From an uncultured Candidatus Saccharibacteria bacterium (GTDB taxonomy: Bacteria; Patescibacteriota; Doudnabacteria; UBA920), in contig CAZEKH010000001.1 in NCBI GenBank assembly GCA_964512925.1, positions 136,226 to 200,225 on the forward strand: a DNA stretch of 64,000 bases, given 5' to 3'. The position numbers and the translations under genes are program-made. Under the pieces are notes generated by a model. That model had not been told where the DNA came from and did no database searches. It saw only the letters and a program-made list of their open reading frames with translations. This document shows, piece after piece, positions 1-64,000 of the stretch (within the stretch, counting starts at the first letter, position 1; the number at the start of each line of letters is the position of its first letter).

Positions 1-3000
1 CCGGTTTTTACCGCTGGTATCGGCGCGGAAGGCATCAAAGGCCTTTTGGAACAGATTAATCTGGAAGAATTGTCTATGAGCTTGTCAGTGGCGGTTAAAG
101 AGCTTGAAGGCCAGGCCCAGAGAAAAGCTTTAAAACGTTTGAAATTGGTCAAATCTTTGATCAGCGCCGGTCTTCGTCCGGAATGGATGCTGGTAACAGT
201 CTTGCCGGTTATCCCGCCGGATTTACGCCCAATGGTTCAGTTGGACGGAGGCAGGTTTGCCGCATCTGACTTAAACGATTTGTACCGCCGCGTGATAAAC
301 CGAAACAACCGGTTGAAAAAACTTTTGGAAATAAAAGCCCCGGAAGTCATTACTAGAAACGAAAAAAGGATGTTGCAGGAAGCAGTGGATGCTTTGATAG
401 ACAACTCGGTCAGACACGGTAAAGAAGTTACCGCTTCAACTGGGCAGAAAAGAAAACTTAGAAGTCTGGCTGATATGCTGAAAGGCAAGCAAGGCCGCTT
501 TAGGCAAAATTTGTTGGGTAAGCGCGTGGACTATTCCGGCAGGAGCGTAATCGTGGTTGGTCCGCATTTGAAACTTCACCAGTGCGGTTTGCCGAAGTTT
601 ATGGCTTTGGAATTGTTTAAACCATTTGTTATTTCCAAGCTAATCGCCCGCGAGTACGCGCATAATGTCCGTTCCGCCAACCGCATAATAGAGCAGGGGC
701 GCAATGAGATTTTTGATATCTTGGAAGAAGTGACCAAAAATCATTATGTGCTTTTAAACCGCGCTCCGACTTTGCACAGATTGGGTTTTCAAGCTTTTCA
801 GCCAGTTCTTATAGAAGGCAAGGCAATTCAGCTTCATCCTATGGTTTGCGCGGCTTTTAATGCAGACTTTGACGGTGACCAAATGGCCGTGCACGTGCCT
901 TTGACCGAGCTGGCGCAAAAAGAAGCGCGCGAGATTATGGTTTCAGCTCATAACCTTTTAAAGCCAGCTTCCGGCGATCCGGTGATGACCCCAGACAAAG
1001 ATGTAGTGGTCGGCTGTTACTACATCACCCGTATCAAACCAGGCTGCAAGGGTGAAGGAAAAATTTTCTCCAGCCCCTCAGAAGCTGTGATGGCGTATAA
1101 CAATAAATTTTTAGAGATCCAGGCGAAGATTAAAGTGCGGCTGGAAAGCGGTGAAATGGTGGAGACTTGCGTGGGCCGGCTGATTTTCAACAAAATTTTA
1201 CCCAAAGAACTTGGTTTTAGAAATGAAAATTTTGACAAGAAGAAACTGCAGGGTTTGGTCCGCGAAGTTCATCGGGCGTTTGGCAATGACCGGACAGCCG
1301 AGCTGATTGACGAGATTAAGCGCATCGGCTTTCACTATATGATGCGTTCCGGCCTGTCCTGGGGTATGGATGATTTGCTGGTGCCTGGCGACAAGCAGAA
1401 GGAATTGGCTTCCGCAGATGAAGAGGTTCAGAGCACTTATGACCAATATCGCGAAGGGCTTTTAACCGAAGAGGAAAGAAAAAACCGCGTGGTGGAAATT
1501 TGGGCCGGAGCTTCCGACAAGATTGCGGAAGAAGTAAAAACAACTGTGCCGGAGTTTGGTTCGGTCAACTACTTCGTGTCTTCCGGCGCTAGAGGATCTT
1601 TTTCCCAGATTACCCAGATGTCCGGTATGAAAGGTTTGGTGGTAAACCCGTCCGGAGATGTTATAGAACTTCCGGTAAAGGGAAGTTTTAAAGAAGGACT
1701 TCAGGTTTTGGAATATTTTATTTCTACTCACGGAAGCCGAAAAGGTATGTCTGACACGGCTCTTCGTACCGCGGATGCAGGATATCTAACCAGACGTCTG
1801 GTGGATGTTTCTCAGGATGTGGTGGTGAATGCTGAGGACTGCGGAACTTTGGATTTTGACCTGATCACTCTGGAAGAAAGCAAAAAAATGAACAAGCTTT
1901 TTGACCGCAGGTTGTTTGGTCGGGTTTCCGCTGAGGATGTTAAAGACAGAAACGGAAAAATCATTGTTCAAACCAACCAGGGAATAGATGACCAACAGGC
2001 TAGAGAAATAGTGGAAGCGGGGATCACGGAAGTTAAATGCCGCAGCGTGATAAAATGCAAATTAACCCGCGGTATTTGCAGGCAGTGTTATGGGTTTGAT
2101 CTTGGTTTTAACCAGATGGTCAACTTCGGCGCAGCAGTCGGGATTGTGGCGGCGCAGGCTATCGGTGAGCCTGGCACGCAGCTGACTATGCGTACTTTCC
2201 ACACCGGAGGTTCGGCTTCTGTAAAAGACATCACTCAGGGTCTCCCCCGCGTGGAAGAGCTTTTTGAAGCCAGAGAACCTAAAGGACAGGCCTGGGTTTC
2301 GGAGATTGACGGCACGGTTTATATTTCCAAGATCAGCAATAAAGAATATTCCTTGAGAGTTGAGGGAGCCGGGGTTACTAAAGACGAGTATATGCTGCAC
2401 GGCGCCCAGTCTTCACTGAAAGACGGCAGTCATATTTTGTCCGGGGAAACTCTTTATATCAACAACGAAGGTCAGGCTGTCAAAGCTAAAGCCGACGGAA
2501 TGGTCAGAGTAGATAGCGATAAAATTAAAGTCGTGTATGAAAGCGATGAGGTAAAAGAATATATTGTGCCGGCTTCTTTTTCCTTGCTTGTCAAAGACGG
2601 GGATTTGGTAACTAAGGGTCAGGCTTTAACAGAAGGAAACTTAAGCCCTCACCAAATAATGCTTTTGCGCGGTACTCAGGCAGCCCAGAAATACATCATC
2701 AAAGAAGTTCAGTCTGTTTATGACTCCCAAGGGCAAAACATCCACGACAAGCACATTGAAGTTATCGTCAGACAAATGTTTTCAAAGATGAAAATATCAG
2801 AAGCAGGAGACAGTCAGTTCGTGTCAGGCGAGCTGGTGGACAAGTCCAAGCTCAACGCGCTTAACGAACAGCTTGCGTCAGAAGGCAGAAAGCCTGCGGA
2901 AGCCGAACAGATGCTGATGGGTATAACCAAGGTATCTCTAAATACCGAAAGCTTCTTAGCAGCAGCGTCTTTTCAGGAAACTACCCGCGTGCTTATCGAG

Positions 3001-3153
3001 GCGGCGGTTACCGGCAAGACTGACTACTTAAGAGGATTGAAGGAAAATGTTATCATTGGAAAACTCATTCCGGCCGGAACGGGTTATGACTTCCATGTAG
3101 CTCAGGAAAAGATCCGAGCAGAAGAAGCAGTTTCAGCAGTGGCAGAAGAATAA
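1..3153 (+). CDS. rpoC: DNA-directed RNA polymerase subunit beta' (5' end truncated by the window edge; ORF track start 46 is an internal TTG)
   Basis: Frame 1 is open from nt 1. Contains the catalytic [14 protein letters not shown] motif and the conserved beta' C-terminal region (GKLIPAGTG). Stop at 3151-3153. Confidence 0.95.
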
Positions 3154-3162
3154 AACATATTG

Positions 3163-3199
3163 AAAAACGCTCCGATGTCCATCGGAGCGTTTTTGTTTT
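3163..3199 (+). terminator. Rho-independent terminator of rpoC
   Basis: Hairpin ACGCTCCGATG-tcc-CATCGGAGCGT followed by TTTTTGTTTT. Confidence 0.8.
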
Positions 3200-3235
3200 G
3201 CTTATAAATAAAAGGGAAAATGAGATATATACATC

Positions 3236-3264
3236 TTGCAAAAGTATTCATTTTATGGTATAAT
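3236..3264 (+). promoter_or_regulatory. sigma70-like promoter for the 3321 ORF
   Basis: TTGCAA (3236-3241), 17-nt spacer, TATAAT (3259-3264). RBS GGAGGGG at 3310-3316 precedes the ATG at 3321. Confidence 0.55.
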
Positions 3265-3320
3265 ATATATTAAGTGCCCTTTTAGTCTTGTATAGGAGCC
3301 CAAGATTGGAGGGGTAAAAG

Positions 3321-3752
3321 ATGGCAAAACTTGCCACAGTATTTTTTCTGGCCGCGCTTAGCGTGGCCTTTTGTGAGGAAGGAGGAAGAAGCATTGTTCT
3401 TTCGGACGTCCGCTATGACGCTCCGAAAGAAGGCACCCGCGCGGTCGGGCGCGGGTGGAAGGTTAGTGCCGCGGCTGTGCTTGCCGCGTCTGCCTTTGAC
3501 TGCCAGTCGTCTTGGGGACGGCTGGAATTGAACCCATTGCTAAGGGGTTCAGACGGACGATTTGGCGCAAAGGGGGCCGGCATCAAACTTGGTATCACAG
3601 CGGGATCTTTGTTTTTGGAGTATGCGCTGGCGCGCAAGCTGCCAAAGGCGGAGAAGGTCGGCGTTGTGACCAACGGTTTGATGGCTGGCGTGTTAACATC
3701 AGTCGCGGTATACAATAAGAAACTTGCCGCCCAGGAGCGGGCAGGCAAGTAA
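3321..3752 (+). CDS. hypothetical secreted/membrane protein with N-terminal signal peptide; high GC (~60%)
   Basis: Good promoter, SD and a downstream terminator. Hydrophobic N-terminus MAKLATVFFLAALSVAF. Composition differs from neighbouring genes. Confidence 0.5.
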   Translation: MAKLATVFFLAALSVAFCEEGGRSIVLSDVRYDAPKEGTRAVGRGWKVSAAAVLAASAFDCQSSWGRLELNPLLRGSDGRFGAKGAGIKLGITAGSLFLEYALARKLPKAEKVGVVTNGLMAGVLTSVAVYNKKLAAQERAGK

Positions 3753-3777
3753 AACACTAAGCTTCACAAGTTTGCTT

Positions 3778-3813
3778 GGGCGCTTTCGGAGAAATCCGGA
3801 GCGCCTTTTTTTA
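3778..3813 (+). terminator. Rho-independent terminator
   Basis: GGCGCTTTCGGAGAAATCCGGAGCGCC hairpin followed by TTTTTTT. Confidence 0.65.
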
Positions 3814-3954
3814 AAATGAGGTTATAGCAGTTATGAGAAAAATGCAAGTAAAAAAATCCCTGCCCACAGGCAGGCCCGCTGGAGGTTGCCCTCATAACCT
3901 GCCTCGTTTGACTTACGAGTCATGGCGGGAAATTGGGGCAGGGATGACAGAATA

Positions 3955-4010
3955 CAAAAATAGCAAAAACAGGGGCACCCTCTAGCCTTGCTGAGAGGGT
4001 GCCCCTGTTA
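3955..4010 (-). terminator. Rho-independent terminator of valS
   Basis: CAGGGGCACCCTCT...AGAGGGTGCCCCTG hairpin with a U-run on the minus strand. Confidence 0.75.
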
Positions 4011-4018
4011 ACTGGTTA

Positions 4019-6280
4019 TTATTTTGGCCATTTGGATACCATCAGGAGTCCGCCTTTGTCTAGGAGCTTGTGTTCGTTTAAGATTTGCCAGATGTGTTCG
4101 GTAACAAAAGGCATAAAGGGGTGGAGGAGTCTGAGAATAGTATCGAGTATATAGTATAAAGTATTTAGCGTGTTGAGTTTTAATGCTTCGTCGGCCAGTT
4201 GAATTTTACTGGCTTCAATATAGACGTCTGCAAATTCGTGCCAGACAAAGTGATAGATTTCTTGTGCAGCTTCGTGCAGACGGAAGTTCTCCAGGTGTTC
4301 GGTGGAAGATTTAATAAGATTTTCTAATTTGGAGAGGATGTCTTTGTCGGCATCGGTGATTGGCTGCACCCCCTCCCTTAATCCCTCCCCCATCTGATGG
4401 GAGAGGGAAATGGGCGAGGGAGTGTTCTCCTCAGCAGGGGAGGGTAAAGAGGTGAGAATGAAGCGAGCAATATTCCAAAGCTTGTTGGCAAAATGCTTCA
4501 TACCTTTGATTTTGTCTTCAGCAAGTGGAATGTCGTTGCCGGCGGCTGAGGAAAATATTAAAGCAAATCTTAAGGCATCGGTCCCATAGGTATCTATAAC
4601 AGCCAAAGGGTCTATGACATTGCCTTTGGACTTGGACATTTTTTGTCTGTCTTTGTCGCGTACTAGTCCGTGAAGGTAGACTTTTTGAAAAGGAGCTTTG
4701 TTGGTGCGGTAGTAGGAAAGCATAACCATCCTGGCTACCCAAAAGAAAAGTATGTCCCAACCAGTTTCCATAACTTGGGTTGGAAAGAAACTTTTAAAAT
4801 CCAACCTCTCCCCATCCCTCCCCTCAGAAGGGGAGGGGGAAGTAGAAGATTTGCGCTTTTGGTCATTTGCCATAAGTGTGGCAAAAGGCCACTGGCCGCT
4901 AGAAAACCAAGTGTCAAAAGTATCTGGGTCTTGAACTAAAACTTTAGAGTTACATTTTGGGCAAATTGTCTCGGTGTTATTTGTGTCAATTATAAATTCG
5001 GGGCAATTTTGGCAATATTTTGCCGGGATGGATATTCCCCACCAAATCTGTCTTGAGATTGGCCAGTCACGGATGTTTTCCATCCAGTGGCGGAAGATTT
5101 TTTCAAATTTTTCTGTGACAATTTCTACTTCTTTTTTATCCAGTGCTTGTATAGCCATATCGCGCAAACTCGGTCTCCCATCTTTGAGCGGTTTGGTCAT
5201 AGCTATATACCACTGCTGAACAATCTGGGGTTCGATGATTCTGCTGCACTTGTAGCAAGTTTGGACATTGTGTTTATAGTTTTCGTCTATTTTTTCCAAA
5301 AGCCCTTTTTCTTTGAGTTTTTCTACTATTTTTGGTCTGGCTTCTTCAGTGCGCATCCCAGCAAATTCTCCGGCGATAGGTAGAAGCTTGCCGCGAAGAT
5401 CTATAATCTGTTCAAAGTCCAAGTTATGACGTTTAGCAATGTCAAAGTCAACAGCATCGTGCCAGGGGGTGATGGTCATAACTCCACTGCCAAACTCCAT
5501 ATCCACTGCCTTGTCTTTTATGATTGTTGCCGTAATTTTGCCATTGATCCACTCCACATTTTCCAGTTTTTGTCCGTGCTTATACTGCTCGTATCTTTTG
5601 TCGTCCGGATGCATAACTACGTACTTGTCGCCGAACTTAGTTTCAGGACGCGAGGTGCCTATGGTAAAAGGTCCGTATTTAAAATAGTAAAAAGGCTCTG
5701 TGCGTTCTTCGTATTTGGTTTCAAGATCTGCAAGTCCAGTTTGGTGTTTGCTGCACCAGTTGCAAATCCGGCCATCGCGGTAGACAAGGCCGTCTTCGTG
5801 CATTTTTTTAAAAGTGTCGTAAACAACTTTGACTATTTCTGGGTCCAAGGTAAAAATATTTCTACTCCAGTCACAGGAAGCCCCCAGACGTTTTAAGCTG
5901 TTTTCTGTTATGTGTTTGTTGCCCTGTACAAAGTCCCAAATTTCTTTGTAAAAGTCTTCGCGCTGCATCCCAAAACGGCTGCGACCTTCTTTTTCCAGCT
6001 TTTTTTCGTATACCACTTGGGTTTCAAAACCCGCGTGGTCAGTGCCAGGCTGCCACAGGGTTTTAAACCCTTGCATCCTTTTGTAGCGTATTAAAATGTC
6101 TTCAATTGTTACAAATAAAGCGTGCCCTACATGCATAGGCGCATTGGCATTTGGCGGGGGCATTATAATTGTGTAAGGCTCGCCCGTTAGGTTGTCCGGG
6201 TTAAAGTACCCAGAGTCTTCCCACATTTTGTAAATTTTGTCCTCTACTTCGTTTGCGTTGTAAGATTTTTGTAATTCCAT
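4019..6280 (-). CDS. valS: valine--tRNA ligase (class I aaRS); likely start is the internal Met MELQKSYN, the ORF track extends to 6355
   Basis: HIGH-type motif PPPNANAPMHVGHA and KMSKS motif KMSKSKGN. N-terminal YNANEVEDKIYKMWE. Carries two in-frame low-complexity insertions derived from palindromic repeats. Confidence 0.75.
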   Translation of the reverse strand: MELQKSYNANEVEDKIYKMWEDSGYFNPDNLTGEPYTIIMPPPNANAPMHVGHALFVTIEDILIRYKRMQGFKTLWQPGTDHAGFETQVVYEKKLEKEGRSRFGMQREDFYKEIWDFVQGNKHITENSLKRLGASCDWSRNIFTLDPEIVKVVYDTFKKMHEDGLVYRDGRICNWCSKHQTGLADLETKYEERTEPFYYFKYGPFTIGTSRPETKFGDKYVVMHPDDKRYEQYKHGQKLENVEWINGKITATIIKDKAVDMEFGSGVMTITPWHDAVDFDIAKRHNLDFEQIIDLRGKLLPIAGEFAGMRTEEARPKIVEKLKEKGLLEKIDENYKHNVQTCYKCSRIIEPQIVQQWYIAMTKPLKDGRPSLRDMAIQALDKKEVEIVTEKFEKIFRHWMENIRDWPISRQIWWGISIPAKYCQNCPEFIIDTNNTETICPKCNSKVLVQDPDTFDTWFSSGQWPFATLMANDQKRKSSTSPSPSEGRDGERLDFKSFFPTQVMETGWDILFFWVARMVMLSYYRTNKAPFQKVYLHGLVRDKDRQKMSKSKGNVIDPLAVIDTYGTDALRFALIFSSAAGNDIPLAEDKIKGMKHFANKLWNIARFILTSLPSPAEENTPSPISLSHQMGEGLREGVQPITDADKDILSKLENLIKSSTEHLENFRLHEAAQEIYHFVWHEFADVYIEASKIQLADEALKLNTLNTLYYILDTILRLLHPFMPFVTEHIWQILNEHKLLDKGGLLMVSKWPK

Positions 6281-6341
6281 ATGCGATCCTAATTTACGAA
6301 TTACACTCGAATGATCCGAATGTAGTTTGAATAATAAATTA

Positions 6342-6752
6342 TTAAAGATAGCCAAGTTGTTTAAAAAGTTTTCTTGAGGGCGGAACTATATCCATATCTT
6401 TTAAATTTTCAATTTTTACCCATTCAATTTTTTCTACTCCCTCGGGTTTTTGCGGCTGGCCTGAAACATAGGAGCAAAGAAAGTTAAAATATTTATATTT
6501 TGTTTGAACTCCATTTATATCTGGTTTTTCTTCTTCGCTTATACCAATATCTTGATCAGCTTTTATTTTTATACCAAGTTGTTGCAGGATTGCTTTTTCC
6601 GCAAATTCTTTTAAATTTATGTCTTGTTCAGTAAATTCAGCTCCGAACAAATACCAAGTTTCTTTGTAAGGCAGACTGCCTTGCGGCTTTTTACGCATTA
6701 GTACTTTTCCTTGGTTTTCAATGACACATATAGCTAGGCTTTTTGTTTGCAT
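6342..6752 (-). CDS. NUDIX-fold protein with degenerate Nudix box
   Basis: GAEFTEQ...EFAEKAILQQLGI aligns to the MutT Nudix box, but RE..EE is replaced by KA..QQ. Confidence 0.45.
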   Translation of the reverse strand: MQTKSLAICVIENQGKVLMRKKPQGSLPYKETWYLFGAEFTEQDINLKEFAEKAILQQLGIKIKADQDIGISEEEKPDINGVQTKYKYFNFLCSYVSGQPQKPEGVEKIEWVKIENLKDMDIVPPSRKLFKQLGYL

Positions 6753-7119
6753 TGTTTATTTGGATTCCCGCTACCGGCCTTGTCTTGATTGCCAAGTCGA
6801 GACAGGTCGCGGGAATGACAATATAAAAAAATAAAAAACACCTAAAATAGGTGTTTGAGAGCCCTCGCGGGCGGTACCATCTCAAAGTTGTCCCCCAAAA
6901 GCTGAAGCATTTAGGCGGATCCCGCTTTGCGGGACTTAATTTACTACTTTAACGGGCAGTCTCCGGCCAGGTCTAGTTTTTCCAAAGTGGAAATTTCTTC
7001 TGGCACCATCCCGATGACGGTCAGGATATAGGCTTTTTTATAGTATAGAGTATTTGGTATTTTGTATCAAGCGGATAGCAAATTAAAATTATAGATAAAA
7101 TTAAAAAAGGAGAGCGCGT

Positions 7120-7307
7120 TTATTGCGCGCTCTCTGGTGTGTCGATGAAGATTTGCGGGCGAGAATCCTGCTTGGTTCCTAAAGGTCTCCATCTCCAGGA
7201 TTTACCGGCAATAACAATCCCATTCCAGGGATTGTTATTTTTCCAGGCGGCCATAAACTCTCCGGTCGCCTTTGTAAAATCTTCTGCGGATAAGTAAGTC
7301 CACTGCA
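7120..7307 (-). CDS. small hypothetical protein (62 aa, MQWTYLSAEDF...)
   Basis: ATG preceded by GGAGGAGG SD on the minus strand. No recognisable family. Confidence 0.3.
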
Positions 7308-7364
7308 TATGATTCCTCCTCCAGGTTTTGCGCCCTGGAATTTGCGGTTGGCAAGTTTCAAGGT

Positions 7365-7397
7365 ACAAAAAACCCCGCCCTTTAGGAAGGGCGGGGT
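7365..7397 (-). terminator. Rho-independent terminator
   Basis: CCCCGCCCTTTAGGAAGGGCGGGG hairpin flanked by an A/T run. The same stem recurs at 35269-35304. Confidence 0.65.
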
Positions 7398-7490
7398 GGG
7401 AAATGAAAATATCAATGCCCAAAACACCGCCCTAAAGTAGAGCAGGAGGTAGAGGATGAGACCAAGAAATGTAATGAGGATTTGATCATA

Positions 7491-7805
7491 TTAAAATTCA
7501 TAAGGAATACCAAGTTTGAGCGAAGCTTTTTGTATCCAGTTTTCCATTTTTTGAACTCTGCGGACAAGAAAAACCATTTCTTGATGATAATCTTTTATAA
7601 GCTTTGCCAAATTATCAATTTGTGTTTGCACCTGTAGAATATCGGTTTTATCAGCTTTTTGAGATAAAAGAGTTTGAAATTTTGTATCAAGATTGTGTAT
7701 GTCAGTTTTGAGCGCTACTTTATAGTTTAAAAAATCAATAATAAAATCCACTTTTTCTTCAAGATTTGTTGGTTTTTTAACGGATTTTTTATTATTATTT
7801 TTCAT
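7491..7805 (-). CDS. hypothetical coiled-coil protein
   Basis: 104-aa ORF, lysine-rich N-terminus, heptad-like sequence. Confidence 0.45.
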   Translation of the reverse strand: MKNNNKKSVKKPTNLEEKVDFIIDFLNYKVALKTDIHNLDTKFQTLLSQKADKTDILQVQTQIDNLAKLIKDYHQEMVFLVRRVQKMENWIQKASLKLGIPYEF

Positions 7806-7904
7806 TTGTCGCTTTAGTTGCCTGCATATTTTTAGATATTTATATTATATACCAGTGTTTTAAACTTTTCAAATAGTAGTTTTTTATGAGCAATTATGAT
7901 CGTT

Positions 7905-7998
7905 GTTGCCTCACCCCCCAGTACTATTTAGTACGGGGCAAGCCAGCCCCCAGCCCGAACGCCGCAAGCGGGCAGGTCTCCGATGTCGGAGAGGGGGT
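7905..7998. repeat. composite GC-rich palindromic repeat (CCTCACCCC / CCCGAACGCC...GGCGGGCAGGTCTCC-loop-GGAGAGGGGG modules)
   Basis: Same modules recur at 48320-48390, 48660-48740, 49140-49205, 52142-52200 and 55830-55900, and inside pgm at 33590-33650. Confidence 0.7.
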
Positions 7999-8004
7999 AG
8001 GGTG

Positions 8005-9105
8005 TTAAATTTGCAAATTGCTGTCCGCTGAAAGTTTTTTGTAGGAGATGGGTTTAAACCCGCCTGCTAGTTTAACCGCTGCGGCAATACCGATCATCTC
8101 TGCGTTGTCGCCGGTTAAGTGTAGGGGAGCGGGGAAGAATTTTAGTCCATTATTTTTAGACATTATCTCCAGTCTCTGCCTAAGCGCGCGGTTAGCGGCA
8201 ACTCCGCCTGACAGCGAGATGGATTTAGCGCCAAACTCTTTGGCTGCGCGCAGGGTTTTTTGGGTGAGAACATCTACAACCGCTTCCTGGAAGGAAGCGC
8301 AAATGTCAGAGGTAGCGTTTAGTGGGTAGCGTTTAGTGGGTAGGGACTGCAGGTGATAGAGGACAGCTGTTTTAAGACCGGAGAAGGAAAAGTTGTAGTT
8401 TTTGTGGGTGAGCATCGGGCGCGGGAAATTTATTGCCTTAGGGTCGCCTTTTTCAGCTAACTTGGAAACTTCCGGTCCGCCCGGGTAGGGAAGTTTGAAC
8501 ATCTTTGCCACTTTGTCAAAACATTCGCCCGCCGCGTCGTCCACGGTTTCGCCGATCACTTTATAGTTATGTAAATCTTTCATCAAAACCAGCATAGTGT
8601 GGCCGCCGGAAACTATGAGAGCAATGGATGGAAACACCCCCTCCCTTAATCCCTCCCCCGTTTTGCGGGAGAGGGAAGTGGAGAATGGTGAATATAGGTG
8701 GCCAAGCATATGGTTAATCGGGATCAGCGGTTTTTTTGTTGCCAGAGAAAGGGCTTTGGCAAACTCTACCCCTACGGCCAAAGAGACTATGAGCCCTGGG
8801 CCTTGGGTGGGGGCAATATAATCCAAATTTTCAATTTTTAATTTTGCAATTTTCAATGCCGACTCTACAACCGGGCGGATATATCTGATGTGAGCGCGGG
8901 CTGCGGCTTCCGGTACTACCCCGCCCATTTTGGAGTGGATTTTAATTTGGGATTTTACGACCGCAGACAGGATTTTTATTTCTGGCAATTTTTTATTAGT
9001 CCCCCTCTGCTGGTGAGGAGAGGGGTTAGGGGAGAGGTTACAGCTTAAAACCGCAGCAGCAGTTTCGTCGCAGGAAGTTTCAATGGCAAGAATTTTTTGC
9101 ATCAT
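8005..9105 (-). CDS. tsaD: tRNA N6-adenosine threonylcarbamoyltransferase TsaD (Kae1/Gcp family)
   Basis: N-terminal ILAIETSCDETAAAV, GGVAANRALR and C-terminal GDNAEMIG motifs. Two in-frame repeat-derived insertions (GEGLREGV; NLSPNPSPHQQRG). Confidence 0.85.
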   Translation of the reverse strand: MMQKILAIETSCDETAAAVLSCNLSPNPSPHQQRGTNKKLPEIKILSAVVKSQIKIHSKMGGVVPEAAARAHIRYIRPVVESALKIAKLKIENLDYIAPTQGPGLIVSLAVGVEFAKALSLATKKPLIPINHMLGHLYSPFSTSLSRKTGEGLREGVFPSIALIVSGGHTMLVLMKDLHNYKVIGETVDDAAGECFDKVAKMFKLPYPGGPEVSKLAEKGDPKAINFPRPMLTHKNYNFSFSGLKTAVLYHLQSLPTKRYPLNATSDICASFQEAVVDVLTQKTLRAAKEFGAKSISLSGGVAANRALRQRLEIMSKNNGLKFFPAPLHLTGDNAEMIGIAAAVKLAGGFKPISYKKLSADSNLQI

Positions 9106-9178
9106 ATATAGAATATTGCTGTATTATATACGAACTGAAAGTGAAATAAAAGTTGGTTAAAAGTGTATAATAGAAGAT

Positions 9179-9733
9179 ATGACTGACCAAGCTGATGAAG
9201 CACTGGCAAAATTGGCGCAAAATGGCGATTCTGGGGCTTTTTCCCAGCTGGTTTTGAGATATGAGCAAAAAATTCTCAGGTACGCCAGAAAATTTTTGTT
9301 TGGTTATCAGGAAGCCGAGGATTTGGCGCAGGAAGTTTTTTTGAAAGCGTTTGTGAATTTGCGAAGTTTTGATACAGACAGAAGATTTTCCCCCTGGATC
9401 TACCGGATTGCCCACAACGAGTTTATAAACGCAATCAAGAAAAAAGGCAAAGAGCCGCTGCCGTTTTTTGACGCTGATGCGATTTTTCCCCACCCGTTGT
9501 CCAAGGAAGATCCGGCCAAAGATACGGACATTGCCCAGACTAAAATAATGCTGGATAAATGTTTGTCCAAGCTTGATCCGAAATACCGCGAGCCTTTGGT
9601 CTTGTTCTTCTTTGAAGATATGGATTACAAACAGATTGCGGACATCTTGCGTATTCCGATGTCCACGGCCGGAGTGAGGATCAAACGGGGTAAAGAGAGG
9701 CTCAAGGAAATTTTTTCAAATATAAAGGGATAA
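9179..9733 (+). CDS. ECF-type RNA polymerase sigma-70 family factor
   Basis: Region 2 (YRIAHNEFINAIKK) and region 4 HTH (DYKQIADILRIPMSTAGVRIKRGKERL). Confidence 0.85.
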   Translation: MTDQADEALAKLAQNGDSGAFSQLVLRYEQKILRYARKFLFGYQEAEDLAQEVFLKAFVNLRSFDTDRRFSPWIYRIAHNEFINAIKKKGKEPLPFFDADAIFPHPLSKEDPAKDTDIAQTKIMLDKCLSKLDPKYREPLVLFFFEDMDYKQIADILRIPMSTAGVRIKRGKERLKEIFSNIKG

Positions 9734-9737
9734 ATAT

Positions 9738-10502
9738 ATGGAAAATTTAGATGATACACCAATTCATAGCAAAGTGCAAAAAGCCATTCAGAGTGGAGAT
9801 GTTAAAATGCGCCCCAGATGGGTGTTTGGACTAAAAACTTTTTCTGCTGTTTTGGGTTTTGTTTTGCTGATTTTGTCTTTGTGGTATATTGGCAGTCTGA
9901 TTGTGTTTCTGCTCAGCGCGAACGGGCTGTGGGCAGCCCCGGGTTTTGGCTTTAGAGGGTTGGTTGCTTTTTTATGGTCAGTGCCCTGGGTTTTGTTGGT
10001 TTTATCGCTTATGTTTTTGTTTGTGGTAGGCCTCTTGGTTAGCCATTTTTCTTTTGCCTATGGCAGGCCTTTGATTTTTACCGCTTTCGGCATAATAGTA
10101 GTTAGCGTTGCCGGGACTGTTATTGTATATCTAACCCCTTTGCATCAGAATTTGTTTTTACAGGCCAGGATGCACAAATTGCCGTTTGGGGAAAATCTAT
10201 ACCAAGGTTATGGGTTTTCCAGGTCTGAAAAATTGGCAGCGGGCGAAGTGATGCAGATTGTGCCTGAGGGTTATGTGCTGGAAACCCCGCAGGAAGAAAT
10301 ATTATATGTATTAGTGGCTCCGGACACGGATTTTTCTTATGGTAGGGATATAGATTTGGGGGATAGGATTTTAGTTATAGGCGTCAGGCGTAAAAATACC
10401 ATAGATGCCAGAGCTGTCAGGGAGCTTAAGAGTCAGGAATTTTTAAGGCCCAGAGGTGCCTATGAGGGTAAATTTAAAATGCTTCAGCTGCCGGTGAAAT
10501 AA
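9738..10502 (+). CDS. membrane protein, putative anti-sigma factor partner of the ECF sigma
   Basis: Starts 5 nt after the sigma gene. Several TM helices. Function by position only. Confidence 0.45.
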   Translation: MENLDDTPIHSKVQKAIQSGDVKMRPRWVFGLKTFSAVLGFVLLILSLWYIGSLIVFLLSANGLWAAPGFGFRGLVAFLWSVPWVLLVLSLMFLFVVGLLVSHFSFAYGRPLIFTAFGIIVVSVAGTVIVYLTPLHQNLFLQARMHKLPFGENLYQGYGFSRSEKLAAGEVMQIVPEGYVLETPQEEILYVLVAPDTDFSYGRDIDLGDRILVIGVRRKNTIDARAVRELKSQEFLRPRGAYEGKFKMLQLPVK

Positions 10503-10568
10503 TATTTTTGTCCCAAGTGTAGTATGAGGCGGATATCCAAAATAATTAACCATTAAAATAAAATAGTT

Positions 10569-11000
10569 ATGAAAAAGAAATATTTTAGTTTTGCAGTGGT
10601 GCCGATTTTAACCCTGGCGCTTTTGGGCGCTGGAACAGCTTCCGCCCACGGAATGCTTGGTTTTGGACAGGCTGCCCAAAACCCCGAACAATTTGCCAGC
10701 CAAAGGCAGGCAATGTTTCAAAAAGAAGCTGAGCTGTTAGGGGTAAGCGTGGATGAAGTAAAAAATGCCTGGGCAGCAGGCAAAACGCTCGAGCAGCTGG
10801 CCCAGGAAAAGGGTATAACCAAGGACCAGCTAAAAACCAAGATGCAGGAGTTGAGAAATAAAGAACTATCAGCCCAGCTCCAAGCGTTGGTTTCTAAAGG
10901 TGTTATCACACAAGCCCAGGCTGATGCCCGTTTGCAGTTTATGAAAAACCACCAGCAGGAAGGCAAGGGCAAGCGAGGCGGATTTAGAATGCATTTTTAG
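10569..11000 (+). CDS. hypothetical secreted protein
   Basis: Signal peptide MKKKYFSFAVVPILTLALLGAGTASA. Followed by a terminator. Confidence 0.55.
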   Translation: MKKKYFSFAVVPILTLALLGAGTASAHGMLGFGQAAQNPEQFASQRQAMFQKEAELLGVSVDEVKNAWAAGKTLEQLAQEKGITKDQLKTKMQELRNKELSAQLQALVSKGVITQAQADARLQFMKNHQQEGKGKRGGFRMHF

Positions 11001-11010
11001 AACAGTTGAT

Positions 11011-11048
11011 TAAACAAGAGCCCTATTTTGGGCTCTTGTTTTGGTTTT
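11011..11048 (+). terminator. Rho-independent terminator
   Basis: AACAAGAGCCC-tatttt-GGGCTCTTGTT followed by a T-rich tail. Confidence 0.75.
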
Positions 11049-11120
11049 CCCCAAAGTATTAAATTTTAATGTATAATATATTGTAGGATATGTACTTATT
11101 TAAATGGTAAGAGTAAAAAT

Positions 11121-11552
11121 ATGGAAAATAATTTTACTGCCAAAGCTGAAATATTGATCAAAGCCTCACCGGCCAAAATTTGGCGGGCTTTGACCACGCC
11201 GGAAATAGTTAAACAGTATTTTTTTGGCACTGATGTGGTTACCAATTGGAAAGAAGGTTCCCCGATTGTATACAAAGGCGAATGGCAAGGAAAAAAATAT
11301 GAGGATAAAGGCAAGATTGTCCAGGTGGAGCCGGAAAAACTTTTGGTTACAACTTACTGGTCAAGTTTATCAGGACGGCCGGATCTGCCGGAGAATTATA
11401 GCACCGTGATTTATGAACTGTTTTCCAAGGGCGAGGGAACGGAATTGGTTGTGACGCAAGATAACAATTTAAATGAAGAATCAAGATTGCATAGCGAGAA
11501 AAATTGGAAAATGGTTTTAGAAGCTTTAAAAAAACTTTTGGAACATAAATAA
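11121..11552 (+). CDS. SRPBCC superfamily protein (AHSA1/Aha1-like fold)
   Basis: 143 aa. KIWRALTTPEIVKQYF... is typical of the activator of Hsp90 ATPase homolog / polyketide cyclase SnoaL-like START family. Confidence 0.55.
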   Translation: MENNFTAKAEILIKASPAKIWRALTTPEIVKQYFFGTDVVTNWKEGSPIVYKGEWQGKKYEDKGKIVQVEPEKLLVTTYWSSLSGRPDLPENYSTVIYELFSKGEGTELVVTQDNNLNEESRLHSEKNWKMVLEALKKLLEHK

Positions 11553-11583
11553 AAACTGCCCCGATATCGGGGCAGTTTTTATT
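11551..11583. terminator. bidirectional Rho-independent terminator
   Basis: AAAAACTGCCCCGATATCGGGGCAGTTTTT palindrome between convergent genes. Confidence 0.8.
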
Positions 11584-12415
11584 ATTTTTCAAATTGTCTG
11601 ATTTCTTTTGAATAGTTTGGTGTATCGCCTATTTCAAGGGATTTGTCGGTAATAAAATATTTTTTTCTGGCTTGTTCAATACTAAGGTCTGTGTCTAAGA
11701 GTTTATGTTTCAAAGCCAGCTCATCGGCTGAAGCTGTCAGCCACAATTGCCAGGACCACATAGAGATTCTGCCGGGGCTTAATTTGTTGATATGTCCGAC
11801 AATGCTGGAAGTGCAATTGGCCCAAAAAGTGTTATACCAGCGGGGTTTTGTTTGCAGCTCGTTCATAGTTTTTAGCATATCGGTTAAAAGCAGGCGCATA
11901 TTTTCAGAGGATGATGTTTTAACCGGATAAACATAAACATTGTCTTTTCTGATATTGGCTCTAAGAAGCAGCACATCCCGTTCATCGGTCGCTATGTACA
12001 TCAGCGGATAAGTATGTAGCATACCTTTCCAAATGCTGTATGTTTGAGCTTTGGTTTTTCTGGCCTCGATGCTGATGGCTAGAAAATCTCCATTTTCAAA
12101 CTCAAAAGATAGGAAAGTATGGGCCGCCAACTTGTTTTCGTTAAACGGCTCGGTAACATACCAGATTTTTTTAATTTGTCTTAAATCATAAGTTCGGTCG
12201 TAGTAACCGGGTATCATATCGTGCTCAGTCGGCGAGTAGCGGAAATTCCGCACATTTTTTATGGTTACCATATCGCCGGAAAATTCCGCAGTAGAAGGTA
12301 TTTTTAACTGTTCTTGCCAATCGCCCGTAGTTGCCGGAGTTTTCAGATTTTGCCAAAGTAAAAATACACTTAGTAAAAATATTGCGCTTAAAAAAAATTT
12401 TATTTTTTCTGTCAT
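11582..12415 (-). CDS. hypothetical secreted protein
   Basis: N-terminal signal/TM segment. No recognised motif. Confidence 0.5.
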   Translation of the reverse strand: MTEKIKFFLSAIFLLSVFLLWQNLKTPATTGDWQEQLKIPSTAEFSGDMVTIKNVRNFRYSPTEHDMIPGYYDRTYDLRQIKKIWYVTEPFNENKLAAHTFLSFEFENGDFLAISIEARKTKAQTYSIWKGMLHTYPLMYIATDERDVLLLRANIRKDNVYVYPVKTSSSENMRLLLTDMLKTMNELQTKPRWYNTFWANCTSSIVGHINKLSPGRISMWSWQLWLTASADELALKHKLLDTDLSIEQARKKYFITDKSLEIGDTPNYSKEIRQFEK

Positions 12416-12897
12416 TTTTCGGTTGCGGTTAATTGTCCGTCTGAATTTATTATGCCGATGAACTGGGTGTCGTTTTGGTAGTGTTTTAAAACAAAAGGTA
12501 TTGAGACCTTTGCATTTTTGGTAAACTCGGCGAGTGGCAAGTTGTCTATGGGGTAAAAATTCAGAGCGCCTTCGTTGGAGTCTAAATTGTTTGGGACTGA
12601 CAACAGCACTCCCGTGTGCCAGCAGATTATAGACAAAAGGTCCGGCCTGGTTGTTAAAACGGTTAATTTTAGCTTTAAATCGGAGATTTGATCTAGGGTA
12701 ATATGGCTTTCTTCCGAAAGTTCTCTGAGTAAAGATTTTTGCAAGTCTTCAGCTTCTCCAAGTTCCAACTCGGTCTTGCCGCCTAAAGTGGAAATCAGAT
12801 TCGGATCGCGCTTTCTTTCGGGTGAACGCTTCATTAGTAAAACTTCTTTTTTGTTTGGGTGTATAAGGATCAGACCGGTTCGGCATTCAATTTTCAT
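12412..12897 (-). CDS. NUDIX hydrolase
   Basis: Nudix box GGKTELELGEAEDLQKSLLRELSEES (GX5EX7REUXEE pattern retained). Confidence 0.6.
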   Translation of the reverse strand: MKIECRTGLILIHPNKKEVLLMKRSPERKRDPNLISTLGGKTELELGEAEDLQKSLLRELSEESHITLDQISDLKLKLTVLTTRPDLLSIICWHTGVLLSVPNNLDSNEGALNFYPIDNLPLAEFTKNAKVSIPFVLKHYQNDTQFIGIINSDGQLTATEK

Positions 12898-13141
12898 TTG
12901 ATTGGGTTTTTATTAGTTTAAGTTTTTTTATTCTTGACCATTTTTTAACTTCTGACTCGCGTTTTAGAGCTTTGTTTTTGCTTCGAAATTTTTCACTATA
13001 TACTATTTTTCCGCCGCCACGGCTTCTTGTGTATTTGGCGCCCTTGCCCGTGTTGTGAAGCAGCGCGCGCTTTTTTAGGTCATTTGTTGAACCGGAGTAG
13101 AGGCTTTTGTCTTTACAAAGGAAAATGTAGAAGTAATGCAT
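12887..13141 (-). CDS. small stand-alone GIY-YIG nuclease (COG2827/UPF0213-like)
   Basis: YFYIFLC...LYSGSTNDLKKRALLHN. GIY-YIG motifs within 84 aa. Confidence 0.7.
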   Translation of the reverse strand: MHYFYIFLCKDKSLYSGSTNDLKKRALLHNTGKGAKYTRSRGGGKIVYSEKFRSKNKALKRESEVKKWSRIKKLKLIKTQSNEN

Positions 13142-13246
13142 AAAAATATTATATCATCTTTAACTTGTGAAGATTGTAAAAAACCTATAAACTTTAGACA
13201 TAGTTAAAATATTGTAATATCCGCCTTTGGCGGGGAAAGAAAAAAT

Positions 13247-13474
13247 ATGAAACAAATGACCTGCGCCCAATTGGGCGGACCCGTAAATTGCGCCGTTGCT
13301 TTTACCGGAAATTCTTTAGAAGAAATTGCCGGACAGGGCGGGACACACCTGATGTCTACCACGGACGAAGACCATAAGGCAGCCAGAGATATGATGCAAA
13401 ATAGTAAGCCTGAAGACCAGGCTCAATGGATGGCAGATATGATGCCAAAGTTTGCAGCCCAACCGGAGTTATAG
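13247..13474 (+). CDS. small hypothetical protein (DUF1059-like?)
   Basis: 75-aa ORF with a downstream terminator. Weak resemblance to small metal-binding DUF1059 proteins. Confidence 0.4.
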   Translation: MKQMTCAQLGGPVNCAVAFTGNSLEEIAGQGGTHLMSTTDEDHKAARDMMQNSKPEDQAQWMADMMPKFAAQPEL

Positions 13475-13481
13475 TTTTTTT

Positions 13482-13512
13482 AAAAGCCTTCCAAAACTTG
13501 GGAAGGCTTTTT
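13482..13512. terminator. bidirectional terminator
   Basis: AAAAGCCTTCC-aaaacttg-GGAAGGCTTTTT. Confidence 0.75.
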
Positions 13513-13517
13513 AAATG

Positions 13518-14510
13518 CTATGAATAGTTTTCTTTATGAAGTTCTTTGGGGTGAAAAAATTTGGTTAGTCCGCTGCCGAAAAACAAAAGTAAGATAGCGG
13601 CAGAATACACCACCAAGTCTTCCACTTCCCAGGCGCGGAATTGTGTGAGCATGATTACCACTGAAGTGGCAAAAAACAGGGCGATTAAAATTGTGGTTAT
13701 TCTGGTGATGTATCCGAGGATAAAAAGTATGCCAAAGATCATCTCGGCAAAGCCGGCGCTTAGCACAAACAGCCTGTCAGAGTACCAGGAAAAACCCAAA
13801 AGCCGCATAAAGTTCCAGTTATGTTCGGACAAAAAAGCTAAAGAGAGTTCCGGGTACATAAGTTTTTCCGTAAAAGCCATCACTATCAGAGAAATACCTA
13901 CAGTTACCCTGACCATTTCTACCGAGTGTTTGTCCAATTTTTTAAACCGAGAATTCTCCGGTGAATTTTTGATAAAGAAAAAGAGAGCCAGACCCAAAAG
14001 CAGAAGATTTTCCAACAATGCCGCAGGGGAGGCGAGTATGCCAAGAAAAAGCAGGAGCCCAAAAAGCATCATTGAAGCAGCTCGGGGAAATATATTAAAC
14101 ACAAATAGGAGACCGGCCAAAACCTGGACAGCCCCGAGTATGGAAGTTAGTGTGTTGGTTATGGGCAGGTCAGGGCTAAGGATGAGGCTCCAGATAAAAG
14201 TTACAGTGATGAGGAACACACCCAAGATCGCTTGCGCGGTTTGAATGATTCCACGTTCTTTTCTTTCCGCAAAATCCAGTATTTTTTGCCAGGTTTTAAG
14301 TTTGTGGTCTAAAAAGCTAAACAACAAAACCGCTATCAGGCTGATAACAGACCACAGCAGTACTTCTTTGCTGGTTAAGTAGTAAAACGGAGTTTTGCCG
14401 TGTTCAGCTGCAGTTATGGAAGCTGAATCCACAAACCATTTGACGTGAGCTGAGGCAAAAGCTAAGGGGCTTATAAGGCTTATAAGGATAAGTAAAAATA
14501 TTTTTTTCAT
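13518..14510 (-). CDS. polytopic integral membrane protein (possibly DoxX-like)
   Basis: Signal peptide plus about 8 predicted TM segments. Confidence 0.55.
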   Translation of the reverse strand: MKKIFLLILISLISPLAFASAHVKWFVDSASITAAEHGKTPFYYLTSKEVLLWSVISLIAVLLFSFLDHKLKTWQKILDFAERKERGIIQTAQAILGVFLITVTFIWSLILSPDLPITNTLTSILGAVQVLAGLLFVFNIFPRAASMMLFGLLLFLGILASPAALLENLLLLGLALFFFIKNSPENSRFKKLDKHSVEMVRVTVGISLIVMAFTEKLMYPELSLAFLSEHNWNFMRLLGFSWYSDRLFVLSAGFAEMIFGILFILGYITRITTILIALFFATSVVIMLTQFRAWEVEDLVVYSAAILLLFFGSGLTKFFHPKELHKENYS

Positions 14511-14609
14511 TTTTTTATTTATTTTATTTTACAACAAATCTATATAAGTATATTACACCAAAATGGGCAATTTTCAAATTTGTGGAGGTTTGGCATAAAC
14601 TGCTAAGAT

Positions 14610-15194
14610 ATGGATATGCATATAAAATCAGCGGAATTTGTAAAAGGGCTTACAGGGCCGGACGACCTGCTTTTAGATGGCACGCCTCAGGTGGCTTTTA
14701 TTGGGCGTTCCAATGTCGGCAAGTCCAGCGTGATCAATGTTCTGGCTAACAAAAAAGATTTGGCCAGAACCAGTTCTTTTCCGGGACGAACCCAACAGGT
14801 CAATGTTTTTTTGATCAATAAAGAATTTTATTTATTGGATCTGCCCGGTTATGGTTACGCGAAGGCTTCCAGGGAAATGCAGGAACAAATCCAGCAGCTC
14901 ATCTACTGGTATTTACTTGATTCCGACTATGAGCAAAAAGCTGTGGTGTTGATAGTGGACGCGGAAGTGGGTTTGACTAAAACGGACTCGCAAATGCTTT
15001 TTAGTTTGGAGGAAAAAGGGAAAAATGTTATTGTGGTGGCTAACAAAATAGACAAGCTAAAAAAAACCGCCATCCCCAGACAGTTAAAAGAAATTCAGGA
15101 TTCCATAGGCAACCATAAGCTTATTGCTTTTTCCGCAGAAAAAAAGATCGGAGTGGAGGAGTTGTTGAAAGTTGTTTTGGAAGGTATAAGTTAA
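14610..15194 (+). CDS. engB: ribosome biogenesis GTP-binding protein YihA/EngB
   Basis: G1 GRSNVGKSS, DLPGYGYA G3 region, NKIDK G4. Confidence 0.85.
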   Translation: MDMHIKSAEFVKGLTGPDDLLLDGTPQVAFIGRSNVGKSSVINVLANKKDLARTSSFPGRTQQVNVFLINKEFYLLDLPGYGYAKASREMQEQIQQLIYWYLLDSDYEQKAVVLIVDAEVGLTKTDSQMLFSLEEKGKNVIVVANKIDKLKKTAIPRQLKEIQDSIGNHKLIAFSAEKKIGVEELLKVVLEGIS

Positions 15195-15292
15195 GCAGGG
15201 TACAGGAGTAGGCCTTGAATAATTAAAAGTTCGCTTTAGTATTCTGCGTTTCACAATTTTGTCAAAAAAATCGTGAAAATATATTGTTCTCC

Positions 15293-15368
15293 TCCCTTGA
15301 GGGGAGGGGTTAGGCCTGCCCGAAATGCATGAGCATGCATATGCGATGCAGGCGGGGGAGGGTGATGC
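15293..15368. repeat. ~50-bp repeat, inverted copy at 32325-32385
   Basis: GGCCTGCCCGAAATGCATGAGCATGCATATGCGATGCAGG is the reverse complement of 32330-32378. Confidence 0.7.
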
Positions 15369-15487
15369 CGTATCGTTAATAATTTGTTAGTTAGCTCAGA
15401 GATAGTTTATTTAAATTCCTGGGGTTGAAAAAAACTGAAGAATATGGTAAACTTGCAAAAGTTTCCAGTTAAATCGTTTCATATATT

Positions 15488-15727
15488 ATGTATTACTTAT
15501 ATATAATAAAAAGTAATATTAAAGACTGGCGTTATATAGGAATCACTGACAATGTTGAAAAAAGGTTAATTGAACACAATAAAGGTAAAACCAAATCAAC
15601 TAAAGCCTATATTCCATTTACGCTTATTTATAGAGAGACTTTTTCTAACAAGACCGATGCTAGAAAAAGAGAAATATATTTGAAGAAAAATTATAAAGCA
15701 AGAGAAGAAATATTTAGAAACTTATAA
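15488..15727 (+). CDS. small stand-alone GIY-YIG nuclease
   Basis: MYYLYIIKSN...RYIGITDNVEKRLIEHN. Confidence 0.7.
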   Translation: MYYLYIIKSNIKDWRYIGITDNVEKRLIEHNKGKTKSTKAYIPFTLIYRETFSNKTDARKREIYLKKNYKAREEIFRNL

Positions 15728-15741
15728 ACATTTTCTTTTGC

Positions 15742-15816
15742 GGCGCTATCATCTAATGGTTAGGATAAGTGGTTTTCATCCACTAAATCGGGGTTCGATT
15801 CCCCGTAGCGCTACCA
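15742..15816 (+). tRNA. tRNA-Glu (anticodon UUC)
   Basis: Cloverleaf with acceptor GGCGCTA/TAGCGCT, anticodon arm AGTGG-TTTTCAT-CCACT, T-arm CGGGG-TTCGATT-CCCCG, CCA encoded. Confidence 0.8.
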
Positions 15817-15829
15817 AAGAAAATGTTTA

Positions 15830-15985
15830 TAAAAAGTTAGGACAAGTGGTTTTTCCGCCAAAGGCGGACCCGCCTCTGGCGGGTATCCTGATCACACTAA
15901 ATCTGGTTTCAATTTTACAATTTAATTTATAGAAAGATTGATCCGCCTTTGGCGGACGATTCCCCGCCGTGCCCCGCATACGAGT
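15830..15985 (+). pseudogene. disrupted tandem copy of the tRNA-Glu gene (D-arm and 3' acceptor fragments split by hairpin insertions)
   Basis: TTAGGACAAGTGGTTTT and GATTCCCCG...TAGCGCTA match the upstream tRNA. The intervening sequence holds TCCGCCAAAGGCGGA and CCCCGCATACGAGTCCGCGAGTTATGCGGGG hairpins. Confidence 0.45.
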
Positions 15986-16046
15986 CCGCGAGTTATGCGG
16001 GGTAGCGCTATGACAAAAAACTCATCCAAACCGATGAGTTTTTGGT

Positions 16047-16385
16047 ATGAAAACAATGGGTCATGTCCCCATTGTTTTCCCTAGTGAGATGATAAAAAAA
16101 GAATCTGCTCCCGCGATTGAGGCTTTTAAAGAGAGAGAAGGAAAAGTTACGGGCTTGTACGAGGAATGGGACGGCTGCTTGATTGATGATATGTTAAATG
16201 AAGAAGGTAATGCTTTTGCTCAATATTATTTTGATTTCGAAAAAGGGCAGTTTCTAAATGACTACACAAATTTATTTGATGTAGCAGACCCACGCACCTT
16301 TGATGTTCCTTGCACCTGGGAAAATTATGAAAAGTTAAAAGGCGTTATTGATAACCGTTATAACCAATGGAAGAAGTCAAAGTAA
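16047..16385 (+). CDS. hypothetical protein (low-GC islet)
   Basis: 112-aa ORF in the ~33% GC region that follows the tRNA. Confidence 0.4.
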   Translation: MKTMGHVPIVFPSEMIKKESAPAIEAFKEREGKVTGLYEEWDGCLIDDMLNEEGNAFAQYYFDFEKGQFLNDYTNLFDVADPRTFDVPCTWENYEKLKGVIDNRYNQWKKSK

Positions 16386-17452
16386 AAAAACATTTTCTTA
16401 TAATAGCGTCACAGATAGCTGAGCTATATGTCATATTCTCATATTTAATGACTTTTCTAGCACGGAAGGGCACTGATTATTTTGAAGATATTTTGCTTCC
16501 TTTTATTTTGTTTTTAATTGCTGCGGTTGTCTTTTTTACCCAGATAAAGGCAATTGAAAAATTCAGAAAGTTAATAAGCTATATTTCAATAATAAGTATT
16601 ATTGTTTTATCCTATTTAGTATTTATTATTCATAATAAAGGGTACGATTATTTTCAACTTAATTGGTGGAATTTTGAATTTTACAAATATAGAAATCTAA
16701 TTATTTTTTTGTTTCTTATTGTTGGTTCCCAAGTTGTTAAGTTATTGGCTTTGAATATAAATAAACTAAGTTATCAGAAAATAGTTGAGTCTAGTAGGTT
16801 AAAAAAGTTCTTTGTTGTTACTGCTGTAATTCTTGTAGTTGGCATTGTTTTTGTCTTCGTTATGCAAAAGCTAGAGACACACAAGATTGAAAGAACAGGA
16901 ACCGAAGTAGTAAAAAGCATTGAAAAATTTAGGTCGCAATACGGGCGCTTGCCTGAATCACGGGCCGAAATGGGACTTCCTGACACAGAAAGTACACGTC
17001 CTTTTTATACAAAAATCAGCAACGATGAGTATGAACTTAACTACCCAATAGGTTTTGATGGGGGTTATGTATATTATTCAAAAATAGGAAAGTGGCAAGA
17101 CTATCCGTCGGGCGACTTTGGTTGTGCTAACGATGACTATCAATTACTCACATCTCCTAACGGTCAACATACAGCGCGATTATTCAGAAGGGATTGTGGC
17201 GCCACAACAGATTATTCAGGACACGTAACATTGGACAGCGAACCAATTTTTGTACTTAATCATTATTATGGTAAAACTATTGAAGTAAACTGGATTAACG
17301 ACACGCATCTTTTCATTCAATATGCGTATAAGGAATCACCTGACGACGTTTCAATTTTCAAAACAGAATATAAAGGTATTAAATTAGAATATTTCTACTG
17401 GCCTTGTATTGGCCCAGTAGATAAACACCCTAAAGGGTACTGTTTAGAATAA
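16367..17452 (+). CDS. hypothetical membrane protein with C-terminal soluble domain
   Basis: 4-5 N-terminal TM helices. Low GC. Confidence 0.45.
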   Translation: MEEVKVKKHFLIIASQIAELYVIFSYLMTFLARKGTDYFEDILLPFILFLIAAVVFFTQIKAIEKFRKLISYISIISIIVLSYLVFIIHNKGYDYFQLNWWNFEFYKYRNLIIFLFLIVGSQVVKLLALNINKLSYQKIVESSRLKKFFVVTAVILVVGIVFVFVMQKLETHKIERTGTEVVKSIEKFRSQYGRLPESRAEMGLPDTESTRPFYTKISNDEYELNYPIGFDGGYVYYSKIGKWQDYPSGDFGCANDDYQLLTSPNGQHTARLFRRDCGATTDYSGHVTLDSEPIFVLNHYYGKTIEVNWINDTHLFIQYAYKESPDDVSIFKTEYKGIKLEYFYWPCIGPVDKHPKGYCLE

Positions 17453-17467
17453 TAAATCCTATATAAT

Positions 17468-18052
17468 ATGGACTTAAAATTATTTAAAGAAAAACTAGAA
17501 AAGTTTGGCGTAATTTTTGAAGCTGGTTTAAACGATAAGGAAATATTGTTTGCTGAACAAAAATATCAATTTAAATTTCCACCTGACCTTAAACAATGGC
17601 TGCAATACGCATTACCCATTCAGCTAAAGGATAACCAAGGTATGAAATTCCCTAACTGGCGAAATTTAGAAAATAAGGATTTGAAATTCCAAATGGATGG
17701 ACCTTTAGAGGGCATTTTATTCGACGTGGAAAATAATAACTATTGGCTAAATGAATTAGGTAATAAGCCTGCTGATTTGGAAGAGGCTAAAAGTATTATT
17801 TCTGATGCTATTAACAAAGCACCTAAATTAATTCCAGTATACGGACACAGATATTTACCAAGCGAGCCTTTAGAAGAAGGGAATCCAATTCTAAGTGTGC
17901 ACCAGACTGACATTATTTATTATGGAAATAATCTATGGGGTTATTTAGATATTGAGTTTGGCTCTCCTGGACAAATGGTTATTTACGTTGGTGATTCAGA
18001 AGAGCCAAAAAAAATTAAGTTTTGGTCAAGAATTATTGAAAGTAACAAGTAG
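17468..18052 (+). CDS. SUKH/SMI1-KNR4 family protein (putative immunity protein)
   Basis: N-terminal LEKFGVIFEAGLNDKEILFAEQKYQFKFPPDLKQWL pattern typical of SMI1/KNR4 (SUKH-1) domains. Confidence 0.45.
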   Translation: MDLKLFKEKLEKFGVIFEAGLNDKEILFAEQKYQFKFPPDLKQWLQYALPIQLKDNQGMKFPNWRNLENKDLKFQMDGPLEGILFDVENNNYWLNELGNKPADLEEAKSIISDAINKAPKLIPVYGHRYLPSEPLEEGNPILSVHQTDIIYYGNNLWGYLDIEFGSPGQMVIYVGDSEEPKKIKFWSRIIESNK

Positions 18053-18056
18053 CTCT

Positions 18057-18749
18057 ATGTGGCCATTTAAGAAGAAAGTAAAAGAAACTCACATACTCAC
18101 TCCTAGACAAATTAAGGAGGCTCATAAGTTAATAACGACAAATAAGCAGTTATTAGCTGAGAGTCAGATGGCGGGCTGTTATTATTGTTTAGAAATTTAT
18201 CCCGCTAAGGAAGTCGAGGAGTTTTTGGAAGTAGAAAATACAGCACTTTGTCCCAAGTGTGGTATTGATTGTGTTTTAGGAGATAAAATTGATTTCCCAT
18301 TGAATAAAGAAGTCTTACAAGAATTGCATAACTTTTGGTTTTCAGACAGGGGCTGGTCGATATTTACTGAAGATAAAGACTCTAAAAAAGCAGATGTGTT
18401 TGTAAGAAATAAGATGACTAAAGATGACAGAAAAAAGATGCCTTGGATTTTAGAATTATTAGTAACCCCAAAGTTTGCGAATGATAACCTTTCGCAAGAG
18501 GAAAAATTAAAATTACACAGCTTTATTGATGATATAGATACTGAGCTAAGAGAGGTTCGTAAAGTAGAATCAATTGTTAAACTAAACTGGTTTGTATATG
18601 AAGAAGCCTTCTTTTGTTTAGACAAGCCAGATAAGGTTGATGAAATACTAAAAGAAGTTTCAAAAAAATATAGCCCTGAAATCACTTGGCAAACAAAACT
18701 TACGAATGACCCTAAGTGGGATTCCGTATCACACTATCTGAAAATTTAA
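18057..18749 (+). CDS. hypothetical protein with CxxC...CxxC zinc-ribbon-like motif
   Basis: ATG at 18057 (the ORF track's upstream TTG extension overlaps the previous gene). CYYC...CPKC. Confidence 0.45.
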   Translation: MWPFKKKVKETHILTPRQIKEAHKLITTNKQLLAESQMAGCYYCLEIYPAKEVEEFLEVENTALCPKCGIDCVLGDKIDFPLNKEVLQELHNFWFSDRGWSIFTEDKDSKKADVFVRNKMTKDDRKKMPWILELLVTPKFANDNLSQEEKLKLHSFIDDIDTELREVRKVESIVKLNWFVYEEAFFCLDKPDKVDEILKEVSKKYSPEITWQTKLTNDPKWDSVSHYLKI

Positions 18750-18901
18750 GATAGAATTATAAACCTCTCTTACCAAAGCCAAATAAGTTTTCCACCTGTA
18801 CAGAGCGGGTCTACCAAGAAATGCTTCTCAGCCTGTGATGGGGGATTTTTTCTTGATACAAAGTCCCACTTGCAAAGATCATCTTCGTTCACTTCGTTCA
18901 T

Positions 18902-18932
18902 AAAAAACCCCGACCTTGTGTCGGGATTTTTG
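18902..18932 (+). terminator. Rho-independent terminator
   Basis: AAAAAACCCCGACC-ttgtg-TCGGGATTTTTG. Confidence 0.8.
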
Positions 18933-18936
18933 TAAA

Positions 18937-18965
18937 TTGACGGTTGGCGACAAAAGGGGTATTAT
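18937..18965 (+). promoter_or_regulatory. sigma70-like promoter of htrA
   Basis: TTGACG, 17 nt, TATTAT. A second TATAAT lies 20 nt downstream. Confidence 0.5.
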
Positions 18966-19051
18966 GGTTTGTTAACAATTATTTCTGTATCGGGTATAAT
19001 ACGGTAAGGGTTGAGTTGAGGTTTTAAGAAAAAATAATTTAAAAAAATAGT

Positions 19052-20128
19052 ATGAACAAATTTTTAAAATACATAAGCATAGTAACTATTGTGTTGGGAG
19101 TGGTGTTTGTCGTACAAACCGGTGTAGCGCAGAACATTAAATTCAGCCCTATTAAGCCCCAGGCAAAGCAAAACGCTCTTTTAACTGACGAACAGCAGGG
19201 GATTTTGGCTGTGAGAAAAGCAAAGGCCAGTGTGGTCAATATAGTGGGCAGGAAAAACGACATTGGTCCGGGCAAGGTCATCTCCGGCATAGACATCACC
19301 AACGGCACGGGCATTGTCTGGTCGGCTGACGGGTACATAGTGTCCAACAGTCACGTGGTGGAAGATGTGGCTTTTGAATACGAAGTGGTGTTTGCGGACG
19401 GTTCTTCGTATCCCGCCAAAGTGGTGGGTAAAGACAAATACAATGACGTGGCGCTTTTAAAAATAGAAAGATCTGGGTTAACCTCTGCAACTGTGGGCGA
19501 TTCCGACGCTTTGGAAACCGGACAAACAGTCTTTGCTATCGGTAACTCTCTGGGTAAATATCAAAACACAGTTTCCAGAGGTGTAGTGTCGGGTTTGGGT
19601 AGGGCGATAGACATCGGCAGCGAAGCCAAGCCTTTGCCGCGTTTGCAAAACTTGATTCAGACTGACGCGGCCATAAACTTGGGAAATTCCGGCGGGCCTT
19701 TGGTTAATATGGCAGGGGAAGTGGTAGGGATGAATACGCTTATAGAAAACGACGCTGCCAGCATTGGGTTTTCGGTTCCTATAAACACTGTAAAAAAATC
19801 AGTGGAACAGCTGAAAAATTTCGGTAAAGCCTCCAGACCCTATATGGGCATCCAGTATCAAACCATCACTCCTGAAGCTAGGGTTCTGTATGGCTTTTCA
19901 GCTTCGAACGGAGCAGCGGTTTCCATAGTGGCAAAAAATTCTCCAGCTCAAAAAGCCGGACTGAAAGATGGAGATATAATTTTGGAAATAAACAGAGAAG
20001 TTTTGTCGGCGCAAAATGAGCTAGACAAAATCTTGACCAAATATCAGGCAGGGGACCAGATTTTGCTCAAAGTTTTGCGAGGTAAAAACACTTTGGAACT
20101 TTTACTGATTTTGGAAGAATATAAGTAA
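19052..20128 (+). CDS. htrA: HtrA/DegP-family trypsin-like serine protease with one PDZ domain
   Basis: Signal/TM anchor, His-Asp-Ser triad with GNSGGPLVN, C-terminal PDZ. Confidence 0.85.
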   Translation: MNKFLKYISIVTIVLGVVFVVQTGVAQNIKFSPIKPQAKQNALLTDEQQGILAVRKAKASVVNIVGRKNDIGPGKVISGIDITNGTGIVWSADGYIVSNSHVVEDVAFEYEVVFADGSSYPAKVVGKDKYNDVALLKIERSGLTSATVGDSDALETGQTVFAIGNSLGKYQNTVSRGVVSGLGRAIDIGSEAKPLPRLQNLIQTDAAINLGNSGGPLVNMAGEVVGMNTLIENDAASIGFSVPINTVKKSVEQLKNFGKASRPYMGIQYQTITPEARVLYGFSASNGAAVSIVAKNSPAQKAGLKDGDIILEINREVLSAQNELDKILTKYQAGDQILLKVLRGKNTLELLLILEEYK

Positions 20129-20319
20129 TTGAGCAAAAATAAGTAAAATTGACAAAATTGATCAAAATTTAATAAAACGGGACTTACGTATATGGTGTCA
20201 TTCCCGCGGAGGCGGGAATCTAGTTAGTATAACTGTGTTATTTATTAATAAAATTTACTCTGTCACGTCTATTCATCTTTGATAAAAAAAGACAATATGG
20301 ATTTTTAAAAGTGAATAGA

Positions 20320-20356
20320 AAAAGACCGTGCCGATGTGTGTCAGCTCGGTCTTTTT
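20320..20356 (+). terminator. Rho-independent terminator
   Basis: AAAAGACCGTGCCGATGTGTGTCAGCTCGGTCTTTTT. Confidence 0.7.
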
Positions 20357-20514
20357 GAAACCTTCAGGAACTTATGACTCGGCTTTTCTGGCCTTTATAT
20401 TACTCAAAATTGAAAATTTTGAGGAAGCGTTCTGAAAATCTGGCTCCGCCAGTTTTCAGAAAACTTCTAAAGGTAAAGAAAAGCTTATGAAAGGAAAAAT
20501 GCTAGTTTGTCCGT

Positions 20515-20784
20515 TCATAAATTGTCTTCGGTTCCTGTTTTGACCGCTTGCCAGATGGCAAGCATAATCAGGGAAGCGGCGATGCTGACCAGGGAGGCGT
20601 GCTCAACGGCTTTTAACAGCTCGGAGACTTGCGCCAGCATAATCAGCATACCAAAGCCTTTGGAGACCAAAGGCTTGCTTCCTGTTTTGCCGGCAAGCTT
20701 TGCCTTCAGGTTAGAAGTTGACCGAAAGGCGCTTACCAGCAGGCCTGCCATAACCACAGCCGCCAGGAACGCGAAGGAGTTCAT
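20515..20784 (-). CDS. small membrane protein, relatively high GC
   Basis: 89 aa with two hydrophobic segments. Confidence 0.35.
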   Translation of the reverse strand: MNSFAFLAAVVMAGLLVSAFRSTSNLKAKLAGKTGSKPLVSKGFGMLIMLAQVSELLKAVEHASLVSIAASLIMLAIWQAVKTGTEDNL

Positions 20785-21079
20785 AATGCTCCTTTCTTTC
20801 CCGATTTGACTCTCGGGAGAACCTCCTTAATGGTAATGTGCTTCCTCAACCTTGGTTGGCAACGCCAACTCGGGGAGGACCCCGAAGTATAAGTTTAAAA
20901 CATGTGTTTGTCAATATACTTAACCGATGTTAAAATATGTTTAATTGATTTGTATGTTTTGTTGTTTTTAAATTAACCTAATTTCTCCGCCTGCAACTTT
21001 TGCCTAGCATTTGGGCAGGTAATTAACCTAATTACCTAAAATCATACATTGGGATTTATTTAGAATAATCAGAAATTTT

Positions 21080-22060
21080 ATGGATATATACAACACTATC
21101 ATCATCGGATCCGGGCCGGCGGGACTGACAGCCGCAATTTATGCTGCCAGGGCTTCTTTGGCGCCTCTGGTTTTGGCCGGACAAAATCCTGGCGGACAGC
21201 TGATGCAGACCACGGAAGTGGAAAATTTCCCCGGGTTTATAAACGGCATACTTGGCCCGGAGCTGATGGAGAACATGACAAAGCAGGCTGAGAGGTTTGG
21301 CGCCAAAATTCTGCAGGAGACTGCGGTTTCGGTTGATTTTAGCGCTCAGCCTTTTGTGGTAACCACAAATATATACAACTCCCAAAAACCACCTCTTAAT
21401 GCAAGAGAGGGCATAGGGGGTGGTATGCCACAAGGGGTATATCTGGCCAAAACCGTGATCATTGCCACGGGCGCGGAAGCCAACTGGCTGGGCTTGCCCA
21501 ACGAGCAGAGGCTTCGCGGCAAAGGCGTTTCCGCCTGCGCTACCTGCGACGGGTTTTTCTTTAAGGGCAAAGACGTGGCAGTCATCGGCGGCGGGGACAG
21601 CGCCATGGAAGAGGCAAATTTCCTTTCCCGTTTTGCCAATACGGTTACCATAGTCCACCGCAGGGAGGAGTTTAAAGCTTCCAAGATAATGCTTCAAAGG
21701 GCAAAAGAAAATCCCAAAATAAAGTTCGTAACCAATGCGGAAGTTTTGGATGTATTAGGCGCGGAAAAAGTTGAAGGATTGAAAATAAAAGATAAAGTTT
21801 CCGGAAGTGAAAGTGATTTAGCTGTTCAAGGAATGTTTTTAGCCATTGGTCATACTCCGGCAGGCAAGATTTTCAAAGACGCGGGCGTGGAAGTTAACGA
21901 GAAAGGCTATATAGTCCCCAAATACCATACAGAAACCAACGTCCCGGGTGTCTTTTGCGCCGGAGATGTGGACGATGCGCGTTACAGGCAGGCCATCACC
22001 GCCGCTGGTATGGGCTGTATGGCTGCTTTGGATGTTGAGAAATATTTAAGCGAAACATAA
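21080..22060 (+). CDS. trxB: thioredoxin-disulfide reductase
   Basis: FAD-binding GSGPAG, redox-active CATCDG, NADPH-binding GGGDSAMEEA. Probable in-frame hairpin insertion near 21375-21425. Confidence 0.9.
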   Translation: MDIYNTIIIGSGPAGLTAAIYAARASLAPLVLAGQNPGGQLMQTTEVENFPGFINGILGPELMENMTKQAERFGAKILQETAVSVDFSAQPFVVTTNIYNSQKPPLNAREGIGGGMPQGVYLAKTVIIATGAEANWLGLPNEQRLRGKGVSACATCDGFFFKGKDVAVIGGGDSAMEEANFLSRFANTVTIVHRREEFKASKIMLQRAKENPKIKFVTNAEVLDVLGAEKVEGLKIKDKVSGSESDLAVQGMFLAIGHTPAGKIFKDAGVEVNEKGYIVPKYHTETNVPGVFCAGDVDDARYRQAITAAGMGCMAALDVEKYLSET

Positions 22061-22635
22061 TGAAAGAAATTGGGAATAATGAATTTAGCGGGGAAGTCCA
22101 AAAATCCCCAGAGTCAAAGCTTGAAAGTAAGATAAAAAATATTCGCCAGGAGATGTGGCGGCTTTGCTTGATTTTGAATGAGTATTTACTTTCTATAGGA
22201 AATAAGAAAATTTTAAATCGGGAAAATTTTAATATAAATACTTTTTATTCTTATATTACGCAAGCCTCAACAAGCCTTTTAACCGGATCGAAGAATCCGT
22301 TATATCAGGAAGCTATGACTACTCATGCTGAATTGTTAAAGCTTTTTGAGCAACTGATATTTAGTTATAAAAGTTTGGGCAGGCTTAGAAAAACACACCC
22401 AACTGACCAAACATATGATATTTCTCCTAAAGTCGACGATTGGTCGATTGCCTTTCATGGCGATATGAACCCAAATGGCGCCAGAGTTTTAAGTAGCCGA
22501 TTGCCAGATTTGTCGCAGCAAGAAGGGGATATTGGTGATGACGAGCTTATAGATATGCCAGGGGAGAAAGCAAGGAGAAACAAAAGAATTTTGAACATTC
22601 AAGCAAAACTGCCAGATGAAGAGATAAAAATATGA
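22060..22635 (+). CDS. hypothetical protein
   Basis: 191-aa ORF translationally coupled to both neighbours. Confidence 0.45.
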   Translation: MKEIGNNEFSGEVQKSPESKLESKIKNIRQEMWRLCLILNEYLLSIGNKKILNRENFNINTFYSYITQASTSLLTGSKNPLYQEAMTTHAELLKLFEQLIFSYKSLGRLRKTHPTDQTYDISPKVDDWSIAFHGDMNPNGARVLSSRLPDLSQQEGDIGDDELIDMPGEKARRNKRILNIQAKLPDEEIKI

Positions 22636-23075
22636 AAAAATATTGTATTTCTGGCAAAGTTGTAAAGGGTCTGGGCTATGGCAGGAAGCTTGGATACCCG
22701 ACTGCCAACATAGAAAGGCGCGGGTGGGCGAGGCTTACAGAAAAACCGAAGACTGGGGTTTGGGCTGGCTGGATGCAATTGAAAATAGAAAATAGAAAAT
22801 TGAAAATAAATCCCTCTCCCTCAATGGGGGATGGGAAGGGGTGGGGGTGGCACAAGGCTGCTGTAGTTATAGGGCCTTTGGACCAATCCGGTCTTCCAAA
22901 AATAGAAGCGCACCTCCTAAATTTTACAGGCAATTTGTACGGGAAAAAAATTACCATTGTTTTAGAAAAGTATTTAAGGCCGTTTAGAAAGTTTAAGACT
23001 GAAGCCGAACTGAAAAAGCAGATAGGGAAGGATGTTCACAGAGTTAGAAAATTTAAAAATAGAGATAAAAAATAA
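22632..23075 (+). CDS. riboflavin kinase domain protein (RibF C-terminal-domain-like)
   Basis: GKVVKGLGYGRKLGYPTANI motif. Repeat-derived in-frame insertion at 22790-22860 (NPSPSMGDGKGWGW). Confidence 0.6.
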   Translation: MKKYCISGKVVKGLGYGRKLGYPTANIERRGWARLTEKPKTGVWAGWMQLKIENRKLKINPSPSMGDGKGWGWHKAAVVIGPLDQSGLPKIEAHLLNFTGNLYGKKITIVLEKYLRPFRKFKTEAELKKQIGKDVHRVRKFKNRDKK

Positions 23076-23089
23076 AGAATAATGACCAC

Positions 23090-23215
23090 TTTTATAACCC
23101 GCATCTGTCATTCCGGAAATTCCAATCATTAAGGAATTATCCGGAATCTAGCTTTTTTACCCTGGATCCCAGCTCTCTCCGCCTGCTGGCGGATAGTCTG
23201 GGATGACAAAAAGTT
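23090..23215. repeat. two adjacent copies of the TGTCATYCC-hairpin-GGRATC element family
   Basis: CTGTCATTCCGGAAATTCC...GGAATTATCCGGAATC and CCTGGATCCCAG...CTGGGATGACAAAAAG. Confidence 0.6.
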
Positions 23216-24144
23216 ACTTACTACTTGTATTTATGTACCCTCTAATCATTTTCTTTTCTTCTCTCCTTTGGGCTTTGGACGCTCCTTTTCGGCAGCCTTT
23301 GTTGGTCGCGGGTTTGGGCGTGGGGTTTGTGGCTTTACTTGAACATTTGTTCAACACCGGAGCGTCATTGCCGGCTTTGTGGCAAAACCGGGCAAGCTTA
23401 AAAAATATCACACCCAAGCAGTGGGCGGGATTTTTTTACATTGGAGCCGGGGCTTCGGCTTTTGCCGCCATACTGTTTGTCAAAGGCGCGGTTTCTATGA
23501 ACTACAACTTTACAGTAGTGGCGCTCTTACAAAAATTTCAACCGCTCTTTGCTATTTTGTTGTCGTACTTCTTTTTAAAAGAAAAAATCACGGGAAAATT
23601 TTGGCTTTATGCCGTGCCGGCTTTGTTTGGAGGATACTTGGTGAGTTTTGGTTTGTCTAATCCTTTTGTGTTATTACAAACCGCAAAAATTGCTTCATTT
23701 GTCGGCCCTTTTCTTGCGGTCTTGGCAGCAATCCTATGGGCAGGAGGGACTGTTGTGGGTAGAGGGCTTTTAAATAATTTAGATTTTAAACTTGTAACTG
23801 CTTTGAGATTTTTGTTTGGCCTTTTGTTTTTAGTTTTTTATGTTTGGTTTTTTGAAAAATTTCAGTTTAGCCAAATGGGCAGCTTTGAGTGGAGAAATGT
23901 GTTTATTATTGCTATGCTGACAGGGTTTTTTGCCTTGTCTTTGTACTACTATGGCCTGAAAAAAACCAAAGCCTCGGTTGCCACGCTTATGGAGCTTGGT
24001 TACCCAGTTGCCCTTACAATCATCAACTGGAAATTTCTTCATATTGCCCTAAGCCCCTGGCAGATCGCCGGAGCGGTGCTTTTGGTAGTATCTGTGGTAG
24101 CTATGGCTTTAGTCGGACAAAAGAAAGCGCCAGAAGTTCGGTAG
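23203..24144 (+). CDS. EamA/DMT-family transporter
   Basis: 10 predicted TM helices in two repeated halves. Confidence 0.65.
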   Translation: MTKSYLLLVFMYPLIIFFSSLLWALDAPFRQPLLVAGLGVGFVALLEHLFNTGASLPALWQNRASLKNITPKQWAGFFYIGAGASAFAAILFVKGAVSMNYNFTVVALLQKFQPLFAILLSYFFLKEKITGKFWLYAVPALFGGYLVSFGLSNPFVLLQTAKIASFVGPFLAVLAAILWAGGTVVGRGLLNNLDFKLVTALRFLFGLLFLVFYVWFFEKFQFSQMGSFEWRNVFIIAMLTGFFALSLYYYGLKKTKASVATLMELGYPVALTIINWKFLHIALSPWQIAGAVLLVVSVVAMALVGQKKAPEVR

Positions 24145-24438
24145 CTCGATATGATATTAAGTATAGATTTTCAGCTGTACTTTAGAAACAAGATCCCAGC
24201 ATTCCTCCTTTTTTAAAACTCCGGAAGGATAAGTCGCGAGGATTACAATAAAAATAAACTGTCATTCCGGCCTTTGAGCCGGAATCTTGTATTTTAAGAG
24301 AAATATTTTTCACTGTATTTAGTATTTTACTTTGAATTACGAAATTGTTATCAAGACAAAATTTTCCAGGCGATTGACGAGAGGGGTGTTTTGGAGTACA
24401 ATATAAAGTCCTAAATATAACAATTAATTTATAAATAT

Positions 24439-26802
24439 ATGTTAAAAAAAGCTCTTATTTTAGCGGCTTTTGTGGGGCTGATGGCGGCTTTTGCGCCAAA
24501 AGCTCTGGCCGCCACCCCGTATTTGTCCGTTTCTGGACAGAGCGGTGACAACTATACCTTTACCATCACTGGCGCGGATTCAAACGCGAGGGTGGTTTTG
24601 TACGCGAGAACCCAAGGGTCTTCGCTTTGGTCAACAGTCATTGACCCGATTGGTTATACAGACTTTTCCGGCAATTTAACCACCACAAAAAATGCAGGAT
24701 TAGGTAGTTCCGCTGGTGAGTTTTATGTTTTGGTCAACGGCCAGCAGTCAGGAGTGGTAAGTTCAAACTATAACAATTACAATAACTATAATGGAAATTA
24801 TAGCGGTTGTACTTATAACTGTGGCAGTCCATATGGTTTATCTTTGAGCCAAAACAGCGTCAGTGTGGCAGTAGGACAGAATTCGTATGTTACTGCCTAT
24901 AACTCTTCCGGGTTATATATTTCTTCAAATTCCAATTCTTCTGTTGTTATAGCTTCGGTTTCCGGTAATCAGATTACTTTATACGGCAGGGCTTCGGGCA
25001 CGGCAACTGTGCAGGTATGCGGCAATAGCTATAACAATAACTATTACTATAACAACAGCTCAAACTGCGCCAGCATTTTCGTTACCGTAAGTGGCGGAGT
25101 TTTGGGCGCAAATACCAACCTTTGGTTTTCGCCTTCTAACCCAACTTTATTTGTGGGGCAAAATTTAGCAGTCTCTATCAACAGTTCAGTGGTCGCGGGT
25201 AGCTACTACTATCCGCAGAGCAATGCCTACTATATTTCCTCTAACTCTAACTCAGGTGTTGTTTCCGCCAATGTAGTGGGAACAGTTTTAAACTTGTATG
25301 GCTTGACGAACGGTTCTTCCACTATCAATGTTTGTCACAGCTCGCTGGGGTATTGTTCAAGTCTGTATGTTACAGTTAGTGGCGGCTCCTCAGGATCCAG
25401 CATCACTTTTAGCGAACCAAGTCCGGCTATGTATGTCGGGCAAAGCAAAGCTGTCAGCATTTACGGCGGCTCGTATGGCACCTATTACATAGGCGCAAAC
25501 GGCAACTCCTCAGTAGTTTCAGCCAGCATTTCAGGTTCAACTTTGAACTTGTACGCAATGCAAAACGGTTCTTCCACCATTAGCATTTGTCAGTATGGTG
25601 GCACTTGCGGGTATATTTATGCTACGGTTTCCGGCTCGGGTACCGGGTCTTTAACTCTTAGCCAGGGCACTTTAAACCTAACACCTAACCAGTCTTCTTC
25701 AGTAACTGTTTATGGCAACAATTCCGGTCTCTATATTTCCCAAAATTCCAACTCCCAGGTAGCCAGCGCGACTTTGTCCGGCAATACTGTCAATGTGTAT
25801 GCCTACACGCAAGGCAACACTACTATTTCCATCTGCCAGACAGGATATAGCGTTTGCGCTTACTTGTATGTTACTGTCAGCGGCGGCTCTACCGGGGGAC
25901 AGGTTTGGTTTTCTCCTTCCAGCGCCAACATCAACGTTGGCCAAAATCAAGCGGTAAATATTTATAGCGGCAGTTTTAACAGCTATTACATCTCAGCTAA
26001 TTCAAACCCAAGCGTTGTAACAGCCAGCATTTCTGGCAATATAATGAACATCTACGGACGGGTAAATGGCTCTTCTACTGTTACAGTTTGTCAGTCTTCT
26101 GTCTCAGCCTGTTCTAGCTTTTATGTTACAGTATCTGGTGGCGGCACGACCGGCGGTTTGTCTTTAAGTCAAACCTCAGTTAGCTTAAACATCGGACAGA
26201 CTTCATATGTTACAGCTTATAACTCTTCTGGCCTGTACATTTCTTCCAATAGCAATTCTTCCGTAGCCTCAGCTTCTGTCTCAGGTAGTCAAATAATGAT
26301 TTACGGACTAACCAACGGCAGTACCAACATTTTGGTTTGTTCCGGTGGTTCGGGTTATACAGTGGGCTGTGCTACTGTGTATGTAACAGTTTCTGGTGGC
26401 GGCGGAGTTTTGGGTACATCTATCTACAAAAATGGCACACTGATTTCTGAAAACGGCACAGTCTATATAACTTATAAAAATACCAAAACCGGATTTGCCA
26501 ATAGAGCGGCTTTTGAAGGCTTGGGCTTTAGATTTACAAATGTTTTGTCCACCGGCTATACCGGCCTTGTTAACTCCGGTTATATTGTGCAGACTGCTTA
26601 TGCTTCCCACCCTTGGGGCTCCTGGATTAAGTCAGGCGGCACGGTTTACTTTGTCCACGAGTCTGGGCTTATCCCAGTTCCATCTTATGATGTGTTCTTA
26701 AATAATGGGGGACAGGACTACCTGGTGGTCCCTGCCAACTCCTGGGACTTTAGTCTCCCAATGCTGTCACCGATGACGTATGGGGATTTTAGGCTTCAAT
26801 AA
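24439..26802 (+). CDS. large secreted surface protein with ~8 tandem Ig-like (Big_2-type) repeats
   Basis: Signal peptide. Repeated modules ...YISSNSNSSVV-ASVSGNxITLYG-NGSSTVxVC-...YVTVSGG. Confidence 0.7.
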   Translation: MLKKALILAAFVGLMAAFAPKALAATPYLSVSGQSGDNYTFTITGADSNARVVLYARTQGSSLWSTVIDPIGYTDFSGNLTTTKNAGLGSSAGEFYVLVNGQQSGVVSSNYNNYNNYNGNYSGCTYNCGSPYGLSLSQNSVSVAVGQNSYVTAYNSSGLYISSNSNSSVVIASVSGNQITLYGRASGTATVQVCGNSYNNNYYYNNSSNCASIFVTVSGGVLGANTNLWFSPSNPTLFVGQNLAVSINSSVVAGSYYYPQSNAYYISSNSNSGVVSANVVGTVLNLYGLTNGSSTINVCHSSLGYCSSLYVTVSGGSSGSSITFSEPSPAMYVGQSKAVSIYGGSYGTYYIGANGNSSVVSASISGSTLNLYAMQNGSSTISICQYGGTCGYIYATVSGSGTGSLTLSQGTLNLTPNQSSSVTVYGNNSGLYISQNSNSQVASATLSGNTVNVYAYTQGNTTISICQTGYSVCAYLYVTVSGGSTGGQVWFSPSSANINVGQNQAVNIYSGSFNSYYISANSNPSVVTASISGNIMNIYGRVNGSSTVTVCQSSVSACSSFYVTVSGGGTTGGLSLSQTSVSLNIGQTSYVTAYNSSGLYISSNSNSSVASASVSGSQIMIYGLTNGSTNILVCSGGSGYTVGCATVYVTVSGGGGVLGTSIYKNGTLISENGTVYITYKNTKTGFANRAAFEGLGFRFTNVLSTGYTGLVNSGYIVQTAYASHPWGSWIKSGGTVYFVHESGLIPVPSYDVFLNNGGQDYLVVPANSWDFSLPMLSPMTYGDFRLQ

Positions 26803-26837
26803 TGCAAGTAGATAGTATATTGTATTAAGTATTATGC

Positions 26838-26872
26838 AAAAACTCCCCCGATGTAATCGGGGGAGTTTTTTT
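26838..26872. terminator. bidirectional terminator
   Basis: AAAAACTCCCCCGATGTAATCGGGGGAGTTTTTTT. Confidence 0.85.
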
Positions 26873-26907
26873 GTCTTTGCTAAATACAAAATACTTTATA
26901 CTAAATA

Positions 26908-27468
26908 CTAGTTCGCCACTCTTTCCACATAAGCGCCGTCTCTGGTGTCCACACGGATGAGGTCGCCTTCCTTGATGAACATCGGAGCGTCAACTGTCAG
27001 GCCGGTTTCAAGCGTGACGATTTTCGTAACATTGCCGCCACTGTTGCCTTTGGTGTCGGGTGGAGCTTCGGTAACTTTTAGTTCAACTTTGATCGGAAGT
27101 TCTATGGAAACTGGTTTGTCGTTAAAGCGCAAGATGGAAACTTCCATACCTTCTTTCAAAAACTTTTCTTGTTCCAATGTAACTTCTTTTTGGATGTCTA
27201 CGGTTTCAAAAGTCGACTGATTCATAAAGTGGGTGCCGTCAGCATCGGCATATAGAAAGCCGGCTTTTTCGCGGGTAACATCCGCTTCCTCTATGCTTTC
27301 GCCGAATTTGAAAGAATATTCGTAAACTTTGCCGGTGATGACATTTCTAAGTTTGGTTTGCATTACTGGTTTTCTTTGGGCAGTACGCATCCGGTTGGAC
27401 CAGATGACCTGAACTGGCTGTTTTTCCCAGAGAATAATGGTACCAATTTTAAGATCGTTTAAATCCAT
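26908..27468 (-). CDS. efp: elongation factor P
   Basis: Full-length EF-P with the conserved KPGKG-type loop region. Confidence 0.9.
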   Translation of the reverse strand: MDLNDLKIGTIILWEKQPVQVIWSNRMRTAQRKPVMQTKLRNVITGKVYEYSFKFGESIEEADVTREKAGFLYADADGTHFMNQSTFETVDIQKEVTLEQEKFLKEGMEVSILRFNDKPVSIELPIKVELKVTEAPPDTKGNSGGNVTKIVTLETGLTVDAPMFIKEGDLIRVDTRDGAYVERVAN

Positions 27469-27570
27469 TGTTGTTTAATCCTAATTATCCGAATTAATAT
27501 CCAAATGTTCCGAATTTACTGCAATCATTCGGGTAATTTGGATTGCAGTATTTGGGTAATTCGGGTTATG

Positions 27571-27801
27571 TTATGCTGCTACAAACGGCAGGAGAGCCAT
27601 ATGCCGGGCTCTTTTTAAGGCCTGGGCAACTACGCGCTGGTGTTTTGGGCAAGTGCCTGTTCTTTTGCTACCCATAATTTTAGCGTGGGGAGACATAAAG
27701 CGTCTGAGGCCTTGGGTGTCTTTGTAGTCAATGGTGGTTAAGTGGTTGGAGCAGAAATAACACTGCTTTTTTACGTTGATGGTTGGTTGTTGTGGACGCA
27801 T
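27571..27801 (-). CDS. rpsR: 30S ribosomal protein S18
   Basis: CYFCSNHLTTIDYKDTQGLRRFMSPHAKI... Confidence 0.9.
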   Translation of the reverse strand: MRPQQPTINVKKQCYFCSNHLTTIDYKDTQGLRRFMSPHAKIMGSKRTGTCPKHQRVVAQALKRARHMALLPFVAA

Positions 27802-27906
27802 AATAAAATTATTCTAATTATTCTAATTGCTCTAATTAACCTAACTGATTTTTAGAATAATTAGGTCAATTAGGTTAATTTGTCATTACCATTTTAAACC
27901 AATGGT

Positions 27907-28404
27907 TTAAAATGGTATATCTTCCACATTTACATCTTCCTGCTGGATGGTTGGAAGTTCTTCTTCTCTTGGGGCTGGGGCAGGGGAGAGGTTTTGTGGT
28001 TTGGTTGAGGATTGAAATGTTGGAGCTTGGGAAACTTGGGGCTGGAAAGCTGAAGACTGGGAAGTGCCGGAAGATTTGCTGTCCAGCATAATCATATTGT
28101 CGCCGATGATTTCCGTGCGGTAGCGCTTTTGTCCGTCCTGGCCGTCCCAGGAGCGGGTCTGGAGCCTGCCTTCTATGTAGACTTTTGCGCCTTTTTTCAG
28201 GTATTGGTGAGCGATCTCGCCAAGCTTGCGCCAGAGGACTACGTTGTGGAATTCGGTTTGTTCCACTTTTTGCCCCGTGTCTTTGTTGGTGTAAGCAAAG
28301 CCCGTGGCAACACCGATCTGGCAAACATTGACGCCAGAAGGGGTGGTGCGCAGTTCTGGGTCGCGGGTCAGCCGACCGATGATCATAACTTTGTTTAAAT
28401 CCAT
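27907..28404 (-). CDS. ssb: single-stranded DNA-binding protein
   Basis: OB-fold N-terminus MDLNKVMIIGRLTRDPELR and acidic C-terminal DIPF tail. Confidence 0.9.
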   Translation of the reverse strand: MDLNKVMIIGRLTRDPELRTTPSGVNVCQIGVATGFAYTNKDTGQKVEQTEFHNVVLWRKLGEIAHQYLKKGAKVYIEGRLQTRSWDGQDGQKRYRTEIIGDNMIMLDSKSSGTSQSSAFQPQVSQAPTFQSSTKPQNLSPAPAPREEELPTIQQEDVNVEDIPF

Positions 28405-28494
28405 ATAAATCGCTGATCTCTCGCGGATTAAAACGCTGATCTCATGCGGATCTGCGTGGGGTCCGCGTTAATTTCTGCGTGTATTCCGCGTTAA

Positions 28495-28983
28495 TTATTT
28501 GGTGAGGTCTTCAGTTAGCGCTGCCTCTATCTTTTCTTCCAGGGCTTTTTCGTCTATGTCTTCCAGCTTAACCTGAGGCTTTGCTTTTTTCTCCACCGGA
28601 GCTGAGCTTGGCTTTTCCAGTTCAGAAGCCGGGATTTTGCGCTTGGAATTTAAGGCGCTTTGGGCTTTCCTGTCCTTTTCCGCGCGTTCCAAGTACTCAT
28701 CCAGGTTGACCAGGATATAGCGGATAATGTTTTGGTTCTGGGAGCGGATTTTCGCGTCCAAACCGTTGACCTTTTTTCCTTCCATACTGAAATTCACCAC
28801 AACATAATGTCCGTTGCGGGTTTTCTTGATGGGATAGGCAAGTTTCTTTTTGCCTAACTGGGTTTCTACAACTTCTTCTCCGCCAAATTCTTTGACAAAG
28901 TCTAAAACTTGAGCGGTGATGCCAGGAACGTCAGTGTCTGCTACGTGGCTTCCGAGCAGATACATAAGTTCATATTTTGGCAT
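28495..28983 (-). CDS. rpsF: 30S ribosomal protein S6 with acidic C-terminal extension
   Basis: MPKYELMYLL...YVVVNFSMEG. Conserved rpsF-ssb-rpsR order. Confidence 0.9.
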   Translation of the reverse strand: MPKYELMYLLGSHVADTDVPGITAQVLDFVKEFGGEEVVETQLGKKKLAYPIKKTRNGHYVVVNFSMEGKKVNGLDAKIRSQNQNIIRYILVNLDEYLERAEKDRKAQSALNSKRKIPASELEKPSSAPVEKKAKPQVKLEDIDEKALEEKIEAALTEDLTK

Positions 28984-29216
28984 AAGGAGGTCTCCTTATC
29001 TCTGCGGCTAAATACCACAAAGAATATGAATAATTATTGTTCACAAATCACCAATACTACAAATTTTACAAATAACTTATCAATCTGTTTGATTTGCCGT
29101 ATCTATGATCAGTGGATGATGTTGAAAGTATAGCAATTACTGGGTTTTTTGTCGATATTGACAATTTTTAGGATTTATGGTAAGATGTTGGGTCATTCTG
29201 AAGGAGGGTGACATTA

Positions 29217-29480
29217 GTGTACGCAGACAAACGCCTTGCCAAATTTTTCCACGGACCGCTCGGTGTCCCTCCAGGGATACGGTCGGTCATCGTCCTTGAA
29301 GGGGGCGAGACCGCAGACGCGGTTATGTGGAGAGCATACAAGGAGAAAGCGGTTTATACGTCATGGGGTGGAGACAAGCTTTTTTGGGTGGTTTTTCCAA
29401 ACAAACCTGACAGAGCTTGGGATTTCACCGCAGGGGCGCTTAGACGCGAACTCCGAAAGGCAAATCAGCCGAAAGGCTGA
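29217..29480 (+). CDS. hypothetical protein in a high-GC segment
   Basis: GTG start 10 nt after GGAGGG. ~58% GC. Followed by GC-rich hairpins. Confidence 0.3.
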   Translation: MYADKRLAKFFHGPLGVPPGIRSVIVLEGGETADAVMWRAYKEKAVYTSWGGDKLFWVVFPNKPDRAWDFTAGALRRELRKANQPKG

Positions 29481-29684
29481 GCCGCTCGCACCCGGCTTAC
29501 GGTGCGGCGCTAACCGCAGGATCTCTAAGCGAGGTTTTGGCGGGAAACGATCCGAAGCGGCGGCCGAAGGCCTGCCGAAGACGGATCGCCGGCGCGGCGA
29601 TGTCTGCATATAATATATTATGAAAAAAAATAAGATCTAGCTTAAAACCCTAGGTCTTTTCTTTTGATTTATTTTTTATAAATT

Positions 29685-29782
29685 ATTTCCTCCCCTTAGT
29701 GTAAGGGGAGGCTGGGAGGGGATATGAAGTTTTCAGTATCACCCCCTGCCCCCTCTTATGTTAAGAGGGGGGAAAATATTTG
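29685..29782. repeat. m2-m1 junction of the CCTCCCCTTA..TAAGGGGAGG / ATCACCCCC..CCCCCTCTTA..TAAGAGGGGG repeat family
   Basis: Same modules flank the DUF559 gene at 40400-41005, in the opposite order. Confidence 0.6.
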
Positions 29783-29785
29783 CGT

Positions 29786-30880
29786 CTATGCAGATGTTAG
29801 GAAATGAACAACATCCCCATCCTGTACCACATAGGCTTTGCCTTCGGTGCGAAGCCAGCCTTTTTCTCGGGCCTTGCCATAGCTGCCGGCTTCCAGGAGT
29901 TTGTCCCACTGGATGACTTCCGCGCGGATGAAGTTTTTTTCAAAGTCAGAGTGGATCTTGCCTGCGGCCTCAGGCGCTTTGGAGCCGGCTACACAAGTCC
30001 AGGCTTTGGACTCTTTTGGTCCCGCCGTGATGAAAGTTACCAAGCCCAAAGTTTTGTAGGCTTGTTTGATGATTTTGTTTAAACCTGACTCAGGCAGTCC
30101 CAGCTCTTTTAAATATTCGCTCCGTTCTTCGTCAGAAAGTTCGGAAAGCTCGGATTCAAGTTGCGCATCAGCAGATATAAAATCCTTATAGTCCCCCTCC
30201 CCAGGCTTGGGGAGGGTTGGGGAGAGGTCGAAGTTTTTAGTACTTAAATCAAATTTCTGGTTCGCCACAAACAAAAACGGTTTTGTGGTAAGAAGCTGGA
30301 TGTCTTTGCTGTTTTCTTTTTCTTCATCGCTCAAAGAAACTTCAGACGCCATTTTCCCTTGGTTTAAAGCTTCTCTATATTTTTCCAAAACCTGTTTTTT
30401 TATAACCATTTCCCGGTCGCCGGATCTGGCGCCTTTGGAAGCGGTCTCAAGCCTTTTTTCCACATTTTGCAGGTCAGCCAGCTGAAGCTCCAGGCCAATA
30501 GTTTCCATATCCCTTTTTGGGTCCACAGTGCCGGAAACGTGGATGATGTCCTTGTTTTCAAAAAACCTTATAACTTCCATTATAGCGTCCACTTCTCTTA
30601 TGTTTGCCAAAAACTGGTTACCCAAACCTTCGCCTTTGTGCGCGCCGGCAACCAAACCTGCGATGTCCACGAACTCTATGGTAGTAGGCACGACTTTTTC
30701 ACTTTTTTCCTGCTGGGCAAGTTTTCCAAGCCTCTCGTCCGGCACTGTTACGACTGCCACGTTTGGTTCAATAGTTGCAAAAGGGTAGTTGGAAGCCACA
30801 ACCTTGCTTTTGGTAATGGCGTTAAAAAGTGTGGATTTGCCTACATTTGGCAGGCCGACAATGCCGATTTTGAAGCTCAT
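29786..30880 (-). CDS. ychF: ribosome-binding ATPase YchF (Obg-family GTPase)
   Basis: GIVGLPNVGKSTLFNA, NYPFATIEPN, C-terminal TGS domain. In-frame repeat insertion at 30190-30235 (PKPGEGDYKDF). Confidence 0.9.
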   Translation of the reverse strand: MSFKIGIVGLPNVGKSTLFNAITKSKVVASNYPFATIEPNVAVVTVPDERLGKLAQQEKSEKVVPTTIEFVDIAGLVAGAHKGEGLGNQFLANIREVDAIMEVIRFFENKDIIHVSGTVDPKRDMETIGLELQLADLQNVEKRLETASKGARSGDREMVIKKQVLEKYREALNQGKMASEVSLSDEEKENSKDIQLLTTKPFLFVANQKFDLSTKNFDLSPTLPKPGEGDYKDFISADAQLESELSELSDEERSEYLKELGLPESGLNKIIKQAYKTLGLVTFITAGPKESKAWTCVAGSKAPEAAGKIHSDFEKNFIRAEVIQWDKLLEAGSYGKAREKGWLRTEGKAYVVQDGDVVHFLTSA

Positions 30881-31211
30881 AGTTTTTCCTTATAGTCTCC
30901 CTCCCCCTGTCTGCCGCCAGGCAGGCAAAGCTTGGGGAGGGTTGGGGAGAGGTTTGATCTTGAATAATAACGATATACAACCCAAGTATTGTAAATGAAA
31001 TAAGGATTTTCGCCAAGCATTAAATTTTTACTAATGCGAAATAATACAAAGTCATTTTTTTGTGTCATCCCCGCGGAGGCGGGGATCTTGCTAATTGTCA
31101 TTATTTACCGATTTTCATATGGGTAAACTTCAACAGGTATCTAAGTTTGCCCAGCAAGGACTTGATTTTTTCAAAGAGAGAGAGAGTACATTACTGGGCA
31201 AGGAGGTAGTT

Positions 31212-31361
31212 ATGGGCATCAAATTACCAATTCTGCCAGGCAGAAGGAATTCAAGAAGGCGCTCACCAGCTGAGCGCAGGCTACGAATGAAAGGGGGGTG
31301 TTCGGGGAAAAGCTGCAAGGAAGCTTTTTCAGAAATCCGACACCAGTGTCGGGAGGGGTGA
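31212..31361 (+). CDS. small Arg-rich hypothetical protein (49 aa)
   Basis: Perfect SD AAGGAGGT 6 nt before the ATG. Terminator hairpin GCGGCGCGCTCCTCGCGCCGC+T7 at 31416-31445. Confidence 0.3.
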   Translation: MGIKLPILPGRRNSRRRSPAERRLRMKGGCSGKSCKEAFSEIRHQCREG

Positions 31362-31743
31362 AAATTCCCGATGGCAAGACCCCGATGTCGTCCGGTGGTA
31401 ATCGTTTCAAAGCGGCGCGCTCCTCGCGCCGCTGATTTTTTTACAAAGAAAAAGCGCCGTTTGTAGTCCGGCGCCTGCCCGAATGGGCAAAAAACTGTGC
31501 TGGATCACCCCCTTTCCCGCTGGTTGCGCCCCGTCTGTGCGGGGTAAATAGGATGCGTCAGACATCTTTTTTTGCTACCACGGGAAAGGAGGTTTGTTCA
31601 GTTGGAATCTCATACGAGTCCTCCTAATCACAATATACTCCAAATGAAAAAAAATATCCACTTGACCAAAATGTGGAAAAGAGTAAGATATTAGACAAGA
31701 TGCTGCCTGGAGCAGCAAATTTCAATCAGAAAGAGGCAGATAC

Positions 31744-32169
31744 TTGGCACCTTTTGGCAGTCAAAAGTCTAGGGCCAACATTGGTCGTCACGGGCAAAGG
31801 AGGTCGCAAGCACGCGCTTACGCACGCAATCATCCTATTTCATTCGGGGTATGCAGCGTCCCACTACAAGAGATTTTAGCAGGGTTGTACTTGCTTTCAT
31901 CTCTGGGTGATCAAAAAGAAACTCCTAGCACCGAGCGACTGATCGTTGAGATCGTTGGTGCGGCCACACGGCTAAAATGTCCTGTTATCATCAAAGCTTA
32001 CAAGGTGGTTTGTAAGCACAAGGGCGGTCAAAAGTACGGCAAGTTGGGGGTAGAGATTCGTACCAAGCGGCGTTTTCAAATAGACGGATATCCGCCCATT
32101 ATCCGCCTCTGGGATACGCCTGAACAAGTCTTATTCTATATGAGAAAGTGGGCGAGCAAACTTTCTTGA
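31744..32169 (+). CDS. hypothetical protein
   Basis: 141-aa ORF ending just before a strong terminator. No family recognised. Confidence 0.3.
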   Translation: MAPFGSQKSRANIGRHGQRRSQARAYARNHPISFGVCSVPLQEILAGLYLLSSLGDQKETPSTERLIVEIVGAATRLKCPVIIKAYKVVCKHKGGQKYGKLGVEIRTKRRFQIDGYPPIIRLWDTPEQVLFYMRKWASKLS

Positions 32170-32179
32170 CACCCATCGT

Positions 32180-32214
32180 GGGCGCCGGCAACTGCTGCCG
32201 GCGCTCTTTTCTTT
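32180..32214 (+). terminator. Rho-independent terminator
   Basis: GCGCCGGCA-actgc-TGCCGGCGC followed by TCTTTTCTTT. Confidence 0.75.
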
Positions 32215-32479
32215 GGGAGTGTTATAATATTAATACTTGCGGTTTTCAATGAATTTTCTATTCTGATTTTTCAAGGTGGAGTGGAATTGCTTAAAGTTAT
32301 TGATTATTTAAAGTTCAGGGGTCCCCACCTGCATCGCATATGCATGCTCATGCATTTCGGGCAGGCCTCCACTCCTCGGATGCACTCGTCGGTCGGGATG
32401 ACAAAAAGAATTTGGGGAGGGTTCTTGCTTAATACTTAATACTTAATACTTAATACTTAATACTGAGCATCCCACACAA

Positions 32480-33940
32480 ATGCAAAACATAGATACTTCC
32501 ATTTTCAAAGCCTATGACATAAGGGGTATATATCCAACACAGATAGATGCGGATTTGGTATATAAAATTGGTCAGGCGTATTTGCAGTTTCTGCAAACGC
32601 GGAATTACGCTGACCAAGACGCGGACTTACGGAGAAAGTTTAAAATTGTAGTGGGACACGATATGCGCCTGTCTGGGGAGGAGTTTTCTGAAAGCGCAAT
32701 CCGCGCTTTGACAGACGCGGGAGCGGATGTGGTGGATATCGGCCTGGTTTCAACTGATCAGTTGTACTTTGCTGCCGCGACTTTGGACGTTGATGGCGGT
32801 ATTCAGATCACTGCCAGCCACAACCCGAAAGAATACGGCGGGATGAAATTGGTTAGGGAAAAAGGCCGGCCGATTTCGGGGGATAGCGGAATTTATCAGA
32901 TTCGGGATTTGGTAATAAGTAATCAGAAATCAGTTATCAGTGATCAGAGAGGAAGAGTGGAAAAGAAGGATATTACTGAAGAGTATTATAAACATATACT
33001 AAAAACTTTTGAAATAAGTAAATTTAAAAAATTCCGTATAGTTGCCAATGCCAACTTTGGGATGGCTAATCCCGCCATCGAAAAGCTTAAAACTCTTTTG
33101 CCAATTGAGTTTGTGGAAGTTTTAAATGGCCATTTGGACGGCAGTTTCCCTAAAGGACCTTCGGATCCACTACTTCACTCTAACCGTGAAGAAACTATAG
33201 AAGCCATAAAAAAGCACAAACCGGATTTGGGCGTGGCTTGGGACGGGGACGCTGACCGTTGTTTCTTTTTTGATGAGAACGGAAAATTTGTCACACCCGC
33301 GTACATAAACGCGATTTTAGCAGAATACTATTGCAAAAAAAATCCAGGCTGCAAGATACTTCACGATACCAGGGTTGTAAGAGTGATTGATTATGCCGTA
33401 GAAAAAAACGGGGGAGTGAGTGTCATGAACAAAGCCGGCCACTCGTTCATAAAAGAGCGGATGATCAAGGACGACATTGTTTTTGGCAATGAAACTTCGG
33501 GGCACTATTATTTCAAGGACAATTTTTATCTGGATAACGGCCTAATGCCGTTTTTGGCAATACTGTCAATTTTGTCCGAATATATATCTCCCTCATCCTT
33601 TGCGGGAGACCTGCCCGCCGTGGGTGTTCGGGCGGGGGGTCAGGGAGAGGTCGTGCTGTTATCCGATATTCTACAGCCTTTACGCGAGAAGTTTTTTATC
33701 TCCGAAGAGATAAATTTTAAAGTCAAAGATGCCAATCAGGTTATTGAAAGCCTCAGGCAAAAATACCAGGAAGCCAAAATAGATGAAATAGACGGTTTGG
33801 ATTTTAATTTCCCATCCTGGCGCTTCAATGTGCGCAAAAGCAATACAGAACCGCTTTTAAGGCTCAACTTGGAAGCTAATAGCCAAAAAGAGCTTGAGGA
33901 AAAACAAAAAGAAATTAGCGATTTAATTTTAGCCATATGA
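32480..33940 (+). CDS. phosphomannomutase/phosphoglucomutase (alpha-D-phosphohexomutase family)
   Basis: Active-site TASHNPKEYGGMK, metal-binding DGDADR. In-frame palindromic-repeat insertion at 33590-33650 (SFAGDLPAVGVRAGGQGEVV). Confidence 0.85.
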   Translation: MQNIDTSIFKAYDIRGIYPTQIDADLVYKIGQAYLQFLQTRNYADQDADLRRKFKIVVGHDMRLSGEEFSESAIRALTDAGADVVDIGLVSTDQLYFAAATLDVDGGIQITASHNPKEYGGMKLVREKGRPISGDSGIYQIRDLVISNQKSVISDQRGRVEKKDITEEYYKHILKTFEISKFKKFRIVANANFGMANPAIEKLKTLLPIEFVEVLNGHLDGSFPKGPSDPLLHSNREETIEAIKKHKPDLGVAWDGDADRCFFFDENGKFVTPAYINAILAEYYCKKNPGCKILHDTRVVRVIDYAVEKNGGVSVMNKAGHSFIKERMIKDDIVFGNETSGHYYFKDNFYLDNGLMPFLAILSILSEYISPSSFAGDLPAVGVRAGGQGEVVLLSDILQPLREKFFISEEINFKVKDANQVIESLRQKYQEAKIDEIDGLDFNFPSWRFNVRKSNTEPLLRLNLEANSQKELEEKQKEISDLILAI

Positions 33941-34284
33941 ATGAAACCTGGACAGAGTTTGTTGAAGAAAATAATGAGGTTTATAAACTTTTTTTAGCCT
34001 GGCGCGAGATGGAGGATTTAAAAAAAAGACTTGATCCCAGCCACCCAGAAACTTCGCAGGTTTTTTGGCAGAAAATTGAAGAGATAAAAAAACAATCCCA
34101 TTGGGATGATTTGTTATTTGATTCAGATGTCATTATTAGGAAAAGTTTGGCAAAAAAAATTTATGACTATAGCATATCAACCGGAAACATTTATGCTGTT
34201 GGTAACTACTATGAAGATTTGGTTGAAAAAATGAGGCTTGAGGTGATGGAAAAAAGAGGGTATAAAAAATCGGCCCTAGAGTAG
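33937..34284 (+). CDS. hypothetical protein
   Basis: ATGA overlap with the upstream gene. 115 aa. Confidence 0.45.
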   Translation: MNETWTEFVEENNEVYKLFLAWREMEDLKKRLDPSHPETSQVFWQKIEEIKKQSHWDDLLFDSDVIIRKSLAKKIYDYSISTGNIYAVGNYYEDLVEKMRLEVMEKRGYKKSALE

Positions 34285-35253
34285 GCCGATTTTTTCTTTA
34301 ACTTCAGAAAGTGTTACGCTGGCAACTGCTTTTGCTTTTCTGGCGCCTTCAGCCAAAACTTCCGCTATATAATCTGGTTTGTTTAAAAGTTCTTTTTTCT
34401 TTTCCCTAAACTCCGCAAAATATCCGGCAGTGGCTTTTGCCAAAGTTTCTTTCAGTTCGCTGTATTTTAACTGGCCCGTTTTTTGGGCTTCGGAAAAATA
34501 TTTTACTTCATTTTCGGAGCTAAACTTTGATAGTAGATCTAAAAGGTTTTCTTCGCCCGGAGATTTTTGTCCAGGTATGGAAGCGGTAACGGCTTTTTTG
34601 AGTTTTCTATGTATTTCTTCCGGACCGTCGTCTAAATTTAGGGCTTCGTCGCCGGTCTTGCTCATTTTTTTTGCCGGGTCGGTTAAGGACATTATCCGCA
34701 AAGGTTTCCGAAGATACGTTTGGGGCTCTGGGAAAGTTTCGCCGAAGTGGTGGTTAAATTTCCTGGCGACGACCCGAGAAAGTTCAACGTGCTGGATCTG
34801 GTCTTCACCTACCGGGACAGCGGTTGGTTTGTAAAGTAATATATCAGCCGCCATCAAGCAAGGGTAAGTTAAAAGTCCGGCGTTGATGTTTTCTTTATGT
34901 TGTTTGGCTTTGTCTTTATATTGAGTCATCCTTTCAAGCTCGCCTAATGGGGTGATACAGTTGAATATCCAGGCAAGTTCGGAGTGTTCGTGAACGTGGC
35001 TCTGGACAAAAAAAGTGATTTTTTCCGGGTTGATGCCTAAAGCTAAGTAGGTAGCCGCGATGTCCAAAGTATTTTCTGCAAAAGTTTTCGGATCAAAAGG
35101 CGTAGTTAAGCCATGCAAATCAGCGATGAAATAAAAGCAGTTATTGTTTGGGTTATTTTGGGTTTCCAAAAGTTGCTGTACCAAGCCCAAGTAGTGCCCG
35201 ATATGAAGTTTCCCAGAAGCGCGTATTCCCGCCACCAAGTTTTGTTTTGTCAT
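34276..35253 (-). CDS. trpS: tryptophan--tRNA ligase
   Basis: HIGH motif GKLHIGHYLG, KMSKS motif KMSKTG. ~325 aa. Confidence 0.9.
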   Translation of the reverse strand: MTKQNLVAGIRASGKLHIGHYLGLVQQLLETQNNPNNNCFYFIADLHGLTTPFDPKTFAENTLDIAATYLALGINPEKITFFVQSHVHEHSELAWIFNCITPLGELERMTQYKDKAKQHKENINAGLLTYPCLMAADILLYKPTAVPVGEDQIQHVELSRVVARKFNHHFGETFPEPQTYLRKPLRIMSLTDPAKKMSKTGDEALNLDDGPEEIHRKLKKAVTASIPGQKSPGEENLLDLLSKFSSENEVKYFSEAQKTGQLKYSELKETLAKATAGYFAEFREKKKELLNKPDYIAEVLAEGARKAKAVASVTLSEVKEKIGLL

Positions 35254-35266
35254 ATGGAATATTATA

Positions 35267-35305
35267 CCAAAAACCCCGCCCTTTGCTAAGGGCGGGGTTT
35301 TTGGT
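35267..35305. terminator. bidirectional terminator
   Basis: AAAAACCCCGCCCTTTGCTAAGGGCGGGGTTTTTGG. Confidence 0.8.
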
Positions 35306-35367
35306 ATGTTACTGATCCACTGATTACTGATAACTGATCACTATGTACCGAGTGCTAAGCACTGTCC

Positions 35368-37344
35368 CTACATTTCCATTATCACGGGCAAAACCATTGG
35401 GCGGCGTTCGGTTTTTTGGTAGAGGTATTCGCCGATTTCGTCGCGGATGATATTTCTAAGGAAAGTCCAATTCGGCTCGAGCCGTTCTTTACTCTTGGAT
35501 TCCACGAGTTTTCTTACTTCGTGTTTGACTTCACGGATCAGCTCGTCGTTGCCTTTCATATAGATGAAGCCTCTGGAGATGATATCCGGCTGGTTGATGA
35601 TCTTGCCGTTTCTGCGGTCCAGCGTGATGATGATGACAAACATTCCGTCTTGGGCCATCACCTGGCGGTCGCGGATAACCACTTCGCCGACATCGCCTAC
35701 TCCAAGCCCGTCTATGAACACATAACCTGAGACCACTTTCGGGTCTTCGACTATCTTGGCTTCTTTGGCGGAAGTTATCTCAACTATCTGCCCGTTGTCT
35801 AAAGCAAAGATGTTGCTGTCCGGGATGCCCATAGTTTTTGCCAGATCCGCGTGAGCCACAATCATATGGTGTTCGCCGTGGATGGGCATAAAGTATTTCG
35901 GTTTGACTAAAGCTATCATCAGTTTTAGTTCTTCCTGGTGAGCGTGTCCGGAAGTGTGGATGTCTAAAGTTTTGTTGTAAATGACGTGGCTGCCCAAACG
36001 GGTGAGGTTTGAAAGCATAGCGGAAATAGCGCGCTCATTGCCCGGGATAGGGGAGGCGGACACAATGGTGGTGTCGCCTTTTTTGATTTTTACGGTTTTG
36101 TGGTCGCCACGGGCAATGCGAGCCAGGCCAGCCGCTTCTTCGCCCTGGGCGCCAGTGGTTAAGATGACGATCTGGTTGTCCGGAAATTTTTTCGCCATTT
36201 CGGACTTGATGATGATCTTCGGCTGAATCTTTAAGTAACCCAAAGACAAAGCAATCTCAATGTTGTTGACCATAGAGCGGCCTGTAACTATGACTTTGCG
36301 GTTGTATTTGGCAGCCGCGTCAAACACTTGCTGGATGCGGGAGATGCTGGTTGAAAAGTTGGCAAAAATAATTCTTCCCTTTATGTCAGCAAAAGTCCGG
36401 TCAATGGTTAAGCCGATTTCTCTTTCCGAAACACAGTAACCGGGTTTGACCGCGTTGGTTGAGTCTGACATTAAAAGTAAAACTCCTTCAGCGCCGAATT
36501 TGGCGATTTTGTCGAATTCGGTGGGCTTGCCGTCTACCGGCGTGTGGTCAAACTTCCAGTCAGTGGCATATACCACTTGTCCGACCGGGGTGGTGATACA
36601 AAGACCTACTCCATCTGGGATACTATGATTGGTTCTAAAGAAGCGAATTTTAAAATTGCCCAAAACCAAAACATCGTCTTTGGTCAGAGAGTTGATTTTT
36701 GAGCGGCCTAACAGACCGAACTCTTCCAAACGCTTTTTTATGAACGCCGCGGTCAGGGGTAAAGTATAAACCGGCGGGTCGCCCAGTTTGGGTAAGATAT
36801 ACGGCATAGCGCCGATGTGGTCCAAATGCCCGTGGGTGATGATCACGCCTCTGACTCTGCGCTTGTTTTCTTCCAGCCATTTGGTGTCAGGGATGATGTA
36901 GTCAATGCCCGGCATAGTATCGTCTGGAAAAGCCAGACCCATATCTATGATAATCAGGTCATCGCCAAATTCCAGGACAGTCATATTTTCACCGACTTCC
37001 TCTATACCTCCCATTGGGATAATCCTGAGGTTTTGTCTGGAAGCCGTGTAGCGGCTGGTAGAAGACAAAACAGTGTCAGCCGGTGTTTTAAGACCGAGGC
37101 TGGTTGCTTTGTCTATCAGGCGGTCAAGCCGGCTGGTACCGCTATTGACGTTAGCCTGCTGTTCGTTAGCAGGGGATTTTTTTACGGGATGGTTCACCCC
37201 GTGCCCGCTTCTCTGCGGATTTCGATTGTGAGAAAAGGTTTTTCTCATCATAAAATTCTTTCGGGTCAAACTTTCTGCAAAAAAAGACCTGGATAATAAA
37301 TATTCCCATTTTTTTGGGAACGATTGCGTTTCTTTGAGCTTCAA
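35368..37344 (-). CDS. rnj: ribonuclease J (metallo-beta-lactamase/beta-CASP) with ~100-aa N-terminal extension; start uncertain (alternative Met at 37251)
   Basis: HGHLDHIG motif, beta-CASP and C-terminal domain. Conserved core begins at LRIIPMGGIEEVGENMTVLEF. Confidence 0.85.
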   Translation of the reverse strand: MKLKETQSFPKKWEYLLSRSFFAESLTRKNFMMRKTFSHNRNPQRSGHGVNHPVKKSPANEQQANVNSGTSRLDRLIDKATSLGLKTPADTVLSSTSRYTASRQNLRIIPMGGIEEVGENMTVLEFGDDLIIIDMGLAFPDDTMPGIDYIIPDTKWLEENKRRVRGVIITHGHLDHIGAMPYILPKLGDPPVYTLPLTAAFIKKRLEEFGLLGRSKINSLTKDDVLVLGNFKIRFFRTNHSIPDGVGLCITTPVGQVVYATDWKFDHTPVDGKPTEFDKIAKFGAEGVLLLMSDSTNAVKPGYCVSEREIGLTIDRTFADIKGRIIFANFSTSISRIQQVFDAAAKYNRKVIVTGRSMVNNIEIALSLGYLKIQPKIIIKSEMAKKFPDNQIVILTTGAQGEEAAGLARIARGDHKTVKIKKGDTTIVSASPIPGNERAISAMLSNLTRLGSHVIYNKTLDIHTSGHAHQEELKLMIALVKPKYFMPIHGEHHMIVAHADLAKTMGIPDSNIFALDNGQIVEITSAKEAKIVEDPKVVSGYVFIDGLGVGDVGEVVIRDRQVMAQDGMFVIIITLDRRNGKIINQPDIISRGFIYMKGNDELIREVKHEVRKLVESKSKERLEPNWTFLRNIIRDEIGEYLYQKTERRPMVLPVIMEM

Positions 37345-37594
37345 AAGTGGCTTGTTCGGCCGACCGTCAAAGCTAAATGTTTAGCAATTAGCAGATGCAA
37401 AATAAAAAAACTTTTTTATCAAATATCCGGTAATTGTTTTGGTTTCTTTAGAGCCAAGAAAACTATTTCTAATATTATATCACTAATCTAGAAAACTGTC
37501 AAAAAATAAACAAAATTTTGCTTTATTTAAAAGGGAAAATAAAATAACATATAGCGATCTGATTTAACTACAACCCTGCATATTTCTACGCATT

Positions 37595-37681
37595 TGGTGG
37601 GCGAAGAGGGACTTGAACCCTCACGGGATTACTCCCACACGTACCTGAAACGTGCGCGTATGCCAATTCCGCCATTCGCCC
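37595..37681 (-). tRNA. tRNA-Leu (anticodon CAG), type II with long variable arm
   Basis: Minus-strand read GGGCGAATGGCGGAATTGGCATACGCGCACGTTTCAGGTACGTGTGGGAGTAATCCCGTGAGGGTTCAAGTCCCTCTTCGCCCACCA. Confidence 0.8.
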
Positions 37682-37761
37682 ATCAAATATTTAGAATATA
37701 TAAGCGGGTAGACACCACTCGAGCAAAAATATTTGCCTACCAATTATATACGAACTAACTT

Positions 37762-39507
37762 TTATTTCCAAGCTCTTTTTTCCTGAACATACCAACGGCT
37801 TACCGCTGAATACCTTTGAGCCGGTTCAAAAATTGATTTAAAAGCAACTCCTTTGAGGTTTTTATTGGCTACAAAAAAGTACTGCGCCTGGTTGATCGGC
37901 AGGGACGCAAGTTCTTGAGAGACTGTTTGTTCCAGCAGGCGGTATTTATCCAGCCGTAAATTTTGGTCAGTAGTGGTTCTCGCTTCCACAATCAGTTTGT
38001 CCGCAGCTTGGCTGTTTAAGCCGGACAGGTTCAGGCCCGGATCGCTTTTTTGGCTGGAGTGCCAAAAGATAAAAGGATCCGGATCAGGGGAAAATTTTTG
38101 AAAAAACAACAACAGGTCAAAATTTCTGCCTTTGATTATTTCCTCGGACAACTGCTTGTTGGAGAAAGTTTTTACATCCGCGTTGATGCCGACTTCTTTT
38201 AGGTTTTGGGAAATCAGTTTGGCGGCTTTGACATTGGGTTCGTATTCATTGGTAGCCAGCACAAAATTTAAACCGATCTTTTTTCTTTCCCTGACCAAAG
38301 TTTCGGCGTTCAAAGCCCAGCCAGCCGCTTCCAACTGGGCAATGGCTTTGTCTTTGGAGAACTCCGGGTTTAAAAGGCTTTGTTCGCCGAAGTTGAAAAT
38401 CAGCTGCTTGAAACCTAAAATATTTTGTTCGCCAAATGCCTGGCTGATGATTTGTTTACGGTCAATAGCCAGGTTGACGGCTTGCCTGATAGAGCTTTCA
38501 GACAACGGATTCTTTCGTAGATTAAAAAACAAGGTTTGATATTGCGCGGACGGGGCTGAAAAAATTTGCAAATTCCCCGTGCGTTCAGCCAAAATTTTAG
38601 TGTTGGAGGTCAGGTAGCTGAAAAAATCCGCTTCTTTGGCCTGAACAGAAGCGATGGCTTGTTCGTCTGTATCAAAAAATTTGATTGTCATCTCGTCCAG
38701 ATACGGCCGCCCGTTCGTATAGCCGTCAAAAGCTTTGAGGTTCAGGCTTTGAATTTTGCCGTTCGGAAGTTTGCTTATTTCAGAGATGGCAAAAGCCCCG
38801 CTGCCTATGGCTTTGAGGTTGAATTCTGACAAAGGGAAATTTTGTGCGTCCACTTTCATCCAGACGTATTCCGGAAGGATGGGTAAGGTCAGGTTGCCAA
38901 GAAACGGGCCGGAAATGTCCTTGGTAATAAACTTAACCGAAGTTTCGGACAATTTTTCTACAGTGGTGGACTGCCAAAACGTATTGTAAGGGCTTTTCAC
39001 CTGCGGATTTTGTAAAATTTTTATCGTAAAGATGATGTCATTGGCATCAATAGGTCTGCCGTCGTGCCATTTGCGGCCTGTTTTTAGTTTGATTATGTAT
39101 TGTTTTTGGTCCTGGGAAATCTCTGGCATTCCGTCCGCCAGCTCAGGAACCAATTTACCGTTTTCATCGTATTTATAGAGAGAGGCAAACAATAGGCGGG
39201 TGAGGCTTAAATCCGGTTCTTGGTAGGCGAGTATGGGGTTTAAAAAAACCGGTTGCCCGCGCACAGCCTCGGTGATTTTTCCACCGCGAGCCGGTATGGG
39301 ATTGGTATGGGCGAAATAGGATTTTCTTAAACTAAAACCCAGGCCGATAAAAAATATAAAAATTAAAAAAAACAAAGCATATTTTTCGTGTTTACCCATC
39401 AAAGAAAAAACCTTGCCAAGCAAGGAAAGTCGGATTTTTGGCACAGCTTTGAGTCCCTGGAAAATTAGCCTGCCTTCATTTTTAAATTGTTGGATAAACT
39501 CTGCCAT
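37762..39507 (-). CDS. ABC transporter substrate-binding protein, family 5 (oligopeptide/dipeptide-binding-like), membrane-anchored
   Basis: N-terminal TM anchor. ~540-aa SBP_bac_5-like domain. Start may be the internal Met near 39399. Confidence 0.55.
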   Translation of the reverse strand: MAEFIQQFKNEGRLIFQGLKAVPKIRLSLLGKVFSLMGKHEKYALFFLIFIFFIGLGFSLRKSYFAHTNPIPARGGKITEAVRGQPVFLNPILAYQEPDLSLTRLLFASLYKYDENGKLVPELADGMPEISQDQKQYIIKLKTGRKWHDGRPIDANDIIFTIKILQNPQVKSPYNTFWQSTTVEKLSETSVKFITKDISGPFLGNLTLPILPEYVWMKVDAQNFPLSEFNLKAIGSGAFAISEISKLPNGKIQSLNLKAFDGYTNGRPYLDEMTIKFFDTDEQAIASVQAKEADFFSYLTSNTKILAERTGNLQIFSAPSAQYQTLFFNLRKNPLSESSIRQAVNLAIDRKQIISQAFGEQNILGFKQLIFNFGEQSLLNPEFSKDKAIAQLEAAGWALNAETLVRERKKIGLNFVLATNEYEPNVKAAKLISQNLKEVGINADVKTFSNKQLSEEIIKGRNFDLLLFFQKFSPDPDPFIFWHSSQKSDPGLNLSGLNSQAADKLIVEARTTTDQNLRLDKYRLLEQTVSQELASLPINQAQYFFVANKNLKGVAFKSIFEPAQRYSAVSRWYVQEKRAWK

Positions 39508-39547
39508 TTTGGAAAAGGAGCCAGTCCTTTTTTGCTTTGGTTGTTGT

Positions 39548-39766
39548 TTACTTGATAAACAAAAAAGAAATATTGATTCCCACGAAGAGGGTGCCTAAAA
39601 CTATGGTTGCGTAAAACAGCCATTTTTCAAAACCGCGGCGGGTGGAAACTACGCCTCCGCCACCGCCGAAAACTCCAGACAAGCCGGAAGATTTGTTCTG
39701 TAAAACCACAGCAATAATCAAAAGAACCATAACCAGGATATTTGCAAATTGTAGGATATTTTTCAT
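39548..39766 (-). CDS. secG: preprotein translocase subunit SecG
   Basis: Two TM helices with the characteristic GVFGGGGG glycine-rich loop. Confidence 0.7.
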   Translation of the reverse strand: MKNILQFANILVMVLLIIAVVLQNKSSGLSGVFGGGGGVVSTRRGFEKWLFYATIVLGTLFVGINISFLFIK

Positions 39767-39923
39767 AAATGGATTTTAGTAACTTATGCATTATATGGAT
39801 TTTGAAACTTTGCGTCAAGGCGCTACAGAAAAAAGTTGACCGCACTACAGATGCCTACAAAAAAATGCAGGGTTGACATTTGCAGATTTTTATGGCATTG
39901 TAGGTGTGCGAAGGGGGTAAATT

Positions 39924-40307
39924 ATGCGTATCTGGTTGTTGGTGCATACTGGCTTGTGGTTGCTGATGATCGCACCCGCAAGCTGGTTGGGCTGCTTGTG
40001 GGCACTGGCAGGGGTGGTTGCGCCACTAGAAAAAATGCCCTGGTGGCAAAGGGTTGTTGCCGCGAGTATTTTTGCCCTCGGGTTAGTATACGCCACTGGG
40101 TTTATGATTGATCCATGGTTTACACCAGCAGGCACTGCTTGCGCAATGGTATTTTACTATCTGGGGGTTCTGTTGTGGGTCATTGGTCAGGGGCTTTGGT
40201 GGCTTCTGCCCAAAATGGTCTGGCCGTTTGTGGCCAGTCAAATCCTAATCGGAGTGCTTATACTCCGAAAATGGATGCACAGCAAGCCATTTTCGGTTCA
40301 ACCCTAG
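39924..40307 (+). CDS. hypothetical membrane protein, high GC
   Basis: TTGACA -35-like at 39875. SD GGGGGT. 4 TM helices. Confidence 0.35.
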   Translation: MRIWLLVHTGLWLLMIAPASWLGCLWALAGVVAPLEKMPWWQRVVAASIFALGLVYATGFMIDPWFTPAGTACAMVFYYLGVLLWVIGQGLWWLLPKMVWPFVASQILIGVLILRKWMHSKPFSVQP

Positions 40308-40399
40308 CAACTTTTTCAATCGTTTTTTGCTCGCTGATACGCGGGCGCGCTTTTAGGGCGGACGTTGTTATACGGCCGCCTTTTTGTTTTTTCTATAAA

Positions 40400-41005
40400 A
40401 AATATCACCCCCCAGCCCCCTCTTACTTTAAGAGGGGGAGGAGAAAAAAAGGCTCTAATTATTTTATAGAAATGATATTGTTCCGTCCCTCCCCTTAAGA
40501 TAAGGGGAGGTTAGGAGGGGATACTTTTTAGCGCATTTATTGTTTGCAGAATTTTTTCTCCTACGCCATCAATATTTTTAAATACATCAGTATTGTAAAA
40601 TCTTAATACAATAATATTTTGTTTATCTAAAAATTTAGTGCGGATTTCATCATTGATTTTATTTTGTATCTCTAAATGCTGTCCGCCGTCTAACTCAATA
40701 GCAAGTCTTAATTTTGAACAATAAAAATCCAAAATATAATTACCCACGCTATATTGCCGCGTAAATTTATAACCCGTTTGTCTGTTCCTTAAAATCTGCC
40801 AGAGTTTGTATTCTGCATCTGTTTGGTTGTTGCGAAGATTTTTTCTAAGTTGCTTTAACTGTGGGTGTTGGTAAAACATAAAGTATGAGTGAATATCACC
40901 CCCCAGCCCCCTCTCCTGCCAAAGGCGGGCAAGTATTTTAAGAGGGGGAGGTTATTTTTGCATTATCCCTCCCCTTAAGATAAGGGGAGGTTAGGAGGGG
41001 ATAGT
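40400..41005 (-). mobile_element. DUF559 endonuclease cassette bounded by ~110-bp direct repeats
   Basis: Direct repeats 40400-40510 and 40893-41005 (m1 ATCACCCCCCAGCCCCCTCT...TAAGAGGGGGAGG; m2 TCCCTCCCCTTAAGATAAGGGGAGGTTAGGAGGGGATA) flank the 369-bp ORF. Confidence 0.4.
40511..40879 (-). CDS. DUF559 endonuclease-domain protein (Vsr/restriction-endonuclease-like fold)
   Basis: YILDFYCSKLRLAIELDGGQH motif typical of DUF559. Confidence 0.75.
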   Translation of the reverse strand: MFYQHPQLKQLRKNLRNNQTDAEYKLWQILRNRQTGYKFTRQYSVGNYILDFYCSKLRLAIELDGGQHLEIQNKINDEIRTKFLDKQNIIVLRFYNTDVFKNIDGVGEKILQTINALKSIPS

Positions 41006-41013
41006 GTTTCGAA

Positions 41014-42975
41014 TTATAAACTCTTTTTTATAGTCTCTGCCAGTTTTTGCCCCACCACTTCAGCCAGTTCTTCCAATGATGAGTTTTTTATTTGGCTGAC
41101 TGTGCCGAATTTGGTTTTTAAGAGTTTTTTGGTTTTAGGCCCCACGCCCGGTATTTCGTCCAGCGCAGATTTAACGGCTTGCTTGCTTCTTAAGCTTCGG
41201 TGGAAAGTTATGCCAAACCTGTGGGCTTCGTCGCGAAGTCTTTGCAACATCTGAAGCCCGGGCTGATCGTGGCTTAAAACTATGGGAGTGGGATTGCCCG
41301 GTAAAAATATTTCCTCGATGCGTTTGGCCAAGCCGATCAAGGGTATAGGGCTAAGGGCTAAGGGTATAGACTCTATTTTTTCCAGCGCAGCGGATAGTTG
41401 GCCTTTGCCCCCGTCTATCACTATCAAATCCGGTATGGGCCAGAACTCCCCCGGCTTCGCCACCCCCTCTTTGGCAAAGAGGGGGGAGGGGGAGTTCGTC
41501 TGATTTACTGATCCACTGACCAAATGTCCCGACTTGGCTAGTCTTCTGCTTAGCATTTCCTGCATCATCTGGAAATCGTCCGGCGTGTCTTTTGTGCGGA
41601 TTTTAAATTTTCGGTATTCGGATTTTTTAGGCATTCCGCCCTCAAACACCACCATACTCCCGACCGCGTTAGTGCCCTGGGTGTTGGAGATGTCGTAACA
41701 TTCTATCCGCCTTGGGATATTTTTCAAATTCAAAACTTCTTTGAGTTGCTCCAATCCTGCATTTATCCTATCTAGCATAAAGGCTTCGGAAGACTGTTTT
41801 TGTTTGAGAAATTCCAAAGCGTTTTCTTCGGCTATTTTCCAGAGTTTTTGCGGTTGTTTTTGAATTGCTAAATTGATTTTAATAGTTTTGCCTGAGCGTT
41901 CTTTTAGTAAAGCTTCTAGAAGGTTTTGATTTTCAATTTTAGTTCCAGTATAAATTTTTTTCGGAAAATCCGAAGTCTTACTATAATAGTCCTCTAAAAA
42001 CCTTTGCAGCCCAGTTTCTTCCCCCCTTAAGATAAGGGGGGACTGAGGGGGGTTATGATGCAGAGTGGATTTGTAGACATTTGTAAATTTGTCTTTCATT
42101 TGTATATTTGAATTTTTGTAGACAAAATTTTCCTTATCTGCCAGTTTTCCTTGCCTGACTTTCAGTAGACTAAAAGAGATCTCCCCATTTGCTTGGCTTT
42201 GCCCGACAACATCCCAGGAAACTTTTTTAGGCATAATCACATTTTGCTTTTGTTCCAGAGATTCTAGGGATTTGATTTGGTTTCTAAGGCGCGCGGCTTT
42301 TTCAAAAAGTTTTTTAGCCGCGGCTTTTTGCATTTCTCTGGCAATTTCTTTTTTTACGCCTATTATGTCGCCTTGTAAAAATTTTTTAATTTTATCGAGA
42401 TGTTTTGCGTATTCTTCAAGGGTTATTGAGCCTATGCACACACCAGGGCAGCGGTGCAGATGAAAGTAAAAGCAAGGTTTTTGGCCAATTTTCTCATTGG
42501 CGCAATAGGAAAAGATGTAGCGGACAGTTTTAAGAATCTCTTTGGCTTTGTAAGCGGCGGAGTAGGGACCGAAAGAAGTAGGGCTAAGGGCTAAGGGTTT
42601 AGGGTGTAGGGATAGTTCAATATTTCTGGAAATGGTTATTTGGGGTATTTGTGTTGAGTAGTCAATGACAATAAACGCATAGCTCTTGTCGTCTTTTTGG
42701 AGGATGTTGTATTTGGGGCGGTATTTTTGGATCAGGGTTTGTTCCAGGTACAGGCTTTCAAGTTCAGTTGAAACTACTGTAAAGTCTAAGCTTTTTGCTT
42801 CCTGCATCAAGAAAGGAATTTGAGGTCTTTCATCTGTGCCACGGAAATACTGGCTAACTCGGTTTTTCAGGTCTTTGGCTTTACCCACATACAAAACCGC
42901 CCCGTCTTGGTCTTTGTAAATATAGACCCCGGGTTTTTTGGGGAGGCTTGGGAGGGTGAAACTTATTTTTTTCAT
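41014..42975 (-). CDS. uvrC: excinuclease ABC subunit C; start at internal Met MKKISF (the ORF track's upstream extension translates an intergenic hairpin)
   Basis: N-terminal GIY-YIG (GVYIYKDQDGAVLYVGKAKDLKNR), UvrBC interaction region, RNase-H-like endonuclease, C-terminal HhH. At least four in-frame repeat-derived insertions. Confidence 0.9.
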   Translation of the reverse strand: MKKISFTLPSLPKKPGVYIYKDQDGAVLYVGKAKDLKNRVSQYFRGTDERPQIPFLMQEAKSLDFTVVSTELESLYLEQTLIQKYRPKYNILQKDDKSYAFIVIDYSTQIPQITISRNIELSLHPKPLALSPTSFGPYSAAYKAKEILKTVRYIFSYCANEKIGQKPCFYFHLHRCPGVCIGSITLEEYAKHLDKIKKFLQGDIIGVKKEIAREMQKAAAKKLFEKAARLRNQIKSLESLEQKQNVIMPKKVSWDVVGQSQANGEISFSLLKVRQGKLADKENFVYKNSNIQMKDKFTNVYKSTLHHNPPQSPLILRGEETGLQRFLEDYYSKTSDFPKKIYTGTKIENQNLLEALLKERSGKTIKINLAIQKQPQKLWKIAEENALEFLKQKQSSEAFMLDRINAGLEQLKEVLNLKNIPRRIECYDISNTQGTNAVGSMVVFEGGMPKKSEYRKFKIRTKDTPDDFQMMQEMLSRRLAKSGHLVSGSVNQTNSPSPLFAKEGVAKPGEFWPIPDLIVIDGGKGQLSAALEKIESIPLALSPIPLIGLAKRIEEIFLPGNPTPIVLSHDQPGLQMLQRLRDEAHRFGITFHRSLRSKQAVKSALDEIPGVGPKTKKLLKTKFGTVSQIKNSSLEELAEVVGQKLAETIKKSL

Positions 42976-43103
42976 TTGTAGGTTTGAATTTGAGGTCATT
43001 GTCATTCCCGTGAAAACGGGAATCTTAATGAGTTTATTATACTTGTCCGTAACGCAGGTTGACAAATAAATTTGTAAATAGTATACAAAAGCGGGGAGGA
43101 TGG

Positions 43104-43265
43104 ATGAAACTTACTGGTTGTGCAATTTGTTTCTTGGTCTCTATGCGTTTTTTGACCTGGTTACCCCAAGGCGATGGAGCCTGGGGAAAGGGATTGATTG
43201 GCTTGGCGGGAGTAGTATACTTGTTGGGAGGAGTGATGATTTGGCGCCTTCCAACACAGAAGTAG
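43104..43265 (+). CDS. small 2-TM membrane protein (53 aa)
   Basis: SD GGGGAGGATGG before the ATG. Paralogous to the next small ORF (GLIGLAGVVYLLGGVMIW versus GLAIAGLVVGFWAMMDW). Confidence 0.3.
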   Translation: MKLTGCAICFLVSMRFLTWLPQGDGAWGKGLIGLAGVVYLLGGVMIWRLPTQK

Positions 43266-43361
43266 TTTTTTGGGTTCCTTTGCGGCTGTTATGTGCGCTT
43301 GGGATCCTTCTTTTTTTTGACAATTTTTCTGATTTCAATTATAAACCTTGTGGAGGTGGGG

Positions 43362-43529
43362 ATGAAAGTGATTGTCGGGATTGGCCTTCTGATCGAAGGC
43401 TGTATATCGGTTGGATGCTTTGTGTGGTATCGAGGCATTGATCCGACCGCTTCGATACACTCTTTTGGACTTGCAATCGCAGGTTTGGTGGTGGGGTTTT
43501 GGGCTATGATGGATTGGATAAATGAATGA
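43362..43529 (+). CDS. small 2-TM membrane protein (55 aa), paralog of the preceding one
   Basis: SD GGAGGTGGGG before the ATG. Confidence 0.3.
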   Translation: MKVIVGIGLLIEGCISVGCFVWYRGIDPTASIHSFGLAIAGLVVGFWAMMDWINE

Positions 43530-43677
43530 AAAGGGGGTGGGAGACTATATCGGGCTTTAGGTGTGTTTACCCTAGGGCTCTTTTCATTTCTTGACATTTA
43601 TGGTAAACTTGCTATTACTTTGTGCTTAAAAATTATTTATGAATTTTTATTTTTGATATTTCAATTTTAAATTTTTT

Positions 43678-46584
43678 ATGGCTGATATCATTTCTATCCG
43701 CGGGGCGCGGATGCATAACTTAAAAAATATTGATGTAGATTTGCCTAGAAACAAGCTGGTGGTTTTAACCGGCCTGTCAGGCAGCGGCAAGTCGTCTTTG
43801 GCTTTTGACACCATCTATGCCGAAGGGCAGAGAAGGTATGTGGAAAGTTTGTCAGCTTATGCCAGACAGTTCATTGGTCTTATGGACAAGCCGGACGTGG
43901 ACAAAATAGAAGGTTTGTCCCCGGCAATTTCCATTGACCAAAAGTCCGCATCGCACAACCCTCGCTCTACTGTCGGAACCGTAACTGAAATTTATGACTA
44001 TATGAGGCTACTTTGGGCTCGTGTGGGAGTGCCTCATTGTCCGGTCTGCGGGAAAAAAATCCAAGGTCAAACTATCCAGGCAATGGCTGAGCAGCTTTTG
44101 GGTTTGGAAAAAGGCACAAGGCTGATGCTTTTGGCGCCTTTTATTAAAGATCAAAAAGGCGAACACCGGCATATATTTGAACAGATCAAAAAAGCCGGTT
44201 TTGCCCGCGTGCGTGTGGATGGCACAGTGATGGACTTAAACGAAGCCCAGGGTTTAAGCCTGGACAAGCAAAAAAAACATAATATAGAAGTGGTGGTGGA
44301 CCGCGTGGTGGTAGATCCGGCTGAACGGGGCAGACTCTCCGAGAGTCTGGAAAAGGCTGCGGATTTGGGCGATGGGATAGTTATAGCTTTGCGGGTTGCT
44401 GAAGAAACAAAACCTGACAGCAAGACGCGATCAACCTCTCCCCAGCCCTCCCCAAGTCTTGGGGAGGGAGGCTATAAGGAAATATTGCTCTCCCAAAAAT
44501 TCGCTTGTCCGGACGGACACATTCAGCTGTCTGAGCTGGACCCGAGGGATTTTTCTTTTAACAGCCCGCACGGAGCTTGTTCGGAGTGTAAGGGTTTGGG
44601 CACTAAGCTGACGGTGGAGCCGGATTTGGTTTTACCCAACCACCGGCTGACTTTGGCTGAAGGCGCTATCCGTCCCTGGAGCAAGACGACTTCCAGACAG
44701 TCCTGGTACTCGCGGATGCTGGAAGCCGTGGCCAAAGAATACGGTTTTTCCGTACACACTCCGGTGAAAGATTTGCCAAAAAAATATATTGATATTGTTT
44801 TGCACGGTTCAGGCGAGAAAAAAATCCGCATCTCCGGCGAGTTTAGGAGCGGCGACGGGGAGTTTGAGATGAACACGGTTTTTGAAGGCGTGGTGCCAAA
44901 CCTGGAGAGGCGGTACCGCGAGACTGACTCGGAATATATGCGCAGCGAAATAGAAAATTATATGCGCGTGCGCCAGTGTCAGGTTTGCCACGGCAAGCGC
45001 CTTAGGCTGGAAGTTTTGGCTGTGACCGTAGGCGGACAGGGGATAGTGGAGGTATCTGCTATGACTATAGACAAAGCCGCGGATTTTTTTGAAAAACTTT
45101 CCAAATCTTTGAGCGCCAAAGACAATCAGATTGCCAAACAAATTTTAAAGGAAATTTCCGCGCGTCTGTCTTTTTTGCTCAATGTTGGTTTGTCGTATTT
45201 GTCTTTGGACAGAACTGCGGATACTTTGTCCGGTGGGGAAGCCCAGCGCATCCGTTTGGCGACCCAGATCGGCAGCGGCCTGACCGGAGTTTTGTATATA
45301 TTGGACGAGCCATCTATCGGCCTGCATCAGCGCGACAACGGTAGACTCCTTAAAACATTGAAAGATTTAAGAGATTTGGGCAATACGGTGATAGTTGTAG
45401 AGCACGATGAGGAAACCATTCGCGAGGCGGATTGGGTGGTGGACATCGGACCAGGAGCCGGCAAGCACGGAGGCGAGCTGGTGGCGGAAGGTAAACCTTT
45501 GGATATTGAAAAAAATCCGAAAAGCATCACCGGGCAGTATTTGTCAGGAAAAGAATACATAGAAGTGCCGAAAAAAAGACGGCACGGCAACGGTAAAAAT
45601 ATTTCAGTTGTGGAAGCTTCTGAGTTTAACCTGAAAAATGTTACAGCCCAGATCCCGCTCGGCAAATTTGTCTGCGTAACCGGGGTGTCAGGTTCCGGCA
45701 AATCTACATTGATTTCTGACATTTTAGCCAGAGCGTTAAACAAACATTTTTGGGACAGCAAGGACGAACCAGGCAAGCATAAAAAGATCACGGGACTTGA
45801 ACACCTAGACAAAGTCATCAGCATTGACCAAAGCCCCATAGGCAGGACTCCGAGGTCAAACCCGGCTACTTACACCGGGCTGTTTACGCCGATCCGGGAG
45901 ATTTTTGCCGAAACCCGCGAAGCCAAGATGCGCGGCTATCAGGCTGGCAGGTTTAGTTTCAACGTCAAAGGCGGTCGTTGTGAGAAATGCGCCGGGGACG
46001 GGGTTTTGAAAGTCGAGATGAATTTTTTACCCGATGTCTATGTAACCTGCGAAGAGTGCAACGGCAAAAGGTATAACCGCCAGGCTTTGGAGATCCACTA
46101 TAAAGAAAAAACCATTTCCGATGTTTTGGAGATGACAGTTGACGAAGCAAAAACTTTTTTTGCAGCCGTGCCTGCCTTGCACAAAAAACTGGAAGTCTTG
46201 TCCCAGGTGGGCTTGGGCTATATGCGCCTGGGCCAGAACGCCACGACTTTGTCCGGCGGGGAAGCTCAGAGGATCAAACTTGCAACCGAACTGTCGCGCG
46301 CGTCTACCGGCCGCACTCTTTACCTTTTAGACGAGCCAACTACGGGCTTACATTTTGCGGACGTCAAACGTTTGATCCACGTTTTAAACAAACTGGTAGA
46401 CAAGGGCAACACTGTGGTGGTCATAGAACACAATCTGGATATGATCAAAACCGCGGATTGGCTTTTGGATATGGGTCCGGACGGGGGAGACAAGGGCGGA
46501 ACTATAGTTGCCGAAGGCACACCCGAAGATGTGGCAAAAGTCAAAGTTAGCTTTACCGGCCAATACCTAAAAAAGATTTTATAA
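43678..46584 (+). CDS. uvrA: excinuclease ABC subunit A
   Basis: Two ABC ATPase modules ([12 protein letters not shown]; [11 protein letters not shown]), zinc fingers and signature motifs. In-frame repeat insertion at 44430-44480 ([17 protein letters not shown]). Confidence 0.95.
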
Positions 46585-46605
46585 CCCACACATTTTATTT
46601 TATGA

Positions 46606-46633
46606 TATAATACCTTCATACACGACTGTATGA
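46606..46633. repeat. palindromic hairpin CTTCATACACGACTGTATGAAG; second copy at 47150-47178
   Basis: Identical hairpins flank the TrpR-like gene on both sides. Confidence 0.6.
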
Positions 46634-46657
46634 AGGTATTATTAATATACCAACAAA

Positions 46658-47149
46658 ATGACAAAGCTATCTAAAAGAAAATTAGACCCTGAGCATTTTG
46701 GGCACTATATAAATAATCTATGGTCAGCTTTTACTCTGCTAACCAGCAAGGAAGATATACGGCTTTTGTTTAAAGATATTTTTACCCATACGGAATATAA
46801 AATGTTTGCAAAACGATTGGAGATTGCTCGCCGTCTTTTAATGCAGGAGAGTTACGAGCAAATAGAAAAAGCATTAAATGTTACATCAAGGACTATTACC
46901 TCCGTAAATAATGTTCTTTCAGAAAAAGGGGATGGTTTTAGAAAAGTTCATGAAAAGTTTGAAAGAATTGAGGATGCTTATTGGAAGAAACAAAAAGAGA
47001 TCACGAAAAATTTGGAAAATCCTTTTCGGAAGAAAGCTCAAAGGAAAACTGTGGGCGGGGCGTTGCTCAAAGCCGGCGCCATAGCTTTAGACAAAGTAAT
47101 CGTCAAAAAGATAAAAGAAAAATCTGCAAAAAAATATTTAGATATATGA
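46658..47149 (+). CDS. TrpR-related YerC/YecD-family DNA-binding protein
   Basis: EYKMFAKRLEIARRLLMQESYEQIEKALNVTSRTITSV HTH region. Confidence 0.55.
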   Translation: MTKLSKRKLDPEHFGHYINNLWSAFTLLTSKEDIRLLFKDIFTHTEYKMFAKRLEIARRLLMQESYEQIEKALNVTSRTITSVNNVLSEKGDGFRKVHEKFERIEDAYWKKQKEITKNLENPFRKKAQRKTVGGALLKAGAIALDKVIVKKIKEKSAKKYLDI

Positions 47150-47475
47150 CACACCTTCATACACGACTGTATGAAGGTGTGGGTGGGGAAAGTGGGGGGT
47201 GGGTTGGTTTGTAGAATTGCCACAAAACTGACCAAATAAAGTTTGGATTTTAAATAATCCGCCTTAAATAAGGCGGATTATTTTTGCTATGGGGCTTGAT
47301 TTTTTTGAGGGTTTGTGTTAAAGTAACAAAGCTTTGAATGAGGAATCGACTAAACCTAAGGGTAAGGCCGATTTTTTGTTTGTTTGTCGCGGTGCAGGAG
47401 ATCTCGCACTACGGCAAAAAGCTGCGCCCGTCTCAAAAAGGCGGGTTAAGATTTCAGTTCACCAAGGAGAGGGAA

Positions 47476-48102
47476 ATGTCAGATTTTCGCAAGTTGTTTC
47501 TCGCGGCTTTCGCCGCGATTCTGATGTTCTGGGCGCCGCAGACTGCGTCGGCAGGTTTCGTGGACAATTTCGAATTGAACCCGAACGCTGGGGACGTGGG
47601 CGGTCTAGATGGTTCGAATACGATCTGGGTCGTCACGCCCACCCTGGACGTTGCGGGACCCATGTATGGAGGTCTCTCGTGCCACAGCGGCACGAGTTGT
47701 ATCGACATGGACGGCACTGGCCAGATGGCCGGCTCCCTCAAGACCATGTTCGCTACTATGGTTGGGGCGACTTACACCGCCAATTTCTGGATCGGGGGAA
47801 GTCAGCGCAACTTCCTTGGACCGGATGCGGTGACGGTGAATTTCGGGACCGCGATCCCACTGGTGGTCACGACGCCGCAAGGCGACACCAGCTGGACAAT
47901 GTACACAATGTCTTTCGTCGGTGATGGGAACAACCACTGGTTGGAATTTGTCGGTCAGGGAGCCGACAACGTCGGAGTGTTGCTGGACGACGTGGAACTG
48001 GCCGATAACTCGGTTCCGGAGCCCGCGACGTTCGCGTTGATCGGCGGAGGTCTGGTGCTTCTCGGCCTCAAACGCCGAGGTCGCAAGAACGCCAACAACT
48101 AG
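47476..48102 (+). CDS. secreted protein with C-terminal PEP-CTERM sorting signal; high GC (~60%)
   Basis: Start at Met preceded by GGAGAGGG SD (the ORF track's extension to 47338 is unlikely). Signal peptide. C-terminus VPEPATFALIGGGLVLLGLKRRGRK. Confidence 0.55.
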   Translation: MSDFRKLFLAAFAAILMFWAPQTASAGFVDNFELNPNAGDVGGLDGSNTIWVVTPTLDVAGPMYGGLSCHSGTSCIDMDGTGQMAGSLKTMFATMVGATYTANFWIGGSQRNFLGPDAVTVNFGTAIPLVVTTPQGDTSWTMYTMSFVGDGNNHWLEFVGQGADNVGVLLDDVELADNSVPEPATFALIGGGLVLLGLKRRGRKNANN

Positions 48103-48104
48103 TC

Positions 48105-48135
48105 CGCCCGCCCCGATGTCCATCGGGGCAGGCAA
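48105..48135 (+). terminator. hairpin / possible terminator
   Basis: GCCCCGATGTCCATCGGGGC. The same CCGATGTCCATCGG stem is used in the rpoC terminator. No T-run. Confidence 0.35.
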
Positions 48136-48289
48136 GGAGGACTAATCGCAATAAATTAGCCTGTTTCCCGCGTTCGGGCAGCAAGCAGGCTAATCGCTGT
48201 TTTTCGCACTCCCTAGCAGGACGGCGAAAAACACACGCAACAATGTTCGCTCGAGCCGCGACTCACTTCTGTGATCGCGGCTCTTTTCA

Positions 48290-49215
48290 TTTGTATAATT
48301 TTTTACATACTAATTAACTCCCCCAAGGCCCCCCGTCCGAACGCCCACGGCGGGCAGGCCTCTTTAAAAAAGAGGGGGGAATGAAGCGGGTAGGTTTGAA
48401 AAAGAGTGGAAAAAATATTACAGTCGTTGCAACCTCACCCCACCCCCTCTCCGATAGCGGAGAGGGGGAAGCGGATGCAAGATTCCAGCCGGAGTTTACC
48501 CCGATGAACATCGGGGCGGGAATGATACCTTTTCTATTTTTGTCATCCCCACATAACCGGGGATCTTGGTTTTTACCCTCTCCAATATGGGAGAGGGTGT
48601 CCCGATGAACATCGGGACGGGTGAGGTTTGAGCGATGGTGATAAAATATAAGTTGGTTTAATTTTCTAACATTGTTACCTCACCCCATCCCCCCGCCCGA
48701 ACGCCACAGGCGGGCAGGTCTCCCAAATGGGAGAGGGGGTAAAGAACGCATCATTCTCACCTAGTGGGAATGATATAGAAACGCGGAATGACGGAATATT
48801 TTTCCTATTTTCCCCAAGTTTCCCACATAGCTTTGCACAGGGGTTTTCCACTTTTGGGGGATAATTTTTGCTGTTTGTTGGGCTTTGACCAGAGGCAGGC
48901 TTTTGTGCCAAGATATAAAGACCACTTTTTACCCCCGTTAGAAGCAATCCGCCGTCAGGTGGATACCGAGCCTTTTTGTGCCCGGGCTTCTAACGGGGTG
49001 ATCTGGTTTGTGGGGACATTAACTCCCCCTGACCCCCTCTTTGAAAAAGAGGGGGAAATGAAAGGGGGTAGATTTGAAAAAGAGGGGAGAGGCTTAAAAT
49101 ATTACAATCATCGTAACCTCACCCCCCTACTTCGTTAAAACTTCGTAGGGCAAGCCAGCCCCCCGCCCGAACGCCCAAGCCGGGCAGGTCTCCGATAGCG
49201 GAGAGGGGAACTAAT
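48290..49215. repeat. ~0.9-kb non-coding repeat cluster
   Basis: Contains CCCTCTCC-loop-GGAGAGGG hairpins, CCGATGAACATCGG hairpins, CCCGAACGCC..GGCGGGCAGGTCTCC modules, a TGTCATCCCC..GGGGATC element and a 75-bp GGTGAGG..CCTCACC MITE-like unit. Confidence 0.7.
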
Positions 49216-50451
49216 TTGATATCTATGAATGAGCTGAAAATAAAAATTGAACAAGAGATTGTTAAAGCTTCCGGGATTTCTATCATCGGGCTTTTAAACG
49301 ACCTGGTGGAATACGCGGAAAGCCTCCGCGCTTCGGACATCCATATTGACCCGTACGAAAAAGATGTGCTGGTTCGTTTTCGCGTGGACGGGGTCTTGCA
49401 GGAGATATTCCGCTTGCCGAAAAATATCCATAGCGAAACAATCAGCCGCATCAAGATTTTGTGCGGCCTGAGGACTGACGAACATCAGGCGGCGCAGGAC
49501 GGACGCTTTCGGATGTTTTTTGATGTTGAAAAGAAAAAATTCATTGACGTCCGCGTGTCCGTGGTCCCAACTTACTTTGGCGAAAACGCGGTGATGCGTC
49601 TTTTGACTGACAAGGCCGAAGGTTTGTCTTTGGACGACTTGTATTTTTCCAAAGAAAACCAGAAAAAAATCCTTAAAGCCGCGCATAAGCCTTATGGGAT
49701 GATCTTAACTACCGGCCCTACGGGTTCGGGCAAAACCACCACGCTTTACGCGCTTATCAAGCTTTTACAGGGGCCAGAAATTTCTATCGTAACTATAGAA
49801 GACCCGATTGAGTACGCGATGCTGGGCATAGAGCAGATCCAGGTCAACTCCAGAACCAACTTAACTTTTGCCCAGGGACTTCGCGCCATCCTCAGGCAGG
49901 ACCCAAACATCATAATGGTTGGCGAAATCCGCGACTCAGAAACTGCCGGGATAGCGGTTAATACGGCGCTTACTGGACATTTGCTTTTGTCCACTCTTCA
50001 TACCAATGACCCGGCTACCACTCTGCCCAGGCTTTTGGATATGGGAATAGAGAGCTATCTGGTTGCCTCCACTGTTAACTTGGTTATCGGTCAGAGATTG
50101 GTTAGAAAAATTTGCGAGAGCTGCAGAGTAGTAAAAAAATTCACCCCTGCTGAAACCAAAAGTTTGTCCGAACATATCCCTTTAAAAATCTTAAAAAAAT
50201 TTAAACACTTCTATCAAGGTACCGGCTGCGATGAATGTAACAACACCGGGTATAAAGGCAGGGTGGCGCTGCACGAGGTGTTGGAAGTTGATGATCATAT
50301 CCGCGAGTTGATTTTGAAAAAAGCTTCCGCAACGGAGATCCGCCATCAGGCTTTTGAAAAAGGCACGGTGGCTATGGGAATGGATGGTCTTTTAAAAGCC
50401 GGGCAAGGCCTGACCACGGTGGAAGAGATACTCAGGATAAGCCATGAGTAG
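49216..50451 (+). CDS. pilB: type IV pilus assembly ATPase, GspE/PilB family (short form)
   Basis: Walker A GPTGSGKTTT, Asp and His boxes, C-terminal tetracysteine CESC...CDEC. Confidence 0.8.
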   Translation: MISMNELKIKIEQEIVKASGISIIGLLNDLVEYAESLRASDIHIDPYEKDVLVRFRVDGVLQEIFRLPKNIHSETISRIKILCGLRTDEHQAAQDGRFRMFFDVEKKKFIDVRVSVVPTYFGENAVMRLLTDKAEGLSLDDLYFSKENQKKILKAAHKPYGMILTTGPTGSGKTTTLYALIKLLQGPEISIVTIEDPIEYAMLGIEQIQVNSRTNLTFAQGLRAILRQDPNIIMVGEIRDSETAGIAVNTALTGHLLLSTLHTNDPATTLPRLLDMGIESYLVASTVNLVIGQRLVRKICESCRVVKKFTPAETKSLSEHIPLKILKKFKHFYQGTGCDECNNTGYKGRVALHEVLEVDDHIRELILKKASATEIRHQAFEKGTVAMGMDGLLKAGQGLTTVEEILRISHE

Positions 50452-50517
50452 AATTATTCTAATTAACCTAATTTCTAATTATTCTAAAATATTATTTTAT
50501 CCCCATAAGCAAAATTT

Positions 50518-50895
50518 TAATTTGCTGTCATCCCGGCCTTGAGCCGGGATCCAGGGTTATATGCAAAACGAATGTTATGTATACATCCTTGCAAACAAAA
50601 GAAACGGAACACTGTATGTGGGAGTGACCAATGACTTAATAAGAAGAGTTTATGAACATAAAAATGATTTAACAGAAGGCTTTACTAAAAAGTACCAGAT
50701 ACACACTTTAGTCTATTTTGAAAATACAGGAAATATAGAAAGCGCAATAAAAAGAGAAAAACAGTTAAAAAGATGGCAAAGACAATGGAAAATATCCCTT
50801 ATTGAAAAACAAAATCCGCAGTGGAATGAGTTATACTCTAACTTGACTTAACCCTGGATCCCGGATATCCGCCTAAGGCGGATTCCGGGATGACA
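50518..50895 (+). mobile_element. GIY-YIG gene bounded by inverted hairpin repeats
   Basis: Left TGTCATCCCGGCCTTGAGCCGGGATCCAGGGTT (50521-50553). Right AACCCTGGATCCCGGATATCCGCCTAAGGCGGATTCCGGGATGACA (50840-50887). Both are members of the same element family, in opposite orientation. Confidence 0.4.
50561..50851 (+). CDS. small stand-alone GIY-YIG nuclease (UPF0213-like) inserted between pilB and pilC
   Basis: CYVYILANKRNGTLYVGVTNDLIRRVYEHKN. Confidence 0.7.
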   Translation: MQNECYVYILANKRNGTLYVGVTNDLIRRVYEHKNDLTEGFTKKYQIHTLVYFENTGNIESAIKREKQLKRWQRQWKISLIEKQNPQWNELYSNLT

Positions 50896-51023
50896 AAATC
50901 TATTTAGCTAAAGCCCTATATTTGATTGGAGTTTATAACCACTTATTTAGAATAATTAGGTTAATTACCTACCCGAATGCCAAGTAAAGCGTGGTAGGCG
51001 GGGAAATTAGAATAATTTAACCC

Positions 51024-52142
51024 ATGTTTAATTTAAAAATTCAAAAAAACACACCTGAACTAGTTACTTCTCCGTCGTTTTTTACCCGCCTTGTTGAAGG
51101 TTCCATCTCCCGCTCGGAGCAGGTGCAGTTTGCAAAGAGGCTGGCTTTTTTGATGCGCGCGGGAGTGCCGATTTTAGAGAGCCTGCAGATTTTGGCCGGG
51201 CAGTCTAAGACTAAAGGCGGCAAAAAAATGTTAGAGAATTTGGTGTCAGAAGTTTCCAACGGGCATTTTTTGTCTACCGCAATGGCTAAGTTTTCTTCCG
51301 TGTTTGGTGACTTTGCGGTCAACATTGTCAAAGTCGGGGAACAGGCTGGCATCTTGCCTGAGAATTTAAACTATTTGGCGGAGGAGCTGAAAAAAAAGCA
51401 GGCGCTGAGAAAAAAAGTGATGGGCGCTTTGTTTTACCCGATATTTATAGTGGTGGCCACGCTTTTGTTGGTGGGACTTTTAACTGTCGTGGTGTTTCCT
51501 AAAGTTTTACCCATCTTTACCAGTATCAATGTGCCTTTGCCTGTTAGCACAAAAATTCTAATGTCAGTCAGCCGGTTTCTCATAGCTTATGGATTTTGGG
51601 TGTTGATTTTGATATTGATTTTTCCCTTCGCTCTTTTGTTTTTATCCCGCTTGCCTAAAGTCAAAGCCTGGCTGGATAAAGTTTTGCTGAAAATTCCGTT
51701 AGCCGGTAGCATTGCCCAGAACTATTATTTGGCTAACTTTTGCCGGACTATGGGACTGCTACTCAAAGGCGAGTCGCGCCTTGACGAAGCTTTGCAGACT
51801 TCCGCGCGTACCACGCAAAATATGGTTTACAGAAAGCAGCTGGAAAACCTGGCGCAGACTGTAGCGAAAGGCAGTAGGATGTCCGAGTATATGCTGAAAA
51901 ACAAAAAATATTTTCCGGATATGGTGTCTCATATGTTGGCCGTGGGGGAAACCGCGGGCAACCTAAGCGAGAGTTTTATGTATCTGGCGGATATGTACGA
52001 AACCGAGGTAGATGACCAGACAAAAAATTTATCTACTCTCATTGAGCCGGTTTTGATGGTGTTTATGGGCCTGTTGGTCGGTTTTGTTGCGATTTCCATC
52101 ATCACCCCAATTTATTCGGTTACCCAGAAATTACATCCATAA
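51024..52142 (+). CDS. pilC: type IV pilus inner-membrane platform protein PilC (GspF family)
   Basis: Two T2SSF repeats and three TM segments. Confidence 0.85.
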   Translation: MFNLKIQKNTPELVTSPSFFTRLVEGSISRSEQVQFAKRLAFLMRAGVPILESLQILAGQSKTKGGKKMLENLVSEVSNGHFLSTAMAKFSSVFGDFAVNIVKVGEQAGILPENLNYLAEELKKKQALRKKVMGALFYPIFIVVATLLLVGLLTVVVFPKVLPIFTSINVPLPVSTKILMSVSRFLIAYGFWVLILILIFPFALLFLSRLPKVKAWLDKVLLKIPLAGSIAQNYYLANFCRTMGLLLKGESRLDEALQTSARTTQNMVYRKQLENLAQTVAKGSRMSEYMLKNKKYFPDMVSHMLAVGETAGNLSESFMYLADMYETEVDDQTKNLSTLIEPVLMVFMGLLVGFVAISIITPIYSVTQKLHP

Positions 52143-52265
52143 TGCCCCTCTCCGAGCACGGAGACCTGCCCGCCGTGGGCGTTCGGGCGGGGGGTTAGGG
52201 TGAGGTAACAGTGTTTGAATATTAAATAAGCTTAAATTTTATTACCATCGCTTAAACCTCACCCC
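52142..52265. repeat. composite repeat including a 75-bp MITE-like element (GGTGAGGTAACAG...TTAAACCTCACC)
   Basis: Near-identical copy at 52870-52990. Related copies at 48610-48683 and 58930-59005. Confidence 0.7.
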
Positions 52266-52311
52266 AGCCCTCTCCCATATAGGAGAGGGAGTAAAAACAT
52301 TTCTGACAATT

Positions 52312-52797
52312 ATGATCAATTCTGCGCAATCTAAAAACGGGTTTACCCAACACCATTTTTTTTTAGAAAAAAATAGTGCTGGGTTTACCCTCATAGAAGT
52401 TTTGGTTTCAATGGGTATACTGGCAATGCTGGGGACTTTGGGACTGGTGTTTGGGTTGGATTTTTATCGGGCGTATGCTTTTAACTCGGAAAGGGATTTG
52501 GCGGTGGGGATTTTACAAAAAGCGCGCAGTCGCAGTTTGGCTAACATTAACCAAACAACTCACGGAGTTTGTATTATAGGTTCTAAATATATTTTGTTTG
52601 AGGGTGCTTTAAATTGCGATCCGAACAATTCAGCCAATGAAGTTTATGATGCAAACCCAGGCGTTTCAAATTCGGGACTACAAATTGTTTTTCAGCAGCT
52701 TTCCGGTAGGCCGAATTCTGTTGGTTCTGTAACATTAACTTCGGGCGTGAGATCTTCGGTTATTAACATTAACGCTGAGGGGATGGTGGAGTGGTAA
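52312..52797 (+). CDS. pseudopilin / minor pilin (prepilin-type N-terminal cleavage/methylation domain)
   Basis: KNSAGFTLIEVLVSMGILAMLG class III signal. Confidence 0.7.
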   Translation: MINSAQSKNGFTQHHFFLEKNSAGFTLIEVLVSMGILAMLGTLGLVFGLDFYRAYAFNSERDLAVGILQKARSRSLANINQTTHGVCIIGSKYILFEGALNCDPNNSANEVYDANPGVSNSGLQIVFQQLSGRPNSVGSVTLTSGVRSSVININAEGMVEW

Positions 52798-53056
52798 AAT
52801 AATTTAAGATTAAAGATTAAAGATTGAAGATTTAAACAATACGTTTTTATTTTATATGTATGAGTTTTTTCAAATCCCCCTCTCCACTCTCGGAGAGGGT
52901 TAGGGTGAGGTAACAGTGTTTGAATATTAAATAAGCTTAAGTTTTATTACCATCGCTTAAACCTCACCCCTTCCCTCTCCCATATGGGAGAGGGAGTGAA
53001 AAATCAAAAAAAATAGGGTTGAGATAATGTAAAAAAAATGCTAAACTAAGGCGCAA

Positions 53057-54526
53057 ATGAAAATATCAGGAAAAAAAATAAATACCCAGGCAGGCGGCAG
53101 CACGGTTGAGCTAATGGTGGCTTTGTTCGTGTTTGTCGTGTGTTTAGCCGGCATCATTGCCGTGGTTTTTGGCAACCAGTTTTTGTCCGTGGATACGGAG
53201 ATGAACGGAACTGCCATAGCCAAAGCCCAGGAGCTTTTGGATGAAAAGCGTAACGACGCAAGAACGAACTTTAACGGCGTGGTAGCCGGGGTTTCTACTG
53301 ACGGACAATTTACTAAGACAGTGGCAGTCAACAATCTTAACCAATGCCAAAAGGAAGTAACAAGTGAAGTTTCCTGGAACGACGGCACACGCTTACAAAA
53401 AGTTTCTTTAACTACTTTGATCAGCAACACTGACGAGCTCGTGGCGGTCAGCGGAGTTTGCTCAAACCAAAATGGTTTTTCTGGCCTTACTTGCCCCAGT
53501 ACATCGTCTTATTCGGATTGGAATTTTACTTTGCCTGGCGGCGGGACAGTTAAGTCTATGTTTGTGACTAGTAGAATTGTAAGTCTGGCGGTAGACCCTT
53601 CCGGCACGGCAATAACAGATTTTGACTATCTTAGGTTTACAGTTTCTTCTGGTTTAGTATTTAACAATGGAACATTTACAAGAACTCCTTCCGGCGTACG
53701 CACTTCGTCCGGCGGTTTAAACGGCGTAACATATGACAACTCAAAAACTTATGCGTATGGCGCTGGCAAGTGGAGTGGCGCAGGACAAGTGCAGATCATC
53801 AATGCCGACGCAACAAGACCAGGGGGAATGTATGCCATAGCCTTTGTCCTCGATAGTAACACTCAGGACGCTTTAAGCATATTTTTTAGGGACAATAAAA
53901 TTTACATAGGGACAAAAAATAACCCCTCAGGTCCTGAGCTTTATATCATCGACGTTACGAGCCCGGAGTCAGCTCAGATTTTAGCTACCAAAGAGATTGG
54001 CGCGGATGTAAAAAAGATTGTTGTTAGGGGGAGTTTGGCTTACTTAGCAACTTCGGACCCAAGCGCGGAAGCGCGGGTTTATGATATTGGGCAAGTCAAA
54101 AGTATTGCTTTGCCAGGCGTGATCAATTTTGTTGGAAATTTCAATGCCAGTTTGCTTTCCGGTGCCAACAGTTTGGCGGTTTTGGGCGCTACTGTGTTTT
54201 TGGGCGGCAGTGGCGCAAATAATTTTTATGAAATAAATACTTTAAACGCTTCTTCAATGTCTGAGATTACGCATCAACCGATAGGCGGGAGCATAAACGA
54301 CCTTTCCGCCAGCGGCAACCTGGCATATCTCGCCACTGACGGCGCCAATGTTTCAGGCAAGGAGCTTGAACTGTTAAATTACGCGGATATAAGTAGTCCT
54401 CAAACCTGTGCCATTGGTTCGGAAGACTTGCCAGCCTCGGCTTCGGCCGTGGTGTTAGATGGGGGATGGGTGTATGTGGGAATGAATGCTTCAAACAAAC
54501 CGTTGAGGATATATAAGTTTCAGTAG
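53057..54526 (+). CDS. pilin-like protein fused to an LVIVD-repeat beta-propeller domain (candidate pilus-tip adhesin)
   Basis: N-terminus AGGSTVELMVALFVFVV (G-x4-E prepilin-like). C-terminal half has repeated LYIIDVTSPES / ARVYDIGQV / LAYLATxD motifs resembling LVIVD repeats. Confidence 0.55.
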   Translation: MKISGKKINTQAGGSTVELMVALFVFVVCLAGIIAVVFGNQFLSVDTEMNGTAIAKAQELLDEKRNDARTNFNGVVAGVSTDGQFTKTVAVNNLNQCQKEVTSEVSWNDGTRLQKVSLTTLISNTDELVAVSGVCSNQNGFSGLTCPSTSSYSDWNFTLPGGGTVKSMFVTSRIVSLAVDPSGTAITDFDYLRFTVSSGLVFNNGTFTRTPSGVRTSSGGLNGVTYDNSKTYAYGAGKWSGAGQVQIINADATRPGGMYAIAFVLDSNTQDALSIFFRDNKIYIGTKNNPSGPELYIIDVTSPESAQILATKEIGADVKKIVVRGSLAYLATSDPSAEARVYDIGQVKSIALPGVINFVGNFNASLLSGANSLAVLGATVFLGGSGANNFYEINTLNASSMSEITHQPIGGSINDLSASGNLAYLATDGANVSGKELELLNYADISSPQTCAIGSEDLPASASAVVLDGGWVYVGMNASNKPLRIYKFQ

Positions 54527-54585
54527 ATTACATTTTAGATTCCCTCTCCAAGTGTTGGAGAGGGCTAGGGAGAGGTTGAATTATA

Positions 54586-55083
54586 ATGAGTTATAAATTA
54601 CAAAACCAAAATTTAACTCCCCCTAACCCCTCTTTGAAAAAGAGGGGTGAAGAAGCTGGGTTTACCCTGCTCGAGACTTTGCTTTATATCGCCCTCCTGT
54701 CTTTTTTTCTCGCGAGTTTGGTGGGTATCACTTATCAGTCTTTGGATTCAGCCGGGCAGATTGGCCGAAAAATTGCCATTCAGCAGGAAGCTAACTTTAT
54801 ACTTAGAAAAATGGACTGGGCTATAACCGGTGCTTCGGACATCACCGGAACTGCGGATCATTTAACAATCACAAGGACTGTTTCGCCTACTTCAGTTGAA
54901 TTTATCTCAGATACTCTAAACAAAGGTATGGACATCAAAGCCGAGCTTGGCCAGATGAAGTTAAACAGCAGTAACGTCAAAGTGGAAAATGTAAATTTTG
55001 TCATATCCGGCAGTCCGAAAAAAGTCGTAGCCAGTTTTGATATTAACGGAGAAAATTTTAGTTTGACTAGGTATTTGAGGTAA
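54586..55083 (+). CDS. pseudopilin / minor pilin
   Basis: EAGFTLLETLLYIALLSFFLASL. Confidence 0.7.
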   Translation: MSYKLQNQNLTPPNPSLKKRGEEAGFTLLETLLYIALLSFFLASLVGITYQSLDSAGQIGRKIAIQQEANFILRKMDWAITGASDITGTADHLTITRTVSPTSVEFISDTLNKGMDIKAELGQMKLNSSNVKVENVNFVISGSPKKVVASFDINGENFSLTRYLR

Positions 55084-55096
55084 CCGTTAGAGACTT

Positions 55097-55795
55097 ATGG
55101 AATATACTTATATTTTAAAAAGTAAAAAAGACGGTAAAATGTATACAGGTCTGACCAGTGATCTACGGAAGCGTTTTAAGGAGCATAATGAAGGTTTGGT
55201 TCCTTCTACAAAGAATAGAGGGCCATTTAAGATAATTTATTATGAAGCTTGTGTAAATAGACAAGATGCCGCAAGTAGAGAGATTTTTTTAAAAACTGGT
55301 ATGGGAAAGAGATATATAAAAAATCGTTTAAAACGCTTCCTGTCTCTAACGGCTCAAAGAGATAGTGCTAGCACCGTTATAAACAGCTTGCCAAAGTCAA
55401 GCGAAGTTTTTAACGGTGGATATATCGCTTTAACTTCCGTCATCATCGTTTCTTTATTGCTCCTGACTGTCATCACCGCTTTAAGCTCTGTTAACTATTT
55501 TTCCCGTTACAACATATTGGAAAACGAATATAAGGACAGAAGTTTTGCTTTGGCTGAAGGCTGTGTGGATTATGCTATAGGAAGACTGGCGGGAAATAGT
55601 AATTACATCGGTAATGAAACAGTAAACATCGGAGTCGGAACTTGTCAGGTGGCGTCAGTTTCTTCCGGGGCTTTTCCTAAAACTATCAGCACTGTCGGAA
55701 TTTTTCCACCCACGGCTGCAAAAAAAAGTTATACCAAACTTCAGGCAGTTGTAAGTTCAAGTTTCGCCATCAGTTCTTTTATAGAAAATCCATAA
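55097..55795 (+). CDS. GIY-YIG nuclease domain fused in frame to a pilin-like hydrophobic C-terminal half (possible insertion-generated fusion)
   Basis: First ~90 aa are GIY-YIG (YTYILKSKKDGKMYTGLTSDLRKRFKEHN). The remainder has GGYIALTSVIIVSLLLLTVITAL and an internal TTG that could start a separate minor-pilin ORF. Confidence 0.5.
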   Translation: MEYTYILKSKKDGKMYTGLTSDLRKRFKEHNEGLVPSTKNRGPFKIIYYEACVNRQDAASREIFLKTGMGKRYIKNRLKRFLSLTAQRDSASTVINSLPKSSEVFNGGYIALTSVIIVSLLLLTVITALSSVNYFSRYNILENEYKDRSFALAEGCVDYAIGRLAGNSNYIGNETVNIGVGTCQVASVSSGAFPKTISTVGIFPPTAAKKSYTKLQAVVSSSFAISSFIENP

Positions 55796-56112
55796 ATATG
55801 CTTGTCATTCCCTTGGCAAAGGGAATCTTGTACCCTCTCCCTCTCCGAGAGACGGGGATCTGCCCGCCTTGGGCGTTCGGGTGGGGGTAGGGGTGAGGTT
55901 ACGGATTTGATAAAATTAAAGATATTTAAATATGTAATATTAACCCCTGGATCCCGGATATCCCGCGAAGCGGGATTCCGGGATGACAGCAAAAATTTTT
56001 TGGAAAGATTGAATTTTGAACATTGAATCAAGATATTTCTAAAAAACCAACCGCCTTTACAAAAGGCGGATATAAAATTATAATTAAGCCATAAATATTA
56101 AATCATTAAAAT

Positions 56113-56625
56113 ATGAAAAAGTTTCTTAAAAAATCCCAAGGATTTACATTGATTGAAATCCTGGTAGTCATCGGTATCATCGCGGTGTTGGCAACCATTG
56201 TCATCATCGCCATTAACCCCGCCCGCCAGTTTGCCCAGTCAAGGAACACTCAGAGGACGGCCAATGTCCAGGCAATTTTAAATGCGGTAGGGCAGAGGAT
56301 TGCGGATAACAAAGGTGTGTTTGCCGGCACAGTAGGAGCCCAAACTTGTCCAAATTTAACCACCTCCGGAGCAAATGCCTTAACTGCTGGCACTGCTTAT
56401 AAAATAAAGGCTCCTGCAGTACTGGCAAGTAATGAGATTGATTTATCGTGTCTGGTTACAACTTATATTCCTTCTTTTCCTTATGATCCAAGCGATGCAG
56501 CTGCAGCGTGGACAAGCACAGCCGCTTATAATACCGGGTATACAATAGCAATTGATGCGAGCGGAAGAGCTACGGTAGCCGCGCCTACTGCTGAATTAGG
56601 AACGACTATTTCAATCACCCGCTAA
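56113..56625 (+). CDS. pilA: type IV major pilin
   Basis: MKKFLKKSQG|FTLIEILVVIGIIAVLATIVI canonical prepilin leader and N-terminal helix. Confidence 0.8.
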   Translation: MKKFLKKSQGFTLIEILVVIGIIAVLATIVIIAINPARQFAQSRNTQRTANVQAILNAVGQRIADNKGVFAGTVGAQTCPNLTTSGANALTAGTAYKIKAPAVLASNEIDLSCLVTTYIPSFPYDPSDAAAAWTSTAAYNTGYTIAIDASGRATVAAPTAELGTTISITR

Positions 56626-56638
56626 AATTTTATTTTAT

Positions 56639-56676
56639 ATCCAGCCTCGATGTTTACGGGGCTGGATTTTTTGTTT
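56639..56676 (+). terminator. Rho-independent terminator of pilA
   Basis: ATCCAGCCTCG-atgtttac-GGGGCTGGAT followed by TTTTTTG. Confidence 0.8.
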
Positions 56677-56702
56677 CAAAAATGGTATAATAGATATGCA
56701 AA

Positions 56703-56996
56703 TTGATAAACTTTATTATGCAAAAAACTTTACCTGCATTTTTAAAACCTGTTGTTTGGTGGGCTAAGTTTGATGATTTGGATATTGAAAAAGACAAGGG
56801 AACTATTATTGCGCACATATTAAATACCGGAGATACAAAGGCCACAGACTGGATGAAATCTGTATATAAAGAACAAGATATTAAACAGGTTTTACTTGAA
56901 AAAAGACCAGGTTTTTGGGATAAAAAATCTTTAAATTTTTGGTCATTGGTTTATGGAGTAATGCCGAATTTTAATCAGATGCGCCAGATAAAATAA
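56703..56996 (+). CDS. hypothetical protein, candidate antitoxin partner of the downstream AbiEii-like gene
   Basis: 97-aa ORF ending 2 nt before the next start. Assignment by position only. Confidence 0.35.
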   Translation: MINFIMQKTLPAFLKPVVWWAKFDDLDIEKDKGTIIAHILNTGDTKATDWMKSVYKEQDIKQVLLEKRPGFWDKKSLNFWSLVYGVMPNFNQMRQIK

Positions 56997-56998
56997 CT

Positions 56999-57619
56999 AT
57001 GCATTTAGAAATTTTAGACAAAGAAAAACAAGATTTGTTGCCCCATCTAGTGCTATTTTCTCAGCAATTTTATTTAGCTGGTGGTACGGCTTTAGCTTTA
57101 CAACTTGGCCACAGGAAAAGTGAGGATTTTGATTTTTTTTCACAAACTGAATTTAACGAAAACGAATGGAATATCAAAACTGAAAAAGAATTTTTAAATT
57201 TTGGTTTAAAAAAAGTTACTGCCACTTGGCAGACTTTGGGGTATCATATTGGCGGGCATACCAGTTTAAGTTTGATGTGCTATCCGTACCATTTGCTTGA
57301 GCCGTTCGTAGAAATAAAAGGTTTAAAACTCGCTTCGCTTTTAGACATTGGTTGTATGAAATTGTCAGCCATTGTGTCGCGTTCTACCAGTAGGGATTAT
57401 GTTGACCTGTATATGCTTTTAAATGGGCATTTTGAGTTAGGTTTTTTGCTTGAAAAATGTAAAAAAAAGTTTCCAACTTTGGATACTAACCTCATCATAA
57501 AATCTTTGACTTATTTTGAAGATATGGAAGATAAAAATTTGGATATACTGGATCCTAAAATACCCGATATGAAAAAAATTCAGGAATTTTTTGTGAAAGA
57601 AGTAAAAAAGCTTGTATAA
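56999..57619 (+). CDS. nucleotidyltransferase, AbiEii/AbiGii toxin family (DUF1814)
   Basis: FYLAGGTALALQLGHRKSEDFDFF N-terminal motif typical of AbiEii. Confidence 0.6.
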   Translation: MHLEILDKEKQDLLPHLVLFSQQFYLAGGTALALQLGHRKSEDFDFFSQTEFNENEWNIKTEKEFLNFGLKKVTATWQTLGYHIGGHTSLSLMCYPYHLLEPFVEIKGLKLASLLDIGCMKLSAIVSRSTSRDYVDLYMLLNGHFELGFLLEKCKKKFPTLDTNLIIKSLTYFEDMEDKNLDILDPKIPDMKKIQEFFVKEVKKLV

Positions 57620-57627
57620 AATATAAA

Positions 57628-57668
57628 AAAAAACACCTTTTCACTGTTGTGAAGAGGTGTTTTTTTGT
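57628..57668 (+). terminator. Rho-independent terminator
   Basis: CACCTTTTCAC-tgttgt-GAAGAGGTG followed by T7. Confidence 0.75.
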
Positions 57669-57790
57669 ATTGATTTTTTGTTGACATTTGCCGGAAAATG
57701 GAGTAAATTTGTATATTGCGCTAGCCTTTTTCAGCCCCAAGTGCACGGCGGCTGGGAATGGTAATCTAAGGCGCGATTTAGGAGGTTGCC

Positions 57791-58582
57791 ATGACCTATA
57801 AAATGGCAAGGGCGTGTTTGATTGCCCTTATTTTTCTTTCGCTTGTGTGTATCGTACCACAGGCGGAAGCGACAACAATCACCCCGTGGCAGGGGTCAGC
57901 CGCGGGTCGGACATACAACGACCCTGACTTCTCCGACGCCAAGGCCGACGCCTTGGCTAACGGCTTTCAGATCGCGCCCTCAAGCGCGATCACGACACAG
58001 GTGCTGGCCAGCACCTGTGTGTTCGTCATTAACGAGGCGTCCAACGCTCCGACAGCGGGAGAAATCTCCCTACTGGATGCGTGGGTTCGGAGTGGCGGTA
58101 CGTTAGTTGTTACCGCCGATTCCGGTTCAGCTGGGGTTGGATCTGGGAACGCCATCTTTTCGTCTTTGGGCGTTGGCTTGTCATTCGCGGGGATTGCAAC
58201 TCCTGGGGTGATCTTACCGTCGCCGTTCTCAGCAGGAATCGTTGGACAAAGCCTCACAAATTCTCCCGCTTCTGGGGTAACTGGTGGATCAGCCGTTGTT
58301 CAGACGCTGATTCATTATGCCACTCTTGGGCTTGGGATCGTGTTCGGGATGGGAGACGCGAATGTCGCTGCCGCTCATAACGCAGTCGTGGATCAGGTGA
58401 ATTTGGCTTTGGTCAAAAACATCTGCACTGTCGCAGGGTGTGCTGGCAGTACGGGCGGGGGCCCAGGCCCTGATCCGGGTGGGCAGACTCCAGATATGCC
58501 GACTTGGATTTTGGCGGGAACCGGCGGCTTAGGGATTTGGGGTGTCCCTGAGTTTAGACGCCGCCGCCGCTCACGCAAATAA
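57791..58582 (+). CDS. secreted Gly/Ala-rich protein, high GC (~58%), C-terminus resembling a PEP-CTERM-like anchor
   Basis: Signal peptide MTYKMARACLIALIFLSLVCIVPQAEA. C-terminal ...LGIWGVPEFRRRRRSRK. Confidence 0.5.
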   Translation: MTYKMARACLIALIFLSLVCIVPQAEATTITPWQGSAAGRTYNDPDFSDAKADALANGFQIAPSSAITTQVLASTCVFVINEASNAPTAGEISLLDAWVRSGGTLVVTADSGSAGVGSGNAIFSSLGVGLSFAGIATPGVILPSPFSAGIVGQSLTNSPASGVTGGSAVVQTLIHYATLGLGIVFGMGDANVAAAHNAVVDQVNLALVKNICTVAGCAGSTGGGPGPDPGGQTPDMPTWILAGTGGLGIWGVPEFRRRRRSRK

Positions 58583-58685
58583 ACCACCGCATAAGACGGC
58601 GAGATAAGCCCTGTCCGCACTAGGGCAGGGTAAAATTAGAAGGAGATTCCATCAACTTTGTCCCCCAAAGAGGGGACGCTTTCAG

Positions 58686-58717
58686 GCCGGCGCTCAACCA
58701 AGGCGCCGGTTTTTTTA
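58686..58717 (+). terminator. Rho-independent terminator
   Basis: GGCCGGCGC-tcaaccaa-GGCGCCGG followed by T7. Confidence 0.7.
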
Positions 58718-58779
58718 TATTCTCTTCTTTTGCGTAAATACCTACAACTTTGCTACGAAATTACTTGCAGTTTTCCCTC

Positions 58780-59100
58780 CCCTTGAGGGGGAGGGTTAGG
58801 GAGAGGTGATGCAGTGAATTTTTTTTCATCCTCGCGACTTGTCCTTCAGCAGTTTGAACGAAGGAGGAATGTGGGGATCTTGGTTTTTTGCCCTCTCCGA
58901 TATCGGAGAGGGTGTCCCGATGAACATCGGGACGGGTGAGATTTGAGCAATGGTGATAAAACATAAGTTTATTTAATTTTCTAACATTGTTACCTCACCC
59001 CTGACCCTCTCCGAAAGCGGAGAGGGGGAAGAGGATGCAAGATTCCCGCTGGAGTTTATCCCGATAAACATCGGGGCGGGAATGACAGCATTAAATGAAA
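58780..59100. repeat. second copy of the ~230-bp composite repeat unit (circularly permuted relative to 48437-48683)
   Basis: 58872-59005 matches 48553-48683. 59005-59095 matches 48437-48527, both at high identity. Confidence 0.75.
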
Positions 59101-59201
59101 AAAACCATAAATTTTGTGCAAAACCAGAGGATAAAGGGTGTATAAAACTCTTTGCAAAACAAGGCTTTTTATGGTAATATAAGTATATTATCAGCAAATT
59201 T

Positions 59202-59576
59202 ATGGTAGATATTACATTAAAAGCAATTGAGCAATTATTAGATCGGAAGTTAGAGCCGATTGTTGTTACATTGGATGCGGTTCAGGAAACAGTATCAGGT
59301 CATACTGAAAAGTTAGATAAATTACAAAAAGTAGTTTCTAACCATACTGAAATATTGGTTAAGCACTCAGAAAAACTTGATAATTTGGAGAAGATGGTTT
59401 CTGGACATACTGAGATTTTAAATTCTCATACTAAAATTTTGGATGGCATTAGCAAACAGCTTGTGGCTTTGTCTCAGGACAAGGCGGCAATGATAGAAAG
59501 ATTGGACAGGCATGAGAAAATCATTGAAGCTTTGGCAGCTAAGTTGAATTTGGACATCAAACATTTTTTTGTATAA
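59202..59576 (+). CDS. hypothetical coiled-coil protein with ~11-residue HTExL repeats
   Basis: Promoter TTGCAA..TAATAT upstream. Repeats SGHTEKLDKLQ / SNHTEILVKHS / SGHTEILNSHT. Confidence 0.45.
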   Translation: MVDITLKAIEQLLDRKLEPIVVTLDAVQETVSGHTEKLDKLQKVVSNHTEILVKHSEKLDNLEKMVSGHTEILNSHTKILDGISKQLVALSQDKAAMIERLDRHEKIIEALAAKLNLDIKHFFV

Positions 59577-59676
59577 GAAATTAGAAGAAAGTTTTTAAAT
59601 ATTAAAGTTTGTTACCTCACCCCAACCCTCTCCGAAAACGGAGAGGGGGTTTGGCCAGAAAATTAACAGAAACAAA

Positions 59677-60963
59677 ATGAAGAAAATATTATTGGGTTTT
59701 TTAAGTAGCGTGTTGGTTTTGGGACTTTTGCCGGTTTCGGTTTTAGCCATTGCGCCGGGCAAGGTTGTAGTTATAAAAAAAGTTATAAACGACAACGGTG
59801 GAAGCAAAGTTTCTGGTGATTTTACTATTGATCTCTATGTGAAAGACATCACCAGGCCGGCTAGCGAGCCTATGGTTTTGTGGTCAGAGTTTCCAGGACC
59901 CGTGTCGCCTGGCACAACTTTTAGCATAGGCGCTACTTCCTATAAAGTCACCGAGACCCCAGCGTCCGGTTATACAGCTTACTATTCTTCAGACTGCGAA
60001 GGCTCAGTTTCAAACGGAGAGGTTAAAACTTGTACTGTAACAAACAACGACCAGCCACCGAAAGTTACGGTTATAAAAAATGTAGTCGGTGGAAGCAAAA
60101 CTGCCGGGGATTTTGTAATGCAAGTTTATGGGCGCGATGTGACTCGGCCGGCGGATGAGCCCAATGTGCTTTTGGCGGAATTTCCAGGATCAGGCGGCGA
60201 GGGGACTACTGTAAATATCAATGCCGGAAGCTATGAAGTTAAAGAAATTGTGGATTTAGCTTATACCACCACTTTTTCCGAAGGTTGCAGCGGGACAGCC
60301 TCCGTTGGTCAGAACATCTCTTGTACAGTAACCAATACTTTTAAAAATTCTGAAGGTGGAAGTGGCGGAGGTTCGGGCGGCTCTGGCGGAAGCGGGGGAA
60401 CTGGAGGAGCTGGTGGAACTGGCGGCGGGGGTGGAGGTGGCGGTTTGCCAGTGACCTCTGGTTCAATATCCGGCAGCGTATATAACGATATCAATACAAA
60501 CCAAGTCAAAGACGGTACAGATACAGGACTTTCTGGCTTTACAGTTTTTCTGGATGCCAATGACAACGGACAGCTAGATTCCGGCGAGGCTACAGCTCTA
60601 AGCGGCGCAAACGGAGCCTATGTTTTTTCTGGAATACCTTTCGCAATTTATAATATTAGAGTAGTAGCTCAGCCAGGTTGGAGCATTGCTTTTCCAACCT
60701 TAGCATCTGGCAATAAATATACAGTCAATGTAAGCAGTATCCAACCCAATCATTTTGTTAAAGACTTTGCCTTAAACAACAAGGGTGTGATTTTAGGAGC
60801 GTCTACCGGCCCAGGTGGCAGTACAGCGCCCGGCGCTTCTGACCCTGCAATTTTAGGAGCAGTCACTGAACTGCCCAGAACAGGTTTGCCAGCCAGCCTG
60901 CCTGCATTGTTTGCAGGGCTTGGTATAGCGGGATTTTTACTGAAAAAGAAAAAATTTGTTTAA
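59677..60963 (+). CDS. LPXTG-anchored cell-surface protein
   Basis: Signal peptide. Gly-rich linker. C-terminal LPRTG + hydrophobic segment + KKKK tail. Confidence 0.7.
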   Translation: MKKILLGFLSSVLVLGLLPVSVLAIAPGKVVVIKKVINDNGGSKVSGDFTIDLYVKDITRPASEPMVLWSEFPGPVSPGTTFSIGATSYKVTETPASGYTAYYSSDCEGSVSNGEVKTCTVTNNDQPPKVTVIKNVVGGSKTAGDFVMQVYGRDVTRPADEPNVLLAEFPGSGGEGTTVNINAGSYEVKEIVDLAYTTTFSEGCSGTASVGQNISCTVTNTFKNSEGGSGGGSGGSGGSGGTGGAGGTGGGGGGGGLPVTSGSISGSVYNDINTNQVKDGTDTGLSGFTVFLDANDNGQLDSGEATALSGANGAYVFSGIPFAIYNIRVVAQPGWSIAFPTLASGNKYTVNVSSIQPNHFVKDFALNNKGVILGASTGPGGSTAPGASDPAILGAVTELPRTGLPASLPALFAGLGIAGFLLKKKKFV

Positions 60964-61002
60964 GAACAATCCCTTCCCAAAAATGGGAGGGGATTTTGGT
61001 AT

Positions 61003-61617
61003 ATGAAATATATAAAAAAAATTATACTTTGGGTTTTGTTTTTGTTGGTCTTATGTACGGTGTCAGTGGTGCTGTTGAATTTTCGGTATTTTGTTTTGCA
61101 GTATCAGCTTTTGGTGTCCGGCAAGCCGCCAGAGATAGAGGCGCCGCAAATTTCTAAAAATTCTCAAACGTTGGAAAAAAATGAAAAGCCAAATTATCTT
61201 TGGATTCCATCTTTGGGCATTGAAGCTCCCATAGTATATGTGGATGGAATAACTGACCAAATTTTTCAAGAAGCTTTAGGAAAAGGTGTAGTGCATTTTC
61301 CTCAAACCGCCAAGCCAGGGGAATATGGCAACTGTTACATATTTGGCCATAGCAGCGACTATGCCTGGAGCAAAGGTTCGTACAAAACAGTATTTGCTTT
61401 GCTAACCAAGATTCAGCCAGGGGCGGAAATATTGGTTTCAGATAGTATTGGCAAAGTTTATTTCTATAAAGTTTTGGAAGCAAAAGTGGTAAGTAAAAAG
61501 GATGTGGGCCTGCTGTCCCAGGAAAAATATACAAAAAAACTTTTAACTTTACAAACTTCTTATCCGATAGGCACAGCTTTAAAGCGCTATATTGTTCGCG
61601 CGGAGTTGTCTGAGTAA
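61003..61617 (+). CDS. sortase-fold protein with Ser in place of the catalytic Cys (TLQTS instead of TLxTC)
   Basis: N-terminal TM anchor. Conserved His in NCYIFGHSS. LLTLQTSYP...RYIVRAE matches sortase TLxTC...R spacing, but the codon is TCT (Ser). Confidence 0.55.
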   Translation: MKYIKKIILWVLFLLVLCTVSVVLLNFRYFVLQYQLLVSGKPPEIEAPQISKNSQTLEKNEKPNYLWIPSLGIEAPIVYVDGITDQIFQEALGKGVVHFPQTAKPGEYGNCYIFGHSSDYAWSKGSYKTVFALLTKIQPGAEILVSDSIGKVYFYKVLEAKVVSKKDVGLLSQEKYTKKLLTLQTSYPIGTALKRYIVRAELSE

Positions 61618-61618
61618 A

Positions 61619-61660
61619 TCCAGCACTACTTTTTGCTACAAAAAGTGGTGCTGGATAAAA
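61619..61660. other. long perfect hairpin (possible terminator)
   Basis: TCCAGCACTACTTTTTG-cta-CAAAAAGTGGTGCTGGA. Confidence 0.4.
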
Positions 61661-61702
61661 AGTGTGGTATAATAATATAAATACAAAATTAATCTTTTTG
61701 AA

Positions 61703-62014
61703 ATGAAAAATAAAGCAACATTTGCAGCTTTACTAGCTGCTATCGTATTTGGCGCCGTGTTCCCAACTCTGTCTTTGGCGCAAAATTTCGATGTTTTAAA
61801 TGAACAACGGGAAGAGGCAAGGACTTTGGAACAAGCCAGGCCAAGCGGTTTGCAGTTTGAACAGGCTTTGCCTGACGCAGATCCTTCAGTTATGGCGGTT
61901 GGCGAGGTTAAGGGGGCTTCTACCAAGCTGCCCAGAACCGGAGCTCCGCTTCTGGCACTTGCGATTTCTGCCTTAGCCGGGACTTTCGCGTTCCTCAAAA
62001 GAAAGAAAATTTAA
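61703..62014 (+). CDS. small LPXTG-anchored secreted protein
   Basis: Signal peptide. C-terminal LPRTGAPLLALAISALAGTFAFLKRKK. Confidence 0.6.
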   Translation: MKNKATFAALLAAIVFGAVFPTLSLAQNFDVLNEQREEARTLEQARPSGLQFEQALPDADPSVMAVGEVKGASTKLPRTGAPLLALAISALAGTFAFLKRKKI

Positions 62015-62079
62015 ACTCTGCCAAAGCCCCGCTCTAAAGTCAGCCGAACAGGCAGACAGGGCGGGGTTTTAGAAATCAA

Positions 62080-62985
62080 ATGCCAGTTAAAACCAAACCT
62101 TCAACAATTGTTAAATCTTCAAACAAAAAAGCTTTGTTAAAAGCGGTTTTGGTTGTAAAAAAAAGGTCAAAGCTAAAGAATGCCGAAGCGATAAAAATTA
62201 AAAAAAATTCTAGAGCAGAAAAGAACAAGTCCGGAGTTTTAGCATTGAAAAAAAATAAAACCGTTAAACTTAAAAGCCCCCCAGAGTTTTTAATTTCCAA
62301 GCCCAGAGAGTACAGCCTTAGGCAAATTTTGCTGAAGCTGGAAACAGAAAAAATAAATTTAAAACCACAGAGCCCCGTTAAAGTTTTTTTAAGAAATTTT
62401 GTTACAGCCTCAGGAGCGGCGGTTTTGTGTTGGATGGTGTTAAATTCCCCGTATTTTTTTGTAGCCGCCAAGCAGGAGATAAATCAAATTTCAAAATCAG
62501 CGGAAACAAGCGGTGCTCAGGAAATGATTCAAACTAAGATATTACCAGAGCTTAAGACAAATGAAATTTATATTCCAAATTTGCAAATTCGGGCTCCGAT
62601 AGTTTATGCCCAAAATAAAGATGAGTCCGAATTTCAAAAATCTTTGAGATTTGGCGTCGTGCACTATCCGGAAACCGTAATGCCTGGCGAAAAAGGCAAC
62701 TGTTATATCTTTGGCCATAGTTCTGATGCGGCCTGGACAAAAGGCGAATATAAAACAGTGTTTGCGGCGCTTCCCCAGATAGTCACTGGCGAGTCCATTT
62801 ATATTTCCGATCCTGAAGGCAGGGTTTATGTTTATAAAGTTTATGAGACTTTGGTTGTTTCGGCTTCTGACACCAAGTATATTTCTGAAAATTTTGGAGA
62901 AAAAACGATATTAACTCTTCAAACTTCCTATCCTGTGGGGACTGCTTTAAAAAGGTATATAGTTCGAGCGGAGGTTTTAGAGTAA
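62080..62985 (+). CDS. sortase-fold protein paralog, also with TLQTS (Ser) and Lys-rich N-terminal extension
   Basis: NCYIFGHSSDAAW ... ILTLQTSYPVGTALKRYIVRAEV. Ser codon TCC differs from the paralog's TCT. Confidence 0.55.
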   Translation: MPVKTKPSTIVKSSNKKALLKAVLVVKKRSKLKNAEAIKIKKNSRAEKNKSGVLALKKNKTVKLKSPPEFLISKPREYSLRQILLKLETEKINLKPQSPVKVFLRNFVTASGAAVLCWMVLNSPYFFVAAKQEINQISKSAETSGAQEMIQTKILPELKTNEIYIPNLQIRAPIVYAQNKDESEFQKSLRFGVVHYPETVMPGEKGNCYIFGHSSDAAWTKGEYKTVFAALPQIVTGESIYISDPEGRVYVYKVYETLVVSASDTKYISENFGEKTILTLQTSYPVGTALKRYIVRAEVLE

Positions 62986-62994
62986 CATAAGTTT

Positions 62995-64000
62995 ATGAGG
63001 GTTAAAAACCCATCACAATTTGGGCATTCGACTGTGGAAATACTGGTAGCGGCATTTATTTTGGCTTCAGCTTTAGTTGCTGTTCTGATGATTGTTTGGC
63101 AACAATTGGCTTTAGCTTTGTCGGGAGAGATGTTTCAAAAAGCTACTCAAAAAGCGATGACAGCTTTGATTGAAGGTCAGACGGTTTTAAGAAGCAATTT
63201 TGAAGCCAGTATAGACAAAAATGAAACCGATGGAATTTTTGCCTTAAGTCTGAATAAGGATTTTTTAAGCCCACAAGCTGAAAAAGTCATGTCAAAAGTT
63301 TCTTGGCAGGATGCTTTTTATGGGCAGAGAGAGATCGAAATGTCCGGTAATGTCTGGGATCTGAGCCATATGGGCGGAGCAGACACCTGCGGACTGGGTT
63401 TTTCCGGCAGCTGGATAAGCGCCAATACTTTGGGAAGTTATTATGCCGATCCGGCTAACCCAATTATTGACGCTGATGTAGATGATAAAAAAATATATGT
63501 TGCAACAAACTCTTCCGCGTCTTCTCTGGAAGATTTTTTTATTTTAGATGCCTCAGACCAGCTCAATCCTCAGAAATTATCCACTTCCGTTTTAAATACC
63601 GGACCTGGATTGGCTGCTCTTCAAAAGAGCGGTGATTATATATTTGCCGCCAATGACGGCACAGCCCAGCAGCTTCATATTATTAAAGTGTTAAATCCCG
63701 AGGCGCCAACGTTAGTTTTAAAATTGCGAGTACCCAATTTTAACGGCCTGCAATCTGACGGAACAGGCTCATCTGTGCTAGTTTATGGCACAAAATTATT
63801 TTTAGGTTTAACAAAGAACAATGGTCCGGAATTGCATATTTATGATGTTAGTAATCCAGAAGCTCCTTTATGGTTGGGTTACTTTGAAACAAACAGCGCT
63901 GTCAATGCGATGACAGCTTTTCGCGGCAGATTGTATTTGTCCGTTGCCTCAGGAGATCAGTTGGTGATTTTAGACATCAGCGATGCCCATCATCCTGTAA
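62995..64000 (+). CDS. pilin-like protein fused to LVIVD-repeat beta-propeller (3' end beyond window); paralog of 53057-54526
   Basis: ATG at 62995 (absent from the ORF track because no stop lies within the window). N-terminus FGHSTVEILVAAFILASALVAVL. Repeats ELHIYDVSNPEAP, QLVILDISDAHHP. Confidence 0.5.
   Translation, partial: MRVKNPSQFGHSTVEILVAAFILASALVAVLMIVWQQLALALSGEMFQKATQKAMTALIEGQTVLRSNFEASIDKNETDGIFALSLNKDFLSPQAEKVMSKVSWQDAFYGQREIEMSGNVWDLSHMGGADTCGLGFSGSWISANTLGSYYADPANPIIDADVDDKKIYVATNSSASSLEDFFILDASDQLNPQKLSTSVLNTGPGLAALQKSGDYIFAANDGTAQQLHIIKVLNPEAPTLVLKLRVPNFNGLQSDGTGSSVLVYGTKLFLGLTKNNGPELHIYDVSNPEAPLWLGYFETNSAVNAMTAFRGRLYLSVASGDQLVILDISDAHHPV

Follow-up and report, generated by a model that had tools for sequence, protein, structure and literature searches.

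The 64,000-nucleotide stretch of DNA analysed here (the window) contains two non-coding clusters, at 48290-49215 and 58780-59100, each following a GC-rich gene for a secreted protein. What are these clusters, and are they connected with the genes that precede them? The original prediction considered them paralogous and offered three explanations: a structured ncRNA family, a satellite or MITE nest, or a recombination module moving with the adjacent gene. The second was essentially right. The clusters are BIME-like nests of MITE/REPIN-like inverted dimers, in which dispersed modules are nested in one another, and it is highly probable that both regions consist of tiny non-coding, GC-rich palindromic repeats that have proliferated through this Patescibacteria (CPR) genome of ~43% GC. 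The cluster features and flanking genes described below are on the forward strand, as are the half element at 59594-59650 and the module in uvrA.

Self-BLAST of the window bore out the paralogy, with similarity beyond chance in two shared blocks. Unit B (48559-48686 and 58873-59001) is 93% identical over 129 bp (E=1e-49), and unit A (48432-48525 and 58992-59085) is 90% identical over 94 bp (E=8e-32). The two clusters are not the only copies, as their short modules occur ~40 times and are dispersed over the whole window. The unit order is indeed permuted, A-(delta hairpin)-B at the first locus and B-A at the second, but this lends no support to a unit that is tandemly repeated or rolling: A and B each form a module of their own, with a common junction, ACCTCACCCC plus a hairpin. 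The same type of junction is found at 52145-52297, 52873-53000, 54542-54648, 55832-55990, and 59594-59650. The three hairpins named previously could all be located: CCCTCTCC-N-GGAGAGGG at 48443-48468, 48575-48598, 58891-58912, and 59005-59026; GTCCCGATGAACATCGGGAC at 48599-48618 and 58914-58933; and the GGGGATC tail, formed by the 3' arm of the GTCATCCCCACATAACCGGGGATC hairpin (48542-48565). What had been described as a 75-bp element with terminal inverted repeats corresponds to GGGTGAGGT, an AT-rich core, and ACCTCACCCC (48619-48686). None of the six ORFs within the clusters has a Pfam match, in keeping with a non-coding region.

Hairpins are abundant throughout the window, which contains 65 perfect GC-rich ones compared to 1-6 in block shuffles; 47 of the 65 are in non-coding DNA, which accounts for 24% of the window. 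There are 19 copies of the tag ACCTCWCCCY (0.31 expected). RNA folding z-scores of the clusters are -8.45 and -7.29, the former for 58873-59085, with a fold energy of -110 kcal/mol. Presumably selfish palindromes are thus dense in this streamlined CPR genome, with perfect GC-rich hairpins at a frequency of about one per kb. An assembly artefact can be discounted, as independent Logan unitigs from SRR14271332/35 match 47475-48619 and 52911-58934 with 100% identity. The unitig break at 47475, considered as a possible cassette junction, is uninformative because the adjacent unitig simply overlaps there by k-1.

The main module, CCCTCTCC-loop-GGAGAGGG-TTA-GGGTGAGG, fits the consensus published for BoxC/PIT/TM(ECO) intrastrand-triplex motifs, CCCTCNCCC-N3-6-GGGNGAGGG-N3-GGGNGAGGG (PMC4666352). 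Its general grammar is CCCTCYCC, a loop, GGRGAGGG, 2-4 nt, and GGGKGAGGT, with the tag mirroring the purine arm of the hairpin. With up to one substitution allowed per block, the published consensus is found at nine sites in the window and nowhere in 20 shuffles; several of the nine have TTA as the second loop (published type A). The unit A copies (48432-48468 and 58992-59029) can be read as TM motifs only if the second loop has 4 nt. Mirror symmetry between the second and third blocks, as in GGAGAGGG-TTA-GGGTGAGG at 52888-52906 and GGGGAGG-TTA-GGAGGGG at 40504-40520, predicts purine-motif triplex potential, and this tagged hairpin may be regarded as a potential intrastrand-triplex motif of the BoxC/PIT/TM(ECO) type. 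Complementarity is preserved in the stem variants CCCTCTCC/GGAGAGGG and CCCTCCCC/GGGGAGGG, with pairing at the variable position in 127 of 129 copies from different phyla.

Smaller hairpins, namely alpha (CCGCCCGAACGCC..GGCGGGCAGG), gamma (CCCGATGAACATCGGG), and delta (GTCATYCCC..GGGRATC), are nested in the loops and arms of the triplex motifs and of one another. Gamma is found both in the delta loop and in the second loop of a triplex motif. A 19-nt hairpin in the loop of 40892-40950 is absent from the paralogue 40401-40440, and a hairpin in the loop of 30900-30953 is absent from the paralogue 30183-30231. Where two triplex motifs face each other across an AT-rich core of ~50 bp, they make up elements of 130-210 bp. 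The modules share several traits with REPs, being short palindromes of high copy number that form inverted dimers and mosaic clusters, and the elements at 52873-53000, 52145-52297, 48575-48738, and 58891-59029 share others with MITEs (terminal inverted repeats, a non-coding core, and a length of 70-300 bp).

With these modules in hand, most of cluster 1 can be parsed. Element E1 (48314-48470) begins with TTAACTCCCCC and a zeta hairpin that carries an alpha insert (48328-48362) in its 5' arm, followed by an AT-rich core, the tag ACCTCACCCC (48432-48441), and a beta hairpin (48443-48468). It is a paralogue of 49019-49125 (81% identity over 90 bp to 49036-49125). Its tag and beta hairpin, which is BoxC/TM-like with a second loop of 4 nt, also begin unit A (48432-48525); the remainder of unit A is a reverse-oriented delta hairpin, GATTCC..GGGAATGA, with a gamma hairpin (48499-48516) in its loop. 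The same gamma-in-delta composite is present in two JGI contigs (L162 and L165). Next comes the delta hairpin GTCATCCCCACATAACCGGGGATC (48540-48571), recognised by hairpin pattern matches and belonging to a repeat family (D10) with five copies in the window. Unit B (48559-48686), which is also 84% identical to the reverse complement of 52145-52264, consists of a beta hairpin (48575-48598), gamma (48599-48618), GGGTGAGGT, an AT-rich core, and ACCTCACCCC; gamma, a 20-nt hairpin, is nested in the second loop of the triplex motif. It is followed at 48688-48738 by a beta hairpin with a 26-nt alpha insert in its arm, CCCC, CCGCCCGAACGCC..GGCGGGCAGG, TCTCC..GGAGAGGGG, which belongs to repeat families D8, D13, and I1 and is 85-86% identical to 7943-7999 and 49155-49208.

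The central segment of cluster 1 (48740-49018) is single-copy in the window according to self-BLAST, and has no Pfam or Rfam match. Two hairpins were recognised in it, one delta-like (48750-48774) and the other long (ACCCCCGTTAGAAGC..GCTTCTAACGGGGT, about 48930-49000), and its fold has a z-score of -4.1. Element E3 (49019-49213), delineated by sequence, repeat families, and self-BLAST, completes the cluster with TTAACTCCCCC, a zeta triplex-type hairpin (49033-49055), an AT-rich core, a tag (49116-49125), an extra hairpin, and an alpha/beta module (49158-49208); the position of alpha differs between E1 and E3. E3 ends 12 bp 5' of the pilB/gspE ATPase gene (49225-50451; PF00437, E=1e-118), the first gene of a type IV pilus operon.

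Cluster 2 (58775-59095) is built from the same parts. Its left end is a motif that fits the TM(ECO) consensus, CCCTCCCC-TTGAG-GGGGAGGG-TTA-GGGAGAGGT (58775-58807), followed by a delta hairpin with a nested hairpin of ~35 nt in its loop (58819-58885; 82% identical to the reverse complement of 24186-24252). Self-BLAST and folding define units B and A as a contiguous 213-bp element (58873-59085), in the order beta, gamma, tag', AT-rich core, tag, beta, and reverse delta with gamma in its loop. What appeared to be a puzzling, ncRNA-like pair of paralogous regions can thus be identified as a nest of BoxC/triplex-motif repeats and nested mini-hairpins.

The module family is multi-copy and dispersed, and most spacers of the pilus operon are filled by it. 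Full inverted-dimer elements occupy the pilC-pilin spacer (52145-52297), which is ~2 bp long in the relative L135, and 52873-53000, where a TM motif, core, tag, and beta hairpin were identified by repeat families and the TM consensus. Further inverted dimers overlap the start of a pilin-like ORF (54542-54648; sequence and TM consensus) and lie 3' of a GIY-YIG/pilin-like ORF (55832-55990; repeat families and sequence). A half element of core, tag, and beta hairpin is seen in the sequence at 59594-59650. Module copies occur in both orientations, and most of them adjoin ordinary pilus or housekeeping genes.

Some copies lie in frame within genes. A module in uvrA (44431-44483) encodes 17 residues that are absent from the UvrA of L135, and two modules in uvrC on the reverse strand (41450-41496 and 42018-42061, within 41450-42061) correspond to insertions of ~14 and 17 residues relative to the UvrC of L135; overall, the peptides encoded by modules in UvrA and UvrC are 10-17 residues long. 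ychF contains an in-frame module on the reverse strand (30183-30231), and it is in the loop of its sister copy, 30900-30953, that the further hairpin is nested. In-frame copies also occur in tsaD and other genes, modules are present inside aaRS and glmM ORFs, and the TM-type copies at 4804, 30195, and 44435 are within ORFs. Such a load affects gene calling and protein alignments, and also assembly, because short-read unitigs break at repeats.

Orthologous sites of relatives lack the module family. L135 shares the gene order (rnj, SBP5, uvrC, uvrA, pilB, pilC, pilins), and its UvrA has 81% identity, but there is no module in 21 kb, and the spacers are near zero. Only one or two modules are present in L132-L134. 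This variability between close relatives is a feature of TM-type repeats and suggests a gain in the present lineage. The relatives compared here are 68-81% identical at the protein level, and it is conceivable that they have lost modules instead.

The comparison bears on the idea that the hairpins serve the host, as cis-acting RNA elements that tune the pilus genes (punctuation, 3' stabilisers, terminators, or RNase sites) in the manner of E. coli REP/BIME. Elements in nearly every spacer of the pilus operon, the very stable RNA folds, and the preserved complementarity of the stem variants are all compatible with such a role, and Di Nocera et al. have argued that most REPs are transcribed (PMC3733652). 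However, in the closest relatives with conserved synteny, the same operon lacks hairpins and has spacers of just 0-5 bp; copies also occur in either orientation and within coding sequences; both of the big clusters are 3' of terminator-like hairpins; and earlier work on PIT/BoxC elements in E. coli saw no promoter or terminator activity (via PMC4666352). Nor are promoter-like sites enriched in the element cores. Two paralogous cores contain promoter-like hexamers, which had raised the idea of a mobile promoter, but across 50400-59800 there are 23 such sites compared to 18 expected. We therefore consider a host-serving cis-RNA role unlikely. The presumably selfish modules enlarge operon spacers in a streamlined CPR genome.

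As predicted, a high-GC secreted-protein gene precedes each cluster, and the label PEP-CTERM-like is fair for both. The gene at 47476-48102 (GC 0.59, GC3 0.73) encodes a PEP-CTERM/choice-of-anchor-C protein that scores above the cutoffs of PF07589 (25.6 bits, cutoff 20.7) and TIGR02595 (20.5, cutoff 16). It has only five homologues, one of which (47% identity) is in a diderm-type genome context. The second gene (57791-58582) does not match any PEP-CTERM model and has a degenerate C-terminal motif, but it belongs to a family of ~245-residue proteins with 64 homologues, and the label is justified because most of the 12 homologues examined end in xPEP-TM-RRR. The 3' region of the first gene (48104-48292) contains a gamma-type hairpin, GCCCCGATGTCCATCGGGGC (48110-48129), two further hairpins, and in addition a terminator-like one (GAGCCGCGA..TCGCGGCTC, then TTTTCATTT, at 48253-48292). 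The second gene is flanked by a promoter-like site (57681-57709) and a terminator (58684-58712). Both clusters are located beyond the terminator-like hairpins of the upstream genes.

Do gene and repeats travel together as a cassette, part of a recombination or mobility module? The two largest clusters follow the two PEP-CTERM-family genes, the GC3 of the first gene looks foreign, and two further small accessory genes of the window (DUF559 and trpR-like) have repeated hairpins on both sides. It is precisely 3' of the PEP-CTERM-family genes that the most similar copies of units A and B (90-93%) are found, and because of this a historical link between the two loci, such as duplication or gene conversion, is conceivable. 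On the other hand, modules are lacking 5' of both genes, self-BLAST shows no relationship between their 3' UTRs, and most module copies are elsewhere. The homologue in the diderm genome (P0003) is in an ordinary locus devoid of modules. The notion that the repeats move with the gene is unsupported because relatives carry PEP-CTERM genes at both equivalent positions without clusters, as seen in L132, where both genes are of high GC. We regard a gene-plus-repeat cassette as very unlikely, and this removes the suggested tie between the clusters and the PEP-CTERM genes.

There is hardly more to recommend the clusters as a free-standing structured ncRNA family, to which we would give scarcely any credence. 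The predicted structure is strong, and 58775-58807 weakly resembles the Rfam whalefall-1 motif, but with a score of 18.8 bits compared to a gathering score of 37. A search of the whole window with Rfam in gathering mode returned two tRNAs only, and in E-value mode, applied to both clusters and 52130-53010, whalefall-1 was the best of a set of chance-level matches and counts as no more than a lead; the covariance search proposed for the clusters thus identified no family. Moreover, the modules are shuffled, nested, inverted, and inserted in ORFs, are located beyond the upstream terminators, and lack consistent framing by promoters and terminators. Guide-RNA arrays of the CRISPR or TIGR-Tas type do occur in CPR bacteria, and TIGR arrays can be made of stem-loops (PMC12045711), but this explanation is dismissed as having a negligible probability: TRF found no regular tandem periodicity or array in either cluster (they had been described from the outset as not CRISPR-like), the ~60 ORFs scanned include no Nop/Tas or Cas gene, and the units are dispersed singly across the genome.

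Returning to the nests of selfish palindromes, we infer that the modules would have been copied to new sites without target-site duplication and would have piled up where insertion is harmless, in this case between a PEP-CTERM gene's terminator and the transcription unit that follows. Their nearness to high-GC genes would then be positional and not mechanistic, and their action in cis would be limited to strong DNA/RNA hairpins and local rearrangement hotspots. No target-site duplication was seen at nested or intragenic insertions, and there is no IS in the window. Pfam scans of the ~60 ORFs in the window revealed no Y1 transposase, RAYT, or other mobilising enzyme, only DUF559 and GIY-YIG nucleases. 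An exploratory tblastn search with IS200 TnpA and RAYT queries, which is a weak test, found none in 1.56 Mb of loci that contain modules.

BoxC/PIT/TM elements were first described in the 1990s, reportedly through work by Bergler, by Bachellier, and by Hoyne and Maher, and we know of no origin, function, or mobilising enzyme for them. The modules described here have the same architecture and nearly the same sequence: a C-rich arm, a loop, a G-rich arm, a 3-nt loop (often TTA), and a mirrored G-rich block. Both are multi-copy and dispersed, with variable loops and conserved stems, sometimes form palindromic pairs, differ sharply in copy number between close relatives, and are linked to variable regions. 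TM(ECO) motifs have been catalogued in 262 proteobacterial genomes, with G/C-rich motifs also in cyanobacteria, and show no association with mobile elements (Holder et al., PMC4666352). By contrast, our host belongs to the Patescibacteria, and the exact 34-nt pattern extends to many further phyla: in all, more than 120 species genomes (~0.03 chance matches by a hand estimate assuming uniform base composition) and 33 viral contigs contain it. TM(ECO) motifs in E. coli are 'always intergenic' (PMC4666352), whereas several copies here are in frame in essential genes. In further contrast to TM(ECO), the motifs form the termini of inverted dimers, 130-210 bp long and AT-rich at the core, they host nested mini-hairpins, and those of the A units have a 4-nt second loop.

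The resemblance to the REP/BIME/REPIN sequences of E. coli and Pseudomonas (PMC3733652, PMC3116915) extends to hairpin length (20-40 nt), a conserved tag that is unpaired, inverted dimers, mosaic intergenic clusters, lack of target duplication, and occasional in-frame copies in DNA-repair genes, including uvrA. The tag is different (GTAG or CGTC in REPs, ACCTCWCCCY/GGGKGAGGT here), no RAYT accompanies the modules as far as the exploratory searches go, and a REP family is usually confined to one species or genus, while the present motif is common to many phyla. Bacterial MITEs such as Correia/NEMIS, ERIC, and Nezha are likewise non-coding, intergenic, and 130-210 bp long, with terminal inverted repeats and an AT-rich interior. 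They differ in that here no target-site duplication was seen, no parent IS with matching ends was found, and the 'terminal inverted repeats' are independent hairpin modules. Rickettsia palindromic elements are also in-frame palindromic inserts in housekeeping genes of a reduced, host-dependent bacterium, and the module family, through its copies in uvrA and uvrC, behaves in this way while the clusters themselves are extragenic. The Rickettsia elements are longer (100-150 bp compared to inserts of 40-50 nt), and the likeness is an analogy only, because the sequences are unrelated. The small dispersed repeats of Nostoc (Elhai et al., 2008) are said to be ~20-30 nt long, to be nested in repeats and hairpins, and to have no known transposase; if so, tiny size and nesting are shared with our modules, while host and sequences differ. 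A literature search revealed no link of REPs or MITEs with Patescibacteria, and a search for the motif sequence returned only V5-tag primers.

One gene in the window suggests what might mobilise such repeats. A DUF559 gene (40511-40879; PF04480, E=1e-32; PDB 3HRL, E=2e-20) lies on the reverse strand within 40401-41009, where direct repeats of two triplex-type hairpins are located on either side of the gene (40401-40529 and 40892-41009; families D6 and D7). DUF559 proteins are very widespread PD-(D/E)xK, Vsr-like nucleases ('endonuclease domain-containing protein'), with E. coli YcjD and the structure 3HRL as representatives; to our knowledge, this large domain family has no assigned function. 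We tentatively propose DUF559 as a candidate for the long-missing partner enzyme of BoxC/PIT/TM triplex-hairpin repeats. In this view, a DUF559 gene bracketed by motifs would be autonomous, and motifs scattered elsewhere, those in the nests among them, would be its non-autonomous derivatives, in parallel to RAYT and REP.

The association is not confined to the window. Among ~120 loci selected only for the DNA motif, 10 contain a DUF559 gene, at a distance to the motif of <100 bp in six and <320 bp in eight; in one locus (L069), the gene is exactly between inverted tag-plus-hairpin ends. Conversely, we selected 10 DUF559 genes with protein similarity as the only criterion; they are from Sphingomonas, Neisseria, Synechocystis, Azospirillum, Pseudanabaena, Deinococcus, Picosynechococcus, Sinorhizobium, Photobacterium, and E. 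coli. By a strict criterion, seven have perfect homopyrimidine/homopurine hairpins of the same grammar beside the ORF, and the other three have related imperfect hairpins. The density of perfect hairpins is 3.5/kb in the DUF559 flanks compared to 0.02/kb in 102 kb of control loci (~175-fold), in what are small samples. In the literature searched, the titles and abstracts of papers on DUF559 and the main text of PMC4666352 do not mention a link between DUF559 and BoxC/TM repeats. In 5426 E. coli genomes, megablast detected ycjD in 3378 and the repeat in 4907; ~1,500 have the repeat and lack ycjD at this level, a caveat to the proposal, but as separate totals the counts neither support nor refute it. 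The nuclease could alternatively be a passenger homing into the motifs. Since the coupling of DUF559 and motif recurs across phyla, the origin of the repeats and the function of DUF559 are both directly testable.

A query with a single DUF559 protein found no relatives in viral contigs. In three of these contigs, paired beta modules lie 2 kb apart, but do not delimit an autonomous element: the interval contains ordinary phage head-tail genes, and the modules are intergenic. A beta-like module on Klebsiella and Aeromonas plasmids was similarly considered as an IS end, but is located in passenger DNA between ISApu1 and ISApu2, outside their inverted repeats.

The two repeat clusters, cluster 1 (48290-49215) and cluster 2 (58775-59095), share two blocks: in a self-comparison of the window, unit A (48432-48525 vs 58992-59085) is 90% identical over 94 bp and unit B (48559-48686 vs 58873-59001) 93% identical over 129 bp. 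These matches bear out the paralogy claimed in the original prediction, and all of the hairpins named there were found. The gene-cluster junctions are not a product of misassembly, since over 47475-48619 and 52911-58934 Logan unitigs built independently from the same samples show 100% identity to the window. The clusters are not a private pair, as their short modules recur all over the window. There are 65 perfect GC-rich hairpins (1-6 in shuffles), 47 of them in the non-coding 24% of the window, and 19 copies of a tag, ACCTCWCCCY, against 0.31 expected. A recurrent element of 130-210 bp, consisting of hairpin(s), GGGTGAGGT, an AT-rich core of ~50 bp, ACCTCACCCC and hairpin(s), occupies pilus-operon spacers at 52145-52297, 52873-53000, 54542-54648 and 55832-55990, with a partial copy at 59594-59650. 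The clusters very probably form a BIME-like nest in which BoxC/triplex-motif repeats occur together with nested mini-hairpins, and which belongs to a lineage-specific expansion within this CPR genome. The finding is real, yet more ordinary than first proposed; its interest lies in the in-frame colonisation of essential genes, the identity of the motif across phyla and the association with DUF559.

The gene upstream of cluster 1 (47476-48102) encodes a true PEP-CTERM protein. The gene upstream of cluster 2 (57791-58582) matched no model and belongs to a ~245-aa protein family; of the 12 members read, most carry a PEP-CTERM signal at their C-terminus. The link between clusters and high-GC genes is best read as positional. 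A terminator-like hairpin precedes each cluster (48253-48292, read from the sequence, and 58684-58712), and because the clusters begin beyond it they lie in the two largest permissive spacers (1122 and 619 bp by gene coordinates). Old duplication of, or gene conversion between, the two loci may also account for their likeness, as the most similar A and B copies are those of these two loci. The recombination module travelling with the high-GC gene, as first suggested, does not hold: a relative, L132, has high-GC PEP-CTERM-family genes of unrelated sequence at each of the two equivalent positions, one upstream of pilB and one following the last pilin (L132:9174-9743 and 16574-17197), with no clusters; there are no modules upstream of either window gene; and the 3' UTRs of the two genes are unrelated to each other.

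The unit order is A-x-B at cluster 1 and B-A at cluster 2, which had been taken for circular permutation of a tandem or rolling unit. TRF detected no tandem array. Units A and B are pieces of a common element grammar that share a junction, 'tag plus hairpin', and the apparent permutation therefore requires no such unit. RNA folding of both regions is far more stable than that of shuffles (z = -8.45 and -7.29). A structured ncRNA family (Rfam), CRISPR or TIGR arrays (given the TRF result), coding regions in the clusters, mobile promoters and RAYT-driven REPs (the tags are not GTAG/CGTC) were all rejected. Of the candidates put forward originally, the satellite or MITE nest is essentially right, and the clusters are not an ncRNA locus, nor a recombination module linked to a gene.

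Paralogue comparisons show small hairpins that have entered other modules and left no target duplication. The copy at 40892-40950 has a 19-nt hairpin in its loop that 40401-40440 lacks, and the loop of 30900-30953 holds a hairpin that is missing from 30183-30231. Among the small GC-rich hairpin types (alpha, beta, gamma, delta, zeta), alpha is a 26-nt insert within the arm of beta/zeta hairpins, placed differently in the paralogues 48314-48470 and 49019-49213. Unit A has a gamma hairpin within a delta hairpin loop, a composite also found in unrelated JGI contigs (L162, L165), and in unit B gamma lies within the second loop of the main motif. The gamma hairpin CCCGATGAACATCGGG was also seen at helix tips in metagenome contigs (L140, L143, L149, L153, L157), in genes resembling RNase P RNA and tRNA- or tmRNA-like genes.

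The main module has the exact pattern ACCTCWCCCY-N2-3-CCCTCYCC-N4-6-GGRGAGGG. This pattern occurs in >120 species-representative genomes, including Bacteroidota, Cyanobacteriota, Patescibacteria, Pseudomonadota, Chloroflexota, Verrucomicrobiota and others, with ~0.03 chance matches expected (a hand estimate for uniform base composition); it is also present in 33 viral contigs and, unannotated, in 216 plasmids. Judged by its sequence, the other strand of the main module is the BoxC/PIT/TM(ECO) motif, CCCTCNCCC-N3-6-GGGNGAGGG-N3-GGGNGAGGG. Nine window sites match the TM(ECO) consensus, compared to none in shuffles. TM(ECO) can potentially fold into an intrastrand purine-motif triplex, and a count over 262 proteobacterial genomes gave 3610 copies; triplex formation has been shown in vitro, the motif lacks promoter or terminator activity and is associated with variable regions, and G/C-rich motifs of this kind are abundant in cyanobacteria too (PMC4666352). 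The tag would be the third, mirror-symmetric strand of the triplex motif. The zeta hairpin and the hairpins flanking DUF559 are triplex-type motifs differing in sequence from the main module. The Rfam whalefall-1 consensus (RF01762), UCUCUCC..GGAGAGA..AGGGUGAGGAC, resembles BoxC/TM (window site 58773-58808), and this 'RNA motif' from metagenomes may itself be one of the DNA repeats of the BoxC/TM kind.

Genes of the window (43% GC) include rpoC, aminoacyl-tRNA synthetases, tsaD, ychF, RNase J, uvrC and uvrA, together with a type IV pilus operon of Gram-positive style that has sortases. Among named organisms the best PilB relatives belong to Candidatus Doudnabacteria, which places the host in the Patescibacteria/CPR. 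In a syntenic relative, L135 (GCA_964474825.1; UvrA 81% identical), the genes from RNase J through the pilins come in the same order, 21 kb contain no modules, and the pilus genes abut or overlap. L132-L134 (PilB 77% identical) have one or two modules only. The module expansion was probably gained in this lineage. Compared to L135, UvrA has a 16-residue insert encoded by an in-frame module (44431-44483) and UvrC has two inserts, with in-frame modules at 41450-41496 and 42018-42061. Further in-frame modules are found in ychF (30183-30231), tsaD (8997-9038), a class I aaRS gene (4367-4413 and 4804-4840) and a glmM-like gene (33604-33651). The peptides added in essential genes are 10-17 residues long and rich in P, S, G and E. 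Intragenic REPs of other repeat families are on record in repair genes, uvrA among them (PMC3733652).

The DUF559 gene (40511-40879, minus strand; PF04480, PD-(D/E)xK fold, PDB 3HRL) lies between direct repeats of a two-hairpin triplex-type composite, 40401-40529 and 40892-41009, the second of which has the nested 19-nt hairpin; the stop codon of the ORF is within the TTA/TAA loop of the triplex motif. When all of the loci collected for their DNA motifs were searched by tblastn with this protein, DUF559 genes turned up in 10 of ~120 loci selected by the beta motif, at 1, 8, 20, 64, 82, 88, 189, 314, 1270 and 2863 bp from it, and in 4 of 29 selected by gamma. In a Saccharibacteria locus (L069) the gene lies between inverted ends: upstream are a hairpin, TT, GGGGAGAGGT, 7 nt and the ATG, and downstream the stop TAA, 4 nt, ACCTCTCCCT, AA and a hairpin. 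Related hairpins adjoin the ORF in all ten DUF559 genes picked from ten genera by protein similarity alone, several times as direct repeats on both sides. Perfect homopyrimidine/homopurine hairpins occur at seven of these ten, with a density of 3.5 per kb in the flanks of the ten genes vs 0.02 per kb in control loci totalling 102 kb. Directly 3' of ycjD (DUF559) in E. coli lies a degenerate TM-like repeat (L212:825-960), whose family has a median of 10 places per genome; ycjD is accessory and occurs in 3378 of 5426 complete genomes. We found no published DUF559-repeat link in the literature searched. Because hairpins bracket or adjoin DUF559 genes across loci and genera, DUF559 may be the partner nuclease of BoxC/TM elements, which we put forward as a hypothesis.

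PEP-CTERM proteins are normally a diderm feature and exosortase-dependent; here, a Patescibacteria genome encodes PEP-CTERM-family proteins on either side of its type IV pilus operon, and sortases and an LPXTG protein follow (59677-62985). A repeat element (54542-54660) supplies the coding sequence for the N-terminal leader of a pilin-like ORF (54586-55083), and a TTG in its zeta-hairpin loop would yield MKKRGEEAG|FTLLE; the tag GGGAGAGGT is 9 nt upstream of the annotated ATG, in a Shine-Dalgarno-like position. Four GIY-YIG nuclease ORFs occur in the 64 kb (50561-50851, 55097-55795, 12899-13129 on the minus strand, 15488-15703), two of which lie within the pilus operon; in one case a minor-pilin-like protein carries the nuclease fused to its N-terminus, and a GIY-YIG::pilin fusion sits at a different position in L132. 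A DUF6922/AbiEii (type IV toxin-antitoxin) pair (56703-57619, GC 0.31-0.33), inserted after the last pilin and before the second PEP-CTERM-family gene, is not in L132 or L135. A low-GC trpR-like gene (46658-47149), missing from L135, has a perfect 26-bp direct hairpin repeat on both sides (46612-46637, 47153-47178) and looks like a cassette whose insertion duplicated the uvrA terminator. Repeat modules also follow two further GC-rich islands (29196-29628 and 3321-3752; GC 0.55-0.58), one without a convincing ORF, the other encoding a signal-peptide protein of 143 aa that matches no Pfam family. Downstream of its high-GC gene, L135 has 1.84 kb without ORFs between 27-nt inverted repeats (15319-17212).

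Follow-up and report, generated by a model that had tools for sequence, protein, structure and literature searches.

Host recognition and attachment are a central open question in the biology of CPR/Patescibacteria, and the DNA analysed here (a stretch of 64,000 nucleotides, hereafter the window) raises it in a particular form: what might a type IV pilus locus do with a pilin that carries a beta-propeller? Between 49216 and 56625 the window encodes PilB, PilC, four minor pilins and PilA, all on the plus strand (Table 1). We consider it likely, with a probability of about 0.65 for the joint explanation, that this region encodes the structural part of a type IV pilus as one self-contained operon, in an ultrasmall, Saccharibacteria-like CPR bacterium, and that its propeller pilin is a tip-borne, ligand-binding head. 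The original prediction had located all the ORFs that it named correctly on this strand; it left out two GIY-YIG ORFs, to which we return below.

Table 1. Features of the pilus locus and of the neighbouring sortase cluster, in window coordinates; arrows mark predicted cleavage sites.
Feature	Position	Strand	Evidence
PilB-type assembly ATPase, short form, 411 aa	49216-50451	+	Pfam T2SSE 9.8e-119
Stand-alone GIY-YIG gene, 96 aa, between pilB and pilC	50561-50851	+	Pfam GIY-YIG 9.1e-15
PilC platform protein, 372 aa	51024-52142	+	Pfam T2SSF 8.7e-52, two domains
H-type minor pilin, 161 aa, G24↓FTLIE	52312-52797	+	N_methyl 2.5e-7; GspH 0.0019, under cutoff
489-aa protein	53057-54526	+	
Predicted class III leader peptide of the 489-aa protein, M1-G13	53057-53095	+	G13/E18 invariant in 42 homologs
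GspI/PilV-like pilin module, residues 14-125, long alpha1 helix and 4-stranded sheet	53096-53431	+	
Seven-bladed LVIVD-type beta-propeller of the 489-aa protein, residues 154-487	53516-54517	+	AF2, Foldseek, LVIVD in relatives
J-position minor pilin, 165 aa, G25↓FTLLE	54586-55083	+	N_methyl 7.5e-4, 19.4 bits, just under cutoff
GIY-YIG element in K-pilin leader	55084-55352	+	Pfam GIY-YIG 2.6e-15
ORF-less hairpin, arms related to the element's, CACCGTTATAAAC / GTTTTTAACGGTG	55372-55418	+	Inverted repeat
K-position (PilX/GspK-like) minor pilin, mature part, GG↓YIALT	55421-55795	+	In frame with GIY-YIG ORF
Promoter-like site of pilA	56056-56084	+	11/12, best promoter match in region
Major pilin PilA, 170 aa, G10↓FTLIE	56113-56625	+	N_methyl 3.2e-8
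Strong terminator-like hairpin after pilA	56639-56667	+	
LPRTG surface protein	59677-60963	+	SdrD_B 9e-8
Sortase, first of cluster 59677-62985	61003-61617	+	Pfam Sortase
Small LPRTG protein	61703-62014	+	
Sortase, second of cluster 59677-62985	62080-62985	+	Pfam Sortase
Paralogous pilin-LVIVD propeller protein, partial in window, G10↓HSTVE	62995-64000	+	

The machinery genes are readily recognized. PilB is 75-77% identical to its orthologs in three related loci (L007-L009) and matches the NCBIfam GspE and PilB models under their equivalog cutoffs, and PilA is 54-59% identical to its orthologs. The promoter-like site and the strong terminator-like hairpin of pilA are what would be expected of the gene for the major subunit. 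No model for PilM, PilN, PilO, the secretin, PilT or the prepilin peptidase matched any window ORF of at least 110 aa, and PilD, PilM, PilN, PilO, PilQ and PilT were likewise missing from the flanks of the related loci L007, L009, L014 and L016; the claim that PilQ, PilM, PilN and PilO are absent thus held for the window and for the neighbourhood of these four relatives. The monoderm or CPR affiliation that had been proposed was also supported. The window contains two LPRTG proteins and two sortases (Pfam Sortase 4.4e-23 and 1.6e-24), the closest loci are found in MAGs labelled Candidatus Saccharibacteria, copies of the operon more distant than these occur in Ca. Terrybacteria, and one member of the propeller-pilin family comes from Ca. 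Brennerbacteria.

Whether the 489-aa protein is a pilin has to be decided first. Its N-terminus (MKISGKKINTQAG13↓GSTVE18LMVALFVFVVCLAGIIAVVF) has the features of a class III signal, with a short basic leader up to Gly(-1), Glu at +5 and some 20 hydrophobic residues for alpha1-N, and the prepilin-like G-x4-E was found, as claimed, in both propeller-pilin copies (G13/E18 here, G10/E15 in the paralog). Gly-1 and Glu+5 are among only five invariant columns in an alignment of 42 family members. The AF2 model (mean pLDDT 72, with a low-confidence linker at residues 126-153) comprises a 55-residue N-terminal helix, a sheet of four strands, the linker and seven four-stranded blades. Its N-terminal part has the lollipop fold, a long helix on an antiparallel sheet, and the 28 strands of the propeller fall into seven groups of four; over the C-terminal two thirds of the protein, pLDDT is mostly 78-93. 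With this model, Foldseek matched WD40/DDB1 propellers at E values down to 1.8e-11. The structure prediction suggested for this ORF returned a pilin module joined to a seven-bladed propeller.

The two HMM searches suggested along with it had a different outcome. The N_methyl models (PF07963 / TIGR02532) matched neither the 489-aa protein nor the paralog. LVIVD (PF08309, cutoff 20.2 bits) recognized the paralog, both as the partial sequence (27.3 bits, 2.2e-6) and at its full length of 470 aa (P0007; 30.3 bits, 2.5e-7), but gave only 10.9 bits (E=0.3) for the 489-aa copy. Among 42 relatives, 41 matched LVIVD at E<=0.001 (best 1.4e-29), while N_methyl matched four at the same threshold. The putative assignment of the 489-aa protein as a propeller pilin rests on family-level and structural evidence, and the predicted blades, the invariant Gly-1 and Glu+5 and the LVIVD matches of the relatives together bear out the proposal of two pilin-propeller fusions. 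The failure of N_methyl on this protein and on 38 of the 42 relatives, as well as residues +1 to +3 (G/x-S-T) that are unlike the canonical F-T-L, would also fit a membrane-anchored surface propeller with an uncleaved signal anchor that is not a pilin. We regard this as very improbable, since the two signature residues do not vary, the globular part behind the helix has a GspI-like fold, the gene is fixed between two pilin genes in many lineages, and some family members carry a canonical G↓FTTIE or G↓FSTLE.

The GspI assignment comes from a predicted model built from six sequences only. Foldseek gave no significant match for this module, and the NCBIfam scores were far under the cutoffs (PilV, 15.9 bits against 52.2; XpsI, 15.2 against 150), with the sub-cutoff alignments of a search with TIGR01707 (gspI) and TIGR02523 (pilV) covering the full length of the module. 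Together with its neighbours, the protein appears to complete a set of four minor pilins in the canonical H-I-J-K order, in which the propeller is placed on subunit I. The putative labels H, J and K are based on gene order, one sub-threshold GspH match, faint NCBIfam matches and a missing Glu+5; no significant homology backs them, and PDB profile searches returned no match. The H-type pilin is 55-67% identical to its orthologs and its leader contains a perfect 10-bp direct repeat (GGGTTTACCC, 52338-52347 and 52372-52381). The J-position pilin, labelled by position and with faint GspJ and ComGF matches, is less similar to its orthologs (42-57%, and 29% in the distant locus L006), and a GC-rich hairpin repeat lies in its leader (54626-54646). 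Orthologs of the K-position pilin (54-61% identity) align only to about residues 98-232 of a 232-aa ORF, and Glu+5 is missing in all six that were aligned. The succession of 161-aa, 489-aa and 165-aa pilins, PilX-like pilin and PilA is kept in L004, L006-L009, L014 and L016, and the longer order PilB-PilC-H-I(LVIVD)-J-K-PilA is kept, wholly or partly, in these and in L012 and L013, one of the loci belonging to a Ca. Terrybacteria genome.

The family is very large. At E<=1e-30, an exhaustive HMMER search recovered 4766 cluster representatives. Among the top 150, 120 were single-stretch proteins of about 500 aa in which the whole profile was covered, and 105 of the 120 had G-x4-E followed by a hydrophobic stretch. 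The combination of a small pilin module, a short linker and a bulky binding module is that of the modular type IV minor pilins, whose binding module is presented by the filament (Raynaud et al. 2021, PMC8179133), such as PilB with a vWA domain and PilC with a lectin domain in Streptococcus sanguinis (PMC8179133). The architecture IPR012902 + IPR013211 is already catalogued there, IPR013211 being LVIVD (PMC10210494), and Dataset S1 of the same study contains about 30 proteins with N_methyl and 1-13 LVIVD repeats, including one of 860 aa from Ca. Falkowbacteria (PMC8179133). These entries were only counted, under the label of a motif of unknown function, and their pilin type and operon position were not examined. 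The N_methyl model misses most members of the family described here, so the catalogue greatly understates its size.

The system as a whole is also of a known kind, and the novelty implied in the original prediction was overstated, because, besides the catalogued architecture (PMC8179133), a functional analog has been tested genetically (PMC12206443). In Nanosynbacter lyticus TM7x, deletion of PilX2 roughly halved host binding, from 10.6% to 4.6% (Grossman et al. 2025, PMC12206443). Like the protein described here, PilX2 (T4P-2) combines a Saccharibacteria minor pilin and a seven-bladed beta-propeller and has a non-canonical signal peptide, and the five-pilin cluster of TM7x appears to share the order H-I-J-K-major with our locus. 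However, we rejected homology between the two: the 489-aa protein matched PilX2 from a TM7x-like contig with a BLASTP E value of only 1.1, and the propeller of that PilX2 is of the RCC1 type (Pfam 1.1e-48) with no LVIVD. PilX2 carries its propeller on the fourth, K-position pilin, which lacks Glu+5, whereas here LVIVD is on a GspI-like pilin that has it. In TM7x, moreover, the pilins are apart from pilB2/pilC2, which adjoin pilMNO (PMC12206443).

Type IVa pili offer the second comparison. Their beta-propeller adhesin is presented at the tip through a core complex of minor pilins (PMC8179133). The minor-pilin gene order is the same as that found with PilY1/PilC and FimU-PilVWX, but PilY1 is a non-pilin with a propeller of its own type (IPR008707), and the propeller here is covalently part of the I subunit. 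The FimU-PilVWX minor pilins and PilY1 of Pseudomonas are encoded in one operon, fimU-pilVWXY1E. Membership of the 489-aa protein in the PilY1/PilC family was rejected, since it has a pilin N-terminus and no Pfam match to the PilY1/Neisseria_PilC domain (IPR008707), although it may work like PilY1. Compared with GspI of type II secretion (EpsI, XcpV), identity is 10-14%, and GspI is a globular domain of about 80 residues with nothing attached.

In the pseudopili of type II secretion systems, subunits I, J and K form a complex that is proposed to sit at the filament tip. A propeller on subunit I of such a set is thus predicted to be displayed at the pilus tip. By this analogy, the I subunit, extended by a flexible linker and the seven-bladed LVIVD propeller, would carry the propeller at the distal end of the pilus, where it may attach to a host cell or surface as a ligand-binding head and do what type IVa pili leave to a separate protein, PilY1. 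Our analysis shows the content and order of the genes, the features of the class III signal, the GspI-like and propeller folds, how far the operon is conserved and how large the family is; we infer processing by PilD, the tip location and the binding function, and the propeller probably binds a host or surface. The paralog, a divergent second copy, closes the neighbouring cluster of LPXTG proteins and sortases; its ORF starts at 62995, as had been noted, and runs off the window. In L007-L009 its orthologs (32-33% identity) also come after a sortase, and the order of LPXTG protein, sortase and propeller paralog is kept. The paralog may provide another tip of different specificity.

PilY1 and minor pilins have also been assigned a role in priming and in preventing retraction. 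The propeller pilin could be mainly structural, a bulky stopper or primer with no specific ligand that starts assembly and keeps the pilus from retracting fully across the cell wall. It belongs to the core minor-pilin set and is kept in every related operon, there is no PilT nearby, and Grossman et al. raised priming for PilX1 and PilX2 (PMC12206443). However, the propeller protein is only 38-40% identical to its relatives while PilB in the same genomes is 75-77% identical, it has been duplicated into a second paralog, and relatives have added modules, namely a Big_3_5 domain in L016 and many propellers in P0006. Fast divergence, duplication and added domains are more characteristic of a binding module than of a plug, and we consider a mainly structural role unlikely; the structural and adhesin roles are nevertheless compatible, and neither excludes the other.

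Somewhat less likely again is a competence-type pilus for DNA uptake, whose propeller would bind DNA or a cell-wall component and have no part in host attachment. DNA uptake in concert with ComEC is a widely proposed function of CPR pili (PMC12455944), and PilB of the window matches ComGA (5.5e-74). However, its scores against the GspE and PilB models are about twice the ComGA score, the pilins seem to form an H-I-J-K set and not a ComGC-GG one, no comEC or other DNA-uptake gene occurs among the Pfam matches of the window ORFs, and the neighbours are sortase-anchored surface proteins.

The two GIY-YIG ORFs raise a separate question. The stand-alone gene between pilB and pilC is flanked by a perfect 16-nt inverted repeat (50544-50559 / 50849-50864, 100% complementary), and the corresponding gap in L007 and L008 is without such a gene. 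The second ORF, of the UPF0213 type, starts at 55097 and does not end in its own stop codon; it forms the N-terminal 86 residues of the 232-aa ORF that had been called pilin-like (55097-55795), inserted in frame within the prepilin leader, and the only possible internal start in that ORF is a TTG at 55388. Its terminal inverted repeats are 11 nt long (CCGTTAGAGAC / GTCTCTAACGG), and the segment is missing at the orthologous sites in L004 and L007-L009. The ORF-less hairpin downstream (predicted fold -19.5 kcal/mol) ends at the Gly codons where the K-type pilin is predicted to be cleaved. At other loci, the GIY-YIG element lies exactly at the G↓FT codons and Gly-1 is regenerated, which suggests that the nuclease is made as a removable leader. 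Five of six elements have perfect terminal inverted repeats of 11-15 nt, two nested helices covary among the six, and the G-F-T codons are duplicated on either side of the element in L014, L018 and L019. ORF-less hairpins with the same arms occur in other pilin leaders, suggesting non-autonomous derivatives as in REP/RAYT.

A tentative reading, which we hold as possible but somewhat short of an even chance as a whole, is that the GIY-YIG ORF belongs to a mobile element of about 270 bp for which the prepilin leader serves as a safe harbour. Its target would be the cleavage-site codons of type IV prepilins (GGN TTY ACC), and its right end, encoding ...S-L-T-G, would restore Gly(-1) directly before F-T-L-I-E. 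The nuclease would be translated as a pilin leader of 85-110 residues that the host prepilin peptidase cuts off, so that the element would resemble an intein but depend on a host protease. The DNA itself shows site specificity, in-frame junctions, old leaders that survive upstream and covarying helices; we infer that the nuclease is translated as a fusion, cleaved off by PilD, active and mobile. A group I intron-encoded GIY-YIG protein was rejected, as the element is about 270 nt and almost all ORF; Rfam gave no intron RNA or other match at E<=1 in 54900-55600, the score with TIGR01453 was 21.8 bits against 56, and an intein splicing domain is absent from the insert.

Homing endonucleases, including free-standing and intron-encoded GIY-YIG enzymes, and inteins are small nuclease genes in a conserved target inside a host gene that is not destroyed, and REP/RAYT (REPIN) systems combine a nuclease gene flanked by inverted, hairpin-forming repeats with ORF-less hairpin derivatives. 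The nuclease gene in the pilin leader resembles the former in occupying a highly conserved target without destroying the host gene, and the latter in its position between inverted hairpin-forming repeats with ORF-less hairpins elsewhere. Unlike an intein, it would need the host prepilin peptidase for removal from the pilin, and unlike RAYT its nuclease is not a Y1 transposase or other known transposase but a small UPF0213-type GIY-YIG protein. Text searches of the papers available to us found none linking GIY-YIG to pilins, and a small nuclease gene inside a pilin leader peptide looks new. If the insert works as we propose, a selfish nuclease gene would have found a new means of inhabiting an essential gene harmlessly, and prepilin peptidases would be seen to tolerate leaders of about 100 residues, which could help protein engineering.

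For the CPR bacteria themselves, the locus belongs to a very large and almost unannotated family of pilus-borne propellers that occurs in several lineages. Different tip subunits seem, from the comparison with PilX2 of TM7x, to have acquired propellers on at least two occasions. The family described here appears fixed at subunit I of the tip complex, which makes its members concrete candidates for determinants of host specificity.

The open reading frames (ORFs) named in the original prediction were all found by ORF listing on the + strand between 49216 and 56625 (see table), whereas two GIY-YIG domains, in the 96-aa ORF and at the N-terminus of the 232-aa ORF, had been missed. The remaining genes of the window are housekeeping genes (rpoC, tRNA synthetases, TsaD, EF-P, SSB, S6, RNase J, UvrC and UvrA). 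The pilA gene has the top promoter-like site of the region at 56056-56084 (11/12) and a strong terminator-like hairpin at 56639-56667. Between pilA and the sortase cluster lies an AbiEii toxin-type gene (56703-57619) with a DUF6922 gene upstream, annotated so in the related locus L003; neither was matched by a homolog at the corresponding position in L007-L009, the loci of three Candidatus Saccharibacteria-labelled MAGs. A 787-aa protein at 24439-26802 gave a faint match to T2SS-T3SS_pil_N ('pilus formation protein N-terminal region'), with no single domain passing.

Positions of pilus genes, leader elements and repeats (window coordinates unless a related locus, L014 to L020, is named)
Feature	Position	Strand	Match or remark
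PilB-type ATPase, 411 aa	49216-50451	+	T2SSE 9.8e-119
GIY-YIG ORF, 96 aa	50561-50851	+	GIY-YIG domain match
PilC platform, 372 aa	51024-52142	+	T2SSF 8.7e-52
Pilin, 161 aa	52312-52797	+	N_methyl 2.5e-7; GspH 0.0019, sub-cutoff
Pilin-propeller protein, 489 aa	53057-54526	+	
Pilin, 165 aa	54586-55083	+	N_methyl 7.5e-4, 19.4 bits, sub-cutoff
232-aa ORF	55097-55795	+	GIY-YIG domain = residues 1-86
PilA, 170 aa	56113-56625	+	N_methyl 3.2e-8
In-frame leader elements	55084-55418; L014:5975-6279; L016:8005-8335; L018:1033-1319; also L019, L020		GIY-YIG + terminal inverted repeats
ORF-less leader hairpins	L014 6737-6783; L014 8726-8756; window 55372-55418		arms shared with GIY-YIG element
GC-rich palindromic repeats	48300-49210, 52145-52300, 52875-53000, 54527-54650, 55850-55990, 58780-59030, 59594-59650, 44431-44483		

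As had been predicted, the 489-aa protein joins a pilin to a propeller. Its N-terminus reads MKISGKKINTQAG before the cleavage site and GSTVELMVALFVFVV after it, and Gly (-1) and Glu (+5) are two of the only five invariant columns in an alignment of 42 homologs. In the AlphaFold2 model of the full-length protein (mean pLDDT 72, with a shallow alignment as input), a pilin-like module composed of a helix (16-70) and a four-stranded sheet (78-123) is joined by a low-confidence linker (126-152) to a propeller in which residues 154-487 form 28 strands in seven four-stranded blades. Foldseek against the PDB returned WD40/DDB1 propellers, which confirms the fold only, and sequence-profile searches of the PDB found no significant match for the I, J or K pilin module. 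The HMM check proposed for the N_methyl (PF07963) and LVIVD (PF08309) models came out in part: the 489-aa copy had no significant match to either (LVIVD E=0.3), while the partial paralog beginning at 62995 matched LVIVD at 2.2e-6, and PF08309 was matched by 41 of the 42 homologs and by the paralog both as the partial version and at full length. LVIVD membership of the 489-aa protein thus appears to hold at the level of the family. The N_methyl model was matched by just 4 of the 42 homologs. A reading of the protein as a non-pilin membrane anchor is disfavoured, since the invariant Gly and Glu and the GspI fold speak against it.

Subunits of the GspK/PilX type are expected to lack Glu+5. The fourth pilin lacks it in all six aligned orthologs (GG/YIALT, the slash marking the cleavage site), and because of this and the gene order the four minor pilins appear to be arranged canonically as H-I-J-K, and I would be the subunit that bears the propeller. 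The I assignment is the only one of the four for which the predicted structure offers fold-level support; H is suggested by a single sub-threshold GspH match, and J and K by position, faint matches and the missing Glu+5. Equivalent minor pilins of the type IVa systems prime assembly and cap the filament. The complex of GspI, GspJ and GspK has been crystallised (PDB 3ci0), and the tip of type II pseudopili has been proposed as its place (PMC8179133). On these two grounds, a propeller attached to the I subunit via a flexible linker would be displayed at the distal tip of the pilus, where it could bind a ligand and attach the cell to a host or a surface.

Between genomes whose PilB proteins share 75-77% identity, the propeller retains only 38-40%, and such fast divergence would fit a determinant of specificity. 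It is also duplicated, with a conserved paralog adjoining a sortase/LPXTG cluster, and the propeller proteins of relatives acquire additional domains or additional propellers. The propeller pilin might instead have a purely structural role in priming or as a stopper, or the pilus might serve DNA uptake. The host- or surface-binding pilus tip of the original prediction is supported as a candidate, and ligand binding for attachment is the most likely role; processing, tip location and ligand are what we infer for the 489-aa protein.

A word-indexed search returned 5 and then 4 relatives, and the tiny family that this implied was overturned by an exhaustive HMMER search: 35,652 representatives matched at E<=1e-3, of which 4766 remained at E<=1e-30. 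Among the best 150 matches, 120 are 430-620 aa long, those listed being single stretches across almost the whole profile, and 105 of the 120 carry G-x4-E followed by a hydrophobic stretch. The rest of the best 150 are giant multi-propeller proteins. One of these, P0006 (1998 aa), is an extreme modular pilin, with a pilin module at its start (canonical N-terminus NKG/FLLVELLVAMGIF) and then many LVIVD propellers. A locus search with a 3-sequence alignment returned three loci, the window's own genome not among them. The order PilB, PilC, H-like pilin, LVIVD pilin, 165-aa pilin, PilX-like pilin, PilA, LPXTG protein, sortase and LVIVD paralog is conserved in L007-L009, where the PilB orthologs are 75-77% identical to that of the window, and partly in the metagenomic contig L004; in L009 the block is followed by the housekeeping genes HrcA and GrpE. 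More distant arrangements keep T2SSE, T2SSF, a 164-aa protein and LVIVD (L013), or LVIVD, two small proteins and an N_methyl pilin (L012). The whole core is kept in L014 and in L016 (Ca. Terrybacteria, GCA_001822865.1), and one family member comes from Ca. Brennerbacteria. The K-position pilin is a giant modular pilin in L006:3140-5722 (837 aa, Ig-like repeats) and L014:8691-11228 (845 aa, vWA domain), which implies that the I and K tip subunits can both carry binding modules within one operon.

The part of the locus most likely to be new is a nuclease element in the leader of the K-position pilin. K-type pilin orthologs cover only the part of the 232-aa ORF from about residue 98 to residue 232. 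DNA alignment with relatives places about 310 nt of insertion, in frame, within the leader-coding region, and the GIY-YIG ATG at 55097 coincides in it with the relatives' own start codon. A homolog search with the ORF returned 37 proteins, whose GIY-YIG parts are 65-74% identical and whose C-terminal parts are unrelated pilins (T2SSG, T2SSJ, DUF1559, GspH-like and PilX-like). At least 10 of them have ...KNRLKRFLSLTG fused straight onto FTLIE, leaving no room for a separate leader; these junctions, and the recurrence of the fusions in independent assemblies, led us to reject a gene-calling artefact. In the window copy, the pilin may have a separate start at an internal TTG (55388). The nuclease is of the UPF0213 type, with 1zg2 and 1ywl as the closest solved structures. 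The insert matched no Rfam family, and a group I intron was rejected on this basis. Our literature text searches found no paper tying GIY-YIG to pilins.

Just upstream of the element, L014, L018, L019 and L020 retain the former start codon and leader, or remnants of them, which run into G-F-T or a decayed G-F-T. The clearest is L018 (MRNKSGFT-PLET*). The duplicated G-F-T codons come after the element. The right end of the element encodes ...SLTG, regenerating Gly-1. We propose that the element targets the conserved codons of the prepilin cleavage site, and that the nuclease would be expressed as the leader peptide of the pilin and removed by prepilin peptidase, leaving a normal pilin. The DNA anatomy is well supported; the protein behaviour is a proposal from sequence.

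Perfect terminal inverted repeats, 11-15 nt long, enclose the insert ORF in five of six elements (55084-55094 and 55342-55352 in the window), and the coding sequence itself contains a second, nested helix of 13-14 nt. Over six elements, which are also the sequences from which the structure was read, the helices pair in 93% of cells, compared to 31-52% with the partners slid, and nine pairs show compensatory double changes, a number reached by 0 of 500 shuffles. Hairpins that share the arms of the element but lack an ORF stop precisely at the Gly codon in the leaders of further pilins (examples in the table), and they are also present in intergenic DNA (48933-48999). Hairpin scars were rejected as a general feature of LVIVD-pilin leaders, being seen in 1 of 120. 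In the H-type leader, MINSAQSKNG-FT-QHHFFLEKNSAG/FTLIE, a perfect 10-bp direct repeat GGGTTTACCC covering the G-F-T codons (52338-52381) flanks 24 nt that hold a T-run/A-run palindrome; this resembles a scar left by an insertion or excision at the element's target site. The J-position leader has a GC-rich hairpin repeat, CCCCTCTTT...AAAGAGGGG, related to the GC-rich palindrome family (CCCTCTCC-N6-GGAGAGGG, ACCTCACCCC) that takes up the majority of the larger gaps between genes at the locus. One copy of this family is in frame within uvrA. Two identical 26-nt palindromes (ACCTTCATACACGACTGTATGAAGGT) lie at 46612-46637 and 47153-47178, either side of a TrpR-like gene (46658-47149).

Six GIY-YIG genes occur across five distinct pilus operons (L015 and L017, which duplicate L014 and L016, are not counted separately): four form fusions with a pilin gene, one is 165 bp upstream of pilA, and one is between pilB and pilC. 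GIY-YIG genes of other subfamilies are bracketed by perfect inverted repeats of 16 nt at window 50544-50864 and of 21 nt at L014:11247-11553.

The locus had been described as secretin-less and without PilM, PilN or PilO. No window ORF of at least 110 aa matched the models for PilM, PilN, PilO, secretin, PilT or prepilin peptidase, and no alignment or secretin genes adjoin the operon in L007, L009, L014 and L016. In cultivated TM7x, pilM/N/O, pilD and pilT are located in other loci (PMC12206443), so the absence from 64 kb says little on the whole genome. Two sortases and two LPRTG proteins encoded in the window would argue for wall-anchoring and a monoderm-type envelope; together with the Saccharibacteria labels of the closest loci, they support the monoderm or CPR lineage suggested earlier. 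Proteins with a PEP-CTERM-type C-terminal sorting signal (VPEPATFAL...) are encoded at window 47338-48102 and L009:13244-13900, beside pilus and sortase genes, in what is apparently a monoderm CPR bacterium; the window showed no exosortase.

The novelty implied for the pilin-propeller architecture could not be maintained. Raynaud et al. 2021 defined modular pilins, and their Dataset S1 has about 30 proteins with N_methyl and 1-13 repeats of IPR013211, one of them an 860-aa Ca. Falkowbacteria protein (PMC8179133); IPR013211 is LVIVD (PMC10210494). A propeller pilin has also been tied to host binding in TM7x, where the minor pilin PilX2, which combines a seven-bladed propeller with a non-canonical signal peptide, is required for normal host binding and has been proposed as the T4P-2 adhesin (Grossman et al. 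2025, PMC12206443). By using their knockout primers, we retrieved the TM7x-like contig L011, which has five pilins in an apparent H-I-J-K-major order, as does the window operon. However, PilX2 occupies the fourth (K) position, with a K-like N-terminus lacking Glu+5 (DG/YSLVL), whereas the propeller of the window operon appears to be on I; the PilX2 propeller is of the RCC1 type (Pfam 1.1e-48) instead of the LVIVD type, and a comparison of PilX2 with the 489-aa protein showed no similarity (E 1.1). We therefore rejected orthology and regard the window proteins as analogs, not homologs, of PilX2. They belong to an architecture that is already catalogued yet uncharacterised, and the value of the locus is that a very large and poorly annotated family appears to gain a definite place in the CPR pilus tip complex.

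Follow-up and report, generated by a model that had tools for sequence, protein, structure and literature searches.

Ssn proteins are single-domain GIY-YIG nucleases that cleave single-stranded DNA site-specifically (Chenal et al., Nat Commun 2025;16:2388, PMC11893778). SsnA of Neisseria has a host function in that it modulates natural transformation, its activity is abolished when the palindrome of its target is changed with the hairpin retained, and an IS-like architecture has been raised as a hypothesis for the system (PMC11893778). Hairpins of similar build are known as CGTC-tagged REPs (CGTC-1 to -4, Neisseria dRS3/NIME, Rickettsia RPE-4/RPE-6; Di Nocera et al., BMC Genomics 2013;14:522, PMC3733652). 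They feature a CGTC or TGTC tag, an 8-9-bp stem starting with AT, a 4-5-nt loop and a CCA-type tail, are intergenic, frequently occur as pairs in opposite orientation, and were judged to be without a dedicated enzyme; five phyla were named as carrying them, Patescibacteria not being among these (PMC3733652).

The locus analyzed here lies in a 64-kb stretch of DNA, in the following termed the window, the host of which belongs to the Patescibacteria/CPR, a group unmentioned in the Ssn paper. In agreement with the Ssn system as published (PMC11893778), the window features a small GIY-YIG protein (~94 aa in the published case) with a Y/Y/E set of residues, inverted hairpins on both of its sides and dispersed intergenic copies of the latter, the hairpins being built from a YGTC tag at the 5' side, an AT-start palindrome and a trailing C. 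It differs in that the window hairpins miss the published SRM pattern, in that some of them have extended stems and in that the module resides in a type IV pilus operon. The hairpins also exhibit the traits of the CGTC-tagged REP superfamily, i.e., tag, AT-start stem, loop, tail, multi-copy occurrence and intergenic location. The differences in this case are the GIY-YIG gene between two repeats, as in the Ssn paper, and the presence of long-loop and extended variants, although long loops and extended stems have been noted for some CGTC families too (PMC3733652). The system is a further example of the Ssn/hairpin architecture published in 2025 and no new element type. Judged from sequence, the protein and its flanking hairpins very probably constitute an SRM-ssn-SRM module, that is, an Ssn nuclease of predicted activity together with its cognate NTS/SRM repeats. 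The hairpins themselves are NTS/SRM repeats and as such the same as CGTC/TGTC-tagged REPs and dRS3 of Neisseria. The spacer and its neighbors comprise the following features:

49216-50451, plus strand: upstream neighbor, pilB-like gene for a T2SSE ATPase (Pfam PF00437, E=1e-118)
50443-50488, no strand assigned: pilB-side outer arm of the AT-rich inverted repeats, with TTAGAATAATT motifs reversed, overlapping the pilB stop codon
50526-50558, plus (coding) strand: left SRM/NTS-like hairpin, TGTCATCCCGG-ccttgag-CCGGGATCCAGGGTT
50526-50536 and 50885-50895, no strand assigned: outer-end inverted repeat from a repeat search, perfect over 11 nt
50544-50559 (CCGGGATCCAGGGTTA) and 50849-50864 (TAACCCTGGATCCCGG), no strand assigned: inner inverted repeat from a repeat search, perfect over 16 nt (100% complementary)
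50561-50851, plus strand: ssn ORF, 96 aa, a single GIY-YIG domain (residues 5-77, Pfam PF01541, E=9e-15)
50850-50895, minus strand: right SRM/NTS-like hairpin, an extended variant with a 15-bp stem, GTCATCCCGGAATCCGCC-tta-GGCGGATATCCGGGATC
50943-51026, no strand assigned: pilC-side outer arms of the AT-rich inverted repeats, TTAGAATAATTAGGTTAATTA ... AATTAGAATAATTTAACCCATG, reaching into the pilC start codon
51024-52142, plus strand: downstream neighbor, pilC-like gene for a T2SSF platform protein (Pfam PF00482, E=9e-52)

A 96-aa GIY-YIG ORF between pilB and pilC, bracketed by inverted hairpins, had been described in an earlier note, and the sequence is as stated there. The encoded protein consists of the GIY-YIG core, without a second domain detectable by Pfam, and shares 53% identity and 76% positives with the SsnA orthologue from N. 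gonorrhoeae over 91 aa without gaps (BLASTP, E=2e-38). In a tblastn search against the N. gonorrhoeae chromosome, it identified a single homologue (E=3e-27, coverage 95%) and thus counts as Ssn by the homology threshold used in PMC11893778 (E<1e-10 and coverage of at least 75% to Neisseria SsnA). The reference for these comparisons is the N. gonorrhoeae orthologue, retrieved from a chromosome record mislabelled as a plasmid, and not N. meningitidis SsnA; the gonococcal ORF agrees with published SsnA in its length of 94 aa and in the mutated residues at Y6, Y17 and E64. The predicted catalytic residues Y8, Y19 and E66 of the window Ssn align with these three, and in a set of 197 homologues the respective positions show 98-100% conservation. 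Of all sites that at least 95% of this set have in common, the window Ssn deviates only at D90E, with Glu in place of the Asp present in 99% of homologues. The protein family is very large and very conserved, with ~70% identity across phyla, and a 94%-identical relative of the window Ssn exists among database proteins. Searches with NCBIfam profiles yielded sub-threshold matches and no specific family, and the PDB sequence search gave a weak match only, to 1ZG2 (UPF0213, E=0.004). Assignment to Ssn is based here on homology, residues and hairpins, while the family-defining model is CDD cd10448. With a GC content of 30.9%, the ssn ORF differs from its neighbor genes (44-47%), and it is the only Ssn copy in the window.

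The left hairpin is composed of the 5' tag TGTC, the stem ATCCCGGCC/GGCCGGGAT with one mismatch, a post-palindrome C at 50551 and the tail CAGGGTT; its core (50526-50551, plus strand) ends 9 nt upstream of the ssn start codon. On the other side, the scanned element of the right hairpin (50857-50895, minus strand) starts 5 nt past the ssn stop codon, with which the full hairpin (50850-50895) partly overlaps. In other loci, the median distances between hairpin and gene are 21.5 nt at the start and 14 nt at the stop. The functional NTS elements, i.e., YGTC tag, palindrome and trailing C, are thus present on the coding strand ahead of the gene and on the other strand behind it, and the arms of the 16-nt inverted repeat adjoin the ssn start and stop codons. 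When folded as single-stranded DNA, the left hairpin has a dG of -11 kcal/mol (z -4.1) and the right one of -16.2 kcal/mol (z -5.5). The stem GTCATCCCGG is common to the ssn-flanking hairpins in the window and to hairpins flanking ssn genes of Doudnabacteria. The flanking pair belongs with ssn because of this shared stem, from which most dispersed copies differ.

Dispersed copies are frequent. A structural scan for a GTC tag, a stem of at least 7 bp and a C revealed 17 sites in the window compared with 1.5 +/- 1.3 (maximum 4) in dinucleotide shuffles. Clear members with the pattern GTCATYCC...GGRATC make up 12-14 of the 17, which bears out the ~14 sites counted previously, and once spurious short ORFs are set aside all family hairpins in the window are intergenic. 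In addition to the ssn-flanking pair, the following were recorded:

6763-6819, minus strand: dispersed family hairpin
20196-20223, plus strand: TGTCATTCCCGCGGAGGCGGGAATCTAG, 2 positions off the published Neisseria NTS consensus
23107-23148 (plus strand) and 23165-23207 (minus strand): hairpin pair, tags outward and tails inward (dG -27, z -6.3)
24261-24286, plus strand: dispersed family hairpin
31064-31087, plus strand: dispersed family hairpin
43001-43024, plus strand: dispersed family hairpin
48482-48526, minus strand: dispersed family hairpin
48542-48566, plus strand: dispersed family hairpin
55950-55987, minus strand: extended near-twin of the right ssn hairpin, sharing the stem ATCCCGGA
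59041-59086, minus strand: dispersed family hairpin

The pair at 23107-23207 is arranged like the ssn flanks, but the scanned elements are separated by 16 nt and not by a gene. Another tags-outward pair, with a 122-bp spacer, is formed by the elements at 55804-55827 (plus strand) and 55950-55987 (minus strand). Stems differ among the dispersed copies (ATTCCCGC, ATTCCGG, ATCCCCGC, ATTCCCTT and others). The published degenerate SRM pattern, HGTCWYN(0-2)YYVSBRHN(0-5)WNVSBRGN(0-2)RNCYNB, has 0 matches in the whole window, whereas the positive controls, the Neisseria locus and 160 related loci, yielded 9 and 141, respectively. It fails because loop composition (GGAG, CCTTGAG) and the extended right stem differ, and the window ssn consequently falls outside the published definition of flanked genes, i.e., pattern matches 5' and 3' within 500 bp of the gene. 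The window repeats are divergent NTS/SRM variants with other loops and extended stems.

Within the window alone, the association of hairpins with ssn is not significant, two hairpins in a spacer of ~0.3 kb comparing with an estimated ~1.4 hairpins per kb of non-coding sequence, so that the decisive evidence comes from the comparison across genomes. Among 149 homologous loci from many phyla, an upstream (plus) and downstream (minus) hairpin pair within 150 bp was present at 62 ssn homologues (42%) as opposed to 4 of 666 control ORFs (0.6%; Fisher p=3e-46), with an orientation bias at p=5e-9 upstream and p=9e-7 downstream. The published share of flanked ssn genes is likewise 42% (Chenal et al. 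2025, PMC11893778). The link between the hairpins and ssn therefore holds across genomes. Some ssn loci contain 2 copies within 12 kb. On a Marinimicrobia contig (L042), the similarity between two paralogous copies begins exactly at the left GTC tag and stops in the right hairpin, and on two Saccharibacteria contigs (L178 and L009) a common cargo stops no more than 3 nt from the right tag, beyond which the flanks are unrelated. From these comparisons in other genomes, the ends of the unit appear to lie at the hairpin tags, which fits a discrete, possibly mobile cassette.

The three syntenic relatives closest to the window have pilB-pilC gaps of 3, 22 and 45 bp, as against 572 bp in the window; the PilB C-terminus (...EEILRISHE*) is kept in them and no ssn-type hairpins were found in 8-9 kb. 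The check on related pilB-pilC junctions proposed beforehand has therefore revealed three insert-free sites, with the genes 3-45 bp apart. Insertion of the ssn module between pilB and pilC in this lineage is supported by this comparison and agrees with the low GC content of the ssn ORF. What had been envisaged, however, was a ~380-bp selfish unit splitting an operon. The discrete insertion holds, but it is the whole 572-bp spacer that is missing from the relatives, so that the inserted DNA includes ~200 bp of AT-rich inverted-repeat sequence beyond the hairpin-bounded unit, and the selfish or currently mobile character is putative, with a single Ssn copy in the window and no direct repeat (target-site duplication) at 50525/50896. 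Filled and empty sites occur in two separate CPR clades, and the ssn module is located within a type IV pilus operon in 2 of ~10 CPR contexts; the others are unrelated housekeeping genes. In view of the effect of SsnA on natural transformation in Neisseria, such a placement in two CPR lineages is suggestive, although the contexts are too few to claim a link. A general connection between ssn and pilus genes was considered and discarded, as PilB/PilC tblastn searches against 160 ssn loci indicated adjacency in L009 only.

The chemistry of cleavage, the cut positions, a Neisseria-like role in restricting single-stranded DNA that enters the cell or becomes exposed, and the route by which the module arrived are points that we infer. 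By homology with the characterized Neisseria and Wolbachia enzymes, the window Ssn would bind its hairpin in single-stranded DNA only, recognizing the 5' YGTC tag, the AT-start palindrome and the C after the palindrome, and would cleave the hairpin strand at a distance of a few nucleotides on the 5' side of the tag. Applied to the window unit, this predicts a top-strand cut immediately to the left of 50526 and a bottom-strand cut immediately to the right of 50895, i.e., on opposite strands because the hairpins are inverted. The dozen or so dispersed intergenic hairpins would be other genomic targets of Ssn; many of them may not be substrates, because changing the palindrome abolished activity in Neisseria and stems vary here. 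Insertion at the pilB-pilC junction of the type IV pilus operon brought the module into this lineage, together with ~200 bp of AT-rich, inverted-repeat DNA.

Several other explanations deserve consideration. It is hardly credible that the hairpins terminate transcription of the pilus operon or regulate it as RNA stems, next to an unrelated housekeeping GIY-YIG gene: they are indeed GC-rich, intergenic and stable, but terminator-like sites with a T-run were not found in 50300-51200 nor did Rfam match the flanking hairpins, which moreover occur in both orientations with a conserved unpaired 5' tag, while syntenic relatives lack them and the association with ssn extends across genomes. Highly improbable, too, is that the gene encodes a free-standing homing endonuclease of the GIY-YIG class, comparable to phage Seg/I-TevI, with the hairpins as incidental intergenic repeats. 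The superfamily, the intergenic site, the low GC content and a weak match to TIGR01453, a group I intron endonuclease model (24 bits vs. a cut-off of 56), would be in line with it; the catalytic core lacks a DNA-binding domain, however, the orientation-specific association with hairpins is kept across phyla, homology to SsnA is direct, and the family is essentially absent from phages, a search of 50,697 phage records yielding no close homologue and IMG/VR yielding 2. With neither a second domain nor close phage homologues, a phage or homing-endonuclease origin is close to refuted. A further reading takes the AT-rich palindromic frame (50443-51030) as the true unit, which would accept small-gene cargoes or be processed like an rRNA intervening sequence, with ssn as its present cargo. 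When the whole spacer is folded to minimum energy (z -6.1), the pilB-side arm pairs with 50943-51030 and nested long-range stems bring the pilB stop beside the pilC start, a cargo-free copy of the AT-rich palindrome is present at 27806-27880, and at the pilB-pilC junction of Saccharibacteria a 33-nt AT-rich inverted repeat surrounds the ssn module in L178 and a PF05635 gene in L177. PF05635 is the '23S rRNA IVS protein' family. On the other hand, low-complexity AT-rich spacers readily yield imperfect inverted repeats, the TAGAAT... motif may be a promoter or 5' leader just ahead of start codons, and the comparison covers two lineages, in which an empty palindrome at the pilB-pilC junction itself was not seen. 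We consider this reading improbable.

An active autonomous mobile element, in which Ssn mobilizes itself and its repeats (cf. RAYT/REPIN and TnpA/IS200/IS605) and which entered the pilB-pilC junction recently, overlaps with the SRM-ssn-SRM module as interpreted above and differs from it only in enzyme-driven mobility at the present day. The inverted-repeat architecture, the empty sites in relatives from two separate CPR clades, the L042 paralogues bounded at hairpin tags, the L178/L009 cargo ending at the right tag, the varied genomic contexts of ssn among CPR genomes, the loci with 2 copies within 12 kb, and the GC content of the ssn ORF as an outlier all speak in its favor, as does the IS-like hypothesis of the Ssn authors (PMC11893778). 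Parallels to known elements go only so far. In REP/REPIN-RAYT systems, a usually single-copy nuclease gene likewise resides between two inverted copies of a dispersed short palindrome, the repeats often form inverted doublets and single-stranded hairpins are recognized, as predicted for the window Ssn. RAYT is an HUH/Y1 tyrosine transposase acting with GTAG-tagged REPs, whereas a GIY-YIG protein and CGTC/TGTC tags are found here, and since the flanked gene encodes a GIY-YIG protein the likeness is one of architecture only, an analogy and not a homology. In the 'peel and paste' mechanism of IS200/IS605, subterminal hairpins are likewise read on single-stranded DNA and cut a short distance away, but a covalent Y1 enzyme cuts both ends on one strand; with a hydrolytic enzyme and predicted cuts on opposite strands, neither strand of the window unit would be excised in the same manner. 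GIY-YIG enzymes hydrolyze DNA and are not known to catalyze strand transfer, which weighs against mobility just as do the single Ssn copy in 64 kb and the lack of a target-site duplication. The synteny of ssn is stable among related Doudnabacteria (L167, L168, L170), and strong conservation across phyla in combination with the host function in Neisseria fits a domesticated gene. Taken together, we regard an active mobile element as possible, though somewhat doubtful. Bolder still and unlikely is a still-mobile SRM-ssn-SRM cassette in which the GIY-YIG single-stranded DNA nuclease would be the missing mobilizer of CGTC REPs, landing in AT-rich palindromes at operon junctions; the CPR pilB-pilC junction would then have been entered independently in two distant lineages, that of the window and a Saccharibacteria clade. 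According to a weaker variant, placement in an operon for a DNA-uptake pilus may have been selected since Ssn would act on incoming single-stranded DNA as in Neisseria.

With the SRM-ssn-SRM module as the preferred interpretation, the Ssn/hairpin system described in 2025 is now extended to genomes of candidate phyla of the Patescibacteria type. Pattern-based surveys probably under-count pairs of Ssn and repeats in CPR bacteria, because the published SRM pattern misses the window hairpins completely. Empty junctions, paralogues ending at GTC tags and alternative cargo provide apparently the first concrete hints that the hairpin-bounded unit behaves as a discrete cassette, and they bear on a question arising from both the REP and the Ssn papers, namely whether the Ssn enzyme spreads CGTC-tagged repeats.

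Besides Ssn, three small GIY-YIG genes are present in the window. One of them had been put forward as a second case of association with the hairpin family and is located as follows:

55097-55351, plus strand: second GIY-YIG domain, a small domain (GC 32.5%) inserted ahead of a conserved minor-pilin-like gene and fused to it in frame
55084-55094 and 55342-55352, no strand assigned: 11-nt inverted repeat around this domain

This domain does not qualify as an Ssn, as it belongs to another subfamily with 36-38% identity over the core only and lacks the Ssn C-terminal motif. Nor is it a second hairpin-flanked gene, since the 11-nt inverted repeat around it is a different one and no SRM hairpin adjoins it. 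The two family hairpins reported after it do exist, but they are located ~450-600 bp past the end of the domain, with the pilin-like coding segment in between. Small GIY-YIG proteins of the UPF0213/YhbQ type (e.g., BH0048, PDB 1ZG2) and other short GIY-YIG genes, which are common among CPR, resemble the window Ssn in their size of ~80-100 aa and in consisting of the core only. They are set apart by weak matches only, with E=0.004 for 1ZG2 and a core identity of 32-38% for the window paralogues, by the missing Ssn motif K-x-W-x-R-x-W-K...N-x-x-W-x-D-L and by flanks devoid of SRM repeats.

The 96-aa GIY-YIG ORF termed ssn is situated between two inverted hairpins and, together with these, between pilB and pilC, exactly as an earlier note on this DNA had described. 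The Ssn-family gene is intact and its two hairpins are cognate repeats in canonical orientation:

49216-50451: pilB, ORF for a T2SSE/PilB-type ATPase, upstream of ssn
50526-50558: left hairpin, TGTCATCCCGG-ccttgag-CCGGGATCCAGGGTT, directly 5' of the ssn start codon
50561-50851, + strand: ssn, 96 aa, single Pfam GIY-YIG domain (PF01541, residues 5-77, E=9e-15)
50850-50895: right hairpin, AACCCTGGATCCCGGA-tatccgcctaaggcggat-TCCGGGATGACA, reverse-oriented relative of the left hairpin, overlapping the ssn stop codon
51024-52142: pilC, ORF for a T2SSF/PilC-type platform protein, downstream of ssn

Pilin-like genes with N-methylation motifs follow downstream of pilC. Inverted-repeat searches yielded a perfect 16-nt inverted repeat adjoining the ssn ORF at either side and a perfect 11-nt inverted repeat formed by the outer ends of the hairpin-ssn-hairpin unit. 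Both hairpins are stable as single-stranded DNA (left, dG -11 kcal/mol, z -4.1; right, dG -16.2 kcal/mol, z -5.5), the right one being an extended 15-bp stem and not a simple hairpin. Intrinsic-terminator-like sites were not found in the scanned region 50300-51200, and an Rfam scan of the window returned two tRNAs only.

CGTC-tagged REPs were defined by a CGTC or TGTC tag at the terminus, a stem of 8-9 bp beginning with AT, a short loop and a tail of the CCA type; they mostly form oppositely oriented dimers, include Neisseria dRS3 and Rickettsia RPE-4/6 and were concluded to be apparently without a dedicated transposase (Di Nocera et al., 2013; PMC3733652). The 28-nt Neisseria repeat NTS (CGTCATTCCCGCGMAVGCGGGAATCYRG) and related SRM hairpins have since been linked across phyla to SsnA, a 94-aa single-domain GIY-YIG protein (CDD cd10448), homologues of which are flanked at both sides in 42% of cases (Chenal et al., 2025; PMC11893778). 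Binding by SsnA requires the hairpin in single-stranded form, and cleavage falls a few nucleotides upstream of it; cutting is governed by the trinucleotide 5' of the palindrome and abolished by Y6A, Y17A and E64A, binding is governed by the C after the palindrome. In N. meningitidis the SsnA/NTS system modulates natural transformation, and the NTS-ssnA-NTS layout resembles an insertion sequence, possibly a domesticated one (Chenal et al., 2025; PMC11893778).

The window module adds to this system, published in 2025, a member that has divergent repeats and comes from a host group new to it; interest is modest. As SsnA reference we used the N. gonorrhoeae orthologue, the sole homologue in that chromosome, the ORF of which is surrounded by canonical NTS copies and, when its start is assumed two codons before the matched Cys, comprises 94 aa with Tyr 6, Tyr 17 and Glu 64 as in the published numbering. 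Window Ssn aligns with it over 91 residues without gaps (53% identity, 76% positives, E=2e-38), Y8, Y19 and E66 being the equivalents of Y6, Y17 and E64. All positions conserved to at least 95% in an alignment of 197 homologues are kept except for one conservative exchange, D90E (Asp in 99% of the homologues), and the conserved C-terminal motif K70-W72-R74-W76-K77...N85...W88...L91 is retained. No ATG is in frame where the N. gonorrhoeae gene (L174:4995-5279, NZ_CP119142.1) should begin: Cys3 is preceded by the codons ATT ATA, and an overlapping ATG is out of frame. This almost unannotated 2.17-Mb accession is listed as a plasmid and is evidently a chromosome.

Judged from the window alone, the association of ssn with hairpins is statistically unconvincing (two hairpins in a spacer of ~0.3 kb vs. 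roughly 1.4 per kb of non-coding DNA, a rough estimate). Across genomes it is decisive. The Ssn family comprises thousands of proteins, is unusually conserved (best non-self matches 67-76% identical) and is practically absent from phage collections. Our sample was drawn half from species-representative genomes and half from metagenomes (80 loci each), taxa including Alpha-, Beta- and Gammaproteobacteria, Nitrospirales, Chloroflexia, Omnitrophota, Marinimicrobia, Saccharibacteria and other Patescibacteria. By inspection, the species-representative set exhibited a recurrent layout, the coding strand bearing the upstream hairpin and the opposite strand the downstream one, with stems that match within one locus and vary from genome to genome. 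Such an upstream(+)/downstream(-) pair within 150 bp was present at 62 of 149 homologues vs. 4 of 666 control ORFs from the same loci (Fisher p=3e-46), and orientation was biased on both sides (73 vs. 18 upstream, 82 vs. 30 downstream). The doubly flanked fraction, 42%, equals the figure of Chenal et al. (2025; PMC11893778). Hairpins lie 9 nt before the start and 5 nt after the stop of window ssn, the medians in the other loci being 21.5 and 14 nt. Because paired, oriented hairpins recur around homologues across genomes, the proposed link holds against the refuting case named in the earlier note, i.e., hairpins unassociated with the gene.

Cognate-like hairpins are also dispersed over the window. 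Motif and structure scans led to the family consensus GTC-ATYCCSS...SSGGRAT-C and to about a dozen sites beyond the ssn pair, starting at 6763, 20197, 23107, 23165, 24261, 31064, 43001, 48482, 48542, 55804, 55950 and 59041. Every family hairpin is intergenic when short spurious ORFs are discounted, and a scan for tag, stem and C found 17 sites vs. 1.5 +/- 1.3 in dinucleotide shuffles. At 23107-23207, two family hairpins face each other with tags outward, an arrangement as around ssn, their scanned elements being separated by 16 nt only. Just two positions separate the hairpin at 20196-20223 from the NTS consensus. The published degenerate SRM pattern had no match in the window; the same implementation matched 9 times within the Neisseria locus and 141 times within 160 related loci. 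The window repeats, like those of most CPR loci, are loop/stem variants outside that pattern, a blind spot that is worth pursuing. Another short palindromic motif, TACCCTCTCC ... GGGAGAGGGT (48566-48600, ~48700-48730, 55828-55850 and ~59000-59040), adjoins several SRM hairpins and could represent an independent repeat family or a component of composite repeat clusters.

Relative to the nearest available genomes, the ssn module is an insertion. PilC homologues 63-69% identical to window PilC sit in syntenic operons (UvrA ... pilB-pilC-pilin-~490 aa-~160 aa-~140 aa-pilin) in which the pilB C-terminus, ...EE[IV]LR[IV][SA]HE*, is kept. Junctions without the insert exist in three relatives, with pilB-pilC gaps of 3, 22 or 45 bp vs. 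572 bp in the window; family hairpins are absent from their 8-9-kb syntenic stretches vs. six in the same stretch of the window. GC content is 30.9% for the ssn ORF vs. 46.8% for pilB and 44.2% for pilC. The unit of ~380 bp postulated earlier does exist as a discrete hairpin-gene-hairpin unit (370 bp), but the inserted DNA is larger, with AT-rich inverted repeats beyond. These TTAGAATAATT-based repeats occupy 50443-50488 and 50943-51026, and the whole pilB-pilC spacer folds as nested long-range stems that place the pilB stop beside the pilC start (z -6.1). Within the window the AT-rich palindrome, TTAGAATAATTAGGT[TC]AATTA, occurs twice: around the ssn module, enclosed by arms ~455 bp apart, and at 27806-27880, with adjacent arms and no cargo, immediately before the start of a minus-strand ORF. 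Possible roles are promoter or leader (a -10-like TAGAAT lies inside) or insertion target, and this palindromic frame merits further work.

In a Marinimicrobia locus (L042), two paralogous ssn units, 5954-6330 and 9680-10050 (minus strand), lie 3.7 kb apart with ORFs 82% identical. The ~42 nt that start at the GTC tag and comprise the upstream hairpin and its leader are 100% identical. The two units are similar from exactly the left hairpin's GTC tag into the right hairpin and unrelated beyond these limits; one copy has extra DNA within the right-hairpin loop. Four pilB-pilC junctions from one Saccharibacteria clade, those of L009 and its close relatives, differ in content:

L009:3557-4085 (a MAG): pilB-SRM-ssn-SRM-pilC, as in the window
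L178:2989-3500 (PilC 84% identical to L009): pilB-SRM-ssn-SRM-pilC, cargo ending three nucleotides past the right-hand tag
L177:3053-3500 (PilC 89% identical to L009): a 118-aa PF05635 '23S rRNA IVS protein' gene replacing the ssn module
L179:1-92 (PilC 61% identical to L009): 66-bp spacer only

Different cargo is enclosed by the same 33-nt AT-rich inverted repeats in L177 and L178; PF05635 is a 23S rRNA IVS/four-helix-bundle family. Other CPR genomes harbor ssn among unrelated housekeeping genes, as transketolase-ssn-PfkB, as protease-ssn-RuvX or beside an RNase T-domain gene, and its position is syntenic between related Doudnabacteria. Taken together, the ssn unit behaves as a discrete cassette that ends at the tags and is gained and lost at operon junctions. 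Its cassette-like ends and the polymorphism of the pilB-pilC junction, which can carry alternative cargo, are further by-products worth following up.

The window unit is very probably a resident Ssn/SRM module acquired by insertion. Cassette behavior would also suit a currently active selfish transposon, which we regard as rather unlikely because the window contains one Ssn copy, no target-site duplication is present at the unit, the Ssn protein is under strong constraint and the inverted hairpins would send the two cuts to opposite strands, unlike IS200/IS605-style single-strand excision. The earlier observation is confirmed and its interpretation supported in part: an insertion separates pilB from pilC, and its 'selfish' character is a less probable claim.

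Judging from characterized homologues, the strand bearing a hairpin would fold once its DNA becomes single-stranded, be it at a replication fork, in transcription or in incoming transforming DNA. Ssn would bind the folded hairpin via tag, palindrome and following C and cut a few nucleotides 5' of the tag. For the window copy this predicts a top-strand cut immediately left of 50526 and a bottom-strand cut immediately right of 50895. Speculatively, nicking could stimulate recombination among the repeats, which could copy the gene into an empty hairpin dimer, and Ssn could restrict incoming repeat-bearing single strands, as in Neisseria. A functional link to DNA uptake is a possibility only, because the pilus-operon location is not general (1 of 160 surveyed loci plus the window; two CPR lineages).

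A second GIY-YIG at 55097, noted earlier as followed by two family hairpins, proved to be different. In this ORF (55097-55795, 232 aa) GIY-YIG is confined to the first ~85 residues, the remainder being a conserved minor-pilin-like protein. A second Ssn unit is ruled out by similarity limited to the catalytic core (38% identity to window Ssn, 36% to Neisseria SsnA), by the missing Ssn C-terminal motif and by the domain's own perfect 11-nt inverted repeat (CCGTTAGAGAC / GTCTCTAACGG, 55084-55094 / 55342-55352). The domain has a GC content of 32.5% and an internal perfect 13-nt inverted repeat (55167-55179 / 55328-55340). It is absent from the three syntenic relatives, and its site lies between two tightly packed pilus-operon genes. 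Since the relatives' pilin-like protein has at its start a short leader immediately ahead of G-Y-I-A-L-T-S-V-I-I, the domain is a lineage-specific insertion, which, having no stop codon of its own, reads through in frame into the minor-pilin-like gene. The two nearby SRM hairpins lie past the end of the pilin-like gene as a separate tags-outward pair. Three other genes carry GIY-YIG domains, and none has flanking SRM hairpins:

12887-13141, - strand: small stand-alone non-Ssn GIY-YIG gene, 84 aa
15488-15727, + strand: small stand-alone non-Ssn GIY-YIG gene, 79 aa, ending 14 bp ahead of a tRNA gene (15742-15813)
near 42.9 kb: UvrC-like gene

Small PDDEXK_3 (PF13366) nuclease-like genes occur among housekeeping genes in Doudnabacteria loci that also carry ssn (L167:6845-7249, L169:280-669 and L169:5767-6168) and are another family of small, possibly mobile ORFs in CPR genomes.
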